Below, piece by piece: positions 1 to 64,000 of a stretch of 64,000 bases of DNA; the stretch's first letter is position 1, and the number at the start of each line of letters is the position of its first letter. The stretch lies in the sequence record SRR20825006_1106; one strand, 5' to 3'. Made by a program: the position numbers and the translations under genes. The notes under the pieces are model-generated. The model ran no database searches, was not told where the DNA came from, and saw only the letters and a list, made by a program, of their open reading frames with translations.

Positions 1-41
1 TGCATTACGCAGCAGAGCTACGTAACGAGGGGAAAGCTTAA
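1..41 (+). CDS. 3' end of an unidentified gene truncated by the window edge (...HYAAELRNEGKA*)
   Basis: Open frame from the window start to TAA at 39-41; too short to assign. Confidence 0.35.
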   Translation, partial: HYAAELRNEGKA

Positions 42-50
42 TAGCCTCCA

Positions 51-99
51 ACTAAAAGCTAATCGCTAAATGCTGATAGCTAAATGCTGATAGCTAAAC
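51..99. repeat. Degenerate heptamer tandem repeat (7 units, consensus GCT(A/G)A(A/T)N)
   Basis: Units read directly: actaaaa gctaatc gctaaat gctgata gctaaat gctgata gctaaac; includes an exact 14-bp duplication at 65-92. Confidence 0.75.
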
Positions 100-181
100 T
101 CCTGTTCATAATATTTTACTATTCCCTATTTAAACAGGGCGTATATTCTTCCATAACTTCACTTTAATAACTTCTTCTTTG

Positions 182-3019
182 ATGAAAAAATATAGCCTAT
201 CCGCACTTTCTGTACTTTTAATTTCTTTTCTAGTTTTATCGTGCTCTTCCCAAAATGGAGACGATTTCTCTGTTAACTATGAAAAAATCACTCTTGATAA
301 TGGCCTAGAAGTCATTTTCCATAAAGACGATTCTGACCCCGTTACAGCTGTTGCACTTACTTTCCATGTAGGTTCTGCCCGAGAAATAGAAGGGAAAACA
401 GGTTTTGCTCACCTTTTTGAGCATTTGCTGTTCTTAGAGTCAGAGAACCTGGGCAAAGGTGGCTTAGACAAAATGAGTAGCCGAATTGGTGGATCTGGTG
501 CTAATGGCTCAACAAGTCGAGATCGTACTAATTATTTTCAAACGGTTCCAAACGATGCCCTTGAAAAGATGATTTGGGCAGAAGCGGATAAACTAGGTTA
601 CTTCATCAATACAGTGACCGAAAACGTTGTTGCAAAAGAGAAACAAGTAGTTAAAAATGAAAAGCGTCAAGGGGTTGATAATGCCCCGTACGGACATGCA
701 AACTACGTAGTTGGTAAGAATTTGTATCCCGAAACACACCCGTACAACTGGCAAGTTATTGGCTCGCTGGAAGATTTACAAAACGCCACGCTTGCTGACG
801 TGAAAGAGTTCTATAACAAATGGTACGTACCTAATAATGCAACCTTAGTAATTGCGGGCGACTTCGATACAGATCAAGCTAAAGAATGGGTTCATAAATA
901 TTTTGATGAGATTCCACGAGGAGAAAAAATCACACCTTTGCCAGTAAATCACGTTCAGGTAGAAGAATCCAAATACCTTTATTACGAAGATAATTTTGCT
1001 CGTCTGCCCGAACTTAGAATGACATGGCCAACAGTAGAGATTTACCACCCAGATTCTTATCCACTTGAAATACTATCTGAGCTATTAGCTTCTGGTAAAA
1101 AAGCACCCTTCAACAAAGTATTGGTTGAAGACAAACAACTCAGCTCCAATGTATATTTCTTTAGTGATAACTCTGAGATTGCCGGAGAGCAAACCCTCCT
1201 CATTCGAGCTTATCCAGGAACTGATTTAGACGATGTTACAGATGCTGTTAACGAAGCATTTGCTAAATTTGAACAAGATGGGTTTAGTAATGCTGATTTA
1301 GATAGAATTAAAGCTGGCTTAGAAACCAGTTTCTACAATGGACTTTCCAGTGTGCTTGGGAAAGCTTTTCAATTGGCGCAGTATAATATTTTTGCTGACA
1401 ATCCTGGCTACATCAACGAAGACATCAAAAAAACACAGGCCGTTACCAAAGCTGACGTGATGCGCGTGTATGAGAAATACATCAAAGGAAAAAACTTCAT
1501 TGCTACCAGTTTTGTACCAATGGGACAAAAAGATTTGATTGTTGAAGGTTCTAGTCTTGCCCAAGTTGAAGAAGAGAAAATTGTACAGGGTGCGGAAGGC
1601 GAAGATTTCGTGCTACCTGCTGAAACCGATTTTGAACGAACAGCTTCAAGCTTTGATAGAACAGTAGAACCTCCTTATGGGAAAAATCCTGATGTGAAAG
1701 TGCCAACGGTGTGGCAAGATAAGCTTGCAAATGGAATGGGCGTTTATGGAATTGAAAACTCTGAACTGCCCCTAGTTCAATTTCGCTTAGAAATTAGTGG
1801 TGGCTTGTTGATGGAAACCTCAAATAAAGTGGGTGTTTCAAATTTATTGGCAGAGCTTTTAACAAAAGGAACAGCGAATAAAACTCCGGAAGAATTAGAA
1901 GAAGCCATCGACGAACTTGGTGCTTCCATCAATATTAATGCAGGACGTGAAAGCATCAATATTACTGGAAACTCATTGGCTAGAAACTATCAAAAAACGC
2001 TGGATTTAGTAGAAGAAATGTTGCTTGAACCTCGCTGGGATGAAACAGAGTTCGATCTAGCCAAGCAAAGCACACTAAGCGAAATCGCACAACAAGGTGC
2101 TAACCCAAATTCAATTGCTACCATTGCGTACAACAAATTACTTTATGGCGAGGACAACATTCTTTCGAACAATACTATTGGTACAACTAACAGTGTTGAG
2201 TCTATCACTATGGCAGATCTGAAGGATTATTACACGAACAAACTATCTCCATCTTTAGCTGATTTCCATGTGGTTGGTTCTATAAGTCAAGCTAAAGTCA
2301 TTCAGTCTCTATCAGATTTAGAAATGAAATGGAAGAATAAGGATGTTACTCTCCCTGAAATATCAGTACCAAACCAAATTGATGAGTCGAAAGTCTATTT
2401 CTATGATGTACCCAATGCTAAGCAATCGGTGCTACGTTTTGGTTACTTAGCCATGCCAGAAACTGATGCTGACTTTTATCCTGCTACCGTAATGAATTAC
2501 ATTCTCGGCGGCGGCGGCTTTGCTTCTCGTTTCACACAAGAACTACGCGAAGGCAAGGGCTATACTTACGGAATAGGTTCGCGATTCTCTGGAAGCAATT
2601 TAGCAGGCCCTTTTACCATTTCGAGTGGTGTGCGAACAAACGTTACGTACGAATCGGCTGCTTTGGTCAAAGATATTCTTTCGGAATACCCAACTACTTT
2701 TACCGACAAAGATCTTGAAACTACCAAAAGCTTTCTTCTAAAAAGCAATGCTCGTAGTTTTGAAACAATGGGTGCGAAGTTAGGAATGCTTCAAAATATC
2801 AGTGATTATGGCTGGGCTCCAGATTATGTTAAAGAACGTGAGCAAATTGTTAAAGACATCACCAAAGAAGAAATTGAAGCGCTCGCAAAAAAATACGCCA
2901 ACCCAAACAAAATGATTTGGCTGGTTGTTGGCGATGCTAAAACGCAGCTGAATCGATTACAACAACTCGGTTTTGGCGAACCTATTTTGATTAATAGTGA
3001 AAATGGAGGCGGGAAGTAA
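182..3019 (+). CDS. M16 (pitrilysin/insulinase-family) zinc peptidase, probable lipoprotein
   Basis: Inverted zinc motif HLFEH (HxxEH), 'GKTGFAH' context, four-domain length; signal peptide with lipobox-like LVLSC. ATG at 182 preferred over TTG at 179. Confidence 0.9.
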   Translation: MKKYSLSALSVLLISFLVLSCSSQNGDDFSVNYEKITLDNGLEVIFHKDDSDPVTAVALTFHVGSAREIEGKTGFAHLFEHLLFLESENLGKGGLDKMSSRIGGSGANGSTSRDRTNYFQTVPNDALEKMIWAEADKLGYFINTVTENVVAKEKQVVKNEKRQGVDNAPYGHANYVVGKNLYPETHPYNWQVIGSLEDLQNATLADVKEFYNKWYVPNNATLVIAGDFDTDQAKEWVHKYFDEIPRGEKITPLPVNHVQVEESKYLYYEDNFARLPELRMTWPTVEIYHPDSYPLEILSELLASGKKAPFNKVLVEDKQLSSNVYFFSDNSEIAGEQTLLIRAYPGTDLDDVTDAVNEAFAKFEQDGFSNADLDRIKAGLETSFYNGLSSVLGKAFQLAQYNIFADNPGYINEDIKKTQAVTKADVMRVYEKYIKGKNFIATSFVPMGQKDLIVEGSSLAQVEEEKIVQGAEGEDFVLPAETDFERTASSFDRTVEPPYGKNPDVKVPTVWQDKLANGMGVYGIENSELPLVQFRLEISGGLLMETSNKVGVSNLLAELLTKGTANKTPEELEEAIDELGASININAGRESINITGNSLARNYQKTLDLVEEMLLEPRWDETEFDLAKQSTLSEIAQQGANPNSIATIAYNKLLYGEDNILSNNTIGTTNSVESITMADLKDYYTNKLSPSLADFHVVGSISQAKVIQSLSDLEMKWKNKDVTLPEISVPNQIDESKVYFYDVPNAKQSVLRFGYLAMPETDADFYPATVMNYILGGGGFASRFTQELREGKGYTYGIGSRFSGSNLAGPFTISSGVRTNVTYESAALVKDILSEYPTTFTDKDLETTKSFLLKSNARSFETMGAKLGMLQNISDYGWAPDYVKEREQIVKDITKEEIEALAKKYANPNKMIWLVVGDAKTQLNRLQQLGFGEPILINSENGGGK

Positions 3020-3133
3020 TAGTATTTGGCAGCAGAACATTCTAAAACTTCTTAGGGATATTTAGGTGAAATATTACTTTCGATTAACGGTTTGATGAAT
3101 GCTCTTGAACTTTGAAACTGTATACTTAGTCTC

Positions 3134-3421
3134 ATGATTCGCACCTCTTTTTTGATATTAATTATCATCGGATGCTCCACATCAGTATTTACTCAATCTC
3201 TTGAAATTGGAGTTTGGAGCGGGTTAGGTACGTACGACTTAAGTTCACTTAGAAAAATTGCAGCTCAAAATATTGACCAAGAATCTTCACCTAGATTAGA
3301 GACACTCGATTCGTACACTATTCATACTAATTTTGGTGTAGAGGTTAGGAAAGTATATACCAACTTTTCTTTAGGCTCATTTTTTAGTGAATGTTTGTCC
3401 CATTCTTTAAACTCTGATTAA
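3134..3421 (+). pseudogene. Short secreted-protein ORF, possibly a truncated outer-membrane beta-barrel gene
   Basis: Signal peptide followed by beta-strand-like segments (LEIGVWSGLGTY, NFGVEVRKV); ends after 95 aa with no barrel C-terminus. Confidence 0.35.
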
Positions 3422-3507
3422 GAATTTTCAAATTTACGTTTCAACTAAAAATTGAAAGAAGATTCTTAGTATCTTCTACAAAACAATTTTAAAATTAACC
3501 GTTTTCC

Positions 3508-5244
3508 ATGACTTCATTAGACCCCTCTGTAAAAAGCAAAATTGATACTTGGTTACAAGGCAATTACGACAAAGATTCAAAACAGACGATTGAGAACCTT
3601 CTCAAAAACGAAGCGTTTGAAGAATTAACCGACGCTTTTTACAAGGATTTGGAATTTGGGACGGGTGGTCTTCGTGGAATTATGGGCGTAGGCTCAAACA
3701 GAGTAAACAAATATACTTTTGGAGTTGCCACTCAAGGCTTGAGTAACTTCTTAAAAAAAACCTACCCAAACACAGAGCTTAAAGTTGCCATTGCGCACGA
3801 TTGTAGAAACAATTCTGATACCCTAGCCAAAGTTGTTGCTGATGTATTTTCTGCAAATGGTATCAAGGTTTATTTTTTTACGGGTCTACGTCCAACTCCT
3901 GAGTTGTCATTTGCAGTTCGCGAGCTTGGTTGCCAAAGTGGCGTTGTGCTAACAGCATCTCATAATCCAAAAGAGTACAATGGTTTTAAAGCTTATGGCG
4001 CTGATGGAGGCCAACTTGTAGCACCATTCGACAAAATGGTAATGGACGAAGTGTTGAGCATCTCCAATATTGATGATGTTAACTTTGACGGAAATGAAGC
4101 TCTTATTGAGAAAATTGGTGAAGAAATTGATAACAAGTTTATTGATGAATTGGTAAAACTGTCAGTTTCTAAAGAAGCCATTAAACGCCAAAAAGATTTG
4201 AGTATCGTATTCTCTCCAATCCATGGTACCGCAAGTGTATTGGTACCACCAGCCCTGGAGAAGTTTGGATTCGAAAACGTAACTTTTGTTGAAGAACAAA
4301 TGGTGGTGGATGGAAACTTCCCAACCGTGGTTTATCCAAACCCAGAAGAACAAGACGCATTGGCAATGGCTATTGCTAAAGCAAAAGAAATTGATGCTGA
4401 ACTTGTAATGGCGACCGATCCTGATGCAGATAGAATCGGAATCGCAGTAAAAGACGATCAAGGGGAATGGATTCTCTTTAATGGTAATATGACCGGCACT
4501 TTGATTATCAACTACATGCTTACTGCTTGGAAGAATGCAGGGAAAATTACTGGTACCGAATACATCGTTAAAACGGTAGTTACATCTTACTTAATAGACC
4601 GAATTGCAAAAGACTTTGGCGTTGAGTGTTTCAATACGCTAACTGGCTTTAAGTATATCGGTGAGTTAATGACCCAGCTTGAAGGCAAAAAGAAATTTAT
4701 TGCCGGTGGAGAAGAAAGTTATGGCTATTTAATTGGTGATCACGTTCGTGATAAAGACGCAATCGTGTCGGCTGTAATTATTGCAGAAATGGCTGCTTAC
4801 TATAAAGACCAGGGAAGTAGTTTATATCAAACTTTACTCGAAACCTATGTGAACTACGGTCTGTTTAGAGAGAAATTAATTTCCGTTACCAAAAAAGGAA
4901 AAGCCGGTGCCGAAGAAATTCAGCAAATGATGAAAGATTTCAGAGCTACTCCTCCTGCTACACTTGGCGGTTCTAAAGTAGTAACCGTTAAAGACTACCA
5001 AAGCCAAGAAGAAACAAATCTAGTTACGTGTGAAAAAACAGCTATTGACCTTCCTACCTCCAATGTGCTCCAGTTTATTACAGAAAACGGAGACATTGTA
5101 TCAGCTAGACCTTCAGGAACTGAGCCAAAGATTAAATTCTATTGCAGTGTGAACGATCATATCGCCACCACTGATGAGTATGAATTTGTGGCATCTAAAT
5201 TAGATAAATACATAGATGCTATCATGAAAGATTTGGTAGGTTAA
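3508..5244 (+). CDS. pgm: Phosphoglucomutase/phosphomannomutase
   Basis: FGTGGLRG, catalytic TASHNP, metal loop DPDADR, GEESYG and RPSGTEPKIK motifs. Confidence 0.93.
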   Translation: MTSLDPSVKSKIDTWLQGNYDKDSKQTIENLLKNEAFEELTDAFYKDLEFGTGGLRGIMGVGSNRVNKYTFGVATQGLSNFLKKTYPNTELKVAIAHDCRNNSDTLAKVVADVFSANGIKVYFFTGLRPTPELSFAVRELGCQSGVVLTASHNPKEYNGFKAYGADGGQLVAPFDKMVMDEVLSISNIDDVNFDGNEALIEKIGEEIDNKFIDELVKLSVSKEAIKRQKDLSIVFSPIHGTASVLVPPALEKFGFENVTFVEEQMVVDGNFPTVVYPNPEEQDALAMAIAKAKEIDAELVMATDPDADRIGIAVKDDQGEWILFNGNMTGTLIINYMLTAWKNAGKITGTEYIVKTVVTSYLIDRIAKDFGVECFNTLTGFKYIGELMTQLEGKKKFIAGGEESYGYLIGDHVRDKDAIVSAVIIAEMAAYYKDQGSSLYQTLLETYVNYGLFREKLISVTKKGKAGAEEIQQMMKDFRATPPATLGGSKVVTVKDYQSQEETNLVTCEKTAIDLPTSNVLQFITENGDIVSARPSGTEPKIKFYCSVNDHIATTDEYEFVASKLDKYIDAIMKDLVG

Positions 5245-5252
5245 TTATAAAG

Positions 5253-5282
5253 AAAAGCCTCAGAGTTCATCTGAGGCTTTTT
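5253..5282. terminator. Bidirectional intrinsic terminator between convergent genes
   Basis: aaaagcctcaga-gttca-tctgaggctttt hairpin with flanking A and T tracts. Confidence 0.8.
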
Positions 5283-5307
5283 AAGTCAAGTAACATTTAA
5301 CAGTTTC

Positions 5308-6531
5308 TTATTTATTTGAAATAGGTATACATATTTTGAAAACTGTGCCCTTGCCTTCAGTAGATGCTATATCCATCCTTCCTTTTAGAGATTCCACTAG
5401 GTGATGAACTAACTTTAGCCCGAAACCATAACCGCTCTCTCCTGCCGTACCACTTGTTGTATCGCAATCACCCTTCATTATTTCTGATATTTGTTGTTGA
5501 GTCATTCCAATACCAGTATCCTGAATTAAAAAAGTAAGTTCTTTATTAATATCATTTATACTGAGTGATATTTTGGTTTTAACATCCCCTCCAGAAGAAG
5601 TGAATTTAATCGCATTCGAGATGATATTTCCAACAATCTGAGTGATTTTATTCTTTGGAAACGGAATCTTCTCGTTCTTGTTATCATTTAAAATTTCTAG
5701 ATTTACCCCTTTCATAACCGCTTGAGGAGCATATAATTTTACTAGCTTTTCTTTCAGTGTAACTAAGTTAAATTCATTTGAACTTAATGGCTCAGATGAA
5801 TATTCATTTGCTGATAATATCGTATCTGCAAGGTCAAGAATAGATTCTCCACCTTGCTTAATTAGGTCTAGTAGTTCGAGTATATCGTCTACCTTATTCT
5901 CATTTATTTGATCTTTTATTATCTGAGAAAGGCCAATAATTCCACTCAAAGGACCTCTAATATCGTGGCTAACTTTTTTACTAGTTTCACTCATCTCATC
6001 CACTTGATGTTTCAAGTCTTCTATAACTTTCATTGAATGAATTCGGGAAACAATCTCACTTGCAATAATTTTAAGAAGTTCTACTTTTTCTGGTGTAAGG
6101 CTTTTCTCATGTGTATCAACTACACACAATGATCCTAAATTATTACCGTCTTCGCTTTTAAGAGGGATACCATAATAATACCTGAGGTTTGGGCCATGAG
6201 TTACATAACCTTTGTCACAAAATCTAGAATCGGATCTAAGATCTTTCACTTCCATTGGTTCATCGTTCAAAATCGTATAATTGCAAACAGATTCCTCTCG
6301 GGGTATTTGCATTACAGCTAATCCGTGGTGTGAAATTGTCCACTGCGTAAATGAATCAATTAGATTAACCAACGACATTTCTGTGCCAGCAACTTTTGCT
6401 GCTAAGCGGCTCAAGTCTTGGAATTCTTTGTCTAATTCAGTGTAATCTAAATCTAAGTTGGAAAGCTCTAGTGTTCTCTCAAATTCATTTACAGGAAGTG
6501 TAGAAACAGTAGGTGCATTTGTTTTATTCAT
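5308..6531 (-). CDS. GAF-domain sensor histidine kinase (soluble; no adjacent response regulator)
   Basis: GAF segment (RYYYGIPL...LGSLCVVD), H-box SHDIRGPL, N-box NIISNAIKF, G boxes DTGIGM and GFGL. Confidence 0.9.
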   Translation of the reverse strand: MNKTNAPTVSTLPVNEFERTLELSNLDLDYTELDKEFQDLSRLAAKVAGTEMSLVNLIDSFTQWTISHHGLAVMQIPREESVCNYTILNDEPMEVKDLRSDSRFCDKGYVTHGPNLRYYYGIPLKSEDGNNLGSLCVVDTHEKSLTPEKVELLKIIASEIVSRIHSMKVIEDLKHQVDEMSETSKKVSHDIRGPLSGIIGLSQIIKDQINENKVDDILELLDLIKQGGESILDLADTILSANEYSSEPLSSNEFNLVTLKEKLVKLYAPQAVMKGVNLEILNDNKNEKIPFPKNKITQIVGNIISNAIKFTSSGGDVKTKISLSINDINKELTFLIQDTGIGMTQQQISEIMKGDCDTTSGTAGESGYGFGLKLVHHLVESLKGRMDIASTEGKGTVFKICIPISNK

Positions 6532-6649
6532 AAAGTCCTTTTGGTTATACCTAATTTAAACCCACTTTTCTTATCGGCTAAAACTAGGATTTATTAACAC
6601 AAAATTTAGCTACACAACTACTCAGGATGGTTATATGGCTTATTTATAT

Positions 6650-7774
6650 TTAGATAAGTTCAAATATTTTCCCAACTTTTTGCCGAACTATTCCCGCCAT
6701 TTCAAGTTGTAAAAGAGTTACAAGTAAATTGCTAGTATTCGTTTCCAAGGCCTCGGCTAAATCGTCAATTTGAAACGACTCTTCTTCCAACTTCTCACAT
6801 AGAGAAAGGCTTAAATCATCTAAATCTAGTTCTCTCCACTTCTGCTTTTCTGGCCATTCTATTTTCTTCTCTTCCGTCTTATCGTTGTATAGAACTGGCA
6901 GTTCAACTACAATATCGTCTAGTACCTGAACGAGTTTTGCAGCTCCTTTTTTAATTAGATAATTACCTCCACTTCCTGAAAGATTATCCAAATTATGAGG
7001 TATGGCAAAAATTTCTCGATTTTGATCAAGCCCGAGCTCTGCCGTTATCATGCTGCCTCCTTGCATTCCAGACTCAATCACTAAAACTCCTAAGCTCATT
7101 CCGCTTACAATTCTATTTCTGATAGGGAAGTTTCCAGCATCAGGCTTGCTTCCTAAAGGGAACTCTGAAATCACTGCTCCACCAGAATGCACAATGTCTT
7201 TAGCTAGCTTGAGGTGTTTCTGGGGATAGATATTATCAATTCCTGAGCCAAGAACAGCTACTGTTGAGCCGTTAGCATCAAGCGCTGCACGATGAGCAAT
7301 TGCATCAATCCCATATGCTAGTCCACTTACGATACAAAATCCATTCTCAGCGAGTTCGCCTGCCAATTGAGCTGCTTTCTTCTTGCCATACATTGAAGGG
7401 TTCCGGGTACCAATAATAGCAATGCCTGGTTTTTCAAAAACCTCAGGGTCTCCTTTCAACCAAAACAAAGATGGTGGGTCGTAAATCTGCTTTAGTAACT
7501 CTGGATAAACTGAATCAGAAATGGTAACTAAACTCGCTCCAATCCTCTCAGTGTCAGAGATAATCGAGTCAACTCGTTCCCAATCTTTAAAAGATAAAAT
7601 GGCTAAAGCTGAAGCCTCGCCAACTCCTTCAAAACTACGTAATTTAGATTTACTTAGGTTGAAAAAATTAGCAATGGTTTCTTGAGAACGGGCGAACTCT
7701 CGAATCTTCCGGGCTCCAAAGCCAGGTATTAAACTTAATGCTATTAGATTTCTAAGTATCGATTTCTTTTGCAT
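6650..7774 (-). CDS. dprA: DNA-processing protein DprA (Smf)
   Basis: IAIIGTR, IVSGLAYGIDAIAH, FPIRNRIVSG motifs; N-terminal SAM-like and C-terminal winged-helix-like regions. Confidence 0.93.
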   Translation of the reverse strand: MQKKSILRNLIALSLIPGFGARKIREFARSQETIANFFNLSKSKLRSFEGVGEASALAILSFKDWERVDSIISDTERIGASLVTISDSVYPELLKQIYDPPSLFWLKGDPEVFEKPGIAIIGTRNPSMYGKKKAAQLAGELAENGFCIVSGLAYGIDAIAHRAALDANGSTVAVLGSGIDNIYPQKHLKLAKDIVHSGGAVISEFPLGSKPDAGNFPIRNRIVSGMSLGVLVIESGMQGGSMITAELGLDQNREIFAIPHNLDNLSGSGGNYLIKKGAAKLVQVLDDIVVELPVLYNDKTEEKKIEWPEKQKWRELDLDDLSLSLCEKLEEESFQIDDLAEALETNTSNLLVTLLQLEMAGIVRQKVGKIFELI

Positions 7775-8747
7775 GTTGAATCTTTTCCCATAAAACTTCT
7801 CTCAACTCTTCCACACCAAATCCTGTGGCTGATGAAATAGGAATAACGGGAATTTCATCATCAAAATGAAATTCTTTATCTAACTTAAACCCCTGTTTTA
7901 AATCCATCTTAGTTATAGCTAGGACTCTGGGCTTATCCAATAAATCTTTTCGATACACTTTTAATTCTTTTACAAGTGCATTGTATTCGTACTCAACATC
8001 AGTGTCGGCACTTACCATAAACAGCAGTACATTATTACGTTCAATATGGCGTAAAAACTGAATCCCAAGACCTTTTCCTTGATGAGCTTCTTCAATAATT
8101 CCAGGAATATCAGCCATCACAAAGCTACGATAATCAGAGAATTTAACTACTCCTAAATTCGGCTCTAATGTAGTAAAAGGATAATCTGCAATTTTTGGTC
8201 TAGCTTGAGAAAGTGTAGAAAGTAGGGTGCTTTTTCCTGCATTAGGGAAACCTACAAGTCCAACATCAGCGAGTAGTTTTAGTTCTAGCTCTACAATACG
8301 TTCTTCACCAATTTCACCTGTTTGAGCAAATGATGGAGTTTGGTTCACTGAACTTTTGAAATGCCAGTTTCCGAGTCCCCCGCGTCCACCCTTAGCAATA
8401 ACTAAAGTTTGTCCATCCTCTGTAATTTCACCGATTCTCTCTCTTGTTTCGGCATCGTATGCAACGGTACCAAGTGGTACAGTAAGCGTCACTGATTCTC
8501 CAGTTTTACCAGAAGAACGACTACTAGAGCCATTAGCACCAGGTTTTGCTTTTATATATTTCTTATACCGAAGATCTAAAATTGTGTTTAACTGAGCATT
8601 TCCTTTTAGGACAATACTTCCCCCAGCACCACCATCACCTCCGTCAGGTCCACCTTTTGGCACATACTTTTCTCTACGGAGATGAGCTGAACCATCTCCC
8701 CCTTTTCCTGCTGTAATATAAATCTTGGCGTAATCTGCGAAGCGCAC
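7752..8747 (-). CDS. obgE: GTPase ObgE/CgtA
   Basis: Gly-rich Obg fold (RREKYVPKGGPDGGDGG), G1 GFPNAGKS, G2 YPFTT, G3 DIPG, G4 TKMD. Confidence 0.97.
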   Translation of the reverse strand: MRFADYAKIYITAGKGGDGSAHLRREKYVPKGGPDGGDGGAGGSIVLKGNAQLNTILDLRYKKYIKAKPGANGSSSRSSGKTGESVTLTVPLGTVAYDAETRERIGEITEDGQTLVIAKGGRGGLGNWHFKSSVNQTPSFAQTGEIGEERIVELELKLLADVGLVGFPNAGKSTLLSTLSQARPKIADYPFTTLEPNLGVVKFSDYRSFVMADIPGIIEEAHQGKGLGIQFLRHIERNNVLLFMVSADTDVEYEYNALVKELKVYRKDLLDKPRVLAITKMDLKQGFKLDKEFHFDDEIPVIPISSATGFGVEELREVLWEKIQHAKEIDT

Positions 8748-8816
8748 TATGCTAGCCTTTCTAAATTGTTGAACTATTTCTAAACAACTAATTTAAGACT
8801 TTTTAAACTCTAGTTG

Positions 8817-10991
8817 TTAAAGTTTCTCTAGGATAAAATTTGTCATTAACTGATAAAGATGTTCTCTAGAATTTCCACCAGATATGCCATGATTTCTATT
8901 TGGGTAATACATGGTTTGAAACTGGATGTTACTTGCCAATAAAGCGTTCACCATTTCAACTGAATTTTGGAAGTGTACGTTGTCATCTCCCGTACCATGA
9001 ATAAGCAAATAGTTACCTTTTACTTGATCCGTTTTAAAAAGCGGCGATCCATTTTTATATCCATCAGGATTACTTTCTGGAGTTTGCATAAAACGTTCGG
9101 TATAAATGGTGTCATAGAATCCCCAATAAGTAACGGGTGCAACAGCTATTGCGGTACTGAACACAGAATTTCCTTCTGTAATACCTAGCGATGACATATA
9201 TCCGCCGTAGCTCCATCCCCAAATCCCGATTCTTTCTGCATCAATAAAAGGCTTGCTAGCCAATTGTTTAGCTACTTCTATCTGATCTTCTATTTCGTAC
9301 TTACCAAGCTGTAAATAGGTTTGTTGTTCAAAATCTCTACCTCTAGCTCCTGTTCCTCTGTTATCAACAGAAACCACCAAATAACCTTGATTTGCTAAAT
9401 ACTGGTGCCACATTGCTCTTTGTCCGTTTTCGTAGCTATCCATAACGGTTTGGCTACCTGGACCACCGTACACATACATTAACACAGGATACTTTTTCGT
9501 AGAATCGAAGTCTACTGGATTGATAATGAATGCATTTAACGTTTTGCCATTTACATCAAATTGAGCAAATGTCTTTTTCCCAAACTTAAAGTTGGATGTT
9601 TTGGCTTTTAATGTTGCATTGTCTTCTAAAGTTCGAACACCTTTCCCATTCTCTTTGTATAAAGTAATTACAGGCGGCGTTGAGTGATTGGAATAAGTAT
9701 CGATATAGTATTTAAAATCACTACTCAAATTAATGCTGTGCCAGCCTTTGGCTTCGGTAATGGTTCGTTTACGCTTTCCATCAACTCTGATGCGATAAAA
9801 CTGGCGTTGTAATGGTGAAACTTCTGTGCTTTCATAATACAGGTTATGCCTCCCTTCATTAAAACCTACAATCTTGGTTACTTCCCATTTCCCTTTAGTA
9901 ATCTGATTCAGCTCTTTACCCGTCATATCATACAGATATACATGGTTATAACCGTCTTTCTCGCTAGTGTAAATGAACTGCTTTCCATTTTTAAGAAAAA
10001 TTAGGTTGTCGTGAACATCCAACCAGCCTTTGCTACTTTCGCTTAATATCACTTTCGTCTTTCCTGTGGCAACTTCAGCAAATAACAGTTCTTGTTTGTT
10101 CTGCAAACGGTTCATTCTGCGAATTGCCAGAGTAGAGCTTCTTGTAGTCCAATTGACTCTTGGGATATATTGATCAGTTTCATCACCAATATTAATGTTG
10201 GTAATTTTTCCACTGACAAGGTTATATACATGAATGGAAACAACAGAATTTTCTTCACCAGCTTTAGGATATTTAAAACTTACGTCTGAAGGATATAAAT
10301 CTCCCCATTGCTCCATTGTGAATTCTTTAACAGCAGATTCATCGAATCGATAGAATGCAATACTCTTACTATTTGGTGACCAAAACCAAGCTTTGGCAAA
10401 TCCAAACTCTTCTTCATATACCCAATCGGTAGCACCGTTTATAATGTTATTGTACTCTCCGTCGGAAGTAATTTGAGTCTCTTTTCTAGAAGCTAAATCT
10501 ATCCAAAATAAATTATTCTCTCGTACAAATGCTGCTTTATTACCATCAGGCGAAAGTGTGGCAAACTGCTGTTTAACATCACTAGACGTTAATTTTGATA
10601 GCTTCTTGTTTACTAAATCATATACATAATAATGTTCTCTAGTACTTCGTCTCCAAATTTGTTCTACGTCTGTTTTTAGTAGGATTTTATTTTCATCACT
10701 AGAAAATTCATATCCTTGTATCTGAAATCCTTTCGGATAATCGGAATTCTTAAAATTAGCTCCATCAAACAAAATCAGCGCTTCATCTTTTAAGATATTG
10801 TATCTAACAACTTGCTGGTTTCTAGTAGCTGTGTAATAGTTACCATTCTTCATCCACCTTACATTTTCGACACTTTTGGGAGAGAAAGATGAATCAAAGA
10901 TATGTTCGAATTGTAGTGGATTCTGGGCTTGTGCAAAAGCAGATGCACATAAAATTAGACCCAATATGAAGCTAATCTGTACTCTTTTCAT
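8817..10991 (-). CDS. Dipeptidyl peptidase IV (S9B), secreted
   Basis: Signal peptide; DWVYEEE; nucleophile GWSYGG; DDNVH and NHGI triad segments. Confidence 0.93.
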   Translation of the reverse strand: MKRVQISFILGLILCASAFAQAQNPLQFEHIFDSSFSPKSVENVRWMKNGNYYTATRNQQVVRYNILKDEALILFDGANFKNSDYPKGFQIQGYEFSSDENKILLKTDVEQIWRRSTREHYYVYDLVNKKLSKLTSSDVKQQFATLSPDGNKAAFVRENNLFWIDLASRKETQITSDGEYNNIINGATDWVYEEEFGFAKAWFWSPNSKSIAFYRFDESAVKEFTMEQWGDLYPSDVSFKYPKAGEENSVVSIHVYNLVSGKITNINIGDETDQYIPRVNWTTRSSTLAIRRMNRLQNKQELLFAEVATGKTKVILSESSKGWLDVHDNLIFLKNGKQFIYTSEKDGYNHVYLYDMTGKELNQITKGKWEVTKIVGFNEGRHNLYYESTEVSPLQRQFYRIRVDGKRKRTITEAKGWHSINLSSDFKYYIDTYSNHSTPPVITLYKENGKGVRTLEDNATLKAKTSNFKFGKKTFAQFDVNGKTLNAFIINPVDFDSTKKYPVLMYVYGGPGSQTVMDSYENGQRAMWHQYLANQGYLVVSVDNRGTGARGRDFEQQTYLQLGKYEIEDQIEVAKQLASKPFIDAERIGIWGWSYGGYMSSLGITEGNSVFSTAIAVAPVTYWGFYDTIYTERFMQTPESNPDGYKNGSPLFKTDQVKGNYLLIHGTGDDNVHFQNSVEMVNALLASNIQFQTMYYPNRNHGISGGNSREHLYQLMTNFILEKL

Positions 10992-11018
10992 CTAGATAGT
11001 ATTTAGTTTACAGAAATG

Positions 11019-11054
11019 AAAAAGGGAAGCTTAATTAAAGACTTCCCTTTTTTT
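11019..11054 (-). terminator. Intrinsic terminator after accD
   Basis: aaaaagggaag...cttccctttttt inverted repeat with T tracts on both strands. Confidence 0.7.
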
Positions 11055-11071
11055 AAAAATGTTGCTAATCT

Positions 11072-11914
11072 TTATTTATTGAGAACGATTTTGAGCAACT
11101 TGGTTAGCTTTGACTTCATTTTTGTTCTTGGTACGATGAAATCAAGGAAACCGTGTTCTAGTAAATATTCTGACGTTTGGAAACCTTCGGGTAAATCACG
11201 ACCAATTGTTTGGCGAACTACACGTGGACCTGCAAAAGCAATTAATGCCTCTGGTTCAGCTACATTAAAATCTCCAAGCATTGCAAAACTTGCTGTTACG
11301 CCACCAGTTGTGGGGTTGGTCATATAAGAGATGTAAGGAATACCTGCTTCCTCAAGTAATGCAAGTTTAGCGGATGTCTTTGCCATTTGCATCAAACTGA
11401 GTACACTTTCCATCATACGTGCGCCACCCGTTTGAGAAATGATAATGAGAGGAATTTTTCGCTCACGCGCAGTGTCAATGGCAATCCCAAGACGCTCACC
11501 AACTACGGAGCCCATACTTCCTCCAATAAAACTGAAATCCATACACCCAACTACGATATCGAGGCCATTCATTTTACCTACGCCTACTCTTGCTGCGTCT
11601 GAAAGTCCTGATTTTTTTCTCGACTCTATAAGTCGGTCGGTATACTTTTTCCTGTCGCTAAATTCTAAAGGATCAGTTGCAATTATATTAGCACCGAGTT
11701 CTTCAAATTTCTCTTCATCAAAAATTATTGAGAAATATTCTTTACTTCCTATTTGGAAGTGATGTCCACTTAATGGATCAACCCATAAATTTTCTTCTAA
11801 TTCGCGCCGGTGGATAGTTTCGCCAGTTGTGGGAACTTTAACCCAAACACCTTCTGGCATTTCTTTCCGTTTATCGGTCTGTATATTTTCGTCTTTTCGT
11901 TTAAACCAGGACAT
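11072..11914 (-). CDS. accD: Acetyl-CoA carboxylase carboxyltransferase beta subunit
   Basis: FIGGSMGSVVGE, GGARMME, PTTGGVTASFA, FAGPRV; zinc-finger Cys absent. ATG (MSWFKRK) taken as start. Confidence 0.95.
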   Translation of the reverse strand: MSWFKRKDENIQTDKRKEMPEGVWVKVPTTGETIHRRELEENLWVDPLSGHHFQIGSKEYFSIIFDEEKFEELGANIIATDPLEFSDRKKYTDRLIESRKKSGLSDAARVGVGKMNGLDIVVGCMDFSFIGGSMGSVVGERLGIAIDTARERKIPLIIISQTGGARMMESVLSLMQMAKTSAKLALLEEAGIPYISYMTNPTTGGVTASFAMLGDFNVAEPEALIAFAGPRVVRQTIGRDLPEGFQTSEYLLEHGFLDFIVPRTKMKSKLTKLLKIVLNK

Positions 11915-11973
11915 AAACTCCAATTTGATATTTTAGCTAAAATAAAGATTCTTCTACTTAAATCTGAAAAAGA

Positions 11974-12642
11974 TTATGCAGTCGAATTATTCACCTGATT
12001 ACTTGTTAAGTAATTAGGGTTTAGTTCTTCTAAACTTGTTTTATTAAAAAAAGATGCAGTTGGTACAGTATTAAATAAACTGATAAGATGTATCGCTGAA
12101 ATAGACTCTGAGTCAAAAACTTTTATACTTTTTTCCAGAGGTAGCGAGAACCTATCTGTTCCTGTGCCTACAACTATGTCGCCATTTTGAATTTCTTTTT
12201 CAAAATCGGTAATCTCTTTAATGATAGCATCCGTTTTTGCCATTAACCCATCTATTTTATTAAATGCTTGATGATAGAGATGTGAACGACGAGCGTCAAT
12301 AATGGCATGAATTTTTCCATCAGCAACTTCATCAATTTGAGACTGAGCAAAACCAGCCAGCGTATCTACCGCAAATAAATCTACCCCTAAACCAAATAAC
12401 ATTCCTTTTACTGCGCTTACACCAATCCGTAAACCAGTGTATGATCCAGGGCCGATACTAACCAACACAGCATTCAAATCCGACATTTTAAAATGGTGTT
12501 CTTGCATCAGTGATTGGGTATAAAGGAATACATTATCAGAATGCACGCCTTTACCTTGTATGCGCTTTTCGAATACTTCCCCATCGCCGTTTTGAAAAGC
12601 GACTGAGCAGACATCCGTTGCTGTTTCGAATGCTAAAATCAT
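11974..12642 (-). CDS. tsaB: tRNA threonylcarbamoyladenosine biosynthesis protein TsaB
   Basis: ILAFETAT, GPGSYTGLRIG and IDARR motifs. Confidence 0.92.
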   Translation of the reverse strand: MILAFETATDVCSVAFQNGDGEVFEKRIQGKGVHSDNVFLYTQSLMQEHHFKMSDLNAVLVSIGPGSYTGLRIGVSAVKGMLFGLGVDLFAVDTLAGFAQSQIDEVADGKIHAIIDARRSHLYHQAFNKIDGLMAKTDAIIKEITDFEKEIQNGDIVVGTGTDRFSLPLEKSIKVFDSESISAIHLISLFNTVPTASFFNKTSLEELNPNYLTSNQVNNSTA

Positions 12643-14159
12643 TCTTTAATAGTAATAAAATCTGGTGATTCAACTATAAACTGCCAGTTTCCACGATATT
12701 GAGAGAATCGTCCGTAAAACTCGATTTCCTTATCTGTTCCAGCAACGTTCTTCAGCACAGAGTCGAGTTTAAATGCAGGAGCATACACATCGTAAGTAGT
12801 TCCGTTTATTACAAAATCGTATTTCTCGGTTACTGTTGCTGTTAACTTAAAGTATTCATCAAAGAATGCGATATTTACCGTTGGGTCTCCACTCGTGAAT
12901 TCGGTTTCGGTTAAGAACTCAGTTGGAATAGAATATTGAACAGGAATAGCTTTCCAATTAGCATCGTCATTTTTGCTAGGATTAGCTAACGCCTTTTTCT
13001 CATTAGTGAGTTTGAATTTCATAGAAACAGGTAGGTGATCTGAAAATCCACTTCCTGAAAATGTAGAACTCCAGCGTTTTGGTTCACCAGATGAGCTATA
13101 GGTGTTTAAGGCAAATTCACCTCGTTCGAAAGAATTATCTACATAAGTAACACCTGATCCATCATACATTCCTGATGAAATCATAATCTGCATCAGTGTC
13201 CCCCAATAGCCTCTGTAAGTATCAGAACCACGCTTAGTTATTGGATAATCGTACCATAAATTATACACTGCGTTTGTTTCGCTATTCGCGACACTTACTT
13301 CATCACCAACAGACTTTAACACATCGTTAACAGCTGTTTTCGGGAAATTATATCTAGTAGTTTGATTGTAATCTGAATTGAAGTCTCCCGCTAGAACAAA
13401 ATCTATATTAGGATTTTCTGTTTGTAGCTCATCTAATCTTGCGCGCAACACTTCCGCATTTTGAAGGCGAATTTTTTCCATATCAGCACTACCTGCACCT
13501 GACTTCCAATGATTTGCAAAAACAACTAACTCAGCGCCATCAACATCAATCCATGTTTCAAGAATTGGGCGAGCTTGCTGTAAAGGATGGATTTTTGTTT
13601 TCTCTCTCAAAATCTGAAATCTCGAATACACCGCTGTTTTTTGAACAGTGGTTGGTAAACCTTTGGAGTCTTTTGGGCTATATCCAACTTCCAATTGATA
13701 GTTCCACATTCCGCCATCTGCCATGCCTTTTAACAACAACAACTCTGATGGTAAATCGGCAATTTCATCGCTAAAATCATCGCCTAACATTTTGTCTAAT
13801 GTGGTGGTTTTATATTGAGCAAGAAAATCTCCAACATCCATCCACTTCGACTCACCTTTAACTGGTGTATAGTCACTTTCAAGCTCAACCATTGCAATAA
13901 TATCTGGACCTTTGCCATCATTGTATTGCTTCAGTACACGAACTGCATTCTTAACTTTATTCAATACATCTTCTTTAGTGTATTGGTCATTCCCATCCTT
14001 ATCTGTGAGATTGTAATCGTCGTATATGGCAATTCCATCCGCATCAAACAAATTCTCCACGTTGTAAGTAACGAACGTATAGATTGGCGAAGTCTCTTTT
14101 TGTGCAACACAACTTAGCGATGTGAAAATGAATAGAGTGATTAGAAACAGGTTTTTCAT
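12639..14159 (-). CDS. Exported endonuclease/exonuclease/phosphatase (EEP) family protein
   Basis: TYNVENLFD, NHWKS, LAGDFN and SDHLPV EEP motifs; signal peptide; extra C-terminal domain. Confidence 0.85.
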   Translation of the reverse strand: MKNLFLITLFIFTSLSCVAQKETSPIYTFVTYNVENLFDADGIAIYDDYNLTDKDGNDQYTKEDVLNKVKNAVRVLKQYNDGKGPDIIAMVELESDYTPVKGESKWMDVGDFLAQYKTTTLDKMLGDDFSDEIADLPSELLLLKGMADGGMWNYQLEVGYSPKDSKGLPTTVQKTAVYSRFQILREKTKIHPLQQARPILETWIDVDGAELVVFANHWKSGAGSADMEKIRLQNAEVLRARLDELQTENPNIDFVLAGDFNSDYNQTTRYNFPKTAVNDVLKSVGDEVSVANSETNAVYNLWYDYPITKRGSDTYRGYWGTLMQIMISSGMYDGSGVTYVDNSFERGEFALNTYSSSGEPKRWSSTFSGSGFSDHLPVSMKFKLTNEKKALANPSKNDDANWKAIPVQYSIPTEFLTETEFTSGDPTVNIAFFDEYFKLTATVTEKYDFVINGTTYDVYAPAFKLDSVLKNVAGTDKEIEFYGRFSQYRGNWQFIVESPDFITIKE

Positions 14160-14195
14160 AAATGTAATAATTAAGTTCTAAAGGAAACGAGAATC

Positions 14196-15476
14196 TTATC
14201 TCAATTGGTTTAGTACCAACTTCCCTTTATTAAAGATACCTAAAGCACGCCCTGTTAACTTTGTATTTAAGTAAGGCGAATTTTTTGATTTCGAGCGAAC
14301 ATTTTTTGCGTCAAAAGTCCATTCTTCATCGGTATTAAAGAAGGTAAGATTAGCTTTCGCCCCTTTCTCAATCTTCAATTCTTCTAGATTTAATATTTTA
14401 CGAGGGTTGTCGCTTAGCTTTTCAACAAGCTGTTGCAAATTCAACTTCTTAGCTTTGAATAATCGCATATTTGAAATGGACCAAGCTGTTTCAAGCCCGA
14501 TAATTCCATTGGGTGCGTAAATAAACTCTACTTCTTTTTCTTCGATGGCATGAGGTGCATGATCGGTGCAAATTACATCAATAGTTCCATCAACCAAGCC
14601 TTCAATCATCGCATCCACATCTTCTTGAGAGCGTAATGGTGGATGCATTTTGAAGTTCGTATTAAACTTTTGGCGATCAATTTCTTCATCGGTTAAATCG
14701 AAATGATGCGGACAAACTTCCGTAGTAACATTAATGCCTTTTTTCTTGCCTTGGCGCACTAAATCTACTGCGTTTTTGGTGCTGATGTGAGCCACATGAA
14801 CATGACCACCAGTATATTCTGCTAACAAAATATCGCGAGCAATCATCGTTTCTTCAGCAATTGAAGGTGTTCCATCTAAACCCAAGCGAGTGGAAACTCT
14901 ACCTTCATGCATGTGTCCTGGGCGAGAAAGTGCGATATCTTCTTCGTGATTGATTATGGGCATTCCTAACATGGAAGAATATTCTAAAGCAACGCGCATT
15001 ACTTGGGAGTCGTAAACGGGATCACCATCGTCACTAAAAGCAACAGCGCCACCATCTTTCATATCACCCATTTCGGCAATGGATTTCCCAGCTCTTTCTT
15101 TGGTAACACAGCCAATTGGGTGAACATCAACGGCAGTAGCTTCTGCTTTCTTGATGATGTATTCCACCACGTCGCGCGTGTGCGTAGCTGGTTTGGTATT
15201 TGGCATACAAGCCACTGCAGTAAAACCACCAAAAGCCGCCGCATCGCAACCTGTTTTAATCGTTTCTTTGTGCTCAAAACCTGGCTCACGTAAATGGATG
15301 TGCATATCCATCCATCCTGTACTTACAAAAGCACCTTCAAAGTCGTGAATTTCTTCGCCTGCACTTGCAGTCAAGTCGCTCCCGATTTCGTCAATAACTC
15401 CATCTTTTATGCGGATGTTTACGGTTTCGTTACCATTTTGAGTTTTGCTAATTGGGCGAAGATTTTTAAGGAGCAT
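14196..15476 (-). CDS. pyrC: Dihydroorotase (long, class I)
   Basis: DMHIHLREPG, MPNT, FSDDG, PPLR and TDHAPH motifs. Confidence 0.93.
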   Translation of the reverse strand: MLLKNLRPISKTQNGNETVNIRIKDGVIDEIGSDLTASAGEEIHDFEGAFVSTGWMDMHIHLREPGFEHKETIKTGCDAAAFGGFTAVACMPNTKPATHTRDVVEYIIKKAEATAVDVHPIGCVTKERAGKSIAEMGDMKDGGAVAFSDDGDPVYDSQVMRVALEYSSMLGMPIINHEEDIALSRPGHMHEGRVSTRLGLDGTPSIAEETMIARDILLAEYTGGHVHVAHISTKNAVDLVRQGKKKGINVTTEVCPHHFDLTDEEIDRQKFNTNFKMHPPLRSQEDVDAMIEGLVDGTIDVICTDHAPHAIEEKEVEFIYAPNGIIGLETAWSISNMRLFKAKKLNLQQLVEKLSDNPRKILNLEELKIEKGAKANLTFFNTDEEWTFDAKNVRSKSKNSPYLNTKLTGRALGIFNKGKLVLNQLR

Positions 15477-15754
15477 CGGTGCTTTAAAATTGAATTACGA
15501 TTCGATATCGAATATAGGGTTTTTGTCGGTTTGAAAATGGTGGAATATGACGAAAAACGAGGTGGGGGTATTTTAAGAAATTCGAGTTCGATTCTAAAAA
15601 CGAGTTTATAATCTTTATAATGTCATTTTATCCAATCATTCAGATTGAATTATTAAATGCGTTACTTCTCAATGATTATCTTAAGTCTCGAGCATTAGAG
15701 TGATGACAAAACACTATTGAAGTTTGAGGTTATGGTTTTCAAGCTAGAAAATGA

Positions 15755-15931
15755 GATAATTATGTATATTCATTTCAGAGAATTGAGTGGGGTGAACAGC
15801 TGCTGTGGCTTAAAACTGGTAGCGATCCATATTTCGATGTTAAAGGCCTAATACTTGAAAGTGAAATGACAAAATTTAAATTAAAAGAGGCTAAAAATAT
15901 AGCTGTTCAGGCAGCAGAGGGTAATCAATGA
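15755..15931 (+). pseudogene. Probable gene remnant (DNYVYSFQRIEWGEQLLW...QAAEGNQ*)
   Basis: Protein-like open frame whose TGA overlaps the ATG of the next ORF (ATGA); upstream part interrupted by in-frame TGA codons. Confidence 0.35.
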
Positions 15932-16125
15932 TTGTAGAAGATTTAATAATAGGAATAATGTTAATAATTCTAAGCTCGAGTGTTTCCGGTATTACTTACT
16001 ACACCCTAACTATCAAAAGAAAGAAATTCAGGGGTCTGGGTTTTTTTAGGTTATATTTGGCTTGTGGACTATGCTTTTTTAGTGGTATTGTATTTATATG
16101 TCGAGCATTTACTGGGTCTTATTAA
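15928..16125 (+). CDS. Small hypothetical 2-TM membrane protein
   Basis: Two hydrophobic segments separated by a basic loop (KRKKFR); GAGG upstream. Confidence 0.5.
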   Translation: MIVEDLIIGIMLIILSSSVSGITYYTLTIKRKKFRGLGFFRLYLACGLCFFSGIVFICRAFTGSY

Positions 16126-16152
16126 TTTTTTGGAATTTAAACTAATGATGAA

Positions 16153-16728
16153 ATGAAATACTGGTTAATTATTTTTATTGTAAATGTTTCGGTAGATATT
16201 TATGCTCAAGAAATTATTACAAATGAAAAAAATGTTTATGTTGAAGATGTACTAAGTTTTGAGAAAATACTTAATAGTAAAATGTACAATGACGATCCAA
16301 ACATAAATATTTCAATCTCTCCTTCATTATGCCCTCCTGCTGCAAAGTATTTACTTGAACAGCCCATACGTTTCTATAGAGTGGTTGAAGAAGACGTAAA
16401 TATAGAGTCTGAATATCACTTCACAGCGAATGATTACAAAGTTAGGTGTGCTACTTATACGATGTTATTAAAATCTATTGATAGGGCTTATGACGATAAA
16501 GGAAATATAAGTCCAGAATTCGACGCTGCATTTGAAAAAATTGTCTCTATCCTATCAAAGGACTTTGGCGAGCCATCCCAATTTGATAAAGGTCAGAAAG
16601 AATATTTATTTTACGGTGCAACATTCTTAAAAAGAGAAGCAGAATGGGTGAAAGACAGTATGTTTTTAAAACTCAGATTAGATCCAAGTTCTAAAAGATT
16701 GAGAATTTCACAATATTGGTCGGATTGA
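16153..16728 (+). CDS. Hypothetical exported protein
   Basis: Signal-peptide-like N-terminus (MKYWLII...YAQ); 191-aa ORF. Confidence 0.6.
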   Translation: MKYWLIIFIVNVSVDIYAQEIITNEKNVYVEDVLSFEKILNSKMYNDDPNINISISPSLCPPAAKYLLEQPIRFYRVVEEDVNIESEYHFTANDYKVRCATYTMLLKSIDRAYDDKGNISPEFDAAFEKIVSILSKDFGEPSQFDKGQKEYLFYGATFLKREAEWVKDSMFLKLRLDPSSKRLRISQYWSD

Positions 16729-16944
16729 TACTAAGCTAAATATAAATATTGATAAATAGCCCAATCTAAAGCTAGCGTTTAGTTTGGATAGTGTGAGTAC
16801 AAAATAATAGAGTTCCTTGATCTCCGAAATCTTAAGCGTTAGTGGTGTACTTTCAAGGTACATACTTGAAAAATATGGGGAGATTATTTCAACCTATGCA
16901 CATTTGAATTTAACATTTCAAGATTCTGAATAATTTTCATACAT

Positions 16945-16962
16945 TGTACAGCATAGCGTACA
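16945..16962. promoter_or_regulatory. YefM-YoeB autoregulatory operator
   Basis: TGTACA (16945-16950) and CGTACA (16957-16962), 12 bp apart, just upstream of yefM; resembles the TGTACA-core operator of E. coli yefM-yoeB. Confidence 0.65.
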
Positions 16963-16975
16963 ACACTGGTTAATT

Positions 16976-17227
16976 ATGAAAGCAATTACATATTCAGCAG
17001 CAAGAGAACAGTTCGCAAAGACGATGGACGACGTGGTGAACGACTGCGAGCCTGTAATAATTACAAGAAACAGAAATCAATCGGTAGTTATGATTTCCTT
17101 AGAAGATTATGAGGCTCTTGAAGAAACCGCGTATTTACTTCGCTCTCCTAAAAATGCACAGCGTTTAATAGAGTCGATAAACGAGCTAAATAATGGCTTA
17201 GGGATCGAAAAGAAACTTGTTGAATGA
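16976..17227 (+). CDS. yefM: YefM/Phd antitoxin
   Basis: YSAARE...PVIITR...SLEDYEALEETAYLLRSPKNAQRL, the typical YefM pattern. Confidence 0.93.
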   Translation: MKAITYSAAREQFAKTMDDVVNDCEPVIITRNRNQSVVMISLEDYEALEETAYLLRSPKNAQRLIESINELNNGLGIEKKLVE

Positions 17228-17478
17228 AAATCGTTTTCTCAAAGCATAGTTGGGACGATTATCAATATTGGATTTCTACAGATAAAAAAATCCTTAAACG
17301 AATCAATTTGCTCATTAAAGAGATTGAGCGAGAACCGTTTAGTGGAATTGGAAAGCCAGAAGCATTAAAACATGGTCTTTCTGGACTTTGGAGCCGAAGA
17401 ATTAATGATGAACATCGATTAGTTTACAGAGTGGATGATAAGCATATCTTCATTCTGCAATTGAGATATCATTATTAA
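17224..17478 (+). CDS. yoeB: YoeB/Txe mRNA interferase toxin
   Basis: WDDYQYW, GIGKPEALKH, WSRRINDEHRLVY and terminal RYHY; ATGA overlap with the antitoxin. Confidence 0.95.
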   Translation: MKIVFSKHSWDDYQYWISTDKKILKRINLLIKEIEREPFSGIGKPEALKHGLSGLWSRRINDEHRLVYRVDDKHIFILQLRYHY

Positions 17479-17494
17479 ATCTCAATCCCCCTTT

Positions 17495-18478
17495 CTACAA
17501 CCGATGTTTCTCTTTTGAAACAACATTTTCTACCGTCCATTCTATCTGTTTCTGAAAAGGTGATTTTCGAACTTCGCAATCTTTTATGGTACAAAGCGGA
17601 CATGAAAAATCGTGACAGTAATCGGTATGAATATTCAATTCAATTCGGCTTCCAAACTGATCTAGAATAAGAGCCTCTAGTTTGTCGGTTTCATCATGAC
17701 CTTGTTTTACAGTGAAATACCAAGGCAGAGTCAGGTGACAATCTATATGTAATACACTTCCATATTTTACAATGCGCAAATTGTGTAAATCTATCCAGTT
17801 TTTATCTCGGTTTTTCTGCAAGCAAGCTACCATCTCGCTTAATAATTTCTCGTCAGACTCATCCATAATTCCTGCGATGGCGCTTCGCAGAATTTTATAT
17901 CCCGTGTGAATGATAAGTAGCGCAAAAATTATGGCTACAAATCCATCTAACCACATATAACCTGTGAATTGAAGAAGTAGCAATCCAATAATAATTCCTA
18001 AGGTTGTGTAAGTATCCGATTGAAGATGCTTACCACTTGCTTGCAACGCCAAAGAGTTATTCTTTCTTCCTGTCCGAACGGCCCACAGACCAAAAGCATA
18101 ATTTATTACCGCAGAAATACTGATAATGATAATTCCAGTATCCAATTTGGTAAGTGTTGGAGGAGCGAAAAAACTACGAGCAGCTTCATAAATAATAAAA
18201 ATACCCGCTGCAAAAATCAGACTTCCTTCTATTCCCGCAGAGATAAATTCAATTTTACCGTGTCCATAAGGATGGCTTCGATCTCGAGGAATGGCAGCCA
18301 AGCGCAAGCTATATAATCCAACAAAACCACTCACTACGTTTACAATACTTTCTAATCCATCTGTAAGAATAGCAACTGATTGTGTAAGATACCAGGCTAC
18401 CATCTTTAAAATAAAAAGCAGTATTGCTACCCTAACGATATACCTTTGTACCCGGATATTTTCGAAATGTGATTTCAT
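17495..18478 (-). CDS. Cation diffusion facilitator (CDF) transporter
   Basis: DGLES, HPYGHGKIE and HLQSD motifs; six TM segments; Cys/His-rich C-terminal tail. Confidence 0.9.
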   Translation of the reverse strand: MKSHFENIRVQRYIVRVAILLFILKMVAWYLTQSVAILTDGLESIVNVVSGFVGLYSLRLAAIPRDRSHPYGHGKIEFISAGIEGSLIFAAGIFIIYEAARSFFAPPTLTKLDTGIIIISISAVINYAFGLWAVRTGRKNNSLALQASGKHLQSDTYTTLGIIIGLLLLQFTGYMWLDGFVAIIFALLIIHTGYKILRSAIAGIMDESDEKLLSEMVACLQKNRDKNWIDLHNLRIVKYGSVLHIDCHLTLPWYFTVKQGHDETDKLEALILDQFGSRIELNIHTDYCHDFSCPLCTIKDCEVRKSPFQKQIEWTVENVVSKEKHRL

Positions 18479-18577
18479 TACTCTAAAGTAACGCTATTTG
18501 TTAGGACTTGAAACGGCTCAGGTGAATAGTATTAAAAATATGGGTGAACTCGAGATGAACGGCACTTTTTTGAATAG

Positions 18578-19405
18578 TTAGTATGCTTTTTTGAAAAAGT
18601 CTTTACTTAAGTCTTGATTAGTAGAATAATTTAAAAATTCTAAAGTAATATTTTTGTTTGGTGATGAAATCGTCACTTTTTTGGGCATCCAGACCTCTCC
18701 AATTTTTAAGTATTCATCTATTGAGTAGTTCACTACTTTTTGTCCATTTTTATGAAATAAGTAAACCTGTTTCATAAAAGGTCTGTTATCTTTTTTTGAT
18801 ATATAGTAGACTTCTTCCCCGAAATCGAACCCAGAAAGTCGAAGAACCCAAGCTTCTTTATTTCCAATCTGTATTTCGCCTTCATAAAATATTTCGAGTC
18901 CTTTCCATTCGTAATCAAAAAGATTGTTTTCATATGTATAAGCAAACCTCATATCTAACAAGTCCTCCCCCTTCACCTCTTGAACTTCGGAATTAATTTG
19001 GCCCTTTACCTCCCGAAACCAGCCATTATTCCCATAAACGGATACCGAAACTTGTTTGCCTTCTTCAGTAAAATCTAATTTAACCCACGCTTCTTTCAGA
19101 AAGTAATAGTCGAATTCGGTCTGCTCCCCTTCATCGAAAGTAATAAGCCCTTTTGATGAGTAGGCTCCTAATTCTCTAATATTCTTATTTCCACCTAAAG
19201 CCGCAATGGTGTTTTCAATAATGGCTCTCTTCTCTTCATTGTAGGAGTATAGATCCATCATATATTCGTTTTGCTCTTGGGCTTCTGAATATTGGAAAGG
19301 AAATATTATACACACAAGAAAAAACCCAATTTTCCAGCTATTCAGCTTGATGGGAAATTTTCTTTTTTTAAGTATTTTATCAGAAAGAGAAGTTATTATT
19401 TTCAT
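18578..19405 (-). CDS. Hypothetical exported protein, possibly LolA-like fold
   Basis: Signal-like hydrophobic segment; 'ALGG' early motif and terminal 'DLSKDFF' resemble lipoprotein-sorting-like proteins; start uncertain. Confidence 0.5.
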   Translation of the reverse strand: MKIITSLSDKILKKRKFPIKLNSWKIGFFLVCIIFPFQYSEAQEQNEYMMDLYSYNEEKRAIIENTIAALGGNKNIRELGAYSSKGLITFDEGEQTEFDYYFLKEAWVKLDFTEEGKQVSVSVYGNNGWFREVKGQINSEVQEVKGEDLLDMRFAYTYENNLFDYEWKGLEIFYEGEIQIGNKEAWVLRLSGFDFGEEVYYISKKDNRPFMKQVYLFHKNGQKVVNYSIDEYLKIGEVWMPKKVTISSPNKNITLEFLNYSTNQDLSKDFFKKAY

Positions 19406-19485
19406 AAGCTAGAACCCTTAACTTAAAACGCTGACTTACAGCATTCTATAAATATAGACAAATTCACTTTTTTTGCTAGTTAAAA

Positions 19486-20682
19486 ATGTCCGACCAAAAA
19501 CCTTTTCTTTTTGATATACCAACGGTTACCGAGTTAACAGGTAAAGTCAAACAACTTCTCGAACAGAATTTTACAGATATTTTAGTAGAAGGAGAAGCTA
19601 GCAATGTTAAACAAAGTGCAAACGGACACATTTACTTTACACTGAAGGACTCTGGAGCTCAACTACCTTGCGTGCTTTGGCGAAATACTATTCAACGTTC
19701 TGGCATCAAACTAACCGATGGCCAGCAGATAGTTATTGGTGGAGACCTTCAGGTTTACGCTCCTCACGGTCGCTATCAGATGATTGTGAACTTGGTACAA
19801 CAAGCTGGAATAGGAAAGCTTCAGCAGGCTTTTGAACAACTCAAAGCCAAGTTGCAAGCTGAAGGGTTATTCGAAGAATTTCACAAAAAACCTCTTCCTA
19901 AATTTCCACAAACCATTGGTGTTGTCACTTCACAAACTACAGCCGCTTTCCAAGATATCCGAGCAACTCTTGAAAAACGATGGCCGTTAGCCCAAGTAAA
20001 ACTCTATCACGCAAGTGTTCAAGGCGTTAATGCAGCCCCAGAAATTGTTCGTGGATTGGAATATTTCTCCACCCAACAAAATGTAGATGTCGTAATTATT
20101 GGACGTGGAGGTGGCTCGTTAGAAGATCTATGGCCATTTAACGAAGAAGCTGTAGCCCGAGCCGTTTTTGCTTGCCCAATTCCTATTATAAGTGCTGTGG
20201 GACATGAAGTTGATTTTTCCATTTCTGATTTTGTTGCCGATGTACGTGCTGCCACGCCAACCCATGCCGCTGTTTTGGCAACGCCAGATATTAATGAAAT
20301 CCAGATGTATGTGGAAGATTTAAACCGTCGGATGGAATTGAACACCAAAGGCGCCGTTCAGTTTTATAAAGATCGAGTTTCTTATCTCGGGAAATCACAT
20401 GCACTGCTTGCCGTTCAACAGAAAATGAAAACGGCACGTTCTACCATTTCTACAATTCAAGAAAAGCTTGCTCATAGAGTTGAGTCAAAGCTTCGGACTC
20501 AGAAAGAACAACTTGTTGAGTTTGCACATCGCATTGACAAACAGAATCCTAATGAACCTCTCGAGAAGGGATTCGTTAGAGTTTGGCAGAATAAGAAATG
20601 GCTTCGAAATTCTGAGTTGTTTCAAGAAACGGCTACAACCGAATTAGAATGGGCAGACAGCAAAGTTACTATTCAGTCTTAA
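19486..20682 (+). CDS. xseA: Exodeoxyribonuclease VII large subunit
   Basis: GHIYFTLKD, RGGGSLEDLW, SAVGHEVD and DVRAATPT motifs. Confidence 0.95.
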   Translation: MSDQKPFLFDIPTVTELTGKVKQLLEQNFTDILVEGEASNVKQSANGHIYFTLKDSGAQLPCVLWRNTIQRSGIKLTDGQQIVIGGDLQVYAPHGRYQMIVNLVQQAGIGKLQQAFEQLKAKLQAEGLFEEFHKKPLPKFPQTIGVVTSQTTAAFQDIRATLEKRWPLAQVKLYHASVQGVNAAPEIVRGLEYFSTQQNVDVVIIGRGGGSLEDLWPFNEEAVARAVFACPIPIISAVGHEVDFSISDFVADVRAATPTHAAVLATPDINEIQMYVEDLNRRMELNTKGAVQFYKDRVSYLGKSHALLAVQQKMKTARSTISTIQEKLAHRVESKLRTQKEQLVEFAHRIDKQNPNEPLEKGFVRVWQNKKWLRNSELFQETATTELEWADSKVTIQS

Positions 20683-20686
20683 TATC

Positions 20687-21652
20687 ATGAATAAATCCAA
20701 AAAACCGATTACTATTCTAGGTGGTGGAGTTTCTGGATTAACGACTGGCGTTCTACTACTTGAGCAAGGTTTTGATGTTACCATTATCGCTGAAGAAGTC
20801 GCCCAAAATACTGTTTCATCTATAGCTGCTGCTATTTGGTTTCCTTATGCTGCAAAACCTGTAGAGAAAGTTAATGAATGGAGTAAGGTTACTTATCAAA
20901 AATTTGAAGAGCTCTCTAAAATCGAGCACTCAGGTATTTCCTTTGTCCCCTTTTCGGTTATTGAACAGAATGATGATCATCCTGATTGGCTTACAGCGTT
21001 GCCATCTAGTATTGTCATCCAAAAAGAGCAACAAAACATCTCGGATAAGGAATGTATCTCCTACACCATGTTACTTCCTTTAATTGAAACACCGATTTAC
21101 TTGCGTTATTTGCAAAGTGAATTTTCTCGTCTTGGAGGAAATTTTATCCAAAAAAGGATTACAAAAATATCTGATTTAGACCTGAATTCGATTACTGTTA
21201 ACTGTATCGGTTTAGGCTCCAAACAATTATTTAACGACTCTGAAGTATTTCCAATTCAAGGACAGGTGGTAAAACTTAGTCCTTCAAGTTCAATACAAGG
21301 ATTTTCATTTGAATTTCCTTTTGATGAATTTTCAGATGAGCTTGTTTACGTAATTCCTCGCAAAGATTGCATTGTGGTTGGCGGTTCTGCAAAAGAGAAT
21401 CAATATTCTACTACACCAAGTGAGACTCTGAAGAAACGAATTCTTGAAAGAGCCATGAGCGTTAAACCCGAATTACAAAACCTTGAGATTCAACAAACAG
21501 TGGTCGGCTTGCGTCCTGGTAGAACGAGTGTTCGATTGGAATGGGATACCGAACTTCCCATCATCCACAATTATGGACATGGCGGTGCTGGCTATACCGT
21601 TTCTTGGGGTTGTGCAGAAAGCGTTTACGATTTAATTCAAACTATGAGCTAG
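20687..21652 (+). CDS. D-amino-acid oxidase family FAD oxidoreductase
   Basis: GGGVSG Rossmann motif, VNCIGLGS, YVIPR, GLRPGR and HNYGHGGAG..SWGCA. Confidence 0.85.
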   Translation: MNKSKKPITILGGGVSGLTTGVLLLEQGFDVTIIAEEVAQNTVSSIAAAIWFPYAAKPVEKVNEWSKVTYQKFEELSKIEHSGISFVPFSVIEQNDDHPDWLTALPSSIVIQKEQQNISDKECISYTMLLPLIETPIYLRYLQSEFSRLGGNFIQKRITKISDLDLNSITVNCIGLGSKQLFNDSEVFPIQGQVVKLSPSSSIQGFSFEFPFDEFSDELVYVIPRKDCIVVGGSAKENQYSTTPSETLKKRILERAMSVKPELQNLEIQQTVVGLRPGRTSVRLEWDTELPIIHNYGHGGAGYTVSWGCAESVYDLIQTMS

Positions 21653-21656
21653 CATT

Positions 21657-22202
21657 GTGAACTATATTTTTACATCAGAAAGACTTGGATTTCGAACATG
21701 GGTTCCCAACGACCTTGAACCTTTTACCGAGCTAAATGCAGATGTGGAAGTTATGCAACACTTTCCTTCTACATTAACTTCCCTAGAAACTTCCAACCAG
21801 ATTAAACGCATTGATAAGCATTTTGAAGAATATGGCTACGGTTTCTATGCAATAGATTATTTACCAGAGAATAAGTTCATTGGCTTTATAGGACTTTCAC
21901 ATCCCTCTTTTGAAAGTGACTTCACCCCTTGTGTTGAAATTGGCTGGCGTTTAGATAAAGACTATTGGAATTTGGGCTTAGCAACCGAAGGAGCTCAACG
22001 TTGTTTAGAATTTGCGCAACAAGAACTTAAGCTAGCTGAGATCTGCGCATTTACAATTCCAGAGAATCTCGCCTCTCAACGAGTGATGCAAAAAATTGGA
22101 ATGCAATTCGCTGGGAACTTCAATCATCCTCGCTTTGAAGAAGATTCTCCATTTTCAAAGCATGTGCTATATAACATCGGCTCTACATTCATCAATAAAT
22201 AG
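21657..22202 (+). CDS. GNAT acetyltransferase (RimJ/RimL-like)
   Basis: ERLGFR, VEIGWRL, YWNLGLATE and NLASQRVMQKIGM. Confidence 0.88.
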   Translation: MNYIFTSERLGFRTWVPNDLEPFTELNADVEVMQHFPSTLTSLETSNQIKRIDKHFEEYGYGFYAIDYLPENKFIGFIGLSHPSFESDFTPCVEIGWRLDKDYWNLGLATEGAQRCLEFAQQELKLAEICAFTIPENLASQRVMQKIGMQFAGNFNHPRFEEDSPFSKHVLYNIGSTFINK

Positions 22203-22333
22203 AATACCTTTCTAGTAATCGTCTTTTCTAACTCTGTATTTATATTCAAGGTTTTCATAACAAATACTGCTATTATTGTTTTTGTTTTTTATAATTCAAC
22301 ACATCATAATTCGAACATTTTCATCCTTGTAAA

Positions 22334-23416
22334 ATGACTTTTCTAAAAGGATTATTAATTCCTTCCATATTTATATTCACTTCTATTTTTTCTACTTCAT
22401 TTGCACAAGAAACAAGCAAATTCAGTGCGTACGGGGATGTCCGAATAAACTATTTAGGAACCAGCACCGATGCGGATGGTATAGGCGGAAGTATTCCTTT
22501 TTTGAGAGTTCGTCCAGGAGTTCATTACGAAATTAATGAAAATCATAGTTTTTCTGCTCGGGCAGTTTATGTTGTTTCAAGAGATTTAAACAGTCCAGAA
22601 TTTAGCCTTACTCCCAATCAGAATGGCTCTTTAGCATATGACACCTTCTCTTTCGATGAGTTCTATTACAAATACCAAGATGAAAATCAGGAGTTTAGAT
22701 TCGGACGTTTTCAGAAAAGTTTTTCCCTTCCCATTGCAACCGGACATTCTATAGATCGATTTCAAAGTAATGCTATTTTTGTGCATTGGTCGGATGGATT
22801 CTACTACAAAAGAATGTTAGACGACGAGTGGATTTCAGAAGTCGTTTTGGAATATCAAAAAAGAGGTGAGACTACATTTCCTTATAAAAACCCACTCAAT
22901 TTTGGTAGAAACGAATATAATATGGTTAACTATATAGCCTTAACAAATTCAAAAAGAGATAAATACAATATCATCCAGAAAGGTTTTGGTTTGATGTGGG
23001 CTCCTAATGCTTTCTTGAAAAACGCAGATTACACGACTTATTTAACCCTCAGTTCGAATATCGTTTTCGACTTCCCTAAAAAGGAATTACTAAATGGCGG
23101 GTCAATTCGTATTTCAGGCGAATTGGGGCAGAATTTAAACACGAAGTTTTCGGATGGTTCAGTCATCGCAACATCTGTTGGCGTGTATAATGTTGCCGAA
23201 CGTCACAACTTGATGGTTGAGCTTTCAAGAAACGATCAAGATTGGCTTACAGCTCCTTATGCTACTAATAGTGATGAACTAGAAATTCGTTACAGACTTG
23301 TTATATCAAAAAAGCTAAGCATGGACGCCCGATATAGAGCGCGCAACTCTCGTACTTTTGGTATTCCGAACACCTACAGCACATTCATTCGAGCTACGTA
23401 CTCTTTCGCTAAATAA
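22334..23416 (+). CDS. Hypothetical outer-membrane beta-barrel/porin-like protein
   Basis: Signal peptide, alternating aromatic beta-strands, FGRFQKSF, near-terminal RATYSF. Confidence 0.6.
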   Translation: MTFLKGLLIPSIFIFTSIFSTSFAQETSKFSAYGDVRINYLGTSTDADGIGGSIPFLRVRPGVHYEINENHSFSARAVYVVSRDLNSPEFSLTPNQNGSLAYDTFSFDEFYYKYQDENQEFRFGRFQKSFSLPIATGHSIDRFQSNAIFVHWSDGFYYKRMLDDEWISEVVLEYQKRGETTFPYKNPLNFGRNEYNMVNYIALTNSKRDKYNIIQKGFGLMWAPNAFLKNADYTTYLTLSSNIVFDFPKKELLNGGSIRISGELGQNLNTKFSDGSVIATSVGVYNVAERHNLMVELSRNDQDWLTAPYATNSDELEIRYRLVISKKLSMDARYRARNSRTFGIPNTYSTFIRATYSFAK

Positions 23417-23423
23417 CCTCTGC

Positions 23424-24563
23424 TTAATTCATTTCTTTAGAATAACAGCCTAGAATTTTTAGTTCTTCTGCTTCTTTAGCCAATTCAGCTAAAGCGTCCT
23501 CAACTTTAGGATTGCTGGTGTTGGCTTCAATATCTATGTAGAATGAATAACGCCAAGGTTCGTGAGGAAGCGGACGAGATTCGAGCTTACTCATATTGAT
23601 TCCATGCTTATGTAACACATTTAAGCAGTCGATTAGCGAGCCTTCCTCGTTTGATGTCACCATCATCAAGGATGTTTTACAGGGAACCTGTAGATCTATG
23701 GTAACAGCCTCTGGTGAAACAATTACAAAGCGAGTGAAGTTCTCTTCCTGATTTGCAATGTTATGTGCAATAATGTGCAATCCATAATGGTCGGCAGCAT
23801 GAGCACCCGCAATTGCTGCTTGAGATAAATCTCCATCTTCCAAAACCTTTTTGGCTGAAATGGCTGTATCCAAATAAGACTCAACTCTACACCTTGGCAA
23901 TTTAGAAAGGAAATTAGTGCATTGTTCAATGGCTTTGGGGTGCGATAGAATTCTGCGAATTTGTGAAACGTCTACTGGTTCCACTGCCATCAAGCAGTGA
24001 ACTATTTTGAGAATTTCTTCGCCAACAATGTGTAACCCAGAGTTTCCAAGAATATCGTATGTATCATTGATAGAACCTGCTGTCGTATTTTCTATCGGAA
24101 GCACCGCGAAATTAACTTGACCATCTTTTACCGCTTGTGCAGCCTGCTGAAAAGTATCGAAGCCATAGCAATCTACATTGCTGTATCGCTCGCCGAAATG
24201 ACGTAAAGCTGCGAGATGGCTAAAAGCTCCATCTGTCCCTTGATAACTCACAGAAACTCGTTCGTCACCATTTTTATGGTTCTGGTGATCTACCAAAGAA
24301 TGGGTTTGAAAGCGAACAGAGTTGGTTATAATCTCACGGAAAAGATGTTCAGCATAATATCTATCTAAGCCAACTTCGTGTGCAAAATCACGGATTTTGC
24401 TAAGCAATAGTTCTTCGCGTTCTAAATCTCGAATGCCAGCCGCCTTATCAATTTTAAGAGAGGCAACTTCCTTAACTACATCCTGTCGGTCGGCTAAGGC
24501 TTTTACAATGGTTTTATCGATTAGGTCTAATCGATCCCTAATAGATGCTAATTCTTTCTTCAT
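23424..24563 (-). CDS. pheA: Bifunctional chorismate mutase/prephenate dehydratase
   Basis: AroQ N-terminus (IRDRLDLID...RDLERE), PIENTTAG, NFTRF and ACT-domain KLESRP. Confidence 0.93.
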   Translation of the reverse strand: MKKELASIRDRLDLIDKTIVKALADRQDVVKEVASLKIDKAAGIRDLEREELLLSKIRDFAHEVGLDRYYAEHLFREIITNSVRFQTHSLVDHQNHKNGDERVSVSYQGTDGAFSHLAALRHFGERYSNVDCYGFDTFQQAAQAVKDGQVNFAVLPIENTTAGSINDTYDILGNSGLHIVGEEILKIVHCLMAVEPVDVSQIRRILSHPKAIEQCTNFLSKLPRCRVESYLDTAISAKKVLEDGDLSQAAIAGAHAADHYGLHIIAHNIANQEENFTRFVIVSPEAVTIDLQVPCKTSLMMVTSNEEGSLIDCLNVLHKHGINMSKLESRPLPHEPWRYSFYIDIEANTSNPKVEDALAELAKEAEELKILGCYSKEMN

Positions 24564-24738
24564 GCTTCAATGTGTGAGAGTGTGAGGATGGAATGTAGCA
24601 AGTTTGAGAAGAAATTGAAGTGCTTTTTTATACTAAGCGATCTTTTATTTTGAACCATGAAATGATTATTAAAGTGAATGAAGTACAGCCAGATGTACTC
24701 GCTCAGCAGTTCTAAGTATTTGACAAGACATGGCTATG

Positions 24739-25839
24739 CTAGTTTAAAGTAGCTTTTATGATGAATTGCTCTGATTTTCTATTCACATGAATAGCGTAAA
24801 GCTCCTTTTCATCTTCGCTTACATCTATAATAAAAACGTCTTTATCTATGTAGAAATCACCTTGTTCGGTTCCATCCCAATCGTATGCTATAATTCTATT
24901 AGAAAAGCCCCGCCAATCAGTATCTTCTTGTAACTCTACATCCTCGGTAGTTCTACCAGAATACAAAACGAAATAGCGTTTACTGCTAGATGTTGGGGAA
25001 TAAAAACCCCCTTTAAACTTTAAGGATGGCATCAATACTGAGCTGGCACCATAATCAATAACATCAAACTCTGGCAGGTAAGTATGCTTCTGTTCATGTA
25101 ACTGCAGCACCGAATCTCCTTCAATTCCATAGAATAAGGCTCTATCAAAAGTATCGGCAAAATATGCAAACTTAGAGCCATCTGGGCTTTTTGCGAGACG
25201 CCCTGACATGGACATGGTAACACGATTGGGCTTTTTGTATTTGTTTGCTACATCAGACGGAATAGTATCAAGATATCTAATAAACTCGCCCCCATCACTT
25301 AACGAAAGCAAACCTTCAGGAGTGGGGCCATGATTAACTATCTGGTTATTTCTTAGAATGAGTGAATGCCTCCGAGAAATGGTTTTTTCTGATTCAATAA
25401 TACAGCTATGAACTTTAGAGATAGGTGGTTTCTTTTTCAAGCAAGCCACATCATACACATCATTCTTGTCGTTAGATGCATCTGCAACTTCTAACGAATG
25501 TTCAAAAATTCCCTTTTGAATAGTAACGCTGCCATATTCTGCAGGACCTCTGCCTTTTTTCCCAAATTCATATTCAAAAACACCCGTTTTTGCATTATAA
25601 GCTCTAATTCCAAACTCTTGTCCTTCTAGTTGCGCGAATAACCAATCATCCACGATGGCTAAATCTCCAAAAAAAGCGAGGCTATCTTGGACTAATATTT
25701 CGGTTTTAAAAGGAGCGTCTTTAGTTTGAGCTTTTAGTTTACTCGTTATAATTACGCTCATCAAAATTGTGAGTGGGATAAGTAATCTAACAACCATATT
25801 GAACAGTATTTTAGAAATAAGTTGCAATAACTTAAACAT
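24739..25839 (-). CDS. TolB-like six-bladed beta-propeller exported protein
   Basis: FGKKGRGPAE and AYDWDG motifs typical of FCB-group propeller proteins; start uncertain. Confidence 0.6.
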   Translation of the reverse strand: MFKLLQLISKILFNMVVRLLIPLTILMSVIITSKLKAQTKDAPFKTEILVQDSLAFFGDLAIVDDWLFAQLEGQEFGIRAYNAKTGVFEYEFGKKGRGPAEYGSVTIQKGIFEHSLEVADASNDKNDVYDVACLKKKPPISKVHSCIIESEKTISRRHSLILRNNQIVNHGPTPEGLLSLSDGGEFIRYLDTIPSDVANKYKKPNRVTMSMSGRLAKSPDGSKFAYFADTFDRALFYGIEGDSVLQLHEQKHTYLPEFDVIDYGASSVLMPSLKFKGGFYSPTSSSKRYFVLYSGRTTEDVELQEDTDWRGFSNRIIAYDWDGTEQGDFYIDKDVFIIDVSEDEKELYAIHVNRKSEQFIIKATLN

Positions 25840-25858
25840 AAATAATTTTAATTCTACA

Positions 25859-26983
25859 TCAAGAACTCGTTTTTTTATAACGGTTTAGCGATATACCTAA
25901 AAAGATTGCACCCATTCCCATCAGTACAAGAACCATCTTGTATATCTCTTGCCATCCTGCACCTTTTAGCAAAACCATCCTCATAATTTTAATGAAATAA
26001 GAAACCGGATTTGCCAGCGTTAGATTTTGCGCCCATTGTGGCATACTTTCGATTGGAGTAAATAAACCACCCATTAGGATAAATATCACTATCAAGAACC
26101 AAGCAATAAACATAGCTTGCTGTTGGGTATGGGTTACGGTTGAAATGAGTAAGCCCATTACTTGAATGACCACTAGATAAATTCCAGCAACAGCTAAAAT
26201 GGTAAACAGACTTCCAAGAAATGGAATCTGAAATCCAAACCGAGCTAGCAATAATCCGATACACAAATCAAACATGCCAATCGTCCAGAATGGAATGAGT
26301 TTTGCCAACATAAAATGTGATTTCTGAATGGGCGTCACATTTAATTGCTCGATGGTTCCAATTTCATATTCTCGCACGATATTCATCCCAGAAAGGAACA
26401 GCCCAATCATAGAAATCAGAACAACCAAAATTCCTGGAACCATAAAAGTAATGTAATCTAAATCAGGATTGTACCAGTTTGAAGGAATAATATTTATAGA
26501 TTTCGGTGAAACTATTGCGGAACCAGCTTTGGCTAATTCGCCTAATTTCTCGGCATTAAAATCAGAAATAATGGAACTCGAATAGGACTGAATAAGCCCG
26601 GCAGTACTTCCATCGACAGCATCTATTGTTACTTGAATAAAAGCCTCTTTACCCGTCTTCATGTGCTTTTCAAAGTCTTGGTCCACTGTTAAAAGCATCT
26701 TTATTTTACCCGCTTTCATCTCTTCAAGTGCGGTATCTGTAGAATAGTAATTAGCTTCTAATTTAAAGCGACCTGATGCTTGAAGTTTCTGTACCAACTC
26801 ATGCGACATCTGTGATTGATCGAAGTCAATTACCGCAAATTGTACTTGTTTTAGCTCGTATGTGGCGGCAAAAGACAGAACTGCCAACTGTATGACGGGC
26901 AGTACAAATAGAATGGGAAGCATTCCTTTGTTTCTGAATATTTGCAGGTATTCTTTCTTTAGTAAAAAGCGAAGTATTCTCAT
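25859..26983 (-). CDS. ABC-2 type permease (YbhR/S-like)
   Basis: YNPDL, FMVPG, REYEIGTIEQL, GLFTPIESMP. Confidence 0.9.
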   Translation of the reverse strand: MRILRFLLKKEYLQIFRNKGMLPILFVLPVIQLAVLSFAATYELKQVQFAVIDFDQSQMSHELVQKLQASGRFKLEANYYSTDTALEEMKAGKIKMLLTVDQDFEKHMKTGKEAFIQVTIDAVDGSTAGLIQSYSSSIISDFNAEKLGELAKAGSAIVSPKSINIIPSNWYNPDLDYITFMVPGILVVLISMIGLFLSGMNIVREYEIGTIEQLNVTPIQKSHFMLAKLIPFWTIGMFDLCIGLLLARFGFQIPFLGSLFTILAVAGIYLVVIQVMGLLISTVTHTQQQAMFIAWFLIVIFILMGGLFTPIESMPQWAQNLTLANPVSYFIKIMRMVLLKGAGWQEIYKMVLVLMGMGAIFLGISLNRYKKTSS

Positions 26984-28089
26984 TGTAACCTCACCTTAAA
27001 TTTTTTCAGGCTTAGAGCAATCAAAATTAGTGTTGTGCCTAAAAGTATTGCTGTTTCTTTCCAAAGAATGAATATCCCCGCGCCTTTTAGCATAATGCCA
27101 CGAACAATAATGAGATACCATTTAGCAGGAATGATATTGCTTATCATCTGGAGAGGAAAAGGCATACTATCAATTGGAAAAATGAAACCTGAGAGCAACA
27201 CGGTTGGTAATAATAGTCCGGCCAAAGAAATCATCATCGCTGTTTGTTGGCTATTCGTTGCCGATGAGATGAGTAACCCAAGAGATAAAGCTGTTAAGAT
27301 GAACAAAATAGACTCAAAGAAAAACTGAGCATGCGAGCCTTGAAATGGCACGTGAAAAACGAATTTAGCTAAGACAAGAATCACAACCACATTTATGACC
27401 GAAAGCGCCAAATAAGGCAACACTTTTCCAAGAATAATATGTATTGGCTTTAGTGGCGAAACTAATAGAATCTCCATATTTCCCATTTCTTTTTCGCGTG
27501 TGATGGAAATGGATGTCATAAGAGCTGAGACCAACATCAAAATTACGGCAATTAAACCAGGCACAAACAAATTCACACTTGCGAGCTCTGGGTTATACAT
27601 CAGTTTGATTCTGGGTTGAATTCCCATTGATTGTGAAGCCCCATTGTCGTTTATCTCTTTAACATAACTACGAATTATGTTAGTGGTATAAGATTGAACA
27701 ATATTTGCCAAATTTGGGTCTGTAGCATCAGTAATGAGTTGAATATCAGCAGACCCTGTTCTTTCAATGGTTCTTCCAAAGGAAGGTTCGAATACAATAA
27801 TTTCCTTGATTTCACCCGCTTTGAAAACCTCACTGATTTCATCATAGTTAGATAAAATGGCTGTTACTTGAAATGCATCGGAAGCATTGATCTTCTGAAT
27901 GAGTTGCTGAGTTACAAGATCTTTGGAGGCATCTAGAACACCAACCTTCACATTAGTCACTTCATTTCGAATCGCAAAACCGAACAGAAGAAGCATAATT
28001 ACAGGCATTCCAAAAAGCACCACTAAAGTTCTTTTGTCTCTGTAAATCTGCTTAAACTCCTTAATTACGAAACCTCTAAATGCTCCCAT
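26980..28089 (-). CDS. ABC-2 type permease (YbhS/R-like)
   Basis: YNPEL, FVPGL, REKEMGNME, SGFIFPIDSMP. Confidence 0.9.
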   Translation of the reverse strand: MGAFRGFVIKEFKQIYRDKRTLVVLFGMPVIMLLLFGFAIRNEVTNVKVGVLDASKDLVTQQLIQKINASDAFQVTAILSNYDEISEVFKAGEIKEIIVFEPSFGRTIERTGSADIQLITDATDPNLANIVQSYTTNIIRSYVKEINDNGASQSMGIQPRIKLMYNPELASVNLFVPGLIAVILMLVSALMTSISITREKEMGNMEILLVSPLKPIHIILGKVLPYLALSVINVVVILVLAKFVFHVPFQGSHAQFFFESILFILTALSLGLLISSATNSQQTAMMISLAGLLLPTVLLSGFIFPIDSMPFPLQMISNIIPAKWYLIIVRGIMLKGAGIFILWKETAILLGTTLILIALSLKKFKVRLQ

Positions 28090-28829
28090 CAGTCCCCTCG
28101 CTTTGCTGAACGTGCTAATTTTATAAACACTTCTTCGATGGAGTTGGTTGAAAAACTCTTTTTCAGCCCTTCTGGGGTGTCTAATGCATCTATTCTACCA
28201 TCAACCATAATAGAAACTCTATCGCAATATTCAGCTTCATCCATGTAGTGAGTGGTTACAAAAACCGTAATTCCTCGGCTAGCTGCTTCGTAAATCATCT
28301 CCCAAAACTGTCGACGAGTAACTGGGTCAACACCACCGGTGGGTTCATCTAAAAAAACAATACTTGGGTTGTGCAATATTGAAATGGAGAACGCGAGTTT
28401 CTGTTTCCAGCCTAATGGTAAAGAAGCTACTAACGATTTTTTGACGTTCTCTAAGCCCACATTAGTAAGTAACTCTTCAATTTTTATTGAAAGGTTTTTT
28501 GAGGAAATTCCGTAAATCCCGCCATAAAATTCAATATTCTCAGCAACCGTTAAATCATCATAAAGAGAGAATTTTTGACTCATATAGCCAATGCTCTTCT
28601 TTATTTTTTCTGTTTCAGTATATACATCAAATCCGTTTACATAGGCTTTGCCAGAACTAGGTAATAAGAGCCCTGTCAACATTTTCATTGCGGTAGTTTT
28701 ACCTGCTCCATTGGCCCCTAAAAAACCAAATATTTCCCCTTTTGCAACTTCAAAAGAAATGCTATCTACGGCCGTGAAATTGCCGAAAGTTCGAGTGAGT
28801 TCTTCTGCTTGAATGACTAGATTACTCAT
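28089..28829 (-). CDS. ABC transporter ATP-binding protein (YbhF C-half-like)
   Basis: Walker A GANGAGKT, signature LPLGWKQ, LDEPT, TTHY. Confidence 0.92.
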   Translation of the reverse strand: MSNLVIQAEELTRTFGNFTAVDSISFEVAKGEIFGFLGANGAGKTTAMKMLTGLLLPSSGKAYVNGFDVYTETEKIKKSIGYMSQKFSLYDDLTVAENIEFYGGIYGISSKNLSIKIEELLTNVGLENVKKSLVASLPLGWKQKLAFSISILHNPSIVFLDEPTGGVDPVTRRQFWEMIYEAASRGITVFVTTHYMDEAEYCDRVSIMVDGRIDALDTPEGLKKSFSTNSIEEVFIKLARSAKRGD

Positions 28830-29745
28830 CGTTAGCCTCCTCTCCCATCAAAGCCATAAAACTATCTTCTATATTGGGAGTGACCGATTCAATTTCCACA
28901 TCGTGGATGCCTTGCTTAACTAAATAGCTTTTCAGCTCTTCTAAGTCAGGATTTTCATTCTTTTCCGTGTAATGGAGAAATTCGCCAAAAGGATGGACTG
29001 AATGAGTTTGTTCGTAGTTTTTCAATGCTAAAAGAAGAGGATAGGTCTCTGCTGCTTTTATGCCTAGTAACGGCTTTTTGAAAGTTCTTACAATGTTAAA
29101 GGGAGTATCAATCTGTAGTGTTTTTCCTTCTTGGATGAGTGCAACGCGATCGCATAATTTCGCTTCATCCATATAAGGTGTAGAAACCACAATGCTAATC
29201 CCTTGTTCTTTCAGGCTCACCAACATATCCCAAAATTCTTTTCTCGAAACGGCATCAACACCGGTTGTTGGTTCATCGAGAAATAGCAACTCTGGTTTAT
29301 GAATTAGGGCACAACACAGCGCCAACTTTTGTTTCATCCCACCTGAAAGCTTTCCCGCTAAACGAGTATTAAAAGGCTCCAGCTGTTTGTAAATGGGCTC
29401 AATCAGTTCATAATTTTCTGATATGGTAGTTCCAAATACCGATGCAAAAAAATCTAAATTTTCTTCAACACTTAAATCCTGATATAAAGAAAATTTACCT
29501 GGCATATAGCCCAATTTGGGACGTATTTTTTTGTATTCAGAAACTACATCATAACCCAACACTTTAGCGCTTCCTGAATCTGGAATCAGAAGTGTGGTTA
29601 AAATCCTAAATAAGGTTGTTTTTCCCGCACCATCTGGGCCGATGAAGCCGAAAATCTCGCCCTTGCTTACACTTACATTAATGTCAGTTAGTGCATTTAC
29701 AGAACCGTAGGATTTATTTAGCGATGTTATTTCTACTACAGACAT
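28822..29745 (-). CDS. ABC transporter ATP-binding protein (YbhF N-half-like)
   Basis: Walker A GPDGAGKT, LSGGMKQ, LDEPT, STPY (switch His replaced). Confidence 0.92.
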   Translation of the reverse strand: MSVVEITSLNKSYGSVNALTDINVSVSKGEIFGFIGPDGAGKTTLFRILTTLLIPDSGSAKVLGYDVVSEYKKIRPKLGYMPGKFSLYQDLSVEENLDFFASVFGTTISENYELIEPIYKQLEPFNTRLAGKLSGGMKQKLALCCALIHKPELLFLDEPTTGVDAVSRKEFWDMLVSLKEQGISIVVSTPYMDEAKLCDRVALIQEGKTLQIDTPFNIVRTFKKPLLGIKAAETYPLLLALKNYEQTHSVHPFGEFLHYTEKNENPDLEELKSYLVKQGIHDVEIESVTPNIEDSFMALMGEEANDE

Positions 29746-29752
29746 GAACGTG

Positions 29753-30640
29753 CTAGTTAAAGTTTACCTCTCCAGGCATTCCAATTTTTATCAATCCATT
29801 TGGATTCAACACCTTCACTTTCACTGCATAAACTTGGGTTACACGTTCTTCTTTTGTTTGAATCATTTTGGGTGTGAATTCTGCCTCGGACGAAATCCAC
29901 GCAACGGTTCCTGAAAGCTTTTGGTTGGTGGTCTCAGTTTCATCGATAAGAACTTCTACTTCTTGTCCCAATTTGATGTTTGGCAATTGCCCTCCTTCTA
30001 CATAAACTCGTAAAATCATTTCGTCAATATTAGCAATTTCAAACAATGGTTTACCTGCGCCAATAAGCTCATGTTGCTCCACAAATTTGTTTAGAACTAT
30101 TCCATTAATTGGATTTACTATTACCGCTCGATGAATCTTATCGTTTATCTGATCCAGCTTTGCATTTACCATCTCTATTTCTGCAAATACCGACTTTTTC
30201 TGAACCTCCGAAGCTCTAATTTGTTTCTCTAAACTAGTTACTTGTCCTGATGCATTATCTATCTGTTGCTGAGTTGAAGCCTTTTCTTTCATTAAAGCCT
30301 CTAGTCTACTTAGCTCCTTTTTTGCGGTTACAAGTTGTGCTTCAAACACATTCTTTTGAGCTTCAATGGTACCGATTTTGGTTTTAATTGATGCTCTTGT
30401 GGCCTTTAGTTCTTGCTTTTGCAGATAGCTTTGCACCGTATCTACGAATCCAGCTACTTCATTGGCGACCAATGTTTTTCCTTCTTCTACCTCAAAAGAA
30501 ACCAGCTTGCCTGACACCTCGCTAGAAATCGTTGTTGCATCAACTTCAAATTGCCCATACGCATCCGATTTTTGTTCGCTAGTGCAGGAAATGGCAGTCA
30601 AAAATAACAGCAACGCTCCAAGTTTACTTCTCAGTTCCAT
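29753..30640 (-). CDS. HlyD-family periplasmic adaptor (YbhG-like), lipoprotein
   Basis: Lipobox TAISC, lipoyl halves flanking a coiled coil, AEFTPK.IQT..ER motif. Confidence 0.9.
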   Translation of the reverse strand: MELRSKLGALLLFLTAISCTSEQKSDAYGQFEVDATTISSEVSGKLVSFEVEEGKTLVANEVAGFVDTVQSYLQKQELKATRASIKTKIGTIEAQKNVFEAQLVTAKKELSRLEALMKEKASTQQQIDNASGQVTSLEKQIRASEVQKKSVFAEIEMVNAKLDQINDKIHRAVIVNPINGIVLNKFVEQHELIGAGKPLFEIANIDEMILRVYVEGGQLPNIKLGQEVEVLIDETETTNQKLSGTVAWISSEAEFTPKMIQTKEERVTQVYAVKVKVLNPNGLIKIGMPGEVNFN

Positions 30641-31923
30641 ACTATTCCTTTCTTTGTTAAGTACTCGATATTTGTTTTTACTAATTCCGTTTGATGAACT
30701 TCTAAATTCAATTTAGCTCTGTGCTCAGCATTTAGTTCTGTTAGCCATTCTGTAGATGTGATAACACCATGCTCGAGTAAACTTTTCTTTTCGCTTACCA
30801 CTTGTTTTCTTAGTTCTACAATACTTTTGTCGAGCTCAATCTGCTTTTCCAAACTTCTGATTCGCTCCAACAATTGAGTTAACGAAGCCTCCAATTGCAA
30901 AGTAAAGGCGTTCTCTTCCACTTCAATACTTCTTTGCTCCAACAAAAGAACTTCATTTCTTTTGGAAGCATTATGCCAATTTCTGAAACTCCATTGCGCT
31001 TTTAACCCAACCATCCAATACAGTTGCATATCATCATCAAATGCATTTAATCCAGGTCGTGCATAAGCTGTTTTTGCAAATGCTGAAAGAGTTGGAAGTT
31101 TATCTGCTTTTAATAAACCTTTGCTCTCTTCTAGCATCGTTGATCTTGCTTTAAAGAGTTCCAATTCAGCTCTGTGTATAGAAGCTTCATTTAGTGTATC
31201 TAATTCTTCTAAGTCGGGATAAGCTAAATCTGGTTGGTTTTTAAAATCTGTACCTAGAATTAACCCTAACGCTTCAAACCCAGATTTTACTGAGGATTTA
31301 AGTTCTAACTGTTGTTGCTCAAGTTTTAATAACTCTGCCTTTAGAACCAATTCATTTCCAGGTAGAAGCACTCCATTTTTTACTCTAGATTGAACCAATT
31401 TTAGTTGTTCAGCAATATCATTGGCCATTAGACTGAGAGATTCTTGCTGTTTTTTCAAAAGGATTATTCCGAAAAATAACCCATCAATTTGAGCACGTAC
31501 ATTTTGTAGCTCTACATCAACCATAGCCAAAGAGGCTTTTTCGTTACTGTTTTCAATCTTTTTTAAAGCACCAACTCTACCCCCATCAAAAATTGATTGA
31601 TTAACATCTATGGAAATACTGTAGTGGTCTTTGCTAAAACCTGGCGAGGATGTGCCCGGAGCAGCAAAAGGAACTTCCGTTACATCAGATTGGTAACTTG
31701 TGCTTGCTCCGACAATTATATTTGGCAACCAGTTAGATTGATTAAGTTGCTGATTAAATCCAGCAATCTTTTGCCTTATCTCAACCTTCTCTGCCGAAGG
31801 ATAGTTCTTTTTTATCTTTTGATAAGCTTCTTGAAGTGTAAAAGTCGGCTCTTCACTTTGTGCCATCAGTGGAGTAACCAATAAACCAAGCACTCCTATC
31901 AATGCAATTCTGAAGATTTTCAT
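30631..31923 (-). CDS. TolC-family outer-membrane efflux channel
   Basis: Signal peptide, two OEP-like repeats (WLPNI...IFDGG; KLPTL), efflux operon context. Confidence 0.85.
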   Translation of the reverse strand: MKIFRIALIGVLGLLVTPLMAQSEEPTFTLQEAYQKIKKNYPSAEKVEIRQKIAGFNQQLNQSNWLPNIIVGASTSYQSDVTEVPFAAPGTSSPGFSKDHYSISIDVNQSIFDGGRVGALKKIENSNEKASLAMVDVELQNVRAQIDGLFFGIILLKKQQESLSLMANDIAEQLKLVQSRVKNGVLLPGNELVLKAELLKLEQQQLELKSSVKSGFEALGLILGTDFKNQPDLAYPDLEELDTLNEASIHRAELELFKARSTMLEESKGLLKADKLPTLSAFAKTAYARPGLNAFDDDMQLYWMVGLKAQWSFRNWHNASKRNEVLLLEQRSIEVEENAFTLQLEASLTQLLERIRSLEKQIELDKSIVELRKQVVSEKKSLLEHGVITSTEWLTELNAEHRAKLNLEVHQTELVKTNIEYLTKKGIVWN

Positions 31924-32525
31924 AATATAACCCCATTAAAAATCAGGTTTGGGATAAGTTCTCTGCGTTCATTCAGAAAACTATCGTATTCATTATCATC
32001 TAAATGAAATAAAGTCTGAGCCATGTTCCTAGCTATCATTGGCATCATGCAAAGACTTATAACATTGATAAGAAATTGATCGGGTGCAATTCCGCGCATT
32101 TTTCCTGAAGCTACGCCCTCTTCTACTTGTTCAATAAATTCTTCAGGGAGATGCATATCCATTGATTTAATGAATTCTTTGAATCTTTCTGGATTCTGGT
32201 TCATTTCATAAACCACAAAGGCAGGCAAGTGAGTATTCTCTAAATATACATCATGATAGAAGTTCACAATCTGAACTACTTTTTCTCGCAGAGTCTTATC
32301 ATTAGCCAAAATGCCAAACAAAGCAGGCATGATTTTCTTAACTCCAGATTTAAAAACCTCTTGAAATAACGCATTCTTACTTCTAAAGTAATAATGCAGC
32401 ATAGATTTGTTTATTCCAGCTTCATCTGCAATCTCCTGCATCCTCGCGCCTTCAAAGCCTCTAAGCTGAAACACTCGCTGAGCAGCTTCAAATATTCGTT
32501 CTTCTGTTTCCTTTTCAATAGCCAT
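31920..32525 (-). CDS. TetR/AcrR-family regulator
   Basis: HTH GFEGARMQEIADEAGINKSMLHYYFRSK; ATG at 32525. Confidence 0.93.
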   Translation of the reverse strand: MAIEKETEERIFEAAQRVFQLRGFEGARMQEIADEAGINKSMLHYYFRSKNALFQEVFKSGVKKIMPALFGILANDKTLREKVVQIVNFYHDVYLENTHLPAFVVYEMNQNPERFKEFIKSMDMHLPEEFIEQVEEGVASGKMRGIAPDQFLINVISLCMMPMIARNMAQTLFHLDDNEYDSFLNERRELIPNLIFNGVIL

Positions 32526-32564
32526 AATCAAATTAATTTGTATTAAATCAATAGTAAGACTTTA

Positions 32565-32615
32565 AACCATCTAATTCAACCATTTGGTTAAACTATAATA
32601 TCCAACCAATTAATT
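32565..32615. promoter_or_regulatory. Putative TetR operator sites
   Basis: AACCAttTGGTT near-palindrome (32578-32589) with degenerate copies at 32565-32576 and 32604-32615. Confidence 0.55.
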
Positions 32616-32738
32616 TGTGCTAAATAATTCCTATTTCTTATTTTAGATGTATTCTAAACATTATTTTTTTCTTCATATATCCTTCATCTTTAATGGCTAA
32701 TTTTTGATTCTAATTACAAACCAACCATATTTAAGATT

Positions 32739-33200
32739 ATGAATATTTTAATTTCACTTTTAATGCTGTTCGTTTTTACGCAACCAAGCACTGATAAAAA
32801 AGCTACTGTTAGCACTACAGCTGACGCTGTGACCGAAGTTGTGATTGAAGGAAACGATCAGATGAGATTTAATCTTACTGAGATTAAAGTTAAAGCTGGA
32901 TCTACTGTTAAACTTACTTTGAAACATGTAGGTAAGCTTCCAAAACAAGCAATGGGACACAACTGGGTTCTTTTGAATGCCGATGTAGTTGTTAAAGACT
33001 TTGCAATGTCTGCAATGAGCGCTAGAGACAACGACTATATTCCAAAAGACTCAAAAGATGTTATTGTTCATACCGACTTAGTTGGCGGTGGCGAGTCTAC
33101 TACTATTGAATTTGAAGCTCCGGCTAAAGGTGAGTATACTTTTATCTGTAGTTTTCCTGGCCATTATGGTTTGATGAAAGGCACGTTTATTGTAGAATAA
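32739..33200 (+). CDS. azu: Azurin (blue copper protein)
   Basis: GNDQMRF, MGHNWV (His ligand), CSFPGHYGLM (Cys/His/Met ligands); signal peptide. Confidence 0.9.
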   Translation: MNILISLLMLFVFTQPSTDKKATVSTTADAVTEVVIEGNDQMRFNLTEIKVKAGSTVKLTLKHVGKLPKQAMGHNWVLLNADVVVKDFAMSAMSARDNDYIPKDSKDVIVHTDLVGGGESTTIEFEAPAKGEYTFICSFPGHYGLMKGTFIVE

Positions 33201-33224
33201 ACTTCCTTCATTTCTATTAGACAT

Positions 33225-33259
33225 AAAGCCCAGTTAAGTTCGCTTAGCTGGGCTTTTTT
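33225..33259. terminator. Intrinsic terminator between convergent genes
   Basis: aaagcccagttaag-ttcg-cttagctgggcttt followed by a T tract. Confidence 0.8.
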
Positions 33260-33283
33260 ATTGAGAATTACTTTATGAATGGA

Positions 33284-35638
33284 CTAGAACTCTACTTTCC
33301 AACTTAGCAGTGGCAAGGGTATCCCTTCTTCTACCAAATCAACTTTCTTTGTTTGGTAGTTATAATCGAAAGATTTGTCCTTGGCTCCTAAAACATTCTT
33401 TATCTGAAGCGCCCAAATACTGGAATAGCTTTTAAAATTTCTACGGTAGTTGACGGTTAAATCTAATATGACACTATCATCGAATTTTCTTGTAAACGCT
33501 TTGCTTTCGTCAAATACTACTTGTTCCATGCTTTTTGAATCAGATTGACTAACAGGGCTATACCTTTCCCCGCCAGTGTAACTTACTCTACCATTCACCC
33601 CCAGTAGATTTCTTCCCCCTTTAAATTCAAACTCTTTACCCACTAATAGATTCGTTGCGATATTCTGATTAAAACGAGTATCTCTCCAAACGCCATCCCC
33701 ACCTTTGTAAGTTGAGGAATAGAACGTTCCGGTTAACATGTAGTAATAATTATTATCCATATAGCGCTCAAAAGTGAGCTCTAATCCATAGTTCTTACCT
33801 TCACCATCATTTACTAGAGTCTCATTAAAAGTGAAGTCTTGAACAAAATTAAGCATCGAGAAACTACTATCCGCAATTACTGGAACATCATATAGATATT
33901 GCCAAAACACTTCCGCTTTTAACAGATGGATATCGCTCATTTTTCTCTTTACCCCCGCAACCAAATGATGCGCTTTTGTCATTTCGAGCTTTCTGTTTGG
34001 GAGCCCATTCTCTGGCTGAACAAAATAGGCGCTTAGTTCTTCTATTTGGCTGTGTAACCCATAACCAACGCTAAAACCTGTAGTAGTATTAACTTGGTAA
34101 TCTAGTGAGGCACGCGGTTCTAAAAGCATTTCTTCATTAAGTGAAAACCATTGCCCATGCAAACCCGCTAAGAAAGTGAGTTTGGGTGAAATTAACATCT
34201 TAGCGTTGCTATATATTTGAACTAACTCTGCGCTTCCATCACCTTCTGATAATTGAGTATAAATAGATTGATTATCCAATTTACCAGCAATATCTACATT
34301 ATAGACTAATTCTTGAGCCTCAAAGCCTGAACGAAGTACTATCCTCTTACCCAACTTTTGGTTGATATAACTTTTGAAGGCAATTCGACTTGTATTACTT
34401 TTGATTCCGATATACGGCTGCATATTCAAGTTATCGTCGAAACGATTTTCAGTGTATTTAGTGGAGTTTCCCGAAAGTGCTAACGTCGTTTTAATATAGC
34501 TTTTTGAATTCAACAAATAACTGTGAGAAAGACCTAAAGCGCCAACTCCCAACTCAATTCTATTATCTGTAAAATCCCAGAAAGCATATTCCCAATTGGA
34601 GGAATCTGTTTTTGCTTCCATAGTTTGATAATCTAGACCGCCAACACCCCATAGTTCAAAACGGCCTGAGTTTTTTGTAGGAACATCTACCTTAAAAGAA
34701 ATGTCTTGATATCTGATAGCTCCTTCTGTTGGCAATAAAGGCTGGAGAAATGTTAGCGTAGAGAATCGATAATTGAATAAATACGTTGCTGTCCCATTCT
34801 TTTTGAACGGCCCTCCTGAACTTGCTTCAATTCCGTTTAATCCTAACTGGAAGGCATGTTCGCGCTTTTCTCTTGGGCCAGATCTGAAATTAATATCAAA
34901 CACCCCTGAAAGCGCATTCCCATATTCTGACGGAAAAGCTCCGGTATAAAAATCTGAATTGGCAAGTAGTTGCGCACTAAATAGCGTGAGCCCACCACCG
35001 CCAGCAACTGAAAGTCCTGCAAAATGATTTGGGTTCGGGATTTCAATCCCTTCTAGCCTCCATTGAACACTTTTTGGAGCATTCCCTCTAATAGAAATCG
35101 CATTGTTTTGTACGCCACCTGTAGATGTTACGCCTGCAAACACGGTTACCAATCGCGCAGGATCATCTAACCCACCAGCATAACGTTGAGTTTCTTCTAT
35201 AGTGAAGGTTTTGGCGCTTACAAAGGCCATATCATTTATAGCCTGCTCTTTTTGGAATGAGGCTACAACCTCTATGCTTTCCCCTTCAAAGATATCTTCC
35301 TTCATTTCAACTCTAAGAATCACTTCTTTCCCAGCTGTCACCAAAACCTCTGATATCACAATGGGTTTATAACCTAGAAAAGAAACTTTGAAATCATGCC
35401 GACCAACAGGAACTTCAGACAACAGAAATTCGCCATCAGCATTCGAAGATGTCCCCAATAAAGGCTCATAATCTAGAAGAATTATATTGGCCCCGGGCAA
35501 TGTTTCTTTTGTGACATTATCAACAATTACTCCAGAAACTCTTTGCGTTAAAGGCTGATTTGATTGTTGGGCTAGTACAGAATTACTACCAACAAAAACA
35601 CAAATAATGAAGCTTAAAAATTGTTTGGTGATACGCAT
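33284..35638 (-). CDS. TonB-dependent receptor with N-terminal carboxypeptidase-regulatory-like domain
   Basis: ETLPGANI/SFLGY N-domain, plug motifs DPARL, ISIRGN, IPNPNHF; terminal WKVEF. Confidence 0.88.
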   Translation of the reverse strand: MRITKQFLSFIICVFVGSNSVLAQQSNQPLTQRVSGVIVDNVTKETLPGANIILLDYEPLLGTSSNADGEFLLSEVPVGRHDFKVSFLGYKPIVISEVLVTAGKEVILRVEMKEDIFEGESIEVVASFQKEQAINDMAFVSAKTFTIEETQRYAGGLDDPARLVTVFAGVTSTGGVQNNAISIRGNAPKSVQWRLEGIEIPNPNHFAGLSVAGGGGLTLFSAQLLANSDFYTGAFPSEYGNALSGVFDINFRSGPREKREHAFQLGLNGIEASSGGPFKKNGTATYLFNYRFSTLTFLQPLLPTEGAIRYQDISFKVDVPTKNSGRFELWGVGGLDYQTMEAKTDSSNWEYAFWDFTDNRIELGVGALGLSHSYLLNSKSYIKTTLALSGNSTKYTENRFDDNLNMQPYIGIKSNTSRIAFKSYINQKLGKRIVLRSGFEAQELVYNVDIAGKLDNQSIYTQLSEGDGSAELVQIYSNAKMLISPKLTFLAGLHGQWFSLNEEMLLEPRASLDYQVNTTTGFSVGYGLHSQIEELSAYFVQPENGLPNRKLEMTKAHHLVAGVKRKMSDIHLLKAEVFWQYLYDVPVIADSSFSMLNFVQDFTFNETLVNDGEGKNYGLELTFERYMDNNYYYMLTGTFYSSTYKGGDGVWRDTRFNQNIATNLLVGKEFEFKGGRNLLGVNGRVSYTGGERYSPVSQSDSKSMEQVVFDESKAFTRKFDDSVILDLTVNYRRNFKSYSSIWALQIKNVLGAKDKSFDYNYQTKKVDLVEEGIPLPLLSWKVEF

Positions 35639-35687
35639 GAATTACATTTTGAGTTTTAATTTTCCTCAAAACTAGTTCATTAATAAG

Positions 35688-35717
35688 GTCCAATCGTCCA
35701 TACCAAGTGGATTGGAC
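35688..35717. promoter_or_regulatory. Inverted repeat GTCCAATC-N14-GATTGGAC, candidate operator
   Basis: Perfect 8-bp arms between the AraC gene stop and the TBDR start. Confidence 0.45.
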
Positions 35718-35736
35718 TTCTTTTATAGCGAAATAG

Positions 35737-36879
35737 CTACAGTTTTTCTGTTTGAAGCTCTTTTTTGTATTGCGATGGGGTTTGTCCTGTATGTTTTTTA
35801 AACACAGAATTGAACGATGATTTAGAATTAAACCCAGACTCTAGCCCGATGGCAAGCAATGTATAATTGCTATTTTTTTGATTCTTAATCTGGATTTTTA
35901 CTTCTTCTACTCTATACGTATTCACAAAATCGTAGAAATTCTTACTGCTGTATTTATTAATTACTTCGGTTAGATTATGTGGAGATATTTCTAACATATC
36001 CGCTAGATTTCGTAGACTAAGTTCATTATTAGTAAAAGGTTTTTCCTCATCCATTAACCTTAACAATCTTTCAGAAATCTCCCTCCCTAAACCATCATCT
36101 AAACCAGATTTTGTGTAACTCTCTTCCTTTTCTACACCCGTTTCTTCTTTAGCTTCCAAATGCTTTTCAAAATCAGTAAAAAATTCAGGCTGAATTAATC
36201 CCAAGTATCCAATACTGTATACAAAAACAGTAACAGCAATCAGATTAAACATCCAAAACTTATCATCTACATTAGAATAATATCCAACAATTTGTATGCC
36301 AACGGTAAAAATAACCATCGAGACTAGACATAGAGTAAATACCTGAAGCCAATTTAGATTGTGTTTTTCTATGGATGAGTATTGTTCTTTTAACTTCTTT
36401 CTATATAAAAGAACTTCTCGGATTATGAAAGGAAAGTAACTGAGATTGTAAGCAAGTTTTGCATTGCTAATAAAACCAAAGCCATAAGTGAGAGAACCAC
36501 TTGAGTTAGTTAACGCTATTTTCTCTTCACCCGAGCTTAGATAAAACGGTACTAAATACAGAACCAGTATCATAAATGGGATGAAGTGAAGCCCATCTTT
36601 AATTTCGAAATTAATCTTCCTTTTTATAATGGAAACCACATAAAGATAACTCAGGGGGGCATAAAGTAGCGTAATTGCATAATCTATCCCAAGAGCGTGA
36701 GGGTGAACTGATTTGAGTCCGTAACCAATGTATGACGCCATGGCCAAATCAACTGTAAATACCAGCATTAATAAAGAAAGCAATCTGTTCGAATACTTAT
36801 TGACCTTTTTTGTAGCTAAAACGAGCGATAGAATAACGCCGTGTATAGCTGCAAGAAAAAAGATGGTGTTAATTAGCAT
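35737..36879 (-). CDS. Membrane-anchored AraC-family regulator
   Basis: Multiple N-terminal TM helices; C-terminal HTH with NFYDFVNTYRVE and SGFNSKSSFNSVFKKHTGQTP. Confidence 0.9.
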   Translation of the reverse strand: MLINTIFFLAAIHGVILSLVLATKKVNKYSNRLLSLLMLVFTVDLAMASYIGYGLKSVHPHALGIDYAITLLYAPLSYLYVVSIIKRKINFEIKDGLHFIPFMILVLYLVPFYLSSGEEKIALTNSSGSLTYGFGFISNAKLAYNLSYFPFIIREVLLYRKKLKEQYSSIEKHNLNWLQVFTLCLVSMVIFTVGIQIVGYYSNVDDKFWMFNLIAVTVFVYSIGYLGLIQPEFFTDFEKHLEAKEETGVEKEESYTKSGLDDGLGREISERLLRLMDEEKPFTNNELSLRNLADMLEISPHNLTEVINKYSSKNFYDFVNTYRVEEVKIQIKNQKNSNYTLLAIGLESGFNSKSSFNSVFKKHTGQTPSQYKKELQTEKL

Positions 36880-36969
36880 TCGAAAAATATATCCTATATT
36901 TCAAATCAATAATAGGCTAAAATATAGCTTATCAATACTCAAAGTAGTGTTAGATTTTGAGCAACTCGA

Positions 36970-37353
36970 CTAAATCATACTTGCGATTTCTTTAACATTT
37001 TCTACAATGGTGTAGCAAATCCATATGATTGCAAGGGAAATAAAAACTCCCTGGAACATATGCATGAACTCCATTCCATGTGCTCCACTAGGATATCTAA
37101 GCCCAATTTGACGAATATGAGTTCGAACTTTCTTAAAAGTAAAAAAGTAAACAGAGGCTAAACTACCAAAGCTTAGAAGAATTAAAATCTGATATACTTG
37201 ATTGGAAATATCTACCTCAAAATAGTTAGACAATAAAAAACCCAAACCTTTCCCAAGTAAATGGATACATGGAACGATTAATAATACACCAGCACCAGCA
37301 AGTATTTTCTGGGAGGCAGATAAATTTCTAAACATCAATACCAACCTATCCAA
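36970..37353 (-). CDS. Hypothetical small membrane protein (about 3 TM)
   Basis: Three hydrophobic segments; start overlaps the AAA ATPase stop (alternative ATG at 37335). Confidence 0.6.
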   Translation of the reverse strand: MDRLVLMFRNLSASQKILAGAGVLLIVPCIHLLGKGLGFLLSNYFEVDISNQVYQILILLSFGSLASVYFFTFKKVRTHIRQIGLRYPSGAHGMEFMHMFQGVFISLAIIWICYTIVENVKEIASMI

Positions 37354-39058
37354 CTCTGTATTTCAACTCTTCAATAGTGGCTAATATTTCATTTCTGTCC
37401 ATCTCTCTATATCGCTCTGGTAACAATTCTTTGGAAGTACACTCTATAACCGCATTTAAAGTTTGAAGCTCCACTTCCTCTGGGTAAGTTGGTGGGATAA
37501 AGTCAGCGAGTGCAAGATCTAACACCTCTGGGCTTACTACATCTTCGCCCAAAGCTGCCGCTCTAAATTTCGCACGAGTCAAGGCTGCTTCCATATCTGC
37601 TCCAGAGAAAGTAACAATACCTTTTTCAATCAATTTAGGAACGTATTCCTCCGTTAACTTCAATCCCGTTTTCTTTTTCATTGCCTCAAAAAGTTCCACA
37701 CGCTCTTCTTTTGTATGAGGAGGAAACAAAGCCAAATGTTCTTCTGCTCTACCCTGTCGCTTTAAATCGATAGGCATTAAATCTGGACGTGCGGTCATTA
37801 AAAACCACATAATTCTTCCTCGATGGCTCGTATCGCTCATAAACGTAGCAATCTGAGAAAATACACGACTAGAAACACCGCTATCACCGCCAGCGTTTCT
37901 ATCTCCAAGGTAAGCATCGGCTTCATCAATCATCACTGCTACAGGCGCCATAGCTTTAAGCAGAGAAAGGATTTTTTCTAAATTCCCTTCAGTAACACCT
38001 TGCCACTGACTTCGGAAATTTTTCAATTTCACCATAGGGATACCAACTTCACTAGCAAAACAGGTAACCAAAAAGGTTTTCCCGGTTCCAACAGGCCCAC
38101 AAACTAAATACCCCATTGGCATTACATCTTGGCGACCTTCTTTAAGAGCTTTTACCGCTTGACGAAGATGTTTTTTAACATGAGAATGTCCTGCAACATT
38201 ATCGAGAGAATATTGAGTTTCGACAAACTCTAATAAGCCATAAGCTTCAGCTTCTATAAGTTCTTTCTTGTTCTCTCCAAGGCTTTCAAAGGTAATTAAT
38301 TCTTTATTTTCTCGAGCGTTTGAAAGCACACTTCGGATATTCACGTAATTCAGGCCAGCTGTTTGCTGAGCAATAATATCTGGTGTTACGGCAGACAGTG
38401 TTCCAAAATCGTCATTTTTAGTTTCATATTTTATAAACTCAAGACGATCGCTTTCTCCTGGAATATTAATCTTAATTTCTGTGGTGTAAGGATTCTGAAT
38501 AAGTGTTTTATTTAGGTCAGACAAATTCTCAGTTATCATCACCGTGGTAAAATCGGATGCTAAAAACATGGGGTCGTGTGCCCATCTAGAAAGATACACA
38601 AGAGATGTTCTATCTTCATTCCCAGTGGAACCAGCATCACTCATCGGCACTATCGTCTCTGCATAGTCCATTATTAATGCAATACTCTTCTTTTGCTCTA
38701 AACGGAGGCGGAAGTATTGCTCTAACAGAGACATCACTCTAACGGGATCTTTAGGCATTTTCTGAGCATAATCAGTGCCAATTAAACTATCTCTCCCTGC
38801 AATTGCCTGATTGAAATCTTGTTGAGATTCTTTGTCTCTAAAGTAAATACCTGAAGAACGATCGTAAAAAACTACGAAGTCTCTAGATCCAAAGAACTCA
38901 TCAGAAAGAAATGACTTAAGTCTCGAGAACTCCGTTCCTTCATCTGTTTTAAGAGGCACTAAATCATGGACATTACCATGAAGCAAAAAGGTATTAATAG
39001 TACGGCTTAGATATTTTCTCGCAAATTCTTGAGACCAACGTGGATAAAGATCAAACAT
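37346..39058 (-). CDS. Classical-clade AAA+ ATPase with a degenerate N-terminal AAA-like domain
   Basis: Walker A GPVGTGKT, pore loop SQWQGVTE, Walker B VMIDE, SRH TARPDLMPIDLKRQGR, FSGADME. The N-half has FLLHGNVHD and ALIMDYAE in Walker-like positions without GKT. Confidence 0.88.
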   Translation of the reverse strand: MFDLYPRWSQEFARKYLSRTINTFLLHGNVHDLVPLKTDEGTEFSRLKSFLSDEFFGSRDFVVFYDRSSGIYFRDKESQQDFNQAIAGRDSLIGTDYAQKMPKDPVRVMSLLEQYFRLRLEQKKSIALIMDYAETIVPMSDAGSTGNEDRTSLVYLSRWAHDPMFLASDFTTVMITENLSDLNKTLIQNPYTTEIKINIPGESDRLEFIKYETKNDDFGTLSAVTPDIIAQQTAGLNYVNIRSVLSNARENKELITFESLGENKKELIEAEAYGLLEFVETQYSLDNVAGHSHVKKHLRQAVKALKEGRQDVMPMGYLVCGPVGTGKTFLVTCFASEVGIPMVKLKNFRSQWQGVTEGNLEKILSLLKAMAPVAVMIDEADAYLGDRNAGGDSGVSSRVFSQIATFMSDTSHRGRIMWFLMTARPDLMPIDLKRQGRAEEHLALFPPHTKEERVELFEAMKKKTGLKLTEEYVPKLIEKGIVTFSGADMEAALTRAKFRAAALGEDVVSPEVLDLALADFIPPTYPEEVELQTLNAVIECTSKELLPERYREMDRNEILATIEELKYRVG

Positions 39059-39123
39059 AGTTCCGTTTTTCGATGTTATAGTGTATCAAAGTGAGGCTAA
39101 AATTAAATTACAGCAAGTAATAT

Positions 39124-40404
39124 CTACTCGATTATAATTAGTTTTATAGTTTCGATGCGACTTTGAGTAGCTTTACTAATAATAAACTTATACCCATCAA
39201 TCAGCACTTCTTCATTCACTTTTGGAATACGCCCTAAATTATTTATGATGTAGCCCGCTACGGTATCGTACTCAGAAGGTTCCAAAGGAATTTCTATTTC
39301 TGAAAAATGTTGAACAAGTTCAGAAATTTCCACGTTACCGCTTATCACAAAATTGTTTGGCGAGATTCGCTTCATGATTTCATCCTCTACATCATGCTCG
39401 TCTTGGATATCGCCTACTACTTCTTCTAATAAATCCTCAATAGTTACCATACCCGCCGTTCCTCCATATTCGTCTAAAACAATAGCTACCGACATGTTTG
39501 ATTTACGAAATTCGGTCATCAAGGCTTTAGATTTCTTACTAGATGGAACTAGCTTTATCGGACGAATAATCTCGTGGAGAGATTTAGGGTTCTTAAAAAA
39601 GTCGTGCGCAAACACCACTCCAATAACATCATCGATACTATCCCTAAACACAGGTAGCTTTGAATGACCCGACTCAACAAGTACTTTTAGCACCTCTGAA
39701 ACAGGTGTTGATTTATCCACCGCTTCGATATCAATCCTAGGAATCATTGAATCTCTAACTCTCTTGTTTGAGAGTTCTAAAACATTATGCAAAATCTCTG
39801 AATCATCCTCGTCAATTTCGTCACTTCCCCCACCTTCACGTAGTTCTTTAAAAATAAGCTCTACATCTCTTCTACGATAAAATTGTTCGGCTTTTTCTGC
39901 ATCTGGAACTAGCCATTTTATAAGCGTATTTGATGAACTATTAGCAATTACAATAAGTGGCTTTAGTACATAATAAAATAATCTTAGAGGGAGCGCTATA
40001 ATATTAACCATCAAATCAGCTTGAGCCCTAAATATAGCTTTTGGTAGAATCTCGCCAAATAGCATAATAACAAACGAGGCTATAATGGTTTGAATGCTAA
40101 GAACTTGAAATGCAGAAGGAATAACTCCAAACCAAGCATTAAAATAGTTAGAAACGGGGTCCGCTAAGAAAATAGCCATTAATGTAGCGTAAACTACATT
40201 AACAATGTTATTACCAACTAAGGTAGTAGTTAGAAAAGTCTCTGGATTCTTTGAGAAAAAGCCAATTGAGCCTGATATAAGGTTATTTTTTCTAGATGCT
40301 ACTTCAAGCTTAAGCTTATTAGCAGTAACGAAGGCGATTTCTGCTCCTGAGAAAAAACCACTTAATAGTATGGTAAACGCTATGAGAAGCCACTCTAAAC
40401 TCAT
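39124..40404 (-). CDS. CNNM/CorC-HlyC (hemolysin-family) CBS-domain transporter
   Basis: FFSGAEIA, LVGNNIVN, FGEILPK, DEYGGTAGMVTIEDLLEE, YDTVAG. Confidence 0.92.
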   Translation of the reverse strand: MSLEWLLIAFTILLSGFFSGAEIAFVTANKLKLEVASRKNNLISGSIGFFSKNPETFLTTTLVGNNIVNVVYATLMAIFLADPVSNYFNAWFGVIPSAFQVLSIQTIIASFVIMLFGEILPKAIFRAQADLMVNIIALPLRLFYYVLKPLIVIANSSSNTLIKWLVPDAEKAEQFYRRRDVELIFKELREGGGSDEIDEDDSEILHNVLELSNKRVRDSMIPRIDIEAVDKSTPVSEVLKVLVESGHSKLPVFRDSIDDVIGVVFAHDFFKNPKSLHEIIRPIKLVPSSKKSKALMTEFRKSNMSVAIVLDEYGGTAGMVTIEDLLEEVVGDIQDEHDVEDEIMKRISPNNFVISGNVEISELVQHFSEIEIPLEPSEYDTVAGYIINNLGRIPKVNEEVLIDGYKFIISKATQSRIETIKLIIIE

Positions 40405-40474
40405 TTGAGCTCCTCATTATACAATATGCGACCTGCCGGTGGAGGTTCGTCGTTCATTAATAAAATATTAGTTC

Positions 40475-41254
40475 CTATTTGCCAGAAAAAACGGGTTTTC
40501 TTTTTTCAAGAAATGCGTTTGTTCCTTCTTTAAAATCAGCAGTGTTGTACAAATTTCCAAATAGATTTGCCTCCGACTCATACCCTGAGTTTTTGCCTGC
40601 TTCATTAATAGCTAAGATAGCATTTTTTATTGCAATTGGACCATGCTTCATTATGCTTTTCATCATATTTTTTGCAGCGTCAATTGCAGTGTCTTCAGCT
40701 ATGGAATTAATTAAGCCGATATCCCTAGCTTCTGATGCATTAACAAATCGTCCCGAAAGCACTAATTCTAATGATTTTGCCTGCCCAACTAACTTAGGTA
40801 ATCTTTGTGTGCCACCGTAACCAGGAATTAATCCTAAACTCACTTCTGGCAAGCCTATAAGCGCATTTTTAGAAGCAATCCTAATATGACATGCCATTGC
40901 AAGTTCACAGCCACCACCCAATGCATAGCCATTTATAGCCGCTATAATAGGCTTGATTGAATCTTCTAACCTTTGAAAAACACGTTGTCCACGTAAAGAT
41001 AGCGAAACCGCTTCAGCATCCTCGAGCGTATTAAGCTCTTTTACATCTGCACCTGCAACAAAAGCTTTGTCACCAGCCCCTGTAATAATTACGCCTTTAA
41101 CATGATCGTTTTCTTGAATGGATGTTATTGCTAAATCTAACTCTTCAAACACTTGGTTGTTAAGCGCATTCATTTTATAAGGGCGATTGATAGTTAGCAG
41201 ACAAACACCAGAATCATCGATTTCTAAAAGTAGTGTTTCGTAAGATTCGCTCAT
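40475..41254 (-). CDS. Enoyl-CoA hydratase (crotonase)
   Basis: FVAGAD, ALGGGCELA, LPEVSLGLIPGYGGTQRL, AFLEKR. Confidence 0.92.
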   Translation of the reverse strand: MSESYETLLLEIDDSGVCLLTINRPYKMNALNNQVFEELDLAITSIQENDHVKGVIITGAGDKAFVAGADVKELNTLEDAEAVSLSLRGQRVFQRLEDSIKPIIAAINGYALGGGCELAMACHIRIASKNALIGLPEVSLGLIPGYGGTQRLPKLVGQAKSLELVLSGRFVNASEARDIGLINSIAEDTAIDAAKNMMKSIMKHGPIAIKNAILAINEAGKNSGYESEANLFGNLYNTADFKEGTNAFLEKRKPVFSGK

Positions 41255-41259
41255 ACTTC

Positions 41260-42150
41260 CTATTCTTTAATTTTAGTTTGAGAATCTTTAGTTATTTCAA
41301 CGTCATCACTAGAAATTTCATTTAAAATAGAGTCGAAATCAAGTTCTGTTTCCCACTCGGTAGTGTAACCTGGTAAAATATCTTGATCCAAATCCTCAAT
41401 AAGCTGTGACGTTTCATCTACTTCGGTAAGAAGATTATCCAGTTGGAATCCAATTTCCTCAGGGTTACTCATCGTCATAGATTGTTCGTAAATATATCGT
41501 ACGGCATCTTCTATAGTTTCTAAGTGCGTTTCGCAAACCAAATACTTCTCTTTGGCTATTTTGAACTTTTGTAAACGCTTTTGCATGATTGCAACACGTC
41601 TCGCTTTTGTTCTCTTTAGCTTTTCAGACTCTATAGTTTTAATCTCTTCAATTTGTCGTACTACCTCTTCCTTCAAGTTATTCTCTAACGAAGTATTAAG
41701 ATAAATTTCATATCGCTTTATGAGATCTAGTAGAGTTAGATAGTTTCCCAACAGCTCTTCTATCTTCTTCCCAATATTATCGAGCAAACCTTGCGAGCTG
41801 TATGGAAGTTTTTCAAAATTCTCTTGTACTAACTTAGCCAAGTGCTTTAGCACTAGAAAACGTTTTTGGCTTGCTGAGTCTAATGACTGAAAAAGATCTT
41901 TTTCGTTATTAGAAGCATGGCGCTCTTTAATTTTCTTTAGCTCTGTTTTCTTTCTAAAGCGCGGCAATTTAGGCACAATACCTAAATACATTAACTCTAG
42001 CCCAAAAACAGTGGTAAGCATAACGCTTGATGCATCCCCGAAACCACTAAGAAGGAACGCTGATAGTGTAGCGAGTAATAATCCTCCTAAATTAATGGGG
42101 TTCATAAATGCTTCACGCGTATAATTGATATTTAGTTCGTCTGCTGACAT
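41260..42150 (-). CDS. Hypothetical protein: 2 N-terminal TM helices plus long coiled coil and acidic tail
   Basis: Hydrophobic hairpin at about aa 20-60, then a Leu/Glu/Lys-rich helical region; TAATG coupling to the upstream ORF. Confidence 0.75.
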   Translation of the reverse strand: MSADELNINYTREAFMNPINLGGLLLATLSAFLLSGFGDASSVMLTTVFGLELMYLGIVPKLPRFRKKTELKKIKERHASNNEKDLFQSLDSASQKRFLVLKHLAKLVQENFEKLPYSSQGLLDNIGKKIEELLGNYLTLLDLIKRYEIYLNTSLENNLKEEVVRQIEEIKTIESEKLKRTKARRVAIMQKRLQKFKIAKEKYLVCETHLETIEDAVRYIYEQSMTMSNPEEIGFQLDNLLTEVDETSQLIEDLDQDILPGYTTEWETELDFDSILNEISSDDVEITKDSQTKIKE

Positions 42151-42611
42151 TAACTGCTTTCTTTATCGTTAGCTGATGAAGGATTTTTCTGTTGTTTCTG
42201 CCCGATGGTTTTTTCTGTCTTTATTTCTTCTGCATGTTTTTCAATTTCAGAATAAAGCATTCCCATTTCGGCTTTTACTTGCTGCAAGGTTTCTTTGGCT
42301 TTCTGCTTTTTCAAAACCTCATCGAGTTCATCATTCTTAATTTCTTGCTGAAGAGTTGAATCGTCATCACTTAAGCTATCCATAGTTACATCCAATCGAG
42401 CCTCAACATGTGTTACCTTGTCACGAACTTTCCCCAAAAACTCATCCATCGTTTCAAGTAAATTGTTTGGGTCCATATTATTTATGGCTTGTGCAATTTT
42501 ACCTTTCTGTTCCGCAGTTTTTAATCGCGCTTTAGCTTCTTTAATACGTCGGTAATGTTCCTTGTATTCTTCTTTTAAGCGTTCACGCTCTTGTTCGTTT
42601 TGAGTGCTCAT
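42150..42611 (-). CDS. Coiled-coil protein; probable N-terminally truncated PspA paralog
   Basis: Colinear similarity, by manual alignment, to the C-terminal half of the adjacent PspA (see findings). Confidence 0.7.
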   Translation of the reverse strand: MSTQNEQERERLKEEYKEHYRRIKEAKARLKTAEQKGKIAQAINNMDPNNLLETMDEFLGKVRDKVTHVEARLDVTMDSLSDDDSTLQQEIKNDELDEVLKKQKAKETLQQVKAEMGMLYSEIEKHAEEIKTEKTIGQKQQKNPSSANDKESS

Positions 42612-42623
42612 AGTGTAATCCTA

Positions 42624-43370
42624 TCAGCTTTTCTCTCTGTTACCAAGAGTTTTTGATTTATTCGTTTCTTCCTGAATAGGTTCTTCGTTCATATTAATCG
42701 AACCAGAAGAATCACCCATTTCCATTTTGAATTGTTCTACTAACTCATGCGCTCTAATTTTCTCAGCGTTAGCTTCAATTTCCATCGTTTGAGTGTCAAT
42801 ACTGTCTAAAGCAATTTCCATACGAGCTTCATTTTTAGCAGATTCTTCGTTGATACGAGAAATCATTTCATCATGAGTCTGATCAATTCCACCCACTTCA
42901 AATTGCTCTAAAGTATCCGCAATTTTTGATTGCCATTCAGCGCGTTCGCTAGCCCGGAGAGCTTCTTTAGCTTCCTGAATCTTACGATCTTTTTCTCGCA
43001 TAAACACTTTTTTCACCTTAAGCGCTTTTTCGTAAGCACGTTCTGCGAAAGCAAGCTGGTCATTGGTGTGTATGATTGTTTCTTTGGCCTTCTCAAGTTG
43101 CAAAGCATAACCTTCAGCAATATCATCACGATTTGCCTGAATGGCCGACTTTATCTTTGATGTAAGTTCAGCAATCTGCTTTTCGTTACGTTTCGCTTCT
43201 TTCTGCAACATCAACAAATTTGCCTTAACCGTGGCAATATTTTCATTCATTTGCGGAATTTGATCATTCAAATCTCGGATGTTTTGTTCCAAAATCAGTT
43301 TTGGATCTTCCATTGAACTGATTAATCCCCCAAACATCGACTTTATTGCGCGTATAAATCTTTTAAACAT
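42624..43370 (-). CDS. pspA: PspA/IM30 (Vipp1, ESCRT-III superfamily) protein
   Basis: Amphipathic N-helix MFKRFIRAIKSMFGGLI, EDPKLILEQNIRDL and AIQANRDDIA hairpin-tip motif. Confidence 0.9.
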   Translation of the reverse strand: MFKRFIRAIKSMFGGLISSMEDPKLILEQNIRDLNDQIPQMNENIATVKANLLMLQKEAKRNEKQIAELTSKIKSAIQANRDDIAEGYALQLEKAKETIIHTNDQLAFAERAYEKALKVKKVFMREKDRKIQEAKEALRASERAEWQSKIADTLEQFEVGGIDQTHDEMISRINEESAKNEARMEIALDSIDTQTMEIEANAEKIRAHELVEQFKMEMGDSSGSINMNEEPIQEETNKSKTLGNREKS

Positions 43371-43440
43371 ATTATTTTCCTTTTTTAATGCCCTAATGTG
43401 TACAAAAACAAATTAACTAATTCTCAGCTTAGCTCAACAG

Positions 43441-44784
43441 TTAAAGCTCAAATACCCTTGTGCCCTTACTATCTACAATGTGAGTAACCAGAAATTCCTT
43501 TACAGGTTTTGTTTCTGAAATTGAAACTGCTCCGAGTAAAAGTTCTGTAGCAACTTCAATCATGGTGGGCTTGTTCGTGAAAGCGACCATAATTGTTTCA
43601 CCTTTTGTAACTTTATCTCCTACTTTCTTTTGTAGAACAACTCCAGCTTGGGCATCAACCGCTTCTTCTTTGGTTTTTCGCCCAGCCCCGAGTTCAACAG
43701 ATGCTGTTCCAATCTCAAAAGCATTTAACCCAGAAATATATCCTGAGGCTTCAGCCTTAATTTCAAATTGATGCTTAGCTATTGGGTATGCTTCTGGATT
43801 CTTAATTATTTCAATATCACCACCTTGCTCTTCTACAATATCCAACCACTTCTGAAAAGCCTCACCATTTTCAACTTGCTGGTGGCTAATTTTAATTCCT
43901 TCTTCAACAGTAGCAGCCTTACCACCTAAATAAATCATCGTGCCAGAAAGCAGATGCGAAAGAAGCATTATGTCCTCTGGGCCCTCGCCTTTTAGAGCGT
44001 CAATACTTTCTTCTATCTCAAGCCAATTTCCAATTTTATAGCCTAAAGGTTGTTGCATATTTGTTAGGTATGCAATGGTTTCCTTTCCAAATTGTTCTCC
44101 AATTCCTACCAAAGCGGTTGCAAGTTTTGTAGCATCTTCTGCTGTTTTCATAAAAGCACCCGCACCGTATTTCACATCTAGAACTAATGCATCAATTCCT
44201 TCAGCAAGTTTTTTGCTCATTATACTACCAGCAATAAGCGGGATCGATTCTACCGTCCCTGTAACATCTCTTAGTGCATATAATCTTTTATCAGCAGGAG
44301 CGATTTCTTCAGTTTGCCCTACTAGAACTAGATTCTGACGTTCAAGAATTTCTATATATCGAGCTAGGTCAACGTCTACTGTAAATCCAGTAATAGATTC
44401 TAGCTTATCCAAAGTTCCACCAGTGTGGCCTAAACCTCGTCCTGAAATCATTGGAACGGGTACGCCTGCACTCGCCACAATTGGCGCAAGAATTAGTGAC
44501 AACTTATCGCCTACCCCGCCAGTAGAGTGTTTATCTACCTTCTTACCTGGGATATGAGAAAGATCCACCACAATACCTGAGTGAAGCATCGACTCGGTTA
44601 ACGCCGCCGATTCCTCATCATTTAAACCATTTAGAAAGGTAGCCATTAAAAAAGCACTGATTTGATAATCAGGAATTTCATCGGCTGTATAAGCGTCGAT
44701 TAAATAACGGATTTCTTCTCTGGTAAGAACTTTACCGTCACGTTTCTTACGAATTAGGGAAACAATACTATAATTTTTAATCAT
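43441..44784 (-). CDS. pdp: Thymidine/pyrimidine-nucleoside phosphorylase
   Basis: DKHSTGGVGDK, SGRGLGHTGGTLDKLE, LYALRDVT, SIMSKK. Confidence 0.93.
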   Translation of the reverse strand: MIKNYSIVSLIRKKRDGKVLTREEIRYLIDAYTADEIPDYQISAFLMATFLNGLNDEESAALTESMLHSGIVVDLSHIPGKKVDKHSTGGVGDKLSLILAPIVASAGVPVPMISGRGLGHTGGTLDKLESITGFTVDVDLARYIEILERQNLVLVGQTEEIAPADKRLYALRDVTGTVESIPLIAGSIMSKKLAEGIDALVLDVKYGAGAFMKTAEDATKLATALVGIGEQFGKETIAYLTNMQQPLGYKIGNWLEIEESIDALKGEGPEDIMLLSHLLSGTMIYLGGKAATVEEGIKISHQQVENGEAFQKWLDIVEEQGGDIEIIKNPEAYPIAKHQFEIKAEASGYISGLNAFEIGTASVELGAGRKTKEEAVDAQAGVVLQKKVGDKVTKGETIMVAFTNKPTMIEVATELLLGAVSISETKPVKEFLVTHIVDSKGTRVFEL

Positions 44785-44839
44785 CCTATAAGTATAGTTG
44801 AAAAAACCATTATTTTCTTCCTCTAATTGGAGAATCTTC

Positions 44840-45952
44840 TTGAAAATTATTGCTGATCAAAACATTTACAAATTATGCTCATTTCTATCTGAAAATATAG
44901 AACTTAATGAATTTAATCCTAACAACGGAATACCCAATTTAGATGAATTTGATGTGTTATTCGTTCGCACTGTAACCGCACTAGATTCAAACTCTGTTCC
45001 ATTAATACCGAGCACTTTAAAGTTATTAGGAACTGCATCATCAGGAAAAGACCACATTGAAGCCTCATATTTTGAACAACATGGCGTTGACGTTATTGAT
45101 GCCAACGGATGCAATGCAAAAGCAGTTTCAGAGTACGTAATGACTTCCCTTTTACTTTGGGGAATCGAGAATTCTACCTCATTACCATCACTCAAATATG
45201 GTGTTATTGGAGTGGGTGCGGTTGGACAAGAAGTCCAAAAACAATTTGATGCTTTTGGATTGTCCTATATTAGTTATGACCCTCCAAGAGCAAACAGAGA
45301 TTCCACTTTTTCATCAGACTCTTTAGAAGCGTTGTTAGCCTGTGACGTTCTGACCTTCCATATTCCTCTCACAAAAGATGATGATCACAGCACTTTTCAT
45401 TGGCTAGATGAATCCAAACTAAATTCCCATTCCTACAAGCTTATAATTAACGCAGCGAGAGGTGGCGTAATTGATGAACAGGCTTTATTACAAGCGTTGG
45501 AACAAGGAAGAGTTCAAGATGTAGTAATTGATGTGTGGGAGAATGAGCCTAACTTTAATTCCAAACTTGCACAACAAGCTTTCATTTCAACACCGCATAT
45601 AGCTGGATATTCTGAACAAGCTAAATTAAAAGCGACTCAACTTCTTGTTGACAAATTTGGAGAAAAATTTGGCCTTCAAATGAAACACCCTATCGATTTG
45701 TTTGAGCCAAAGAATTTAGAAATTGCAGATTTGGAGTATCCGTTCCGAGAGTTACTGCTTCGATTAAACCCACTTAAAGAGTATGATGTGGCGTTGCGAG
45801 ATTTAATTTCTCGCCCCGACAAAGAATTGCTTTTTAAAAAACTAAGAGTTGATCGCCCCTATAGATATGAATATCCATATTTGAGAATTAGCGAGACTTT
45901 TTTAGACAAATTTAAAGAATTGAAGTTATTGGGCATCCAAAAAATAGAATGA
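44840..45952 (+). CDS. pdxB: Erythronate-4-phosphate dehydrogenase
   Basis: KIIADQNI, LFVRTVT, GCNA, GVGAVG, INAARG, DVWENEP, TPHIAGYS; TTG at 44840 is the likely start. Confidence 0.8.
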   Translation: MKIIADQNIYKLCSFLSENIELNEFNPNNGIPNLDEFDVLFVRTVTALDSNSVPLIPSTLKLLGTASSGKDHIEASYFEQHGVDVIDANGCNAKAVSEYVMTSLLLWGIENSTSLPSLKYGVIGVGAVGQEVQKQFDAFGLSYISYDPPRANRDSTFSSDSLEALLACDVLTFHIPLTKDDDHSTFHWLDESKLNSHSYKLIINAARGGVIDEQALLQALEQGRVQDVVIDVWENEPNFNSKLAQQAFISTPHIAGYSEQAKLKATQLLVDKFGEKFGLQMKHPIDLFEPKNLEIADLEYPFRELLLRLNPLKEYDVALRDLISRPDKELLFKKLRVDRPYRYEYPYLRISETFLDKFKELKLLGIQKIE

Positions 45953-45971
45953 ACTTAGTTGCTTAATACAA

Positions 45972-46730
45972 TCAGATTCTAAATAAATCTCTCGCATTTC
46001 TATCTGTTATTTCTTCAATTTCTTGAAAATTCAATTCAAATATTTCTGCCAATCTCTCAGCTGTATATTTCATAAAAGAGGGTTCATTGCGCTTACCTCG
46101 CTTTGGTGTTGGAGAAAGGTATGGGGCATCTGTTTCAAGCACCATTTTTGATAAAGGAAGTTGGGCAACGGTTTTGTCAACACCTCCATTTTTAAATGTG
46201 ACTACGCCACCTATTCCTAAATAAAAACCCAAATCAATAGCCCGCTTTCCCTGCTCTACAGTTCCATTGAAGCAATGCCAAACTCCCGTCAAGGTTCCAT
46301 CTTGTGCTTCATCCATCATCTCTAGTAAGTCGTCAGTACTTTCGCGGTTATGTAACACAATAGGCTTTTTTACTGCCTTGGCTACATCAAAGTGCGCATG
46401 TAAACTCTCTTTTTGTTCTTTGACACGATCCTTACTCCAATAATAATCTAAGCCTGTTTCACCAACTCCAATTATTTCCTCTTTGGCACACAAAGCAAAT
46501 AGTTTACTCTCAAAACCTTGCTCAATTTCTTCAATATCGCAAGGGTGTATTCCTGCCATTTTATAGAAATGAATAGACTCATGCTCCATTGCTGTCATTT
46601 GAGGTATCGAACCAAAATCTATTGCGGGCATTAAAATAGCCGTAACACCAGCCTCCGACGCTCTAGTTAGCACTTCTACTTTATCCTCATTAAAGTCTGG
46701 TAAATATATATGCGAATGAGTATCAATCAT
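45972..46730 (-). CDS. tatD: TatD-family nuclease
   Basis: IDTHSH, GIHP, GETGLDY, HNR, HCF, ETDAPYL. Confidence 0.92.
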   Translation of the reverse strand: MIDTHSHIYLPDFNEDKVEVLTRASEAGVTAILMPAIDFGSIPQMTAMEHESIHFYKMAGIHPCDIEEIEQGFESKLFALCAKEEIIGVGETGLDYYWSKDRVKEQKESLHAHFDVAKAVKKPIVLHNRESTDDLLEMMDEAQDGTLTGVWHCFNGTVEQGKRAIDLGFYLGIGGVVTFKNGGVDKTVAQLPLSKMVLETDAPYLSPTPKRGKRNEPSFMKYTAERLAEIFELNFQEIEEITDRNARDLFRI

Positions 46731-46932
46731 TAAGTATTTGGGTAAGTATTAGATTTTCTAAATCTTGTAACTTCTATCAAGTTTCAATTGCTCTTTACAA
46801 GCCACTCTAATATAATAAGTAAAAGAGAAGATGTTAAAGTAGATACTGCCAAGATACTCAAGAGGAACAATTTTAAATTGGCTTTGTTTATATAAAAAAC
46901 TAGAGTTTATAAAAAAACAAAAGAGATGCATT

Positions 46933-47325
46933 ATGAGTCAGAGAAAAATATTTACCAGCTTTTTTATTGTCGTATTATTATTTGCAACGAGCAAAACCTT
47001 TGCCCAAATAACCATTGAGTCGATTGAAATTGGCACTGAAATTGAAAATCGTGCCTTAGTTGGTGAATCTGATTCCTTTCCTAGTAACGTAACAACACTA
47101 TTCTGTTTAACTAAAATTACTGGCGCTGATAACTCGCCAACAATCAAACATATTTGGTATTATGGCGAGGAAGAGAAGGCATCAACCGAACTCGAAGTAC
47201 GCACACCCAAATTCAGAACTTGGAGCTCCAAAAAGATTTGGCACACTTGGACTGGAAAATGGAAGGTAGACGTTGTTGATGATGCTGGAAACGTGCTTGC
47301 ATCCAAGTCGTTTACAATCCAATAA
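46933..47325 (+). CDS. DUF2914-like exported Ig-fold protein
   Basis: Signal peptide; IKHIWY, FRTWSSK, GKWKVDV. Confidence 0.75.
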   Translation: MSQRKIFTSFFIVVLLFATSKTFAQITIESIEIGTEIENRALVGESDSFPSNVTTLFCLTKITGADNSPTIKHIWYYGEEEKASTELEVRTPKFRTWSSKKIWHTWTGKWKVDVVDDAGNVLASKSFTIQ

Positions 47326-47504
47326 TTACTCTAAGAAAGGGTTACTTTTAAGTTAAAATTGTTTACATTTATTTACATAATTCCAACGATGTAAAAAGAA
47401 TATTTAGAGAATGAGATTTTCTCTATGTTACAGTAATTTACATTTGTTGAATCATTAACACTATGTAACAAAAAAAGCAGTTTTTGTAAACAATTCTAGC
47501 CCAT

Positions 47505-49430
47505 ATGTCTACACCATTTTCCGATTTAGAACTCACCACATTTGAAAAAATACCAACTACCATATTTGGTACTGCAAAAGAAGGCTCCGATTTTGTAGCT
47601 CAGCAAATTGCAGATTTAATAACAGAACGAAATAAACAGAATAAAAAAACAGTACTTGGCCTTGCAACAGGCTCAACTCCTACTCAGATTTATGATGAAT
47701 TAGTTCGAAAGCATAAAGAGGAAGGACTAAGTTTTAAAAACGTTGTTACGTTTAACTTAGACGAATACTTCCCGATGCAGCCGGATACGTTACAGAGTTA
47801 CGTACACTTTATGAACGAGTATTTATTCGATCATATCGACATTGCTCCTGAGAACGTAAACATTCCAGACGGAACACTAAAGAAAGAAGATATACCTGCT
47901 TTTTGTAAGAAGTATGAAGCAAAAATAGAAGCCGCAGGTGGTCTTGATATTCAAATTCTAGGAGTTGGAAGAACTGGTCATATTGGTTTTAACGAGCCTG
48001 GTTCTCCACTCGATTCAAAAACACGCCTAATCACCCTAGACAGACATACCATGCTGGACGCTGCTAGCGGTTTTTTTGGCATTGAAAATGTTCCAAAACG
48101 CGCTATAACTATGGGCGTTGGCACTATTATGAAAGCTCGCAAAATTTATGTTCTTGCTTGGGGCGAAGGTAAAGCAACAATTATTAACAAAACGGTAGAA
48201 GGCGAGATTAGTAATCATACCCCTTCAACTTTTCTACAAAATCACCCAGATTGCCAAGTCATACTTGACGAAGCCTCTTCTGCAGGATTGACTCGAGTAA
48301 AAACCCCATGGTTAGCTGGTTCGATTAAGTGGAGTAATTTCCTAATCAAGAAAGCGGTTATTTGGCTCAGTAAAAAAGTAGATAAGCCAATTTTAAAGCT
48401 AACTGAAGAAAATTATCGTGAATATGGTATGAACGATGTCTTAATTGAAATCGGTACCGCTTATAACGTTAATATTCGTGTATTCAACCAAATTCAGCAT
48501 ACTATAACAGGATGGCCAGGTGGCAAGCCTGATGCTGACGATACTTATCGTCCAGAAAGAAAAAATCCTTTCCCAAAAAAGGCGCTTATTTTTAGCCCTC
48601 ACCCAGACGATGATGTAATCTCAATGGGTGGAACATTTATCCGTCTTGTTGACCAAGGTCATAAAGTACATGTTGCTTATCAAACTTCAGGAAATATTGC
48701 CGTATTTGACGAAGATGCACTTCGTTTTGCAGATTTCGTAACTGATTACAACGACGCCTTTGGTGTTAAAGACTCTTCTGTGAATAGCATCTTTTCTGGT
48801 GTTAGAAAGTTTTTAAATAACAAAAAAGAAGGTGAAGTTGATTCTGAAGAAGTTAAAACCATAAAAGGTTTAATTCGTCGTGGCGAAGCAAAAGCTGCAA
48901 GTAGATATGTGGGTTTACCTGACGAGCATATCCACTTTCAAGATCTACCTTTCTACGAAACTGGGAAAATTAGAAAGAAACCAATTGGCCCAGAAGACAT
49001 TCGAATTACTAAAGAATTAATTCAGTCTATTAAGCCTCACCAAATTTATGCTGCCGGTGATTTATCCGATCCTCATGGAACGCACAGAGTTTGTTTAGAA
49101 GCTGTATTTCAAGCGCTAAGAGAACTTCGAGACGAGCCATGGATGAAAGATTGTTATGTGTGGCTATACCGCGGTGCATGGCAAGAATGGGAAATCGAAG
49201 ACATTGAAATGGCTGTACCGTTAAGCCCAGAAGAAACCGATCGCAAAAGACGTGCTATTTTCAAGCATCAGTCTCAGAAAGATCGCCCTCTTTTCCCAGG
49301 CTCTGATCGCAGAGAGTTCTGGCAACGAGCAGACGACCGAACTAGAACGACAGCTACATCCTACGATGATCTCGGTTTAGCAGAGTACGAAGCTATGGAA
49401 GCTTTTGTACGCTGGAAAGAATTAGACTAA
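47505..49430 (+). CDS. nagB: Glucosamine-6-phosphate deaminase fused to a PIG-L/LmbE-type deacetylase domain
   Basis: LGLATGSTP, FNLDEY, GRTGHIGFNEPGS; C-terminal SPHPDDD, DPHGTH and KHQSQ. Confidence 0.93.
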   Translation: MSTPFSDLELTTFEKIPTTIFGTAKEGSDFVAQQIADLITERNKQNKKTVLGLATGSTPTQIYDELVRKHKEEGLSFKNVVTFNLDEYFPMQPDTLQSYVHFMNEYLFDHIDIAPENVNIPDGTLKKEDIPAFCKKYEAKIEAAGGLDIQILGVGRTGHIGFNEPGSPLDSKTRLITLDRHTMLDAASGFFGIENVPKRAITMGVGTIMKARKIYVLAWGEGKATIINKTVEGEISNHTPSTFLQNHPDCQVILDEASSAGLTRVKTPWLAGSIKWSNFLIKKAVIWLSKKVDKPILKLTEENYREYGMNDVLIEIGTAYNVNIRVFNQIQHTITGWPGGKPDADDTYRPERKNPFPKKALIFSPHPDDDVISMGGTFIRLVDQGHKVHVAYQTSGNIAVFDEDALRFADFVTDYNDAFGVKDSSVNSIFSGVRKFLNNKKEGEVDSEEVKTIKGLIRRGEAKAASRYVGLPDEHIHFQDLPFYETGKIRKKPIGPEDIRITKELIQSIKPHQIYAAGDLSDPHGTHRVCLEAVFQALRELRDEPWMKDCYVWLYRGAWQEWEIEDIEMAVPLSPEETDRKRRAIFKHQSQKDRPLFPGSDRREFWQRADDRTRTTATSYDDLGLAEYEAMEAFVRWKELD

Positions 49431-49443
49431 TAAGTCTGCACTT

Positions 49444-49476
49444 AAAAAGGCGAAGAATAATCTTCGCCTTTTTTTT
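49444..49476 (+). terminator. Intrinsic terminator after nagB
   Basis: aaaaaggcgaaga-ataa-tcttcgcc followed by a T tract. Confidence 0.85.
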
Positions 49477-49573
49477 ATCAATTTTTTGCACATTTTTGTG
49501 TACCCTTCACCCAACTTTTATTGAAATAATTTCCGACTTGGATTGAAACAGCCACACCTAACGATTATAGCTT

Positions 49574-50857
49574 ATGAGCAATTTTAAGAAAAACCCTTGG
49601 TCTTGGATATCTACCCTCTATTACACACAAGGACTTCCTTATGTAGTTGTGATGACCGTTTCGGTAATCATGTACAAGAATCTAGGTTACTCTAACACTG
49701 AAATTGCTTTTTATACAAGCCTTTTGAATTTACCCTGGGTAATTAAGCCTATTTGGAGCCCAATGGTAGATATGTTTAGAACCAAGAGATGGTGGACATA
49801 TACTACACAGGCTGTTATTGCAGTTGGTTGTGCAGGGGTAGCCTTCTCATTATACACCGAAAGCTTCTTTACCGTAAGTATGGTGTTTCTATTTATACTC
49901 GCATTCAGTTCTGCAACGCATGATATTGCCGCAGATGGTTTTTATATGCTTGCTTTAAGCGACGATAAACAAGCCTTTTTTGTAGGGATTAGATCTACTT
50001 TCTACCGCTTAGCAATAATGAGTGGTGAAGGTTTATTTGTAGTTATTGCTGGTGTAATTGCATCCTCAACTGGCGATGTAGAGTTTTCCTGGACAGTTGT
50101 GTTTAGCATACTATCAGTTCTTATGCTACTTTTAAGTGCATATCACGCGTTCATATTACCAAAACCTGCTGGTGATATTGCTGAGAAAACAAGCGCAAAC
50201 TCCACTTTTAGTAAAGACTTTTTCCTCACATTCGCACTTTTCTTCAAGAAAAAGCAGATAGGACTAATACTCACATTCATTCTACTTTATCGTTTTAGTG
50301 AAGCACAACTTGTAAAGCTTGCCGTACCATTCTTGTTAGATGACAAGTCTATTGGAGGGCTCGGCTTATCTACAACCGAGGTTGGTGTGATTAACGGAAC
50401 TGTTGGTGTAATTGCATTAGTTATTGGTGGTATAATTGGTGGATTGTTAATCTCTAGAGATGGGCTTAAAAAATGGCTCTGGCCAATGATTATTGCCATG
50501 AACTTACCTAATGCTTCCTATTTCGTTTTAGCATATTTCCAGCCAGATTCTTACACGTTAATCAGCTCTTTAGTAGCTATTGAAAAATTCGGTTACGGTT
50601 TTGGCTTTACCGCCTTTATGATGTATTTAATCTATGTTGCTAAGGGTTCTCACCAAACAGCTCATTACGCTTTTGCAACAGGTCTAATGGCTTTAGGCAT
50701 GATGATTCCAGGAGCGTTCAGTGGTATGATTCAAGAAGCGCTGGGATACCAGATGTTTTTTGTTTGGATTATAGTTGCAACAATTCCTGCTTTTGTTGTA
50801 GCAAGGTATGTAACTATTGATGAAGACTTTGGTAAGAAAAAAGAGCCTGCTTCTTAA
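49574..50857 (+). CDS. AmpG-like MFS permease
   Basis: LYYTQGLP, PWVIKPIWSP and SATHDIAADG (AmpG/acetyl-CoA transporter family motifs); about 12 TM. Confidence 0.82.
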   Translation: MSNFKKNPWSWISTLYYTQGLPYVVVMTVSVIMYKNLGYSNTEIAFYTSLLNLPWVIKPIWSPMVDMFRTKRWWTYTTQAVIAVGCAGVAFSLYTESFFTVSMVFLFILAFSSATHDIAADGFYMLALSDDKQAFFVGIRSTFYRLAIMSGEGLFVVIAGVIASSTGDVEFSWTVVFSILSVLMLLLSAYHAFILPKPAGDIAEKTSANSTFSKDFFLTFALFFKKKQIGLILTFILLYRFSEAQLVKLAVPFLLDDKSIGGLGLSTTEVGVINGTVGVIALVIGGIIGGLLISRDGLKKWLWPMIIAMNLPNASYFVLAYFQPDSYTLISSLVAIEKFGYGFGFTAFMMYLIYVAKGSHQTAHYAFATGLMALGMMIPGAFSGMIQEALGYQMFFVWIIVATIPAFVVARYVTIDEDFGKKKEPAS

Positions 50858-50894
50858 TAGAAAATATCTCTTTTAGCATTCCTTCATTTTTTTT

Positions 50895-50930
50895 AAAGCA
50901 CTAGCATAATATAAGCTAGTGCTTTCTTTT
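50895..50930 (+). terminator. Intrinsic terminator after the MFS gene
   Basis: aaagcactagc...gctagtgcttt followed by T-rich sequence. Confidence 0.7.
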
Positions 50931-51194
50931 TATATGAACATACGCCCCATATTTCATTTCTAACGAGCTCTCTTAGTTAGTTTTATCTCACGTTCTTTTA
51001 GATGTTAGACTGTACTTAAAAACGGATCTTACAAAAGGGAAACCCGCCCTTCTTAAGGGCTGTTTACTATTTATTATATAAAGCTAGATGGATTCGAAAA
51101 AACGACAAATCACATTAGTGGAACCTTGATATCAAAATACTACAATCCATTGATTTAGATTGTTCATTACTGGCACTATTTAACTTGTACAAAT

Positions 51195-51234
51195 AAAAAA
51201 GCCAAGACTAGAATACTTTCTAATCTTGGCTTTT
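51195..51234 (-). terminator. Intrinsic terminator after the amidase gene
   Basis: aaaaaagccaaga...tcttggctttt inverted repeat. Confidence 0.75.
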
Positions 51235-51268
51235 ATACACTTTGATTTTATATCTAAGGAATTAGATG

Positions 51269-53071
51269 CTAGTCTAAAATCACCTCTTCCCTCGTTATTG
51301 CAGATACATCTGCATAATCAATAAAATACTCCTCTAATCCATCTGCAATTTGTTCTGCAATACGTATTTGAAAAGCTTCATCAGCTAAAAGTATCTCTTC
51401 TTCAGGATTCGACATAAATGCTGTTTCTACCAATACATTTGGAAATTCGATAGGGGCATTTAATGAGAAATTGAAGCTTCCTGTAATTCCATATTGAGTC
51501 AGTCCAAGATCTAACATTTTGCTATACATTACTTGTGCTAATGGTTTGTAAGCGATGTGCTTATAAAAGGCGCCTGTTCCCTTAGTTGCAAAAGGATCGC
51601 TCGTGTAGCCCAAAGAGTTTGCATGAATACTAACTAGTAGATCAGCTTTACTATTAATAACCATATCGGCACGCTCACTCATATAAACGTAATCATCATT
51701 TTCGCGAGTCATTAATACACTTGCACCACGTGCTTGTAATACAGAATCTAGTTTATGAGAAATCTGAAGAGTAACGTCTTTCTCCATTAGCCCCGTAGAA
51801 CCTAAGGACCCATTATTATTACCTCCATGCCCTGCATCAACTGCAATCTTTAATCCAGCTAATGGACTCTCAAAGTTTGTAACCTTAGGCGCTCTACGAA
51901 CCTTAATAGTTAGTTGAGAACCCCAACCGTAACCAACTGAGTAGCCCCAATTTTGCTTGTTATTCAACTTAATTCTGAGTTGATATAAGTTATCTTCTAA
52001 TTGTCGCCACTCTACCTCTTTAATTCCTTCTGCACTTAAGTGTTTAGTTTTCCAGTTTGTGTTGGAAGTAGCGCCGTAAACATTCACAATAATCTCGTTT
52101 GGATCGAGCTGTTGAGTACTTGTATATGGAAGTTTTTGAGCTAAACTCAGTGTGATAATATCTTCTTGGCTATTACCAGTAATTCGGATATTCCCAGTAA
52201 GTGATTCTGGAACTCGAGCCTCTTCTGGTAATAATTCGACTTGTCCAACAGGAATCCATGCCGAAAGAGCTGGAGTCAATTCAACTTTATAGTTGTCTGT
52301 TAAGCGACCAATCACTTTCAGCTTCACCCCTTTCTCAAGGTACCCATAACGTGCTCCGCCTAAACGATCTGTTCCCATACCAACACTTAAATAAGCTTTG
52401 TCGGCTGTAACTTCTGCAACTCTAGGAAGGCCATTAAAGCTTACCACTGAAGAGCTTTTGGACTTAACATATCCAAAAATTCCTTTCTTCATTTTAAACG
52501 TAATATGCTTTTGATCCACATAATCGCCAGGCATAACTTCGTACTTACCCACATAAACACCTTTCCTTCCACCAGAAAGTTCTTTCATCGGGATATTCCT
52601 TTTAAAACCATCAATGTTGAACACTGCCGATTCATTTGGACTTCCTAGAAAACGCACTTCCAAAACTTCTCCGGTTTTCAACCAGATGTCATCGTTTGGT
52701 AACTCCATTCTATTCGTAATAGTTTTTCCTTTTAAAATATCTGGTACAGATGATTTTGGGCGAAGGAAAATCATTTCTTTTGTAACCGTTTCGCCATTCA
52801 AAACTACTTTAAATTCTAGTCGAACAGTGTCTTCTTCGCTAAGTTCGATAAGTTTAGCAAATGCCCCGTTAGAATATACTTTCACTTCTTCGCCATTTAT
52901 GAAAGCCTGAGCACCTGGGTGTGTTCCTGCAGCAACTCTATACCTTGAGTAGGGAACTATAGTGGAATCTTCTTCTGGGATGGTTACGTTTAAGAATAAT
53001 GCATCAGCAGATTGAGCAAATATTCCCGTTGATAAGAAAACGAGACTTAATAATGTGAGTAAATATTTCAT
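51269..53071 (-). CDS. N-acetylmuramoyl-L-alanine amidase (Amidase_3), exported, multidomain
   Basis: VDAGHGG, EKDV, LVSIHAN and LVETAF zinc/catalytic motifs; signal peptide from ATG 53071 (MKYLL). Confidence 0.9.
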   Translation of the reverse strand: MKYLLTLLSLVFLSTGIFAQSADALFLNVTIPEEDSTIVPYSRYRVAAGTHPGAQAFINGEEVKVYSNGAFAKLIELSEEDTVRLEFKVVLNGETVTKEMIFLRPKSSVPDILKGKTITNRMELPNDDIWLKTGEVLEVRFLGSPNESAVFNIDGFKRNIPMKELSGGRKGVYVGKYEVMPGDYVDQKHITFKMKKGIFGYVKSKSSSVVSFNGLPRVAEVTADKAYLSVGMGTDRLGGARYGYLEKGVKLKVIGRLTDNYKVELTPALSAWIPVGQVELLPEEARVPESLTGNIRITGNSQEDIITLSLAQKLPYTSTQQLDPNEIIVNVYGATSNTNWKTKHLSAEGIKEVEWRQLEDNLYQLRIKLNNKQNWGYSVGYGWGSQLTIKVRRAPKVTNFESPLAGLKIAVDAGHGGNNNGSLGSTGLMEKDVTLQISHKLDSVLQARGASVLMTRENDDYVYMSERADMVINSKADLLVSIHANSLGYTSDPFATKGTGAFYKHIAYKPLAQVMYSKMLDLGLTQYGITGSFNFSLNAPIEFPNVLVETAFMSNPEEEILLADEAFQIRIAEQIADGLEEYFIDYADVSAITREEVILD

Positions 53072-53072
53072 A

Positions 53073-54329
53073 TTAGTTGTACAGATAATATTTTTTGGAT
53101 GTATTTCGGAAGCTTTCAACGTCCTTATTTAGATAATCTTGAATATCAGATACTTTAAATTCTTTAGAAAATAGTTCACGAACTTTATCTGAACCAATTA
53201 CTTTATCAAATACTGCTGGTCGCGTTGGATTACCAATTTCAAAAGGATTTTTTTCCGGGTATAACTCGTGATGAGCTTGTAAGAACCAAAGTTGAAGTTC
53301 CATTAAATTCGTTTTAGAGTAATCAGAAAAATGGATTTGAACACCTCTTAATGTTTTGCCTTCATCTCTACCGTAATAAGGCTTAAAAACTAATGGGCGA
53401 AAGATTACACCTTCCAAACCATATCCATTCATTGTTTCTGCCAAATCATTTTCGTCAATCCACTCGGCAGCAAAAACTTGAAAAGGAGTAGTATATCCAA
53501 CACCTTCAGAGAATACACCTAACTCACCTACAATACCTGTAGCAACATAGAAATATGATGAATAAGCATGTGGAATATGTGGTGAAGTAGGAACCCAAGC
53601 CAAGCCCGTTTTATCATAAGTCATTGCGCGATCCCAACCCTCTAGGCCAATAACCGTCAGGTCTGCTTGAACACCTTCAGTCAACATTTTCTCGCCATTC
53701 AATAACAGAGCAAATTCTCCAGGTGTTAACCCATAAACATATGGCACTGGGTATTGGCTAATGAATGAATAGAAACCTTCTTCTACCACGTTTCCTTCAA
53801 TTTTAAGTCCACCAAGTGGATTTGGACGATCTAACACCATCACTTTTATACCATGCTCAGAAGCAGCTTCCATTGCTAAACCTAAAGTGCTAATAAAAGT
53901 GTAAGACCGAACGCCTACATCTTGAATATCATATACTAGAACATCTACGCCTTCTAACATTTCTGCGGTTGGCTTTCTTGTCTTTCCATAGAGAGAGAAC
54001 ACTTCAATACCCGTGCGCTCATCGATGTAAGTTTCTACTTTTAAACCAGCGGAGATATCACCTCTTACACCATGCTCAGGCCCATATAATGCAACAAGGT
54101 CTACATTCTCAGATTCATTTAGCAAATCGACCGTAGAGCGGAGATTTTTATCAACACCAGTAGCATTTGTTATAAGACCAACGCGCATACCTTTAAGAGG
54201 TTCAAAGTTCTGTTCAACGAGTACATCAATTCCAGTTTTAACGCTCTGTGTTTTTGCTTTCTGAGAGCACGCCGGAGCTGTTAAAAGTGCAACAAGTACA
54301 AAGGATATTCCAATAAGTTTTCTAAGCAT
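53073..54329 (-). CDS. namZ: Exo-beta-N-acetylmuramidase NamZ (DUF1343/GH171), lipoprotein
   Basis: GLITNATG, PEHGVRG, DIQDVGVRSYTF, LDRPNPLGG, WVPTSPHIP, SEGVG; Cys lipobox TAPAC. Confidence 0.9.
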   Translation of the reverse strand: MLRKLIGISFVLVALLTAPACSQKAKTQSVKTGIDVLVEQNFEPLKGMRVGLITNATGVDKNLRSTVDLLNESENVDLVALYGPEHGVRGDISAGLKVETYIDERTGIEVFSLYGKTRKPTAEMLEGVDVLVYDIQDVGVRSYTFISTLGLAMEAASEHGIKVMVLDRPNPLGGLKIEGNVVEEGFYSFISQYPVPYVYGLTPGEFALLLNGEKMLTEGVQADLTVIGLEGWDRAMTYDKTGLAWVPTSPHIPHAYSSYFYVATGIVGELGVFSEGVGYTTPFQVFAAEWIDENDLAETMNGYGLEGVIFRPLVFKPYYGRDEGKTLRGVQIHFSDYSKTNLMELQLWFLQAHHELYPEKNPFEIGNPTRPAVFDKVIGSDKVRELFSKEFKVSDIQDYLNKDVESFRNTSKKYYLYN

Positions 54330-54457
54330 TTTTTTCAATTAAATATTCATGTAGTTTGTAAAGGAATTTATTGAAATAAATTGGAACCTGCTTCCTAAGA
54401 GTCTTACTATTCATCACTTTTACAATTCCCATTATCATCAAGCTTAGATTGAATTAA

Positions 54458-55504
54458 ATGTTAAAAAACACAATGACTTTAGAGGAAAAAATAGGACAAC
54501 TTTTTGTTATGGGCTTTCGCGGAGGCGATGTTTCCCCAGGCTCAACTGTTCATCACGATATCGCTGAGCTAGGAGTTGGAGGGGTAATTCTATTTGACAA
54601 AGATATGGTTTATCACCGCCCTATTAATAATATTGAGTCTCCTGAGCAATTAAATGAGCTTACAAAGCAGTTACAGAGCTATAGTGATCTACCACTTTTT
54701 ATTAGTATTGATCAAGAAGGTGGGCTAATTAATAGATTGAAGCCTGAGTATGGATTCCCTGAAACTCGTTCTCATGGCGAATTGGGAAAACTCAATGATC
54801 CGAAAGAAACTGAAACTGAAGGCGCTCACATCGCAAAAATTCTTAGAGGAATGGGAATAAATTTAAATTTTGCCCCCGTTTTAGATATTGCAAAGAATCC
54901 TGAGACCTCTGTTATCGGAAAACGTGAGCGTAGTTTTGGCGCAGATGACGCAAGTGTGAGCTTACATTCTGAAGCGTATGTAAGAGGCCATGAAAGCGAG
55001 AATATTCTTTCTTGCTGTAAACACTTTCCTGGCCACGGTAGCGCTGTTGGTGATACTCATTTTGGCTTTGTTGACGTGACAGATACGTGGGAAGAAAACG
55101 AAGTAGCTCCTTATAAAAATCTTATTGAAAAAGACTTATGTCGTATGATTATGACTGCGCATATCTTCAATAAAAGATTCGATGATAAATTGCCGTCTAC
55201 TCTTTCCGAAAAAGCAATTCAAGGCTTTCTTCGTACGGAGCTTGGTTATGATGGGGTTGTTATCTCAGACGACATGCAAATGCAAGCAATATCAGACCAC
55301 TACTCGTTGAAGGAATCCCTTCGATTAGGCATTCTTGCAGGCTTAGATCTATTCTGTTTTGGTAACAATCTACTTCAAGAACAAATAAAAGCTAGTGAAG
55401 CAATTAATGCTGTTCTTGAATTAGTTGAAGAAGGTGAAATCTCAGAAGAACGAATTGACGTTTCCGTGAATAGAATCTTAAAGCTTAAAGAAGTAATTGC
55501 TTAG
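54458..55504 (+). CDS. nagZ: GH3 beta-N-acetylglucosaminidase (NagZ-like, single domain)
   Basis: IDQEGG, APVLD, KHFPGHG...GDTH, IMTAH, SDDMQM; no obvious signal peptide. Confidence 0.88.
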   Translation: MLKNTMTLEEKIGQLFVMGFRGGDVSPGSTVHHDIAELGVGGVILFDKDMVYHRPINNIESPEQLNELTKQLQSYSDLPLFISIDQEGGLINRLKPEYGFPETRSHGELGKLNDPKETETEGAHIAKILRGMGINLNFAPVLDIAKNPETSVIGKRERSFGADDASVSLHSEAYVRGHESENILSCCKHFPGHGSAVGDTHFGFVDVTDTWEENEVAPYKNLIEKDLCRMIMTAHIFNKRFDDKLPSTLSEKAIQGFLRTELGYDGVVISDDMQMQAISDHYSLKESLRLGILAGLDLFCFGNNLLQEQIKASEAINAVLELVEEGEISEERIDVSVNRILKLKEVIA

Positions 55505-56348
55505 CATTTTTAGCTAAATGAGCATCTACTAAACGATCAATGGGCTTTTGAACTATTATATCCAGTTCATAGCCTTTTTCTTCTAACACTCGCTGAAGAA
55601 TCTCTTTGTTATAGGCAGCAACTGAACCCACAAAACCAATATTTTTGATGTTGTGTTTCTTAAAATAGTATAGCTGCTTATTAACAAACTCATTAAATCC
55701 TTTTTCTACAATATCTTGAATGTAGGGGTGCTCAGAATATTCCGCTAAAATGTACGCGAATGAAGCTATATATGCATTGCCCCTTGGCTTACGGTACATA
55801 TGATCTAGCGTAGTTTCAAGACTCATATCAAATTTGCTGTGCAGTGATTTATGTAACTCTTCGGGCATAATATTGTAATAGTAATCTCTTACCAGTTTTT
55901 TACCGAAATAGCCCCCACTACCTTCATCACCTAAAGTAAATCCCAATGATGGAATTTGGTCGATTATTTTTTCGCCATCATAAACACAAGAGTTAGATCC
56001 TGTTCCTAAAATACAAGCAATACCTACCCTATCGTTAAAGCAAGCCTTTGCCGAAGCTAATAAATCAGTACTTATTACAATTTCAGAATTAGTGAATTGA
56101 CTAGAGATTGCATCTTCAACCAACGATGCCATTGCTGGGCTTGAGCAACCAGCACCATAAAATAACACCTTATCAATTTTTATTTCTCCTAATTCCACAA
56201 TTAATCCGCCAACTTCGCTAGCAATTTGTTCCTTTGTGGTGAAATAAGGGTTAAGCCCCTTTGTTTTATACAGTTTTTTTTGATTTAAACCGTCTGTTAA
56301 AATCCACTCTGTTTTTGTAGATCCGCTATCTGCGATGAGTAAAGTCAT
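55485..56348 (-). CDS. BadF/BadG/BcrA/BcrD-family N-acetylglucosamine (or MurNAc) kinase
   Basis: IADSGSTKTEW, YGAGC, ILGTGSN, LGDEGSG, GSVA. Confidence 0.85.
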   Translation of the reverse strand: MTLLIADSGSTKTEWILTDGLNQKKLYKTKGLNPYFTTKEQIASEVGGLIVELGEIKIDKVLFYGAGCSSPAMASLVEDAISSQFTNSEIVISTDLLASAKACFNDRVGIACILGTGSNSCVYDGEKIIDQIPSLGFTLGDEGSGGYFGKKLVRDYYYNIMPEELHKSLHSKFDMSLETTLDHMYRKPRGNAYIASFAYILAEYSEHPYIQDIVEKGFNEFVNKQLYYFKKHNIKNIGFVGSVAAYNKEILQRVLEEKGYELDIIVQKPIDRLVDAHLAKNAKQLLL

Positions 56349-56457
56349 TGAATATATCTTAAGGCATTTATTGCCCTTGAAGATATAAATAACGCTGTTG
56401 CTTTTCTACCTAACAATGCTAAAATTGCGATATAAAACTCATTCTAATATTAAGTCA

Positions 56458-57618
56458 ATGACCTCTCTCTCAGGTATTTCTTCGGGTAAAAGATTAGTAT
56501 CTCTAGACTTCTTCCGTGGCGCAACTGTAATGCTTATGATCCTTGTAAACAACCCTGGATCATGGTCTAACATTTATGGCCCTTTTAAACACGCTTCTTG
56601 GCATGGTTGGACTCCAACAGACCTCATTTTTCCATTCTTCTTATTTATTGTTGGGGTGTCTATTGTTCTAGCTTTTACGAAAGCTCAAGCCAAAGGCGCA
56701 GATAAAAATGTTTTATTCAAAAAAAGTGTTATTCGAGCTCTAAAGATTTTTGGATTGGGGCTAGCTTTAGCTTCATTTCCCTACCTTACATTCTCCCCCG
56801 AGTTTGGATTGCACACTAATCTTTCAGATATCCGAATAATGGGAGTGCTACAGCGAATTGCAATTTGCTACGCTATAGGAGCTTACCTCTTTTTATATAC
56901 CAAGCCTAAAACACAAATGTATACTCTAGCTGCATTACTTTTAAGCTATTGGGGAATGATGAAGCTTATACCTGTACCAGGCTTTGGTGCTGGAATGATA
57001 GATCAACCTGATACAAATTTTGCGGCCTATATTGACCAACTAGTTCTTGGAACACACATGTGGAAATCAAACTGGGATCCTGAAGGTTTACTAAGTACAA
57101 TCCCAGCAATAGGAAGCACACTATTGGGAATTTGGACCGGTAGACTGTTAGTAAGTGAGCAGAAGTCGGAAGAATCCCGAACTCTTCAGTTCTTTGTTTG
57201 GGGATTTATTTTAATAATCATCGGCTATATCTGGAGTTGGGCTTTTCCAATTAACAAAAACATCTGGACTAGTTCATACACCTTATTTACTGGTGGGCAA
57301 GCAATGTGTTTATTTGGCTTGAGCTATTGGTTTATTGATGTAAAAGAGAACAAAAAATTTACCGATTGGGGAGTGGCTTTTGGACTTAACGCAATAACGG
57401 TATTCTTCCTTAGTGGAATTATTGGAAGACTAATGTTCTTGATAAAAATACCGATTAACGGTGAGTCTGTTGCTCTAAAAACTTGGCTCTTTAACGATAT
57501 TTTCAGCACTATAGCATCACCTATTAACGCTTCTTTGCTTTACGCTTTTACATGGATAATCATGTTTTACGCCCTTGCAAATTGGATGAAAAAGAAAAAC
57601 ATCATTATCAAAGTTTAG
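56458..57618 (+). CDS. HGSNAT-like (NagX/DUF5009) membrane acetyltransferase
   Basis: RLVSLDFFRG, VNNPG, FKHASWHG.T..DLIFPFF, GVLQRI, DPEGLL, PINKNIWT; ATG 56458 taken as start. Confidence 0.85.
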   Translation: MTSLSGISSGKRLVSLDFFRGATVMLMILVNNPGSWSNIYGPFKHASWHGWTPTDLIFPFFLFIVGVSIVLAFTKAQAKGADKNVLFKKSVIRALKIFGLGLALASFPYLTFSPEFGLHTNLSDIRIMGVLQRIAICYAIGAYLFLYTKPKTQMYTLAALLLSYWGMMKLIPVPGFGAGMIDQPDTNFAAYIDQLVLGTHMWKSNWDPEGLLSTIPAIGSTLLGIWTGRLLVSEQKSEESRTLQFFVWGFILIIIGYIWSWAFPINKNIWTSSYTLFTGGQAMCLFGLSYWFIDVKENKKFTDWGVAFGLNAITVFFLSGIIGRLMFLIKIPINGESVALKTWLFNDIFSTIASPINASLLYAFTWIIMFYALANWMKKKNIIIKV

Positions 57619-57665
57619 CACTTTAATAATGATGTTTTAAACTTTCTTTTTTTGACCTTGGTTAT

Positions 57666-60119
57666 TTATTTAATCAAGGTCATTTTTTTTGAAAGAACTC
57701 CAGCATCAGTTTTAATCTGATACAAATAAACTCCAGATGACAAGTCGTTTGCATCGAAAGTAAAATTATAAGTTCCACTACTTAGTCTTTCATTAAGTAA
57801 TACCTTTACTTCTCTACCTAATAAATCATACACTTTGAGTTGAACTTTAGATGCTTTAGGCAGGCTAAACGATATATTTGTACTTGGGTTAAAAGGATTA
57901 GGGTAGTTTTGATTTAGAACAAACTCTGAGGGTACTCCTTCGCCTTTAACAATTTCGTTTGAAACTGGGTCTTCGTTCTTCGGGAATACTAAACGAAGGT
58001 TATCCAAGAAAAAACTGCCTTTTTGTAGCACACCCGTTTCTTGTACAGCTGCAATTTTAATACTTAATCCTTTTCCATGTATTGGAAAAAAGAAGTTGGA
58101 TTGTACATCTACGGGTTGTTTGTCTTCAATAAATGCAGGGAAGGCCTCAAAGCTAGATGTATTAACATATTTCTTTATGCGAACATTGAATAGTTCGTCA
58201 TTGTTATCAGAAATTACAGCATCCATCAGATGCTTTTTATTATCTGAGGAAATTACATCTACTACCATCGAGTCAGGGACACCAAAAACTAAAAAATCTT
58301 TTTTAAGGTGAATCCAAATTGAAGGGTCTCCATTAAAAGTATATTCATAGTCTATTCTTAGCGAATGACTGCCTGTTGAAGACAAAGAGTCTGTAATTGA
58401 GAGACTTGAATTACCCAAATCAATATTTTCTCCATCTAAAACCCAGCCATCTAAAGTTTCAAAATCATCTAGAATTATAGCACCTTGCGCAAGTTCTACA
58501 GTAATAGTAGAAGTATCTGCAACTGACTCATGTAGAGCTATAACATCTGTAGTTCCCGGAGCTAATCCTTTAAAAATGCCGTCTTCCGATACATAACCAA
58601 CCTCTGGATTTGTCACAGTCCAATTGATATCAGAATTAGATAAGCTTTGCTTCTTATTATCAAAATCATGTACAACTGTATAGAAGTCGATGGTCCGTGA
58701 AGTATCTGTAGTGGCACTAATTGGGTATAAGTCTAGATCATAGACCGATTTAACAATAACTAAACTAGAGTCCAATAGTCCTTCATATTCCACATAAACA
58801 TATCCTGTATCTGCTGAGTTAGCGGGCGTTAGAAGTCCACTTTCGTTTATGGTTGCATTAAATCCATCACTCACTGAAAAAACAAATTTTTCAGGATCTA
58901 ATTCTATGGGGTAATAGTTATCATCCGCACCCTCTGCACTAAACTGAAAAGTACCCGATTTATATACTTTTGCTAAATTGGGGTATAAACTCACTTTGCT
59001 TAAGTTTCCAATTTTTGCTGCTTTTGATACAATTACTAGGCTGTTTGCAACAGCTCTTTCAAATCCACTACCAGAAGGTCTGTTGGTTACTTCGTTATGC
59101 ACAACCATAGTAGTTGATCCTCCACCATCAAGGTTTAAAGCATTGTATGCCCCAATGGTTAGTAAATAGTCACCCATTTGCTGTAAAGTCATTCCTGCAC
59201 TCCCACTGTATCTTCCATCAACAATCATAAGAAACAGTTTTGATTTATCTTGATTAAAAGCAACAGCTGTTCGAGGGTGTAAATCCGGCCAATTCCCTAC
59301 TTTAACCCCATTTCTAAGAATATGCTGGTCACCACCAACAGCTCCCATTATATTATCAAGTCCCGCTCCTGATAAACCTACGTTTAAAGAAAGCGTATCA
59401 CCTGGTGTGTAAGCATTTAGTGCAGTAGCCATTGTTCCATTACCCGACAGCACATAAGTTGAGTCTGAAAGTGCTGCATTACCAACATTAATAGCTTTAT
59501 CTAAAACAATGGCTTTAATTTCCTTATTTACCGCCCAAGTATCTAATACTTTCAAGGTAACTTCAGTCCCAAACGCATTTGCTCCGGTAGAAGAACCTTT
59601 GAAATGGTTATACAGAACGAGATAATTTTCAGCACGAGCGCCGTTTACATTGCTAATATTAAGCGTTTCTGCGCCATTTTTTACGGAACTTTCAAAAGCT
59701 ACCGTTTCTATGAATAAATCTGCTAAATCGTTAAACCCAAAAAGTGGTCTACTGGTTGTAGATTTTTTAAGAAGCTCACCATTAATTACCTGTGTATGTA
59801 CTGGTCCAGCACCAAAAAAATCGCCATTTATCCCAGCAATTACACGATGCCCTTCATATGTCTTTCTCGTAGTCATTGAACTAACTGTTTCGAGACTAGT
59901 TACATCGTCATTTCCTGCAATGGTCTCTAAACTGATATCCGGATTCGATAAATCCACTTCTACAATTTGAATCTCTAAAGGAACAGAAGCTTCGTGAACG
60001 GTATAGTGAAATACTCCGTCCGCGATTTTTCTAGTATTTAGTGTATCATATACGGCTTGCGCATGTGAATACGTCGCCGATACTAAAATTATTGATAAAA
60101 TTAATAGCAGTTTTTTCAT
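57666..60119 (-). CDS. Phosphodiester glycosidase (NAGPA family) with Ig-like domains and T9SS C-terminal domain
   Basis: GINGDFF, HPRTA, VDGR, ALNLDGGGS, NRPS...ERAVAN; C-terminal LNQNYPNPFNP...KKMTLIK. Confidence 0.85.
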   Translation of the reverse strand: MKKLLLILSIILVSATYSHAQAVYDTLNTRKIADGVFHYTVHEASVPLEIQIVEVDLSNPDISLETIAGNDDVTSLETVSSMTTRKTYEGHRVIAGINGDFFGAGPVHTQVINGELLKKSTTSRPLFGFNDLADLFIETVAFESSVKNGAETLNISNVNGARAENYLVLYNHFKGSSTGANAFGTEVTLKVLDTWAVNKEIKAIVLDKAINVGNAALSDSTYVLSGNGTMATALNAYTPGDTLSLNVGLSGAGLDNIMGAVGGDQHILRNGVKVGNWPDLHPRTAVAFNQDKSKLFLMIVDGRYSGSAGMTLQQMGDYLLTIGAYNALNLDGGGSTTMVVHNEVTNRPSGSGFERAVANSLVIVSKAAKIGNLSKVSLYPNLAKVYKSGTFQFSAEGADDNYYPIELDPEKFVFSVSDGFNATINESGLLTPANSADTGYVYVEYEGLLDSSLVIVKSVYDLDLYPISATTDTSRTIDFYTVVHDFDNKKQSLSNSDINWTVTNPEVGYVSEDGIFKGLAPGTTDVIALHESVADTSTITVELAQGAIILDDFETLDGWVLDGENIDLGNSSLSITDSLSSTGSHSLRIDYEYTFNGDPSIWIHLKKDFLVFGVPDSMVVDVISSDNKKHLMDAVISDNNDELFNVRIKKYVNTSSFEAFPAFIEDKQPVDVQSNFFFPIHGKGLSIKIAAVQETGVLQKGSFFLDNLRLVFPKNEDPVSNEIVKGEGVPSEFVLNQNYPNPFNPSTNISFSLPKASKVQLKVYDLLGREVKVLLNERLSSGTYNFTFDANDLSSGVYLYQIKTDAGVLSKKMTLIK

Positions 60120-60145
60120 AATTCTCTAGTTTAAATTTATAAAAT

Positions 60146-60171
60146 GGTAGCTAATACAAATATTAGCTACC
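60146..60171 (-). terminator. Intergenic hairpin (terminator or mRNA stabiliser)
   Basis: ggtagctaata-caaa-tattagctacc, perfect 11-bp stem. Confidence 0.55.
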
Positions 60172-60186
60172 TGTATAAAACGATAT

Positions 60187-62178
60187 CTATTTGATAAGTG
60201 TAAGTTTTCTTGTTAAAACAACACCACTACTCTTTAATTGATATATATATACCCCTGAGGCAAATGTGGATGCATCAAGATTAAACGAATGCTCACCTTG
60301 TACTAGTTTTGAGTTAACAAGAGTTGCGACATCTCTACCTAGCACATCATACACTTTTAGAGATGCTAGCCCTGTTTTACCAAGATTAAATGAGATTGTA
60401 GTAGTTGGATTAAAAGGATTTGGATAATTCTGATTCAATGAGAAATTATCAGCTATGCTAGTTTCTTCTTCTTTAGAAACCACTACACCTGCATCTTCTG
60501 GATCAGTAGGATCGCTTTCAACTCCATTTCGAGTTACAGATGTAACAATATAGTAATAACGTCCTTCTGAGCCTTTTTCTGTAACGTCAGTAAATGTAGT
60601 TACACCAGTTAATCCAATTCTATTTTCGGGATTACTAATCACTTCATTTGCATCAGGCTCTGCAGAGCTATCTACGCGATAAATTGCATAATTAAGTAAG
60701 GTATCAACTCGTTCTCCTTGCTTTGCTTTTGCTAATGGTAATTCTGCTCTATCCCAAGAAAGGATAAATTTGTTTTCTTGTAAGGCATCCTGAGAAAGCG
60801 CCAAATTTATTGGCGTTTCTGCTTTATTTGTGTCTAACCAACTCATAGTTGGCACAAGAGCTGGCTTTCTATAATAATTGGTGATAAGTGAATCTCGAAT
60901 GCCTTTTGTTGCGTGGGTTGTAATATTCTTCATTCTGAAAAAAGAGGAGCCCTTTATCTCAGGATTATTTCTAGTAAACTGAATTTGCTTTGGTATTTCA
61001 TTCGCATTGAAAAGAGTACTAGAATAGGTAGAGTTATCAGCTCTGTAAAGCCCATGTCCTGAGTAAAAATGGCGGTTACGGCTTACTATTTCTTTTCCCC
61101 ACCAGTTTGCTAGTTTCGCAAAATCTTGTGCCCCACCTAATTTCCAATACAGTTGTGGCATCAAATAATCTACATCTCCGTTTTGTGCCCATTTTAGTGG
61201 ATCGATATATAATTCTTTGTAAGCATCCAAACCTGTAATACCAAAAGGCAATCCATTTCGGTAAATACCAAACGGGCTAATTCCGAATTTTACCCAAGGT
61301 TTTTCTGTTTTTATACTATCATTTACCTGAGTGATAAATATTTCAATATTGTTTCTTCTCCATAGTGTTTTATCTGTAAAACCTCTTGGATTCAATGCGA
61401 AAGAACTATCATCTAGCGTAGAATTAGCTGCTATTTTCATTCCAGTGGAAGGATATGGATAAAAGTAATCGTCAAAATGAACACCATCAATATCATATCT
61501 TCTAACTATATCTGCTACAACACTCGACACATAATCACGCACAGCAGGCAAGCCTGGATCAAATATCGCTATTTTAGCTACACCAGCATCATCCTTCATT
61601 ACCATTAACCATTCGGGATGTTTATTAGAAACGTGCATAGAATCACGCTCAGTAGTTCCTTTAAATTTCTGTGTATTAGCCTCGTAATATTTATTCTGAA
61701 ACGGGATTAAACTTTCGTCCATATCCTCCATTTCAATACTCTGTTTCTGGGTAAAATCGGATGGTATTGAACTAAGAGCTCTGTAAGGATTCATCCAAGC
61801 ATGCATTTCTATTCCTAGTTTATGAGCTTCTTCAACAGCAAACTCTAGAGGGTCCCAATATGGATCTGGAGCTTTACCTTCCGTACCCGTTAAGTATTTT
61901 GACCAAGGTTCATATGGAGAGTCGTACAGCGCATCTCCACTAGTTCTAACCTGAAAATAAATAGTATTTATTCCTGCTTCCTTTAGACTCTGTATCTTCG
62001 CTTTTAAATCACTTTTTTTAACAGACTCGGGTAAGCTACTACCACTTGGCCAATCTAAATTATATACCGTAGTAAGCCATACCGCCCGTACCTCACTATT
62101 TGGGAGCTCTGATTGTGCGAAGCTTAAGGAAGCTCCTAATAAACATATTGTGATAGCTAAGAGGCTTATTCTTTTCAT
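60187..62178 (-). CDS. GHL10 (YddW/DigH-like) glycoside hydrolase with FN3-like and T9SS C-terminal domains
   Basis: EVRAVWLTTV.NLDWP, FQVR, HAWMNPYR, DGVHFDDYFYP, GISPFG, MPQLYW; C-terminal LNQNYPNPFNP. Confidence 0.88.
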   Translation of the reverse strand: MKRISLLAITICLLGASLSFAQSELPNSEVRAVWLTTVYNLDWPSGSSLPESVKKSDLKAKIQSLKEAGINTIYFQVRTSGDALYDSPYEPWSKYLTGTEGKAPDPYWDPLEFAVEEAHKLGIEMHAWMNPYRALSSIPSDFTQKQSIEMEDMDESLIPFQNKYYEANTQKFKGTTERDSMHVSNKHPEWLMVMKDDAGVAKIAIFDPGLPAVRDYVSSVVADIVRRYDIDGVHFDDYFYPYPSTGMKIAANSTLDDSSFALNPRGFTDKTLWRRNNIEIFITQVNDSIKTEKPWVKFGISPFGIYRNGLPFGITGLDAYKELYIDPLKWAQNGDVDYLMPQLYWKLGGAQDFAKLANWWGKEIVSRNRHFYSGHGLYRADNSTYSSTLFNANEIPKQIQFTRNNPEIKGSSFFRMKNITTHATKGIRDSLITNYYRKPALVPTMSWLDTNKAETPINLALSQDALQENKFILSWDRAELPLAKAKQGERVDTLLNYAIYRVDSSAEPDANEVISNPENRIGLTGVTTFTDVTEKGSEGRYYYIVTSVTRNGVESDPTDPEDAGVVVSKEEETSIADNFSLNQNYPNPFNPTTTISFNLGKTGLASLKVYDVLGRDVATLVNSKLVQGEHSFNLDASTFASGVYIYQLKSSGVVLTRKLTLIK

Positions 62179-62193
62179 AATTGAATATTTGTG

Positions 62194-62231
62194 AAAAAAA
62201 AAGGAGCTAATATTTCTATTAACTCCTTTTT
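62194..62231 (-). terminator. Intrinsic terminator between the two GHL10 paralogs
   Basis: aaaaaggag(c)taata...tatta(a)ctccttttt; 9-nt T tract on the minus strand. Confidence 0.65.
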
Positions 62232-62246
62232 AATATGAAATTGATT

Positions 62247-64000
62247 TTATTTTATAAGAGTTAGTTTTCGTGTTAGAACAACACCACTACTCTTTAATTG
62301 GTATATATACACACCAGATGCAAATGTGGATGCATCAAAATTAAAAGTATGCTCACCTTGTGCAAGTCTTGAGTTAACAAGAGTCGCAACTTCTCTACCT
62401 AATACATCATACACCTTAAGAGATGCCAATCCTGTCTTACCAAGTTTGAATGAGATTGCAGTAGTTGGGTTAAAAGGATTTGGATAATTCTGATTTAGTG
62501 AGAAATTATCTGCAATGCTAGTTTCTTCTTCTTTAGAAACTACCACACCTGCATCCTGAGGTTCAGACGGTTCACTTTCAACACCATTACGTGATACAGC
62601 AGTCACAACATAATAAAAACGACCTTCTGAGCCAATTCCTACGATATCAGTAAATGTAGTTTCACCTGTTAACCCAATTCTATTTTCTGGATTACTAATC
62701 ACTTCATTCACATCTGGTTCAGCTTGGCTATCTACACGATATATAGCGTAGTTCAATAAAGTATCAGCATCCGCAGTAGGAATATTCTTAGCAAGTGGAG
62801 AAATAGGACGTTCCCAAGTAAGTGTAAACTTATTTTGTTGAGACTCATCTGGAGTTAAAACAATGCTTGATGGAGTAAAAGGCTCTGTTGTATCCAACCA
62901 ACCCATTGTAGGTACAATAGCCGGCTTTCTATAATAATTTGTTATTAAAGAATCTCTTAACCCTTGAGAATAATAGGTAGTAATATTCTTCATTCTAAAT
63001 ATAGAAGAACCTTGAATATTAGGATTATTTCGAGCGTACTCAAGCTGTCTAGGAATTTCGGTAGCTTTAAAAGAAGTTCCTGAATAAGTACTTTTGTCGG
63101 ATCTGTAAGCGCCATGACCTGTATATAAATGACGATCATATTTAGCTACTTCTCCAGCCCACCAATCTGCTAGTTTTGCAAAATCTTGGCCACCACCAAA
63201 CTGCCAATACAGCTGAGGTAGTAGGTAATCAACATCGCCATTTTCTGCCCATTTAAGAGCATCAATATATAATGTTGTGTATGCATCTAAGCCAGAAATC
63301 CCAAATGGAACTCCATTTCTATGAATACCGAATGGACTAACACCGAATTTAACCCAAGGCTTTGCCGTTTTAATACTGTCATTTAATTGAGCAATAAATA
63401 TCTCTACGTTATCTCTTCTCCAATCATCTTTACTAGTAAATCCTCTAGGTTGTAAAGCAAAAGAACTATCATCTAAAGCATTATTGGCTGAGTTTGCACC
63501 CATATGGTTTGGAGGATAAGGATAGAAGTAATCATCAAAATGGATACCATCAACATCATATCTACTTACGATATCCATAATGATCATAGTAACATAATCT
63601 CTTACTTCTTGTAAACCTGGATCAGTTATAGCAATACTTCCATTAGTCCCAGCATTCATAACCATAATCCATTCTGGATGCTTATTTGCAACATGCATAG
63701 AATCTCTTTCAGTTGTTCCTATTTTAAACTTAGGAGCATTTACATCATATTCTTTACCCAATATTGCTTCAACACTTTCATCAATAGCTACTGCAATTTC
63801 TTTTTGAGTATAATCGGAAGGGATTGATCTCATCGCGCGATAAGGATTTAACCAAGCGTGTAATTCCATACCAAGCTTGTGAGCTTCTTCTACTGCGAAC
63901 GATAATGGATCCCAATATGGATCTGGTGCAACACCTTCTTCACCTGTTAGGTACTTTGACCAAGGCTCATATGGAGAATCATAAAGTGCATCTCCCTCAG
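62247..64000 (-). CDS. Second GHL10 (YddW/DigH-like) hydrolase with T9SS domain; 5' end outside the window
   Basis: Frame stays open past the ORF-track Met (GDALYDSPYEPWSKYLTG...), colinear with the downstream paralog. Confidence 0.88.
   Translation of the reverse strand, partial: EGDALYDSPYEPWSKYLTGEEGVAPDPYWDPLSFAVEEAHKLGMELHAWLNPYRAMRSIPSDYTQKEIAVAIDESVEAILGKEYDVNAPKFKIGTTERDSMHVANKHPEWIMVMNAGTNGSIAITDPGLQEVRDYVTMIIMDIVSRYDVDGIHFDDYFYPYPPNHMGANSANNALDDSSFALQPRGFTSKDDWRRDNVEIFIAQLNDSIKTAKPWVKFGVSPFGIHRNGVPFGISGLDAYTTLYIDALKWAENGDVDYLLPQLYWQFGGGQDFAKLADWWAGEVAKYDRHLYTGHGAYRSDKSTYSGTSFKATEIPRQLEYARNNPNIQGSSIFRMKNITTYYSQGLRDSLITNYYRKPAIVPTMGWLDTTEPFTPSSIVLTPDESQQNKFTLTWERPISPLAKNIPTADADTLLNYAIYRVDSQAEPDVNEVISNPENRIGLTGETTFTDIVGIGSEGRFYYVVTAVSRNGVESEPSEPQDAGVVVSKEEETSIADNFSLNQNYPNPFNPTTAISFKLGKTGLASLKVYDVLGREVATLVNSRLAQGEHTFNFDASTFASGVYIYQLKSSGVVLTRKLTLIK

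Follow-up and report, generated by a model that had tools for sequence, protein, structure and literature searches.

PspA proteins form polymers of the ESCRT-III type through a hairpin, residues 24-142 in PspA and Vipp1, and a helix-5 swap (PMC8281802). How such polymers might be taken apart is the question raised by this locus, in which a AAA+ ATPase is encoded downstream of pspA. PspA turnover has been attributed to chaperones or PspF in a structure paper of 2024 (PMC11746142), and a Vps4-like ATPase appears to be absent in bacteria according to a 2025 review (PMC7619361). The theme itself, as the first-pass annotation had suspected, is already published: neighbourhoods of PspA with a coiled-coil protein and "SIG+TM+Snf7", and of PspA with "inactive classical AAA + classical AAA", are described in passages of Ravi et al. 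2024 (PMC11237479, Table S3, Text S2.2), which list the trio for Salinibacter, give a Handelsmanbacteria row with PspA, TM-Snf7 and the tandem ATPase in one operon (a third lineage) and draw the ESCRT-III/Vps4 analogy. The pairing of PspA with the ATPase is thus predicted in those passages, and the addition made here is a candidate C-terminal tail tag.

Organization of the locus and its PspA-related genes

The window, that is the whole stretch of 64,000 nucleotides analysed, comes from a Balneola-like bacterium, and the locus occupies positions 36,970 to 43,370 on the minus strand. The features are as follows.

43441..44784, minus strand: pyrimidine-nucleoside phosphorylase (pynp), a conserved upstream neighbour outside the span annotated earlier
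42624..43370, minus strand: PspA/IM30, 248 aa (PF04012)
42642..42653, minus strand: PspA tail motif K240-T-L-G243, candidate recognition tag (from motif counts)
42150..42611, minus strand: truncated PspA paralog, 153 aa
42201..42212, minus strand: paralog tail motif K134-T-I-G137 (from motif counts)
41260..42150, minus strand: predicted membrane-anchored helical protein (TM protein), 296 aa
40475..41254, minus strand: enoyl-CoA hydratase (crotonase; PF00378)
39124..40404, minus strand: CNNM/CorC-family protein (PF01595, CBS, CorC_HlyC)
37346..39058, minus strand: tandem AAA+ ATPase, 570 aa (PF00004 at residues 318-442)
36970..37353, minus strand: small three-helix membrane protein, no family (start probably 37335)

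All seven co-oriented minus-strand genes claimed earlier were located in place, and their spacings (12, -1, 5, 70, 65 and -8 bp) were reproduced; the last, an 8-bp overlap of the small membrane gene, holds with the TTG start and becomes a 10-bp gap with the Atlas start (residue 7). Scans for promoters and terminators gave no more hits than shuffled sequence (22 versus 29.2 and 5 versus 5.9), and no joint transcript was seen in three presumed-RNA contig sets, which gave short pieces. The claimed absence of pspB, pspC and pspF from the window was borne out, the PspB, PspC and sigma-54 activator families being unmatched among 50 window ORFs (11 plus 39 of at least 100 aa); the locus differs here from proteobacterial pspFABC, in which these genes adjoin pspA. 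Two PspC-domain genes are present in the nearest genome (G001), both on other contigs.

The identity of PspA was confirmed by PF04012 (59.1 bits, gathering cut-off 33.9), its score being far under the proteobacterial PspA equivalog cut-offs. It is the sole PF04012 match in G001, and its clade is split from 24 other Bacteroidota PspAs with support of 100/99 in a 48-row tree. The protein consists of an N-terminal amphipathic helix, predicted to be membrane-binding (residues 1-18, with the top hydrophobic moment of 0.65), the PspA core, a variable acidic linker and the C-terminal K-T-L-G motif. Homology of the truncated paralog to PspA was likewise supported by profile comparison (hhalign 99.2%, E 1e-19). 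It covers PspA residues from about 125 to 222, leaving the paralog without the membrane helix and without most of the hairpin, which in a full ESCRT-III protomer runs from helix 1 to helix 2/3. The paralog is likely the "Rmar_0091 coiled-coil" of Ravi et al.; the absence of the hairpin is unmentioned in the passages concerned (PMC11237479).

A two-helix membrane anchor had been proposed for the TM protein, and its AF2 model (pLDDT 90.4) agrees, predicting an N-terminal helical hairpin (helices 18-33 and 40-61), a stalk and a cytoplasmic helical bundle; the hydropathy bar was passed by the first helix only. It has no Pfam family, its profile match to PspA is weak (7.8%), and a PDB profile search yielded nothing useful. 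The fold search with the model returned helical bundles of a generic kind (top match Z 11.2, rmsd 4.2, 152 aligned), with no Snf7, PspA or Vipp1 chain among the matches listed. A BAR-like fold was rejected, its Z of up to 11.2 lying within the generic-bundle range, as was XpaC (PF10112), a name taken from one UniRef entry, which matched the TM gene in none of five genomes. The Atlas neighbour of the protein is PF25587 (Rv2743c) at 0.86, with 177 shared features and the family on 40% of members. The locus resembles mycobacterial PspA-PspM (Rv2744c-Rv2743c) in encoding a two-helix membrane protein after pspA, and by analogy the TM protein may be called PspM-like; it differs in that no ClgR gene is found here and the PF25587 HMM misses the TM gene in all five genomes tested. 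The protein is likely the "SIG+TM+Snf7" of Ravi et al., a row whose Snf7 label was not reproduced (PF03357, no match in 5/5 genomes).

Conservation and linkage across lineages

Among 401 genomes, the TM gene was found in 99 and the ATPase in 98, all 98 with the TM gene; within Rhodothermia the two occur together in 98 of 99 genomes. The co-occurrence extends to a single genome beyond one class, so that these genomes cannot be treated as independent. In Balneolales, 80 loci were fetched, and the order pynp-pspA-paralog-TM-crotonase-CNNM-ATPase was preserved in all 72 that were long enough to display it, indicating that the arrangement is not due to chance. PspA, TM protein and ATPase are the best-conserved products of this block, with median identities of 85-87% versus 64-76% for the other genes.

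The ATPase is linked to the TM gene in 65 of 67 Balneolales genomes versus 0 of 30 other Rhodothermia. In the latter, all 30 genomes that have the TM gene retain the ATPase at a separate position, and the trio keeps crotonase (12/13) and CNNM (11/13) alongside; therefore the adjacency is partly a matter of history. Of the distant TM clusters, about seven in all, one was read in context, since the broad alignment of TM proteins offered no segment of sufficient conservation for scanning metagenomes. In a second, myxobacterium-like lineage, matching the Archangium row of Ravi et al. (PMC11237479, tabulated passages), PspA lies upstream in 36/36 loci with room, and the ATPase is linked to the TM gene in 19 of the 24 loci with at least 6 kb downstream, with 2.4-7.8 kb of other genes between them. 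Thus, with regard to whether the ATPase stays beside this PspA clade without the neighbouring enzymes, linkage was found in the second lineage, where CNNM was not detected, and was not seen in the non-Balneolales Rhodothermia. Encoding of the ATPase with pspA and a TM helical gene, by which Ravi et al. describe their type, is thus seen in both lineages. Table S3 of that paper has no row with the trio plus ATPase in one Bacteroidota operon, in which this locus differs (PMC11237479).

Crotonase (median identity 64%) is probably a conserved neighbour and not part of the machine; in the second lineage, 14 of 34 loci have a 33-38% identical crotonase after the TM gene. CNNM, without a match in 80 second-lineage loci, is a Rhodothermia-specific neighbour. 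The small membrane gene, which had been counted as a part of the system, is present in 8 of 78 loci; the position that follows the block is hypervariable, and this gene is a bystander there. Of the 13 loci read in Rhodothermia outside Balneolales, 11 have the paralog; none of 80 second-lineage loci does, and it was not found in G019, G089 and G003. G003 is the sole member of its class in the set and is on small contigs. The module is likely to comprise four genes and not seven: PspA, the hairpin-less paralog, the predicted two-helix membrane protein and the ATPase.

The tandem ATPase and the tail motif

Judged from sequence and modelled structure, the ATPase is a Cdc48-like tandem AAA+ protein with a degenerate first module, and not a Vps4. 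The first module is without Walker A, HGNVHDL standing at that position, and residues 1-270 are modelled as an alpha/beta domain that aligns with p97 D1; the D1-D2 profile match within the protein keeps register and is not significant (0.7%). Across both modules, model residues 6-541 align to p97 210-763 (Z 20.8, rmsd 9.6, 459 aligned). In the second module, Walker A (321-328), Walker B (D378-E379), the pore-loop Trp (W352) and the arginine fingers (R434/R437) are intact by alignment reading, and Ala takes the place of the sensor-1 Asn. Rings of the classical AAA+ kind that carry an aromatic pore-loop residue work by threading polypeptides. Family scores were 77 bits for CDC48, 67 for FtsH and 48 for CdvC, all under cut-off, and neither MIT (E 0.1) nor Vps4_C was matched. 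The Vps4-like ATPase of the first-pass annotation is consequently not supported as an ortholog, Vps4 and CdvC having a single classical AAA module versus the tandem D1-D2 architecture here.

The best sequence and full-length structural matches are the tandem unfoldases Cdc48/p97/VAT and Rix7/NVL, from which the ATPase differs in having no N domain, no Walker A in the first module and about 20% identity. Two modules of which the first is degenerate, as read from structure, correspond to the "inactive AAA + classical AAA" type of Ravi et al., a match assigned by gene order and architecture. Full-length relatives (28-29%) are on three Paenibacillaceae plasmids with no annotated PspA within 6 kb, and no relative was found in viral contigs.

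A short motif, K-[TS]-[ILVM]-G, persists within the otherwise variable PspA tail of both lineages. Counted with a pattern defined on the positive sets, it is present in 87/90 Rhodothermia PspAs, 44/44 second-lineage PspAs and 87/88 paralogs (two copies in 12), and in 0/24 control PspAs of other clades and 7/1322 background ORFs. The paralog K134 is invariant among 29 aligned sequences, and at the three loci with a motif-less PspA the paralog has two copies. This pattern makes the motif a candidate recognition tag, or handle, for the ATPase motor. Its definition came from the positive sets and it marks out a single PspA clade, so that its binding partner could also be the anchor, lipid or PspA. 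No mention of it was found in the literature searched, including the passages of Ravi et al. (PMC11237479); among the matches listed for "PspA" with "KTIG", titles look unrelated.

A candidate disassembly module and its alternatives

On balance, we favour the reading that four of the seven genes form a membrane-maintenance module in which the ATPase would recycle PspA by the shared tail tag. In this reading PspA would form its polymer at the inner membrane, likely held there by the helical-hairpin protein, and the Cdc48-like ATPase would likely extract subunits from the polymer via the C-terminal tag; disassembly of PspA by the ATPase is what we infer from these parts. Weighing against it are the unlinked ATPase of other Rhodothermia, the genes that separate ATPase and TM gene in the second lineage, the plasmid-borne relatives and the Ala at the sensor-1 position. 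The degenerate first module may serve as a docking surface in place of MIT, reading K-[TS]-[ILVM]-G. Having the C-terminal helices and the tag without the hairpin, the paralog would sit on the polymer as a cap or decoration and supply extra handles to the motor. MIM motifs of ESCRT-III are helices, and the tail motif is unlike them. The locus is similar to ESCRT-III/Vps4 (CdvB/CdvC) in having an ESCRT-III-superfamily polymer subunit plus paralog, a pore-loop AAA+ module of the classical clade and, on the subunits, a short C-terminal motif that is conserved, and is different with respect to the unmatched MIT and Vps4_C and the second AAA module. A bolder version, in which this would be a bacterial-made ESCRT-III disassembly system whose dead-first-ring motor reads the tail as a counterpart of MIT-MIM, with the Rhodothermia paralog as cap and adaptor, is put forward tentatively.

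The four proteins might instead act as a unit whose ATPase targets the anchor or damaged membrane proteins, the motif docking PspA and paralog on anchor or membrane. The motif is found with the TM gene no less consistently than with the ATPase, and the basic residues that follow it could bind lipid. Likewise in favour, PspM, in the source passages on mycobacteria, keeps a PspA species at the membrane with no ATPase mentioned. Against this, Cdc48/p97/VAT and Vps4, the closest solved relatives, extract subunits from complexes. Dyads of PspA and the ATPase type without a TM gene are also listed in the passages of Ravi et al. (PMC11237479). We consider this alternative rather unlikely.

A historical accident is less probable still. 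A block of pynp, pspA, TM, crotonase and ATPase would have been inherited or transferred together, the ATPase having no PspA role. Co-transfer would fit the presence of pynp with pspA in both lineages (72/72 Balneolales, 8/13 other Rhodothermia and 12/19 second-lineage loci), the similar top identities of pynp, PspA and ATPase between them (50-58%), the unrelated enzymes in the block and the unlinked ATPase of other Rhodothermia. However, PspA, TM protein and ATPase persist while the genes between them differ wholly by lineage, the ATPase is retained even where unlinked, and pairing without pynp is listed for further lineages (PMC11237479, passages cited above). The literal earlier version, a Vps4-type ATPase within a seven-gene system, draws on the co-oriented, closely spaced genes and on the similarity of the second module alone to Vps4 (Z 21.1, rmsd 3.1, 262 aligned), and is largely refuted and hardly credible, with p97 D2, katanin and fidgetin tied within 1.1 Z, the N-terminal half aligning with D1 and not MIT, CdvC scoring below CDC48 and the small gene mostly missing. 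What survives of that annotation is PspA, the truncated paralog, the predicted hairpin membrane protein and the linkage of the ATPase to this PspA clade in the second lineage.

No experimental test of the candidate motor was found in the literature searched. Cultured Rhodothermia have these genes, among them the type strains of Gracilimonas and Fodinibius, and genetic modification of Rhodothermus marinus is reported in the passage available from PMC5822342. For the favoured reading, the locus bears on how bacterial ESCRT-III polymers get taken apart: it supplies a candidate handle of four residues together with a candidate adaptor, and these make the idea directly testable by peptide binding and tail deletion.

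Identity and linkage of the pspA block

The relevant features of the window are as follows.
25859-32531: ordinary efflux operon (TetR, outer-membrane efflux protein, HlyD, two ABC ATPases, two ABC-2 permeases)
36970-43370, minus strand: seven-gene block (PspA, 153-aa PspA paralog, 296-aa TM protein, crotonase at 40475-41254, CNNM, ATPase, 127-aa membrane protein)
43441-44784: pyrimidine-nucleoside phosphorylase gene (pynp)
47505-63869: amino-sugar and peptidoglycan recycling cluster (glucosamine-6-phosphate deaminase fused to de-N-acetylase, amidase, NamZ, GH3, HGSNAT-like and type IX-secreted GHL10 proteins)

The seven co-oriented ORFs and the gaps claimed in the first-pass annotation were confirmed from the window sequence; the claimed 8-bp overlap of the last gene holds with a TTG start, but the Atlas form of the 127-aa protein begins at residue 7, leaving a 10-bp gap. 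By Pfam search, the PspA, crotonase, CNNM and AAA families were all confirmed, and the 153-, 296- and 127-aa proteins matched no family. As claimed, pspB, pspC and pspF are missing from the window, with no PspB, PspC or sigma-54 activator family among its 50 ORFs; the nearest genome, G001 (order Balneolales; 99% identity to the window over 10 kb), carries two PspC-domain genes elsewhere and one PF04012 match. The closest relatives of the ATPase locus are Balneola and Balneolaceae records (identity up to 98%).

Of 112 ATPase loci found, 80 were examined, and pynp, pspA, paralog, TM, crotonase, CNNM and ATPase genes were all present in each of the 72 with enough upstream sequence (72/72). Median identity was 85% for PspA, 85% for TM and 87% for ATPase, and 64-76% for the other block genes. 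The slot after the ATPase is filled by dozens of unrelated genes, and the small membrane gene, proposed as part of the system, occurs in just 8 of 78 loci.

A survey of 401 Bacteroidota genomes detected the TM gene in 99; the ATPase turned up in 98 genomes, each of which also carries the TM gene. Since the positives are one class plus one genome, this co-occurrence is not independent evidence. A hand tally of gene positions puts the pair no more than 5 kb apart in 65/67 genomes of the G001 order and in 0/30 of other orders (distant on one contig in 12, on separate contigs in 18). In 13 other-order loci examined, crotonase (12/13) and CNNM (11/13) still follow the trio and pynp precedes it (8/13), which counts against inferring function from window adjacency alone.

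The unlinked ATPase (L113, L115, L118, L119, L121-L123, L125) is frequently close to, or preceded by, a conserved gene of about 360 aa, which looks like a class I aldolase; one PF01791 fusion was seen. In genome G073, an inserted ORF, presumably transposase-like, separates the TM gene from crotonase (L141:10127-10834). At loci L144 and L145 (G019 and G089, one Rhodothermia family) pspA adjoins the TM gene directly, and the paralog was found in neither genome.

A metagenome scan with 12 distant TM homologs gave a second lineage of 80 of 114 loci (GC 63-76%), several being near copies of one another. It is likely myxobacterial, because its neighbour genes match the Archangium row of Table S3 in Ravi et al. 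2024 (PMC11237479). PspA lies upstream of the TM gene in 36/36 loci with room, and the same ATPase (identity up to 55%) lies 2.4-7.8 kb downstream in 19/24 loci with at least 6 kb; pynp was found in 12/19 and crotonase, at 33-38% identity, in 14/34, and neither paralog nor CNNM in any of the 80. The ATPase is linked to pspA in the second lineage, where CNNM was not found, but is unlinked in other-order Rhodothermia. The core that persists is PspA, TM and ATPase.

In both lineages pynp precedes pspA (also L168, L210, L229), for which co-transfer or a functional link are possible causes, and in the second lineage it belongs to a salvage cluster that also encodes phosphomutase, purine phosphorylase, cytidine deaminase and amidohydrolase. 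Crotonase recurs downstream of the TM gene in both, despite the low identity (L169, L194, L210).

Architecture of the ATPase, candidate anchor and paralog

The predicted ATPase model (pLDDT 83.7) matches Cdc48/p97/Rix7 along its whole length, residues 6-541 aligning with p97 210-763 (Z 20.8, rmsd 9.6, 459 aligned). Taken on its own, the second module aligns with Vps4 (Z 21.1, rmsd 3.1, 262 aligned), with p97 D2 and katanin scoring level. No MIT or Vps4_C match was obtained by Pfam search. In architecture the ATPase, called Vps4-like in the first-pass annotation, is not a Vps4, although it may act in a similar manner. Walker A and Walker B motifs, two arginines and a Trp in the pore loop can be read in the second module, whose sensor-1 Asn position is occupied by Ala; in the first, HGNVHDL stands where Walker A would be. 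Profile comparison of the two halves kept register, without a significant match. Full-length relatives (28-29% identity) were found among hypothetical genes on Paenibacillaceae megaplasmids (L152-L154), with no PspA annotation within 6 kb in the three of five matches examined.

Profile comparison shows homology between the 153-aa protein and PspA residues ~125-222 (99.2%), which supports its description as a truncated PspA paralog; it is devoid of the amphipathic first helix and most of the hairpin. PspA-type polymers are described, in the available part of PMC8281802, as built by the hairpin and a helix-5 swap, and the paralog alone is probably unable to polymerise. For the 296-aa protein, claimed as a 2-TM anchor, the confident predicted fold is a helical hairpin, stalk and bundle; of its helices the first alone passed the hydropathy bar. 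Identity with Snf7, PspM or XpaC was not confirmed by the tests made.

A shared tail motif

K-[TS]-[ILVM]-G was found in the variable C-terminal tails of both PspA and paralog, and of no other protein among the 50 window ORFs. When either K or R was accepted at position one, it was present in 87/90 Rhodothermia PspAs, 87/88 paralogs (two copies in 12; the sole miss is split) and 44/44 second-lineage PspAs, the pattern being derived from these positive sets, the search span being 30 residues for PspA and 60 for paralog, and some genomes being counted twice. It was found in 0/24 control PspAs of other clades (strong matches from 29 genomes without TM and ATPase), 1/120 TM tails and 7/1322 six-frame background ORFs. 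All motif-positive PspAs fall on one side of a single tree branch. In three loci (L143, L146, L147) the PspA motif is lost, and the neighbouring paralogs each carry two copies. The motif is a candidate recognition tag.

In the second-lineage loci drawn (L160-L231), a Ser/Thr kinase gene with PEGA domain directly precedes the ATPase; as the tail motif includes Thr/Ser, regulation by phosphorylation is possible.

Proposed role of the module

The observations show which genes are present, how they are linked, how the proteins are built and where the motif occurs; binding and remodelling are inferences throughout. In the reading that we hold somewhat more probable than its alternatives together, the anchor protein would keep PspA polymers at the membrane and the tandem ATPase would recycle them by way of the tail tag, the paralog serving as cap or adaptor. 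An ATPase with another target, and a tag that binds the anchor or lipid instead, is possible but clearly less probable. Co-inherited synteny as the whole cause of linkage is unlikely. A literal seven-gene Vps4 system, for all the second-module fit, is highly improbable given the rare small membrane gene and the lack of MIT/Vps4_C matches.

The block holds a genuine, conserved module whose type had been predicted before; the first-pass annotation over-drew it by three genes and was probably wrong in tying it to Vps4 by descent. Its caution that the theme may not be new was justified: the accessible part of Ravi et al. 2024 (PMC11237479) describes PYNP-PspA-coiled-coil-'SIG+TM+Snf7' in Salinibacter as well as PspA and TM-Snf7 accompanied by an inactive-plus-active AAA protein, and it makes the ESCRT/Vps4 analogy. 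In the parts available, PMC7619361 states that bacteria appear to be without a Vps4-like ATPase, PMC11746142 assigns PspA turnover to chaperones or PspF, and a 2026 preprint (10.64898/2026.09.09.750162) reports that PspM retains a PspA species at the membrane. In the open literature, subscription papers aside, no experimental test of the system and no account of the tail motif were found. The shared tail tag together with the hairpin-less paralog makes this a variant worth a bench test.
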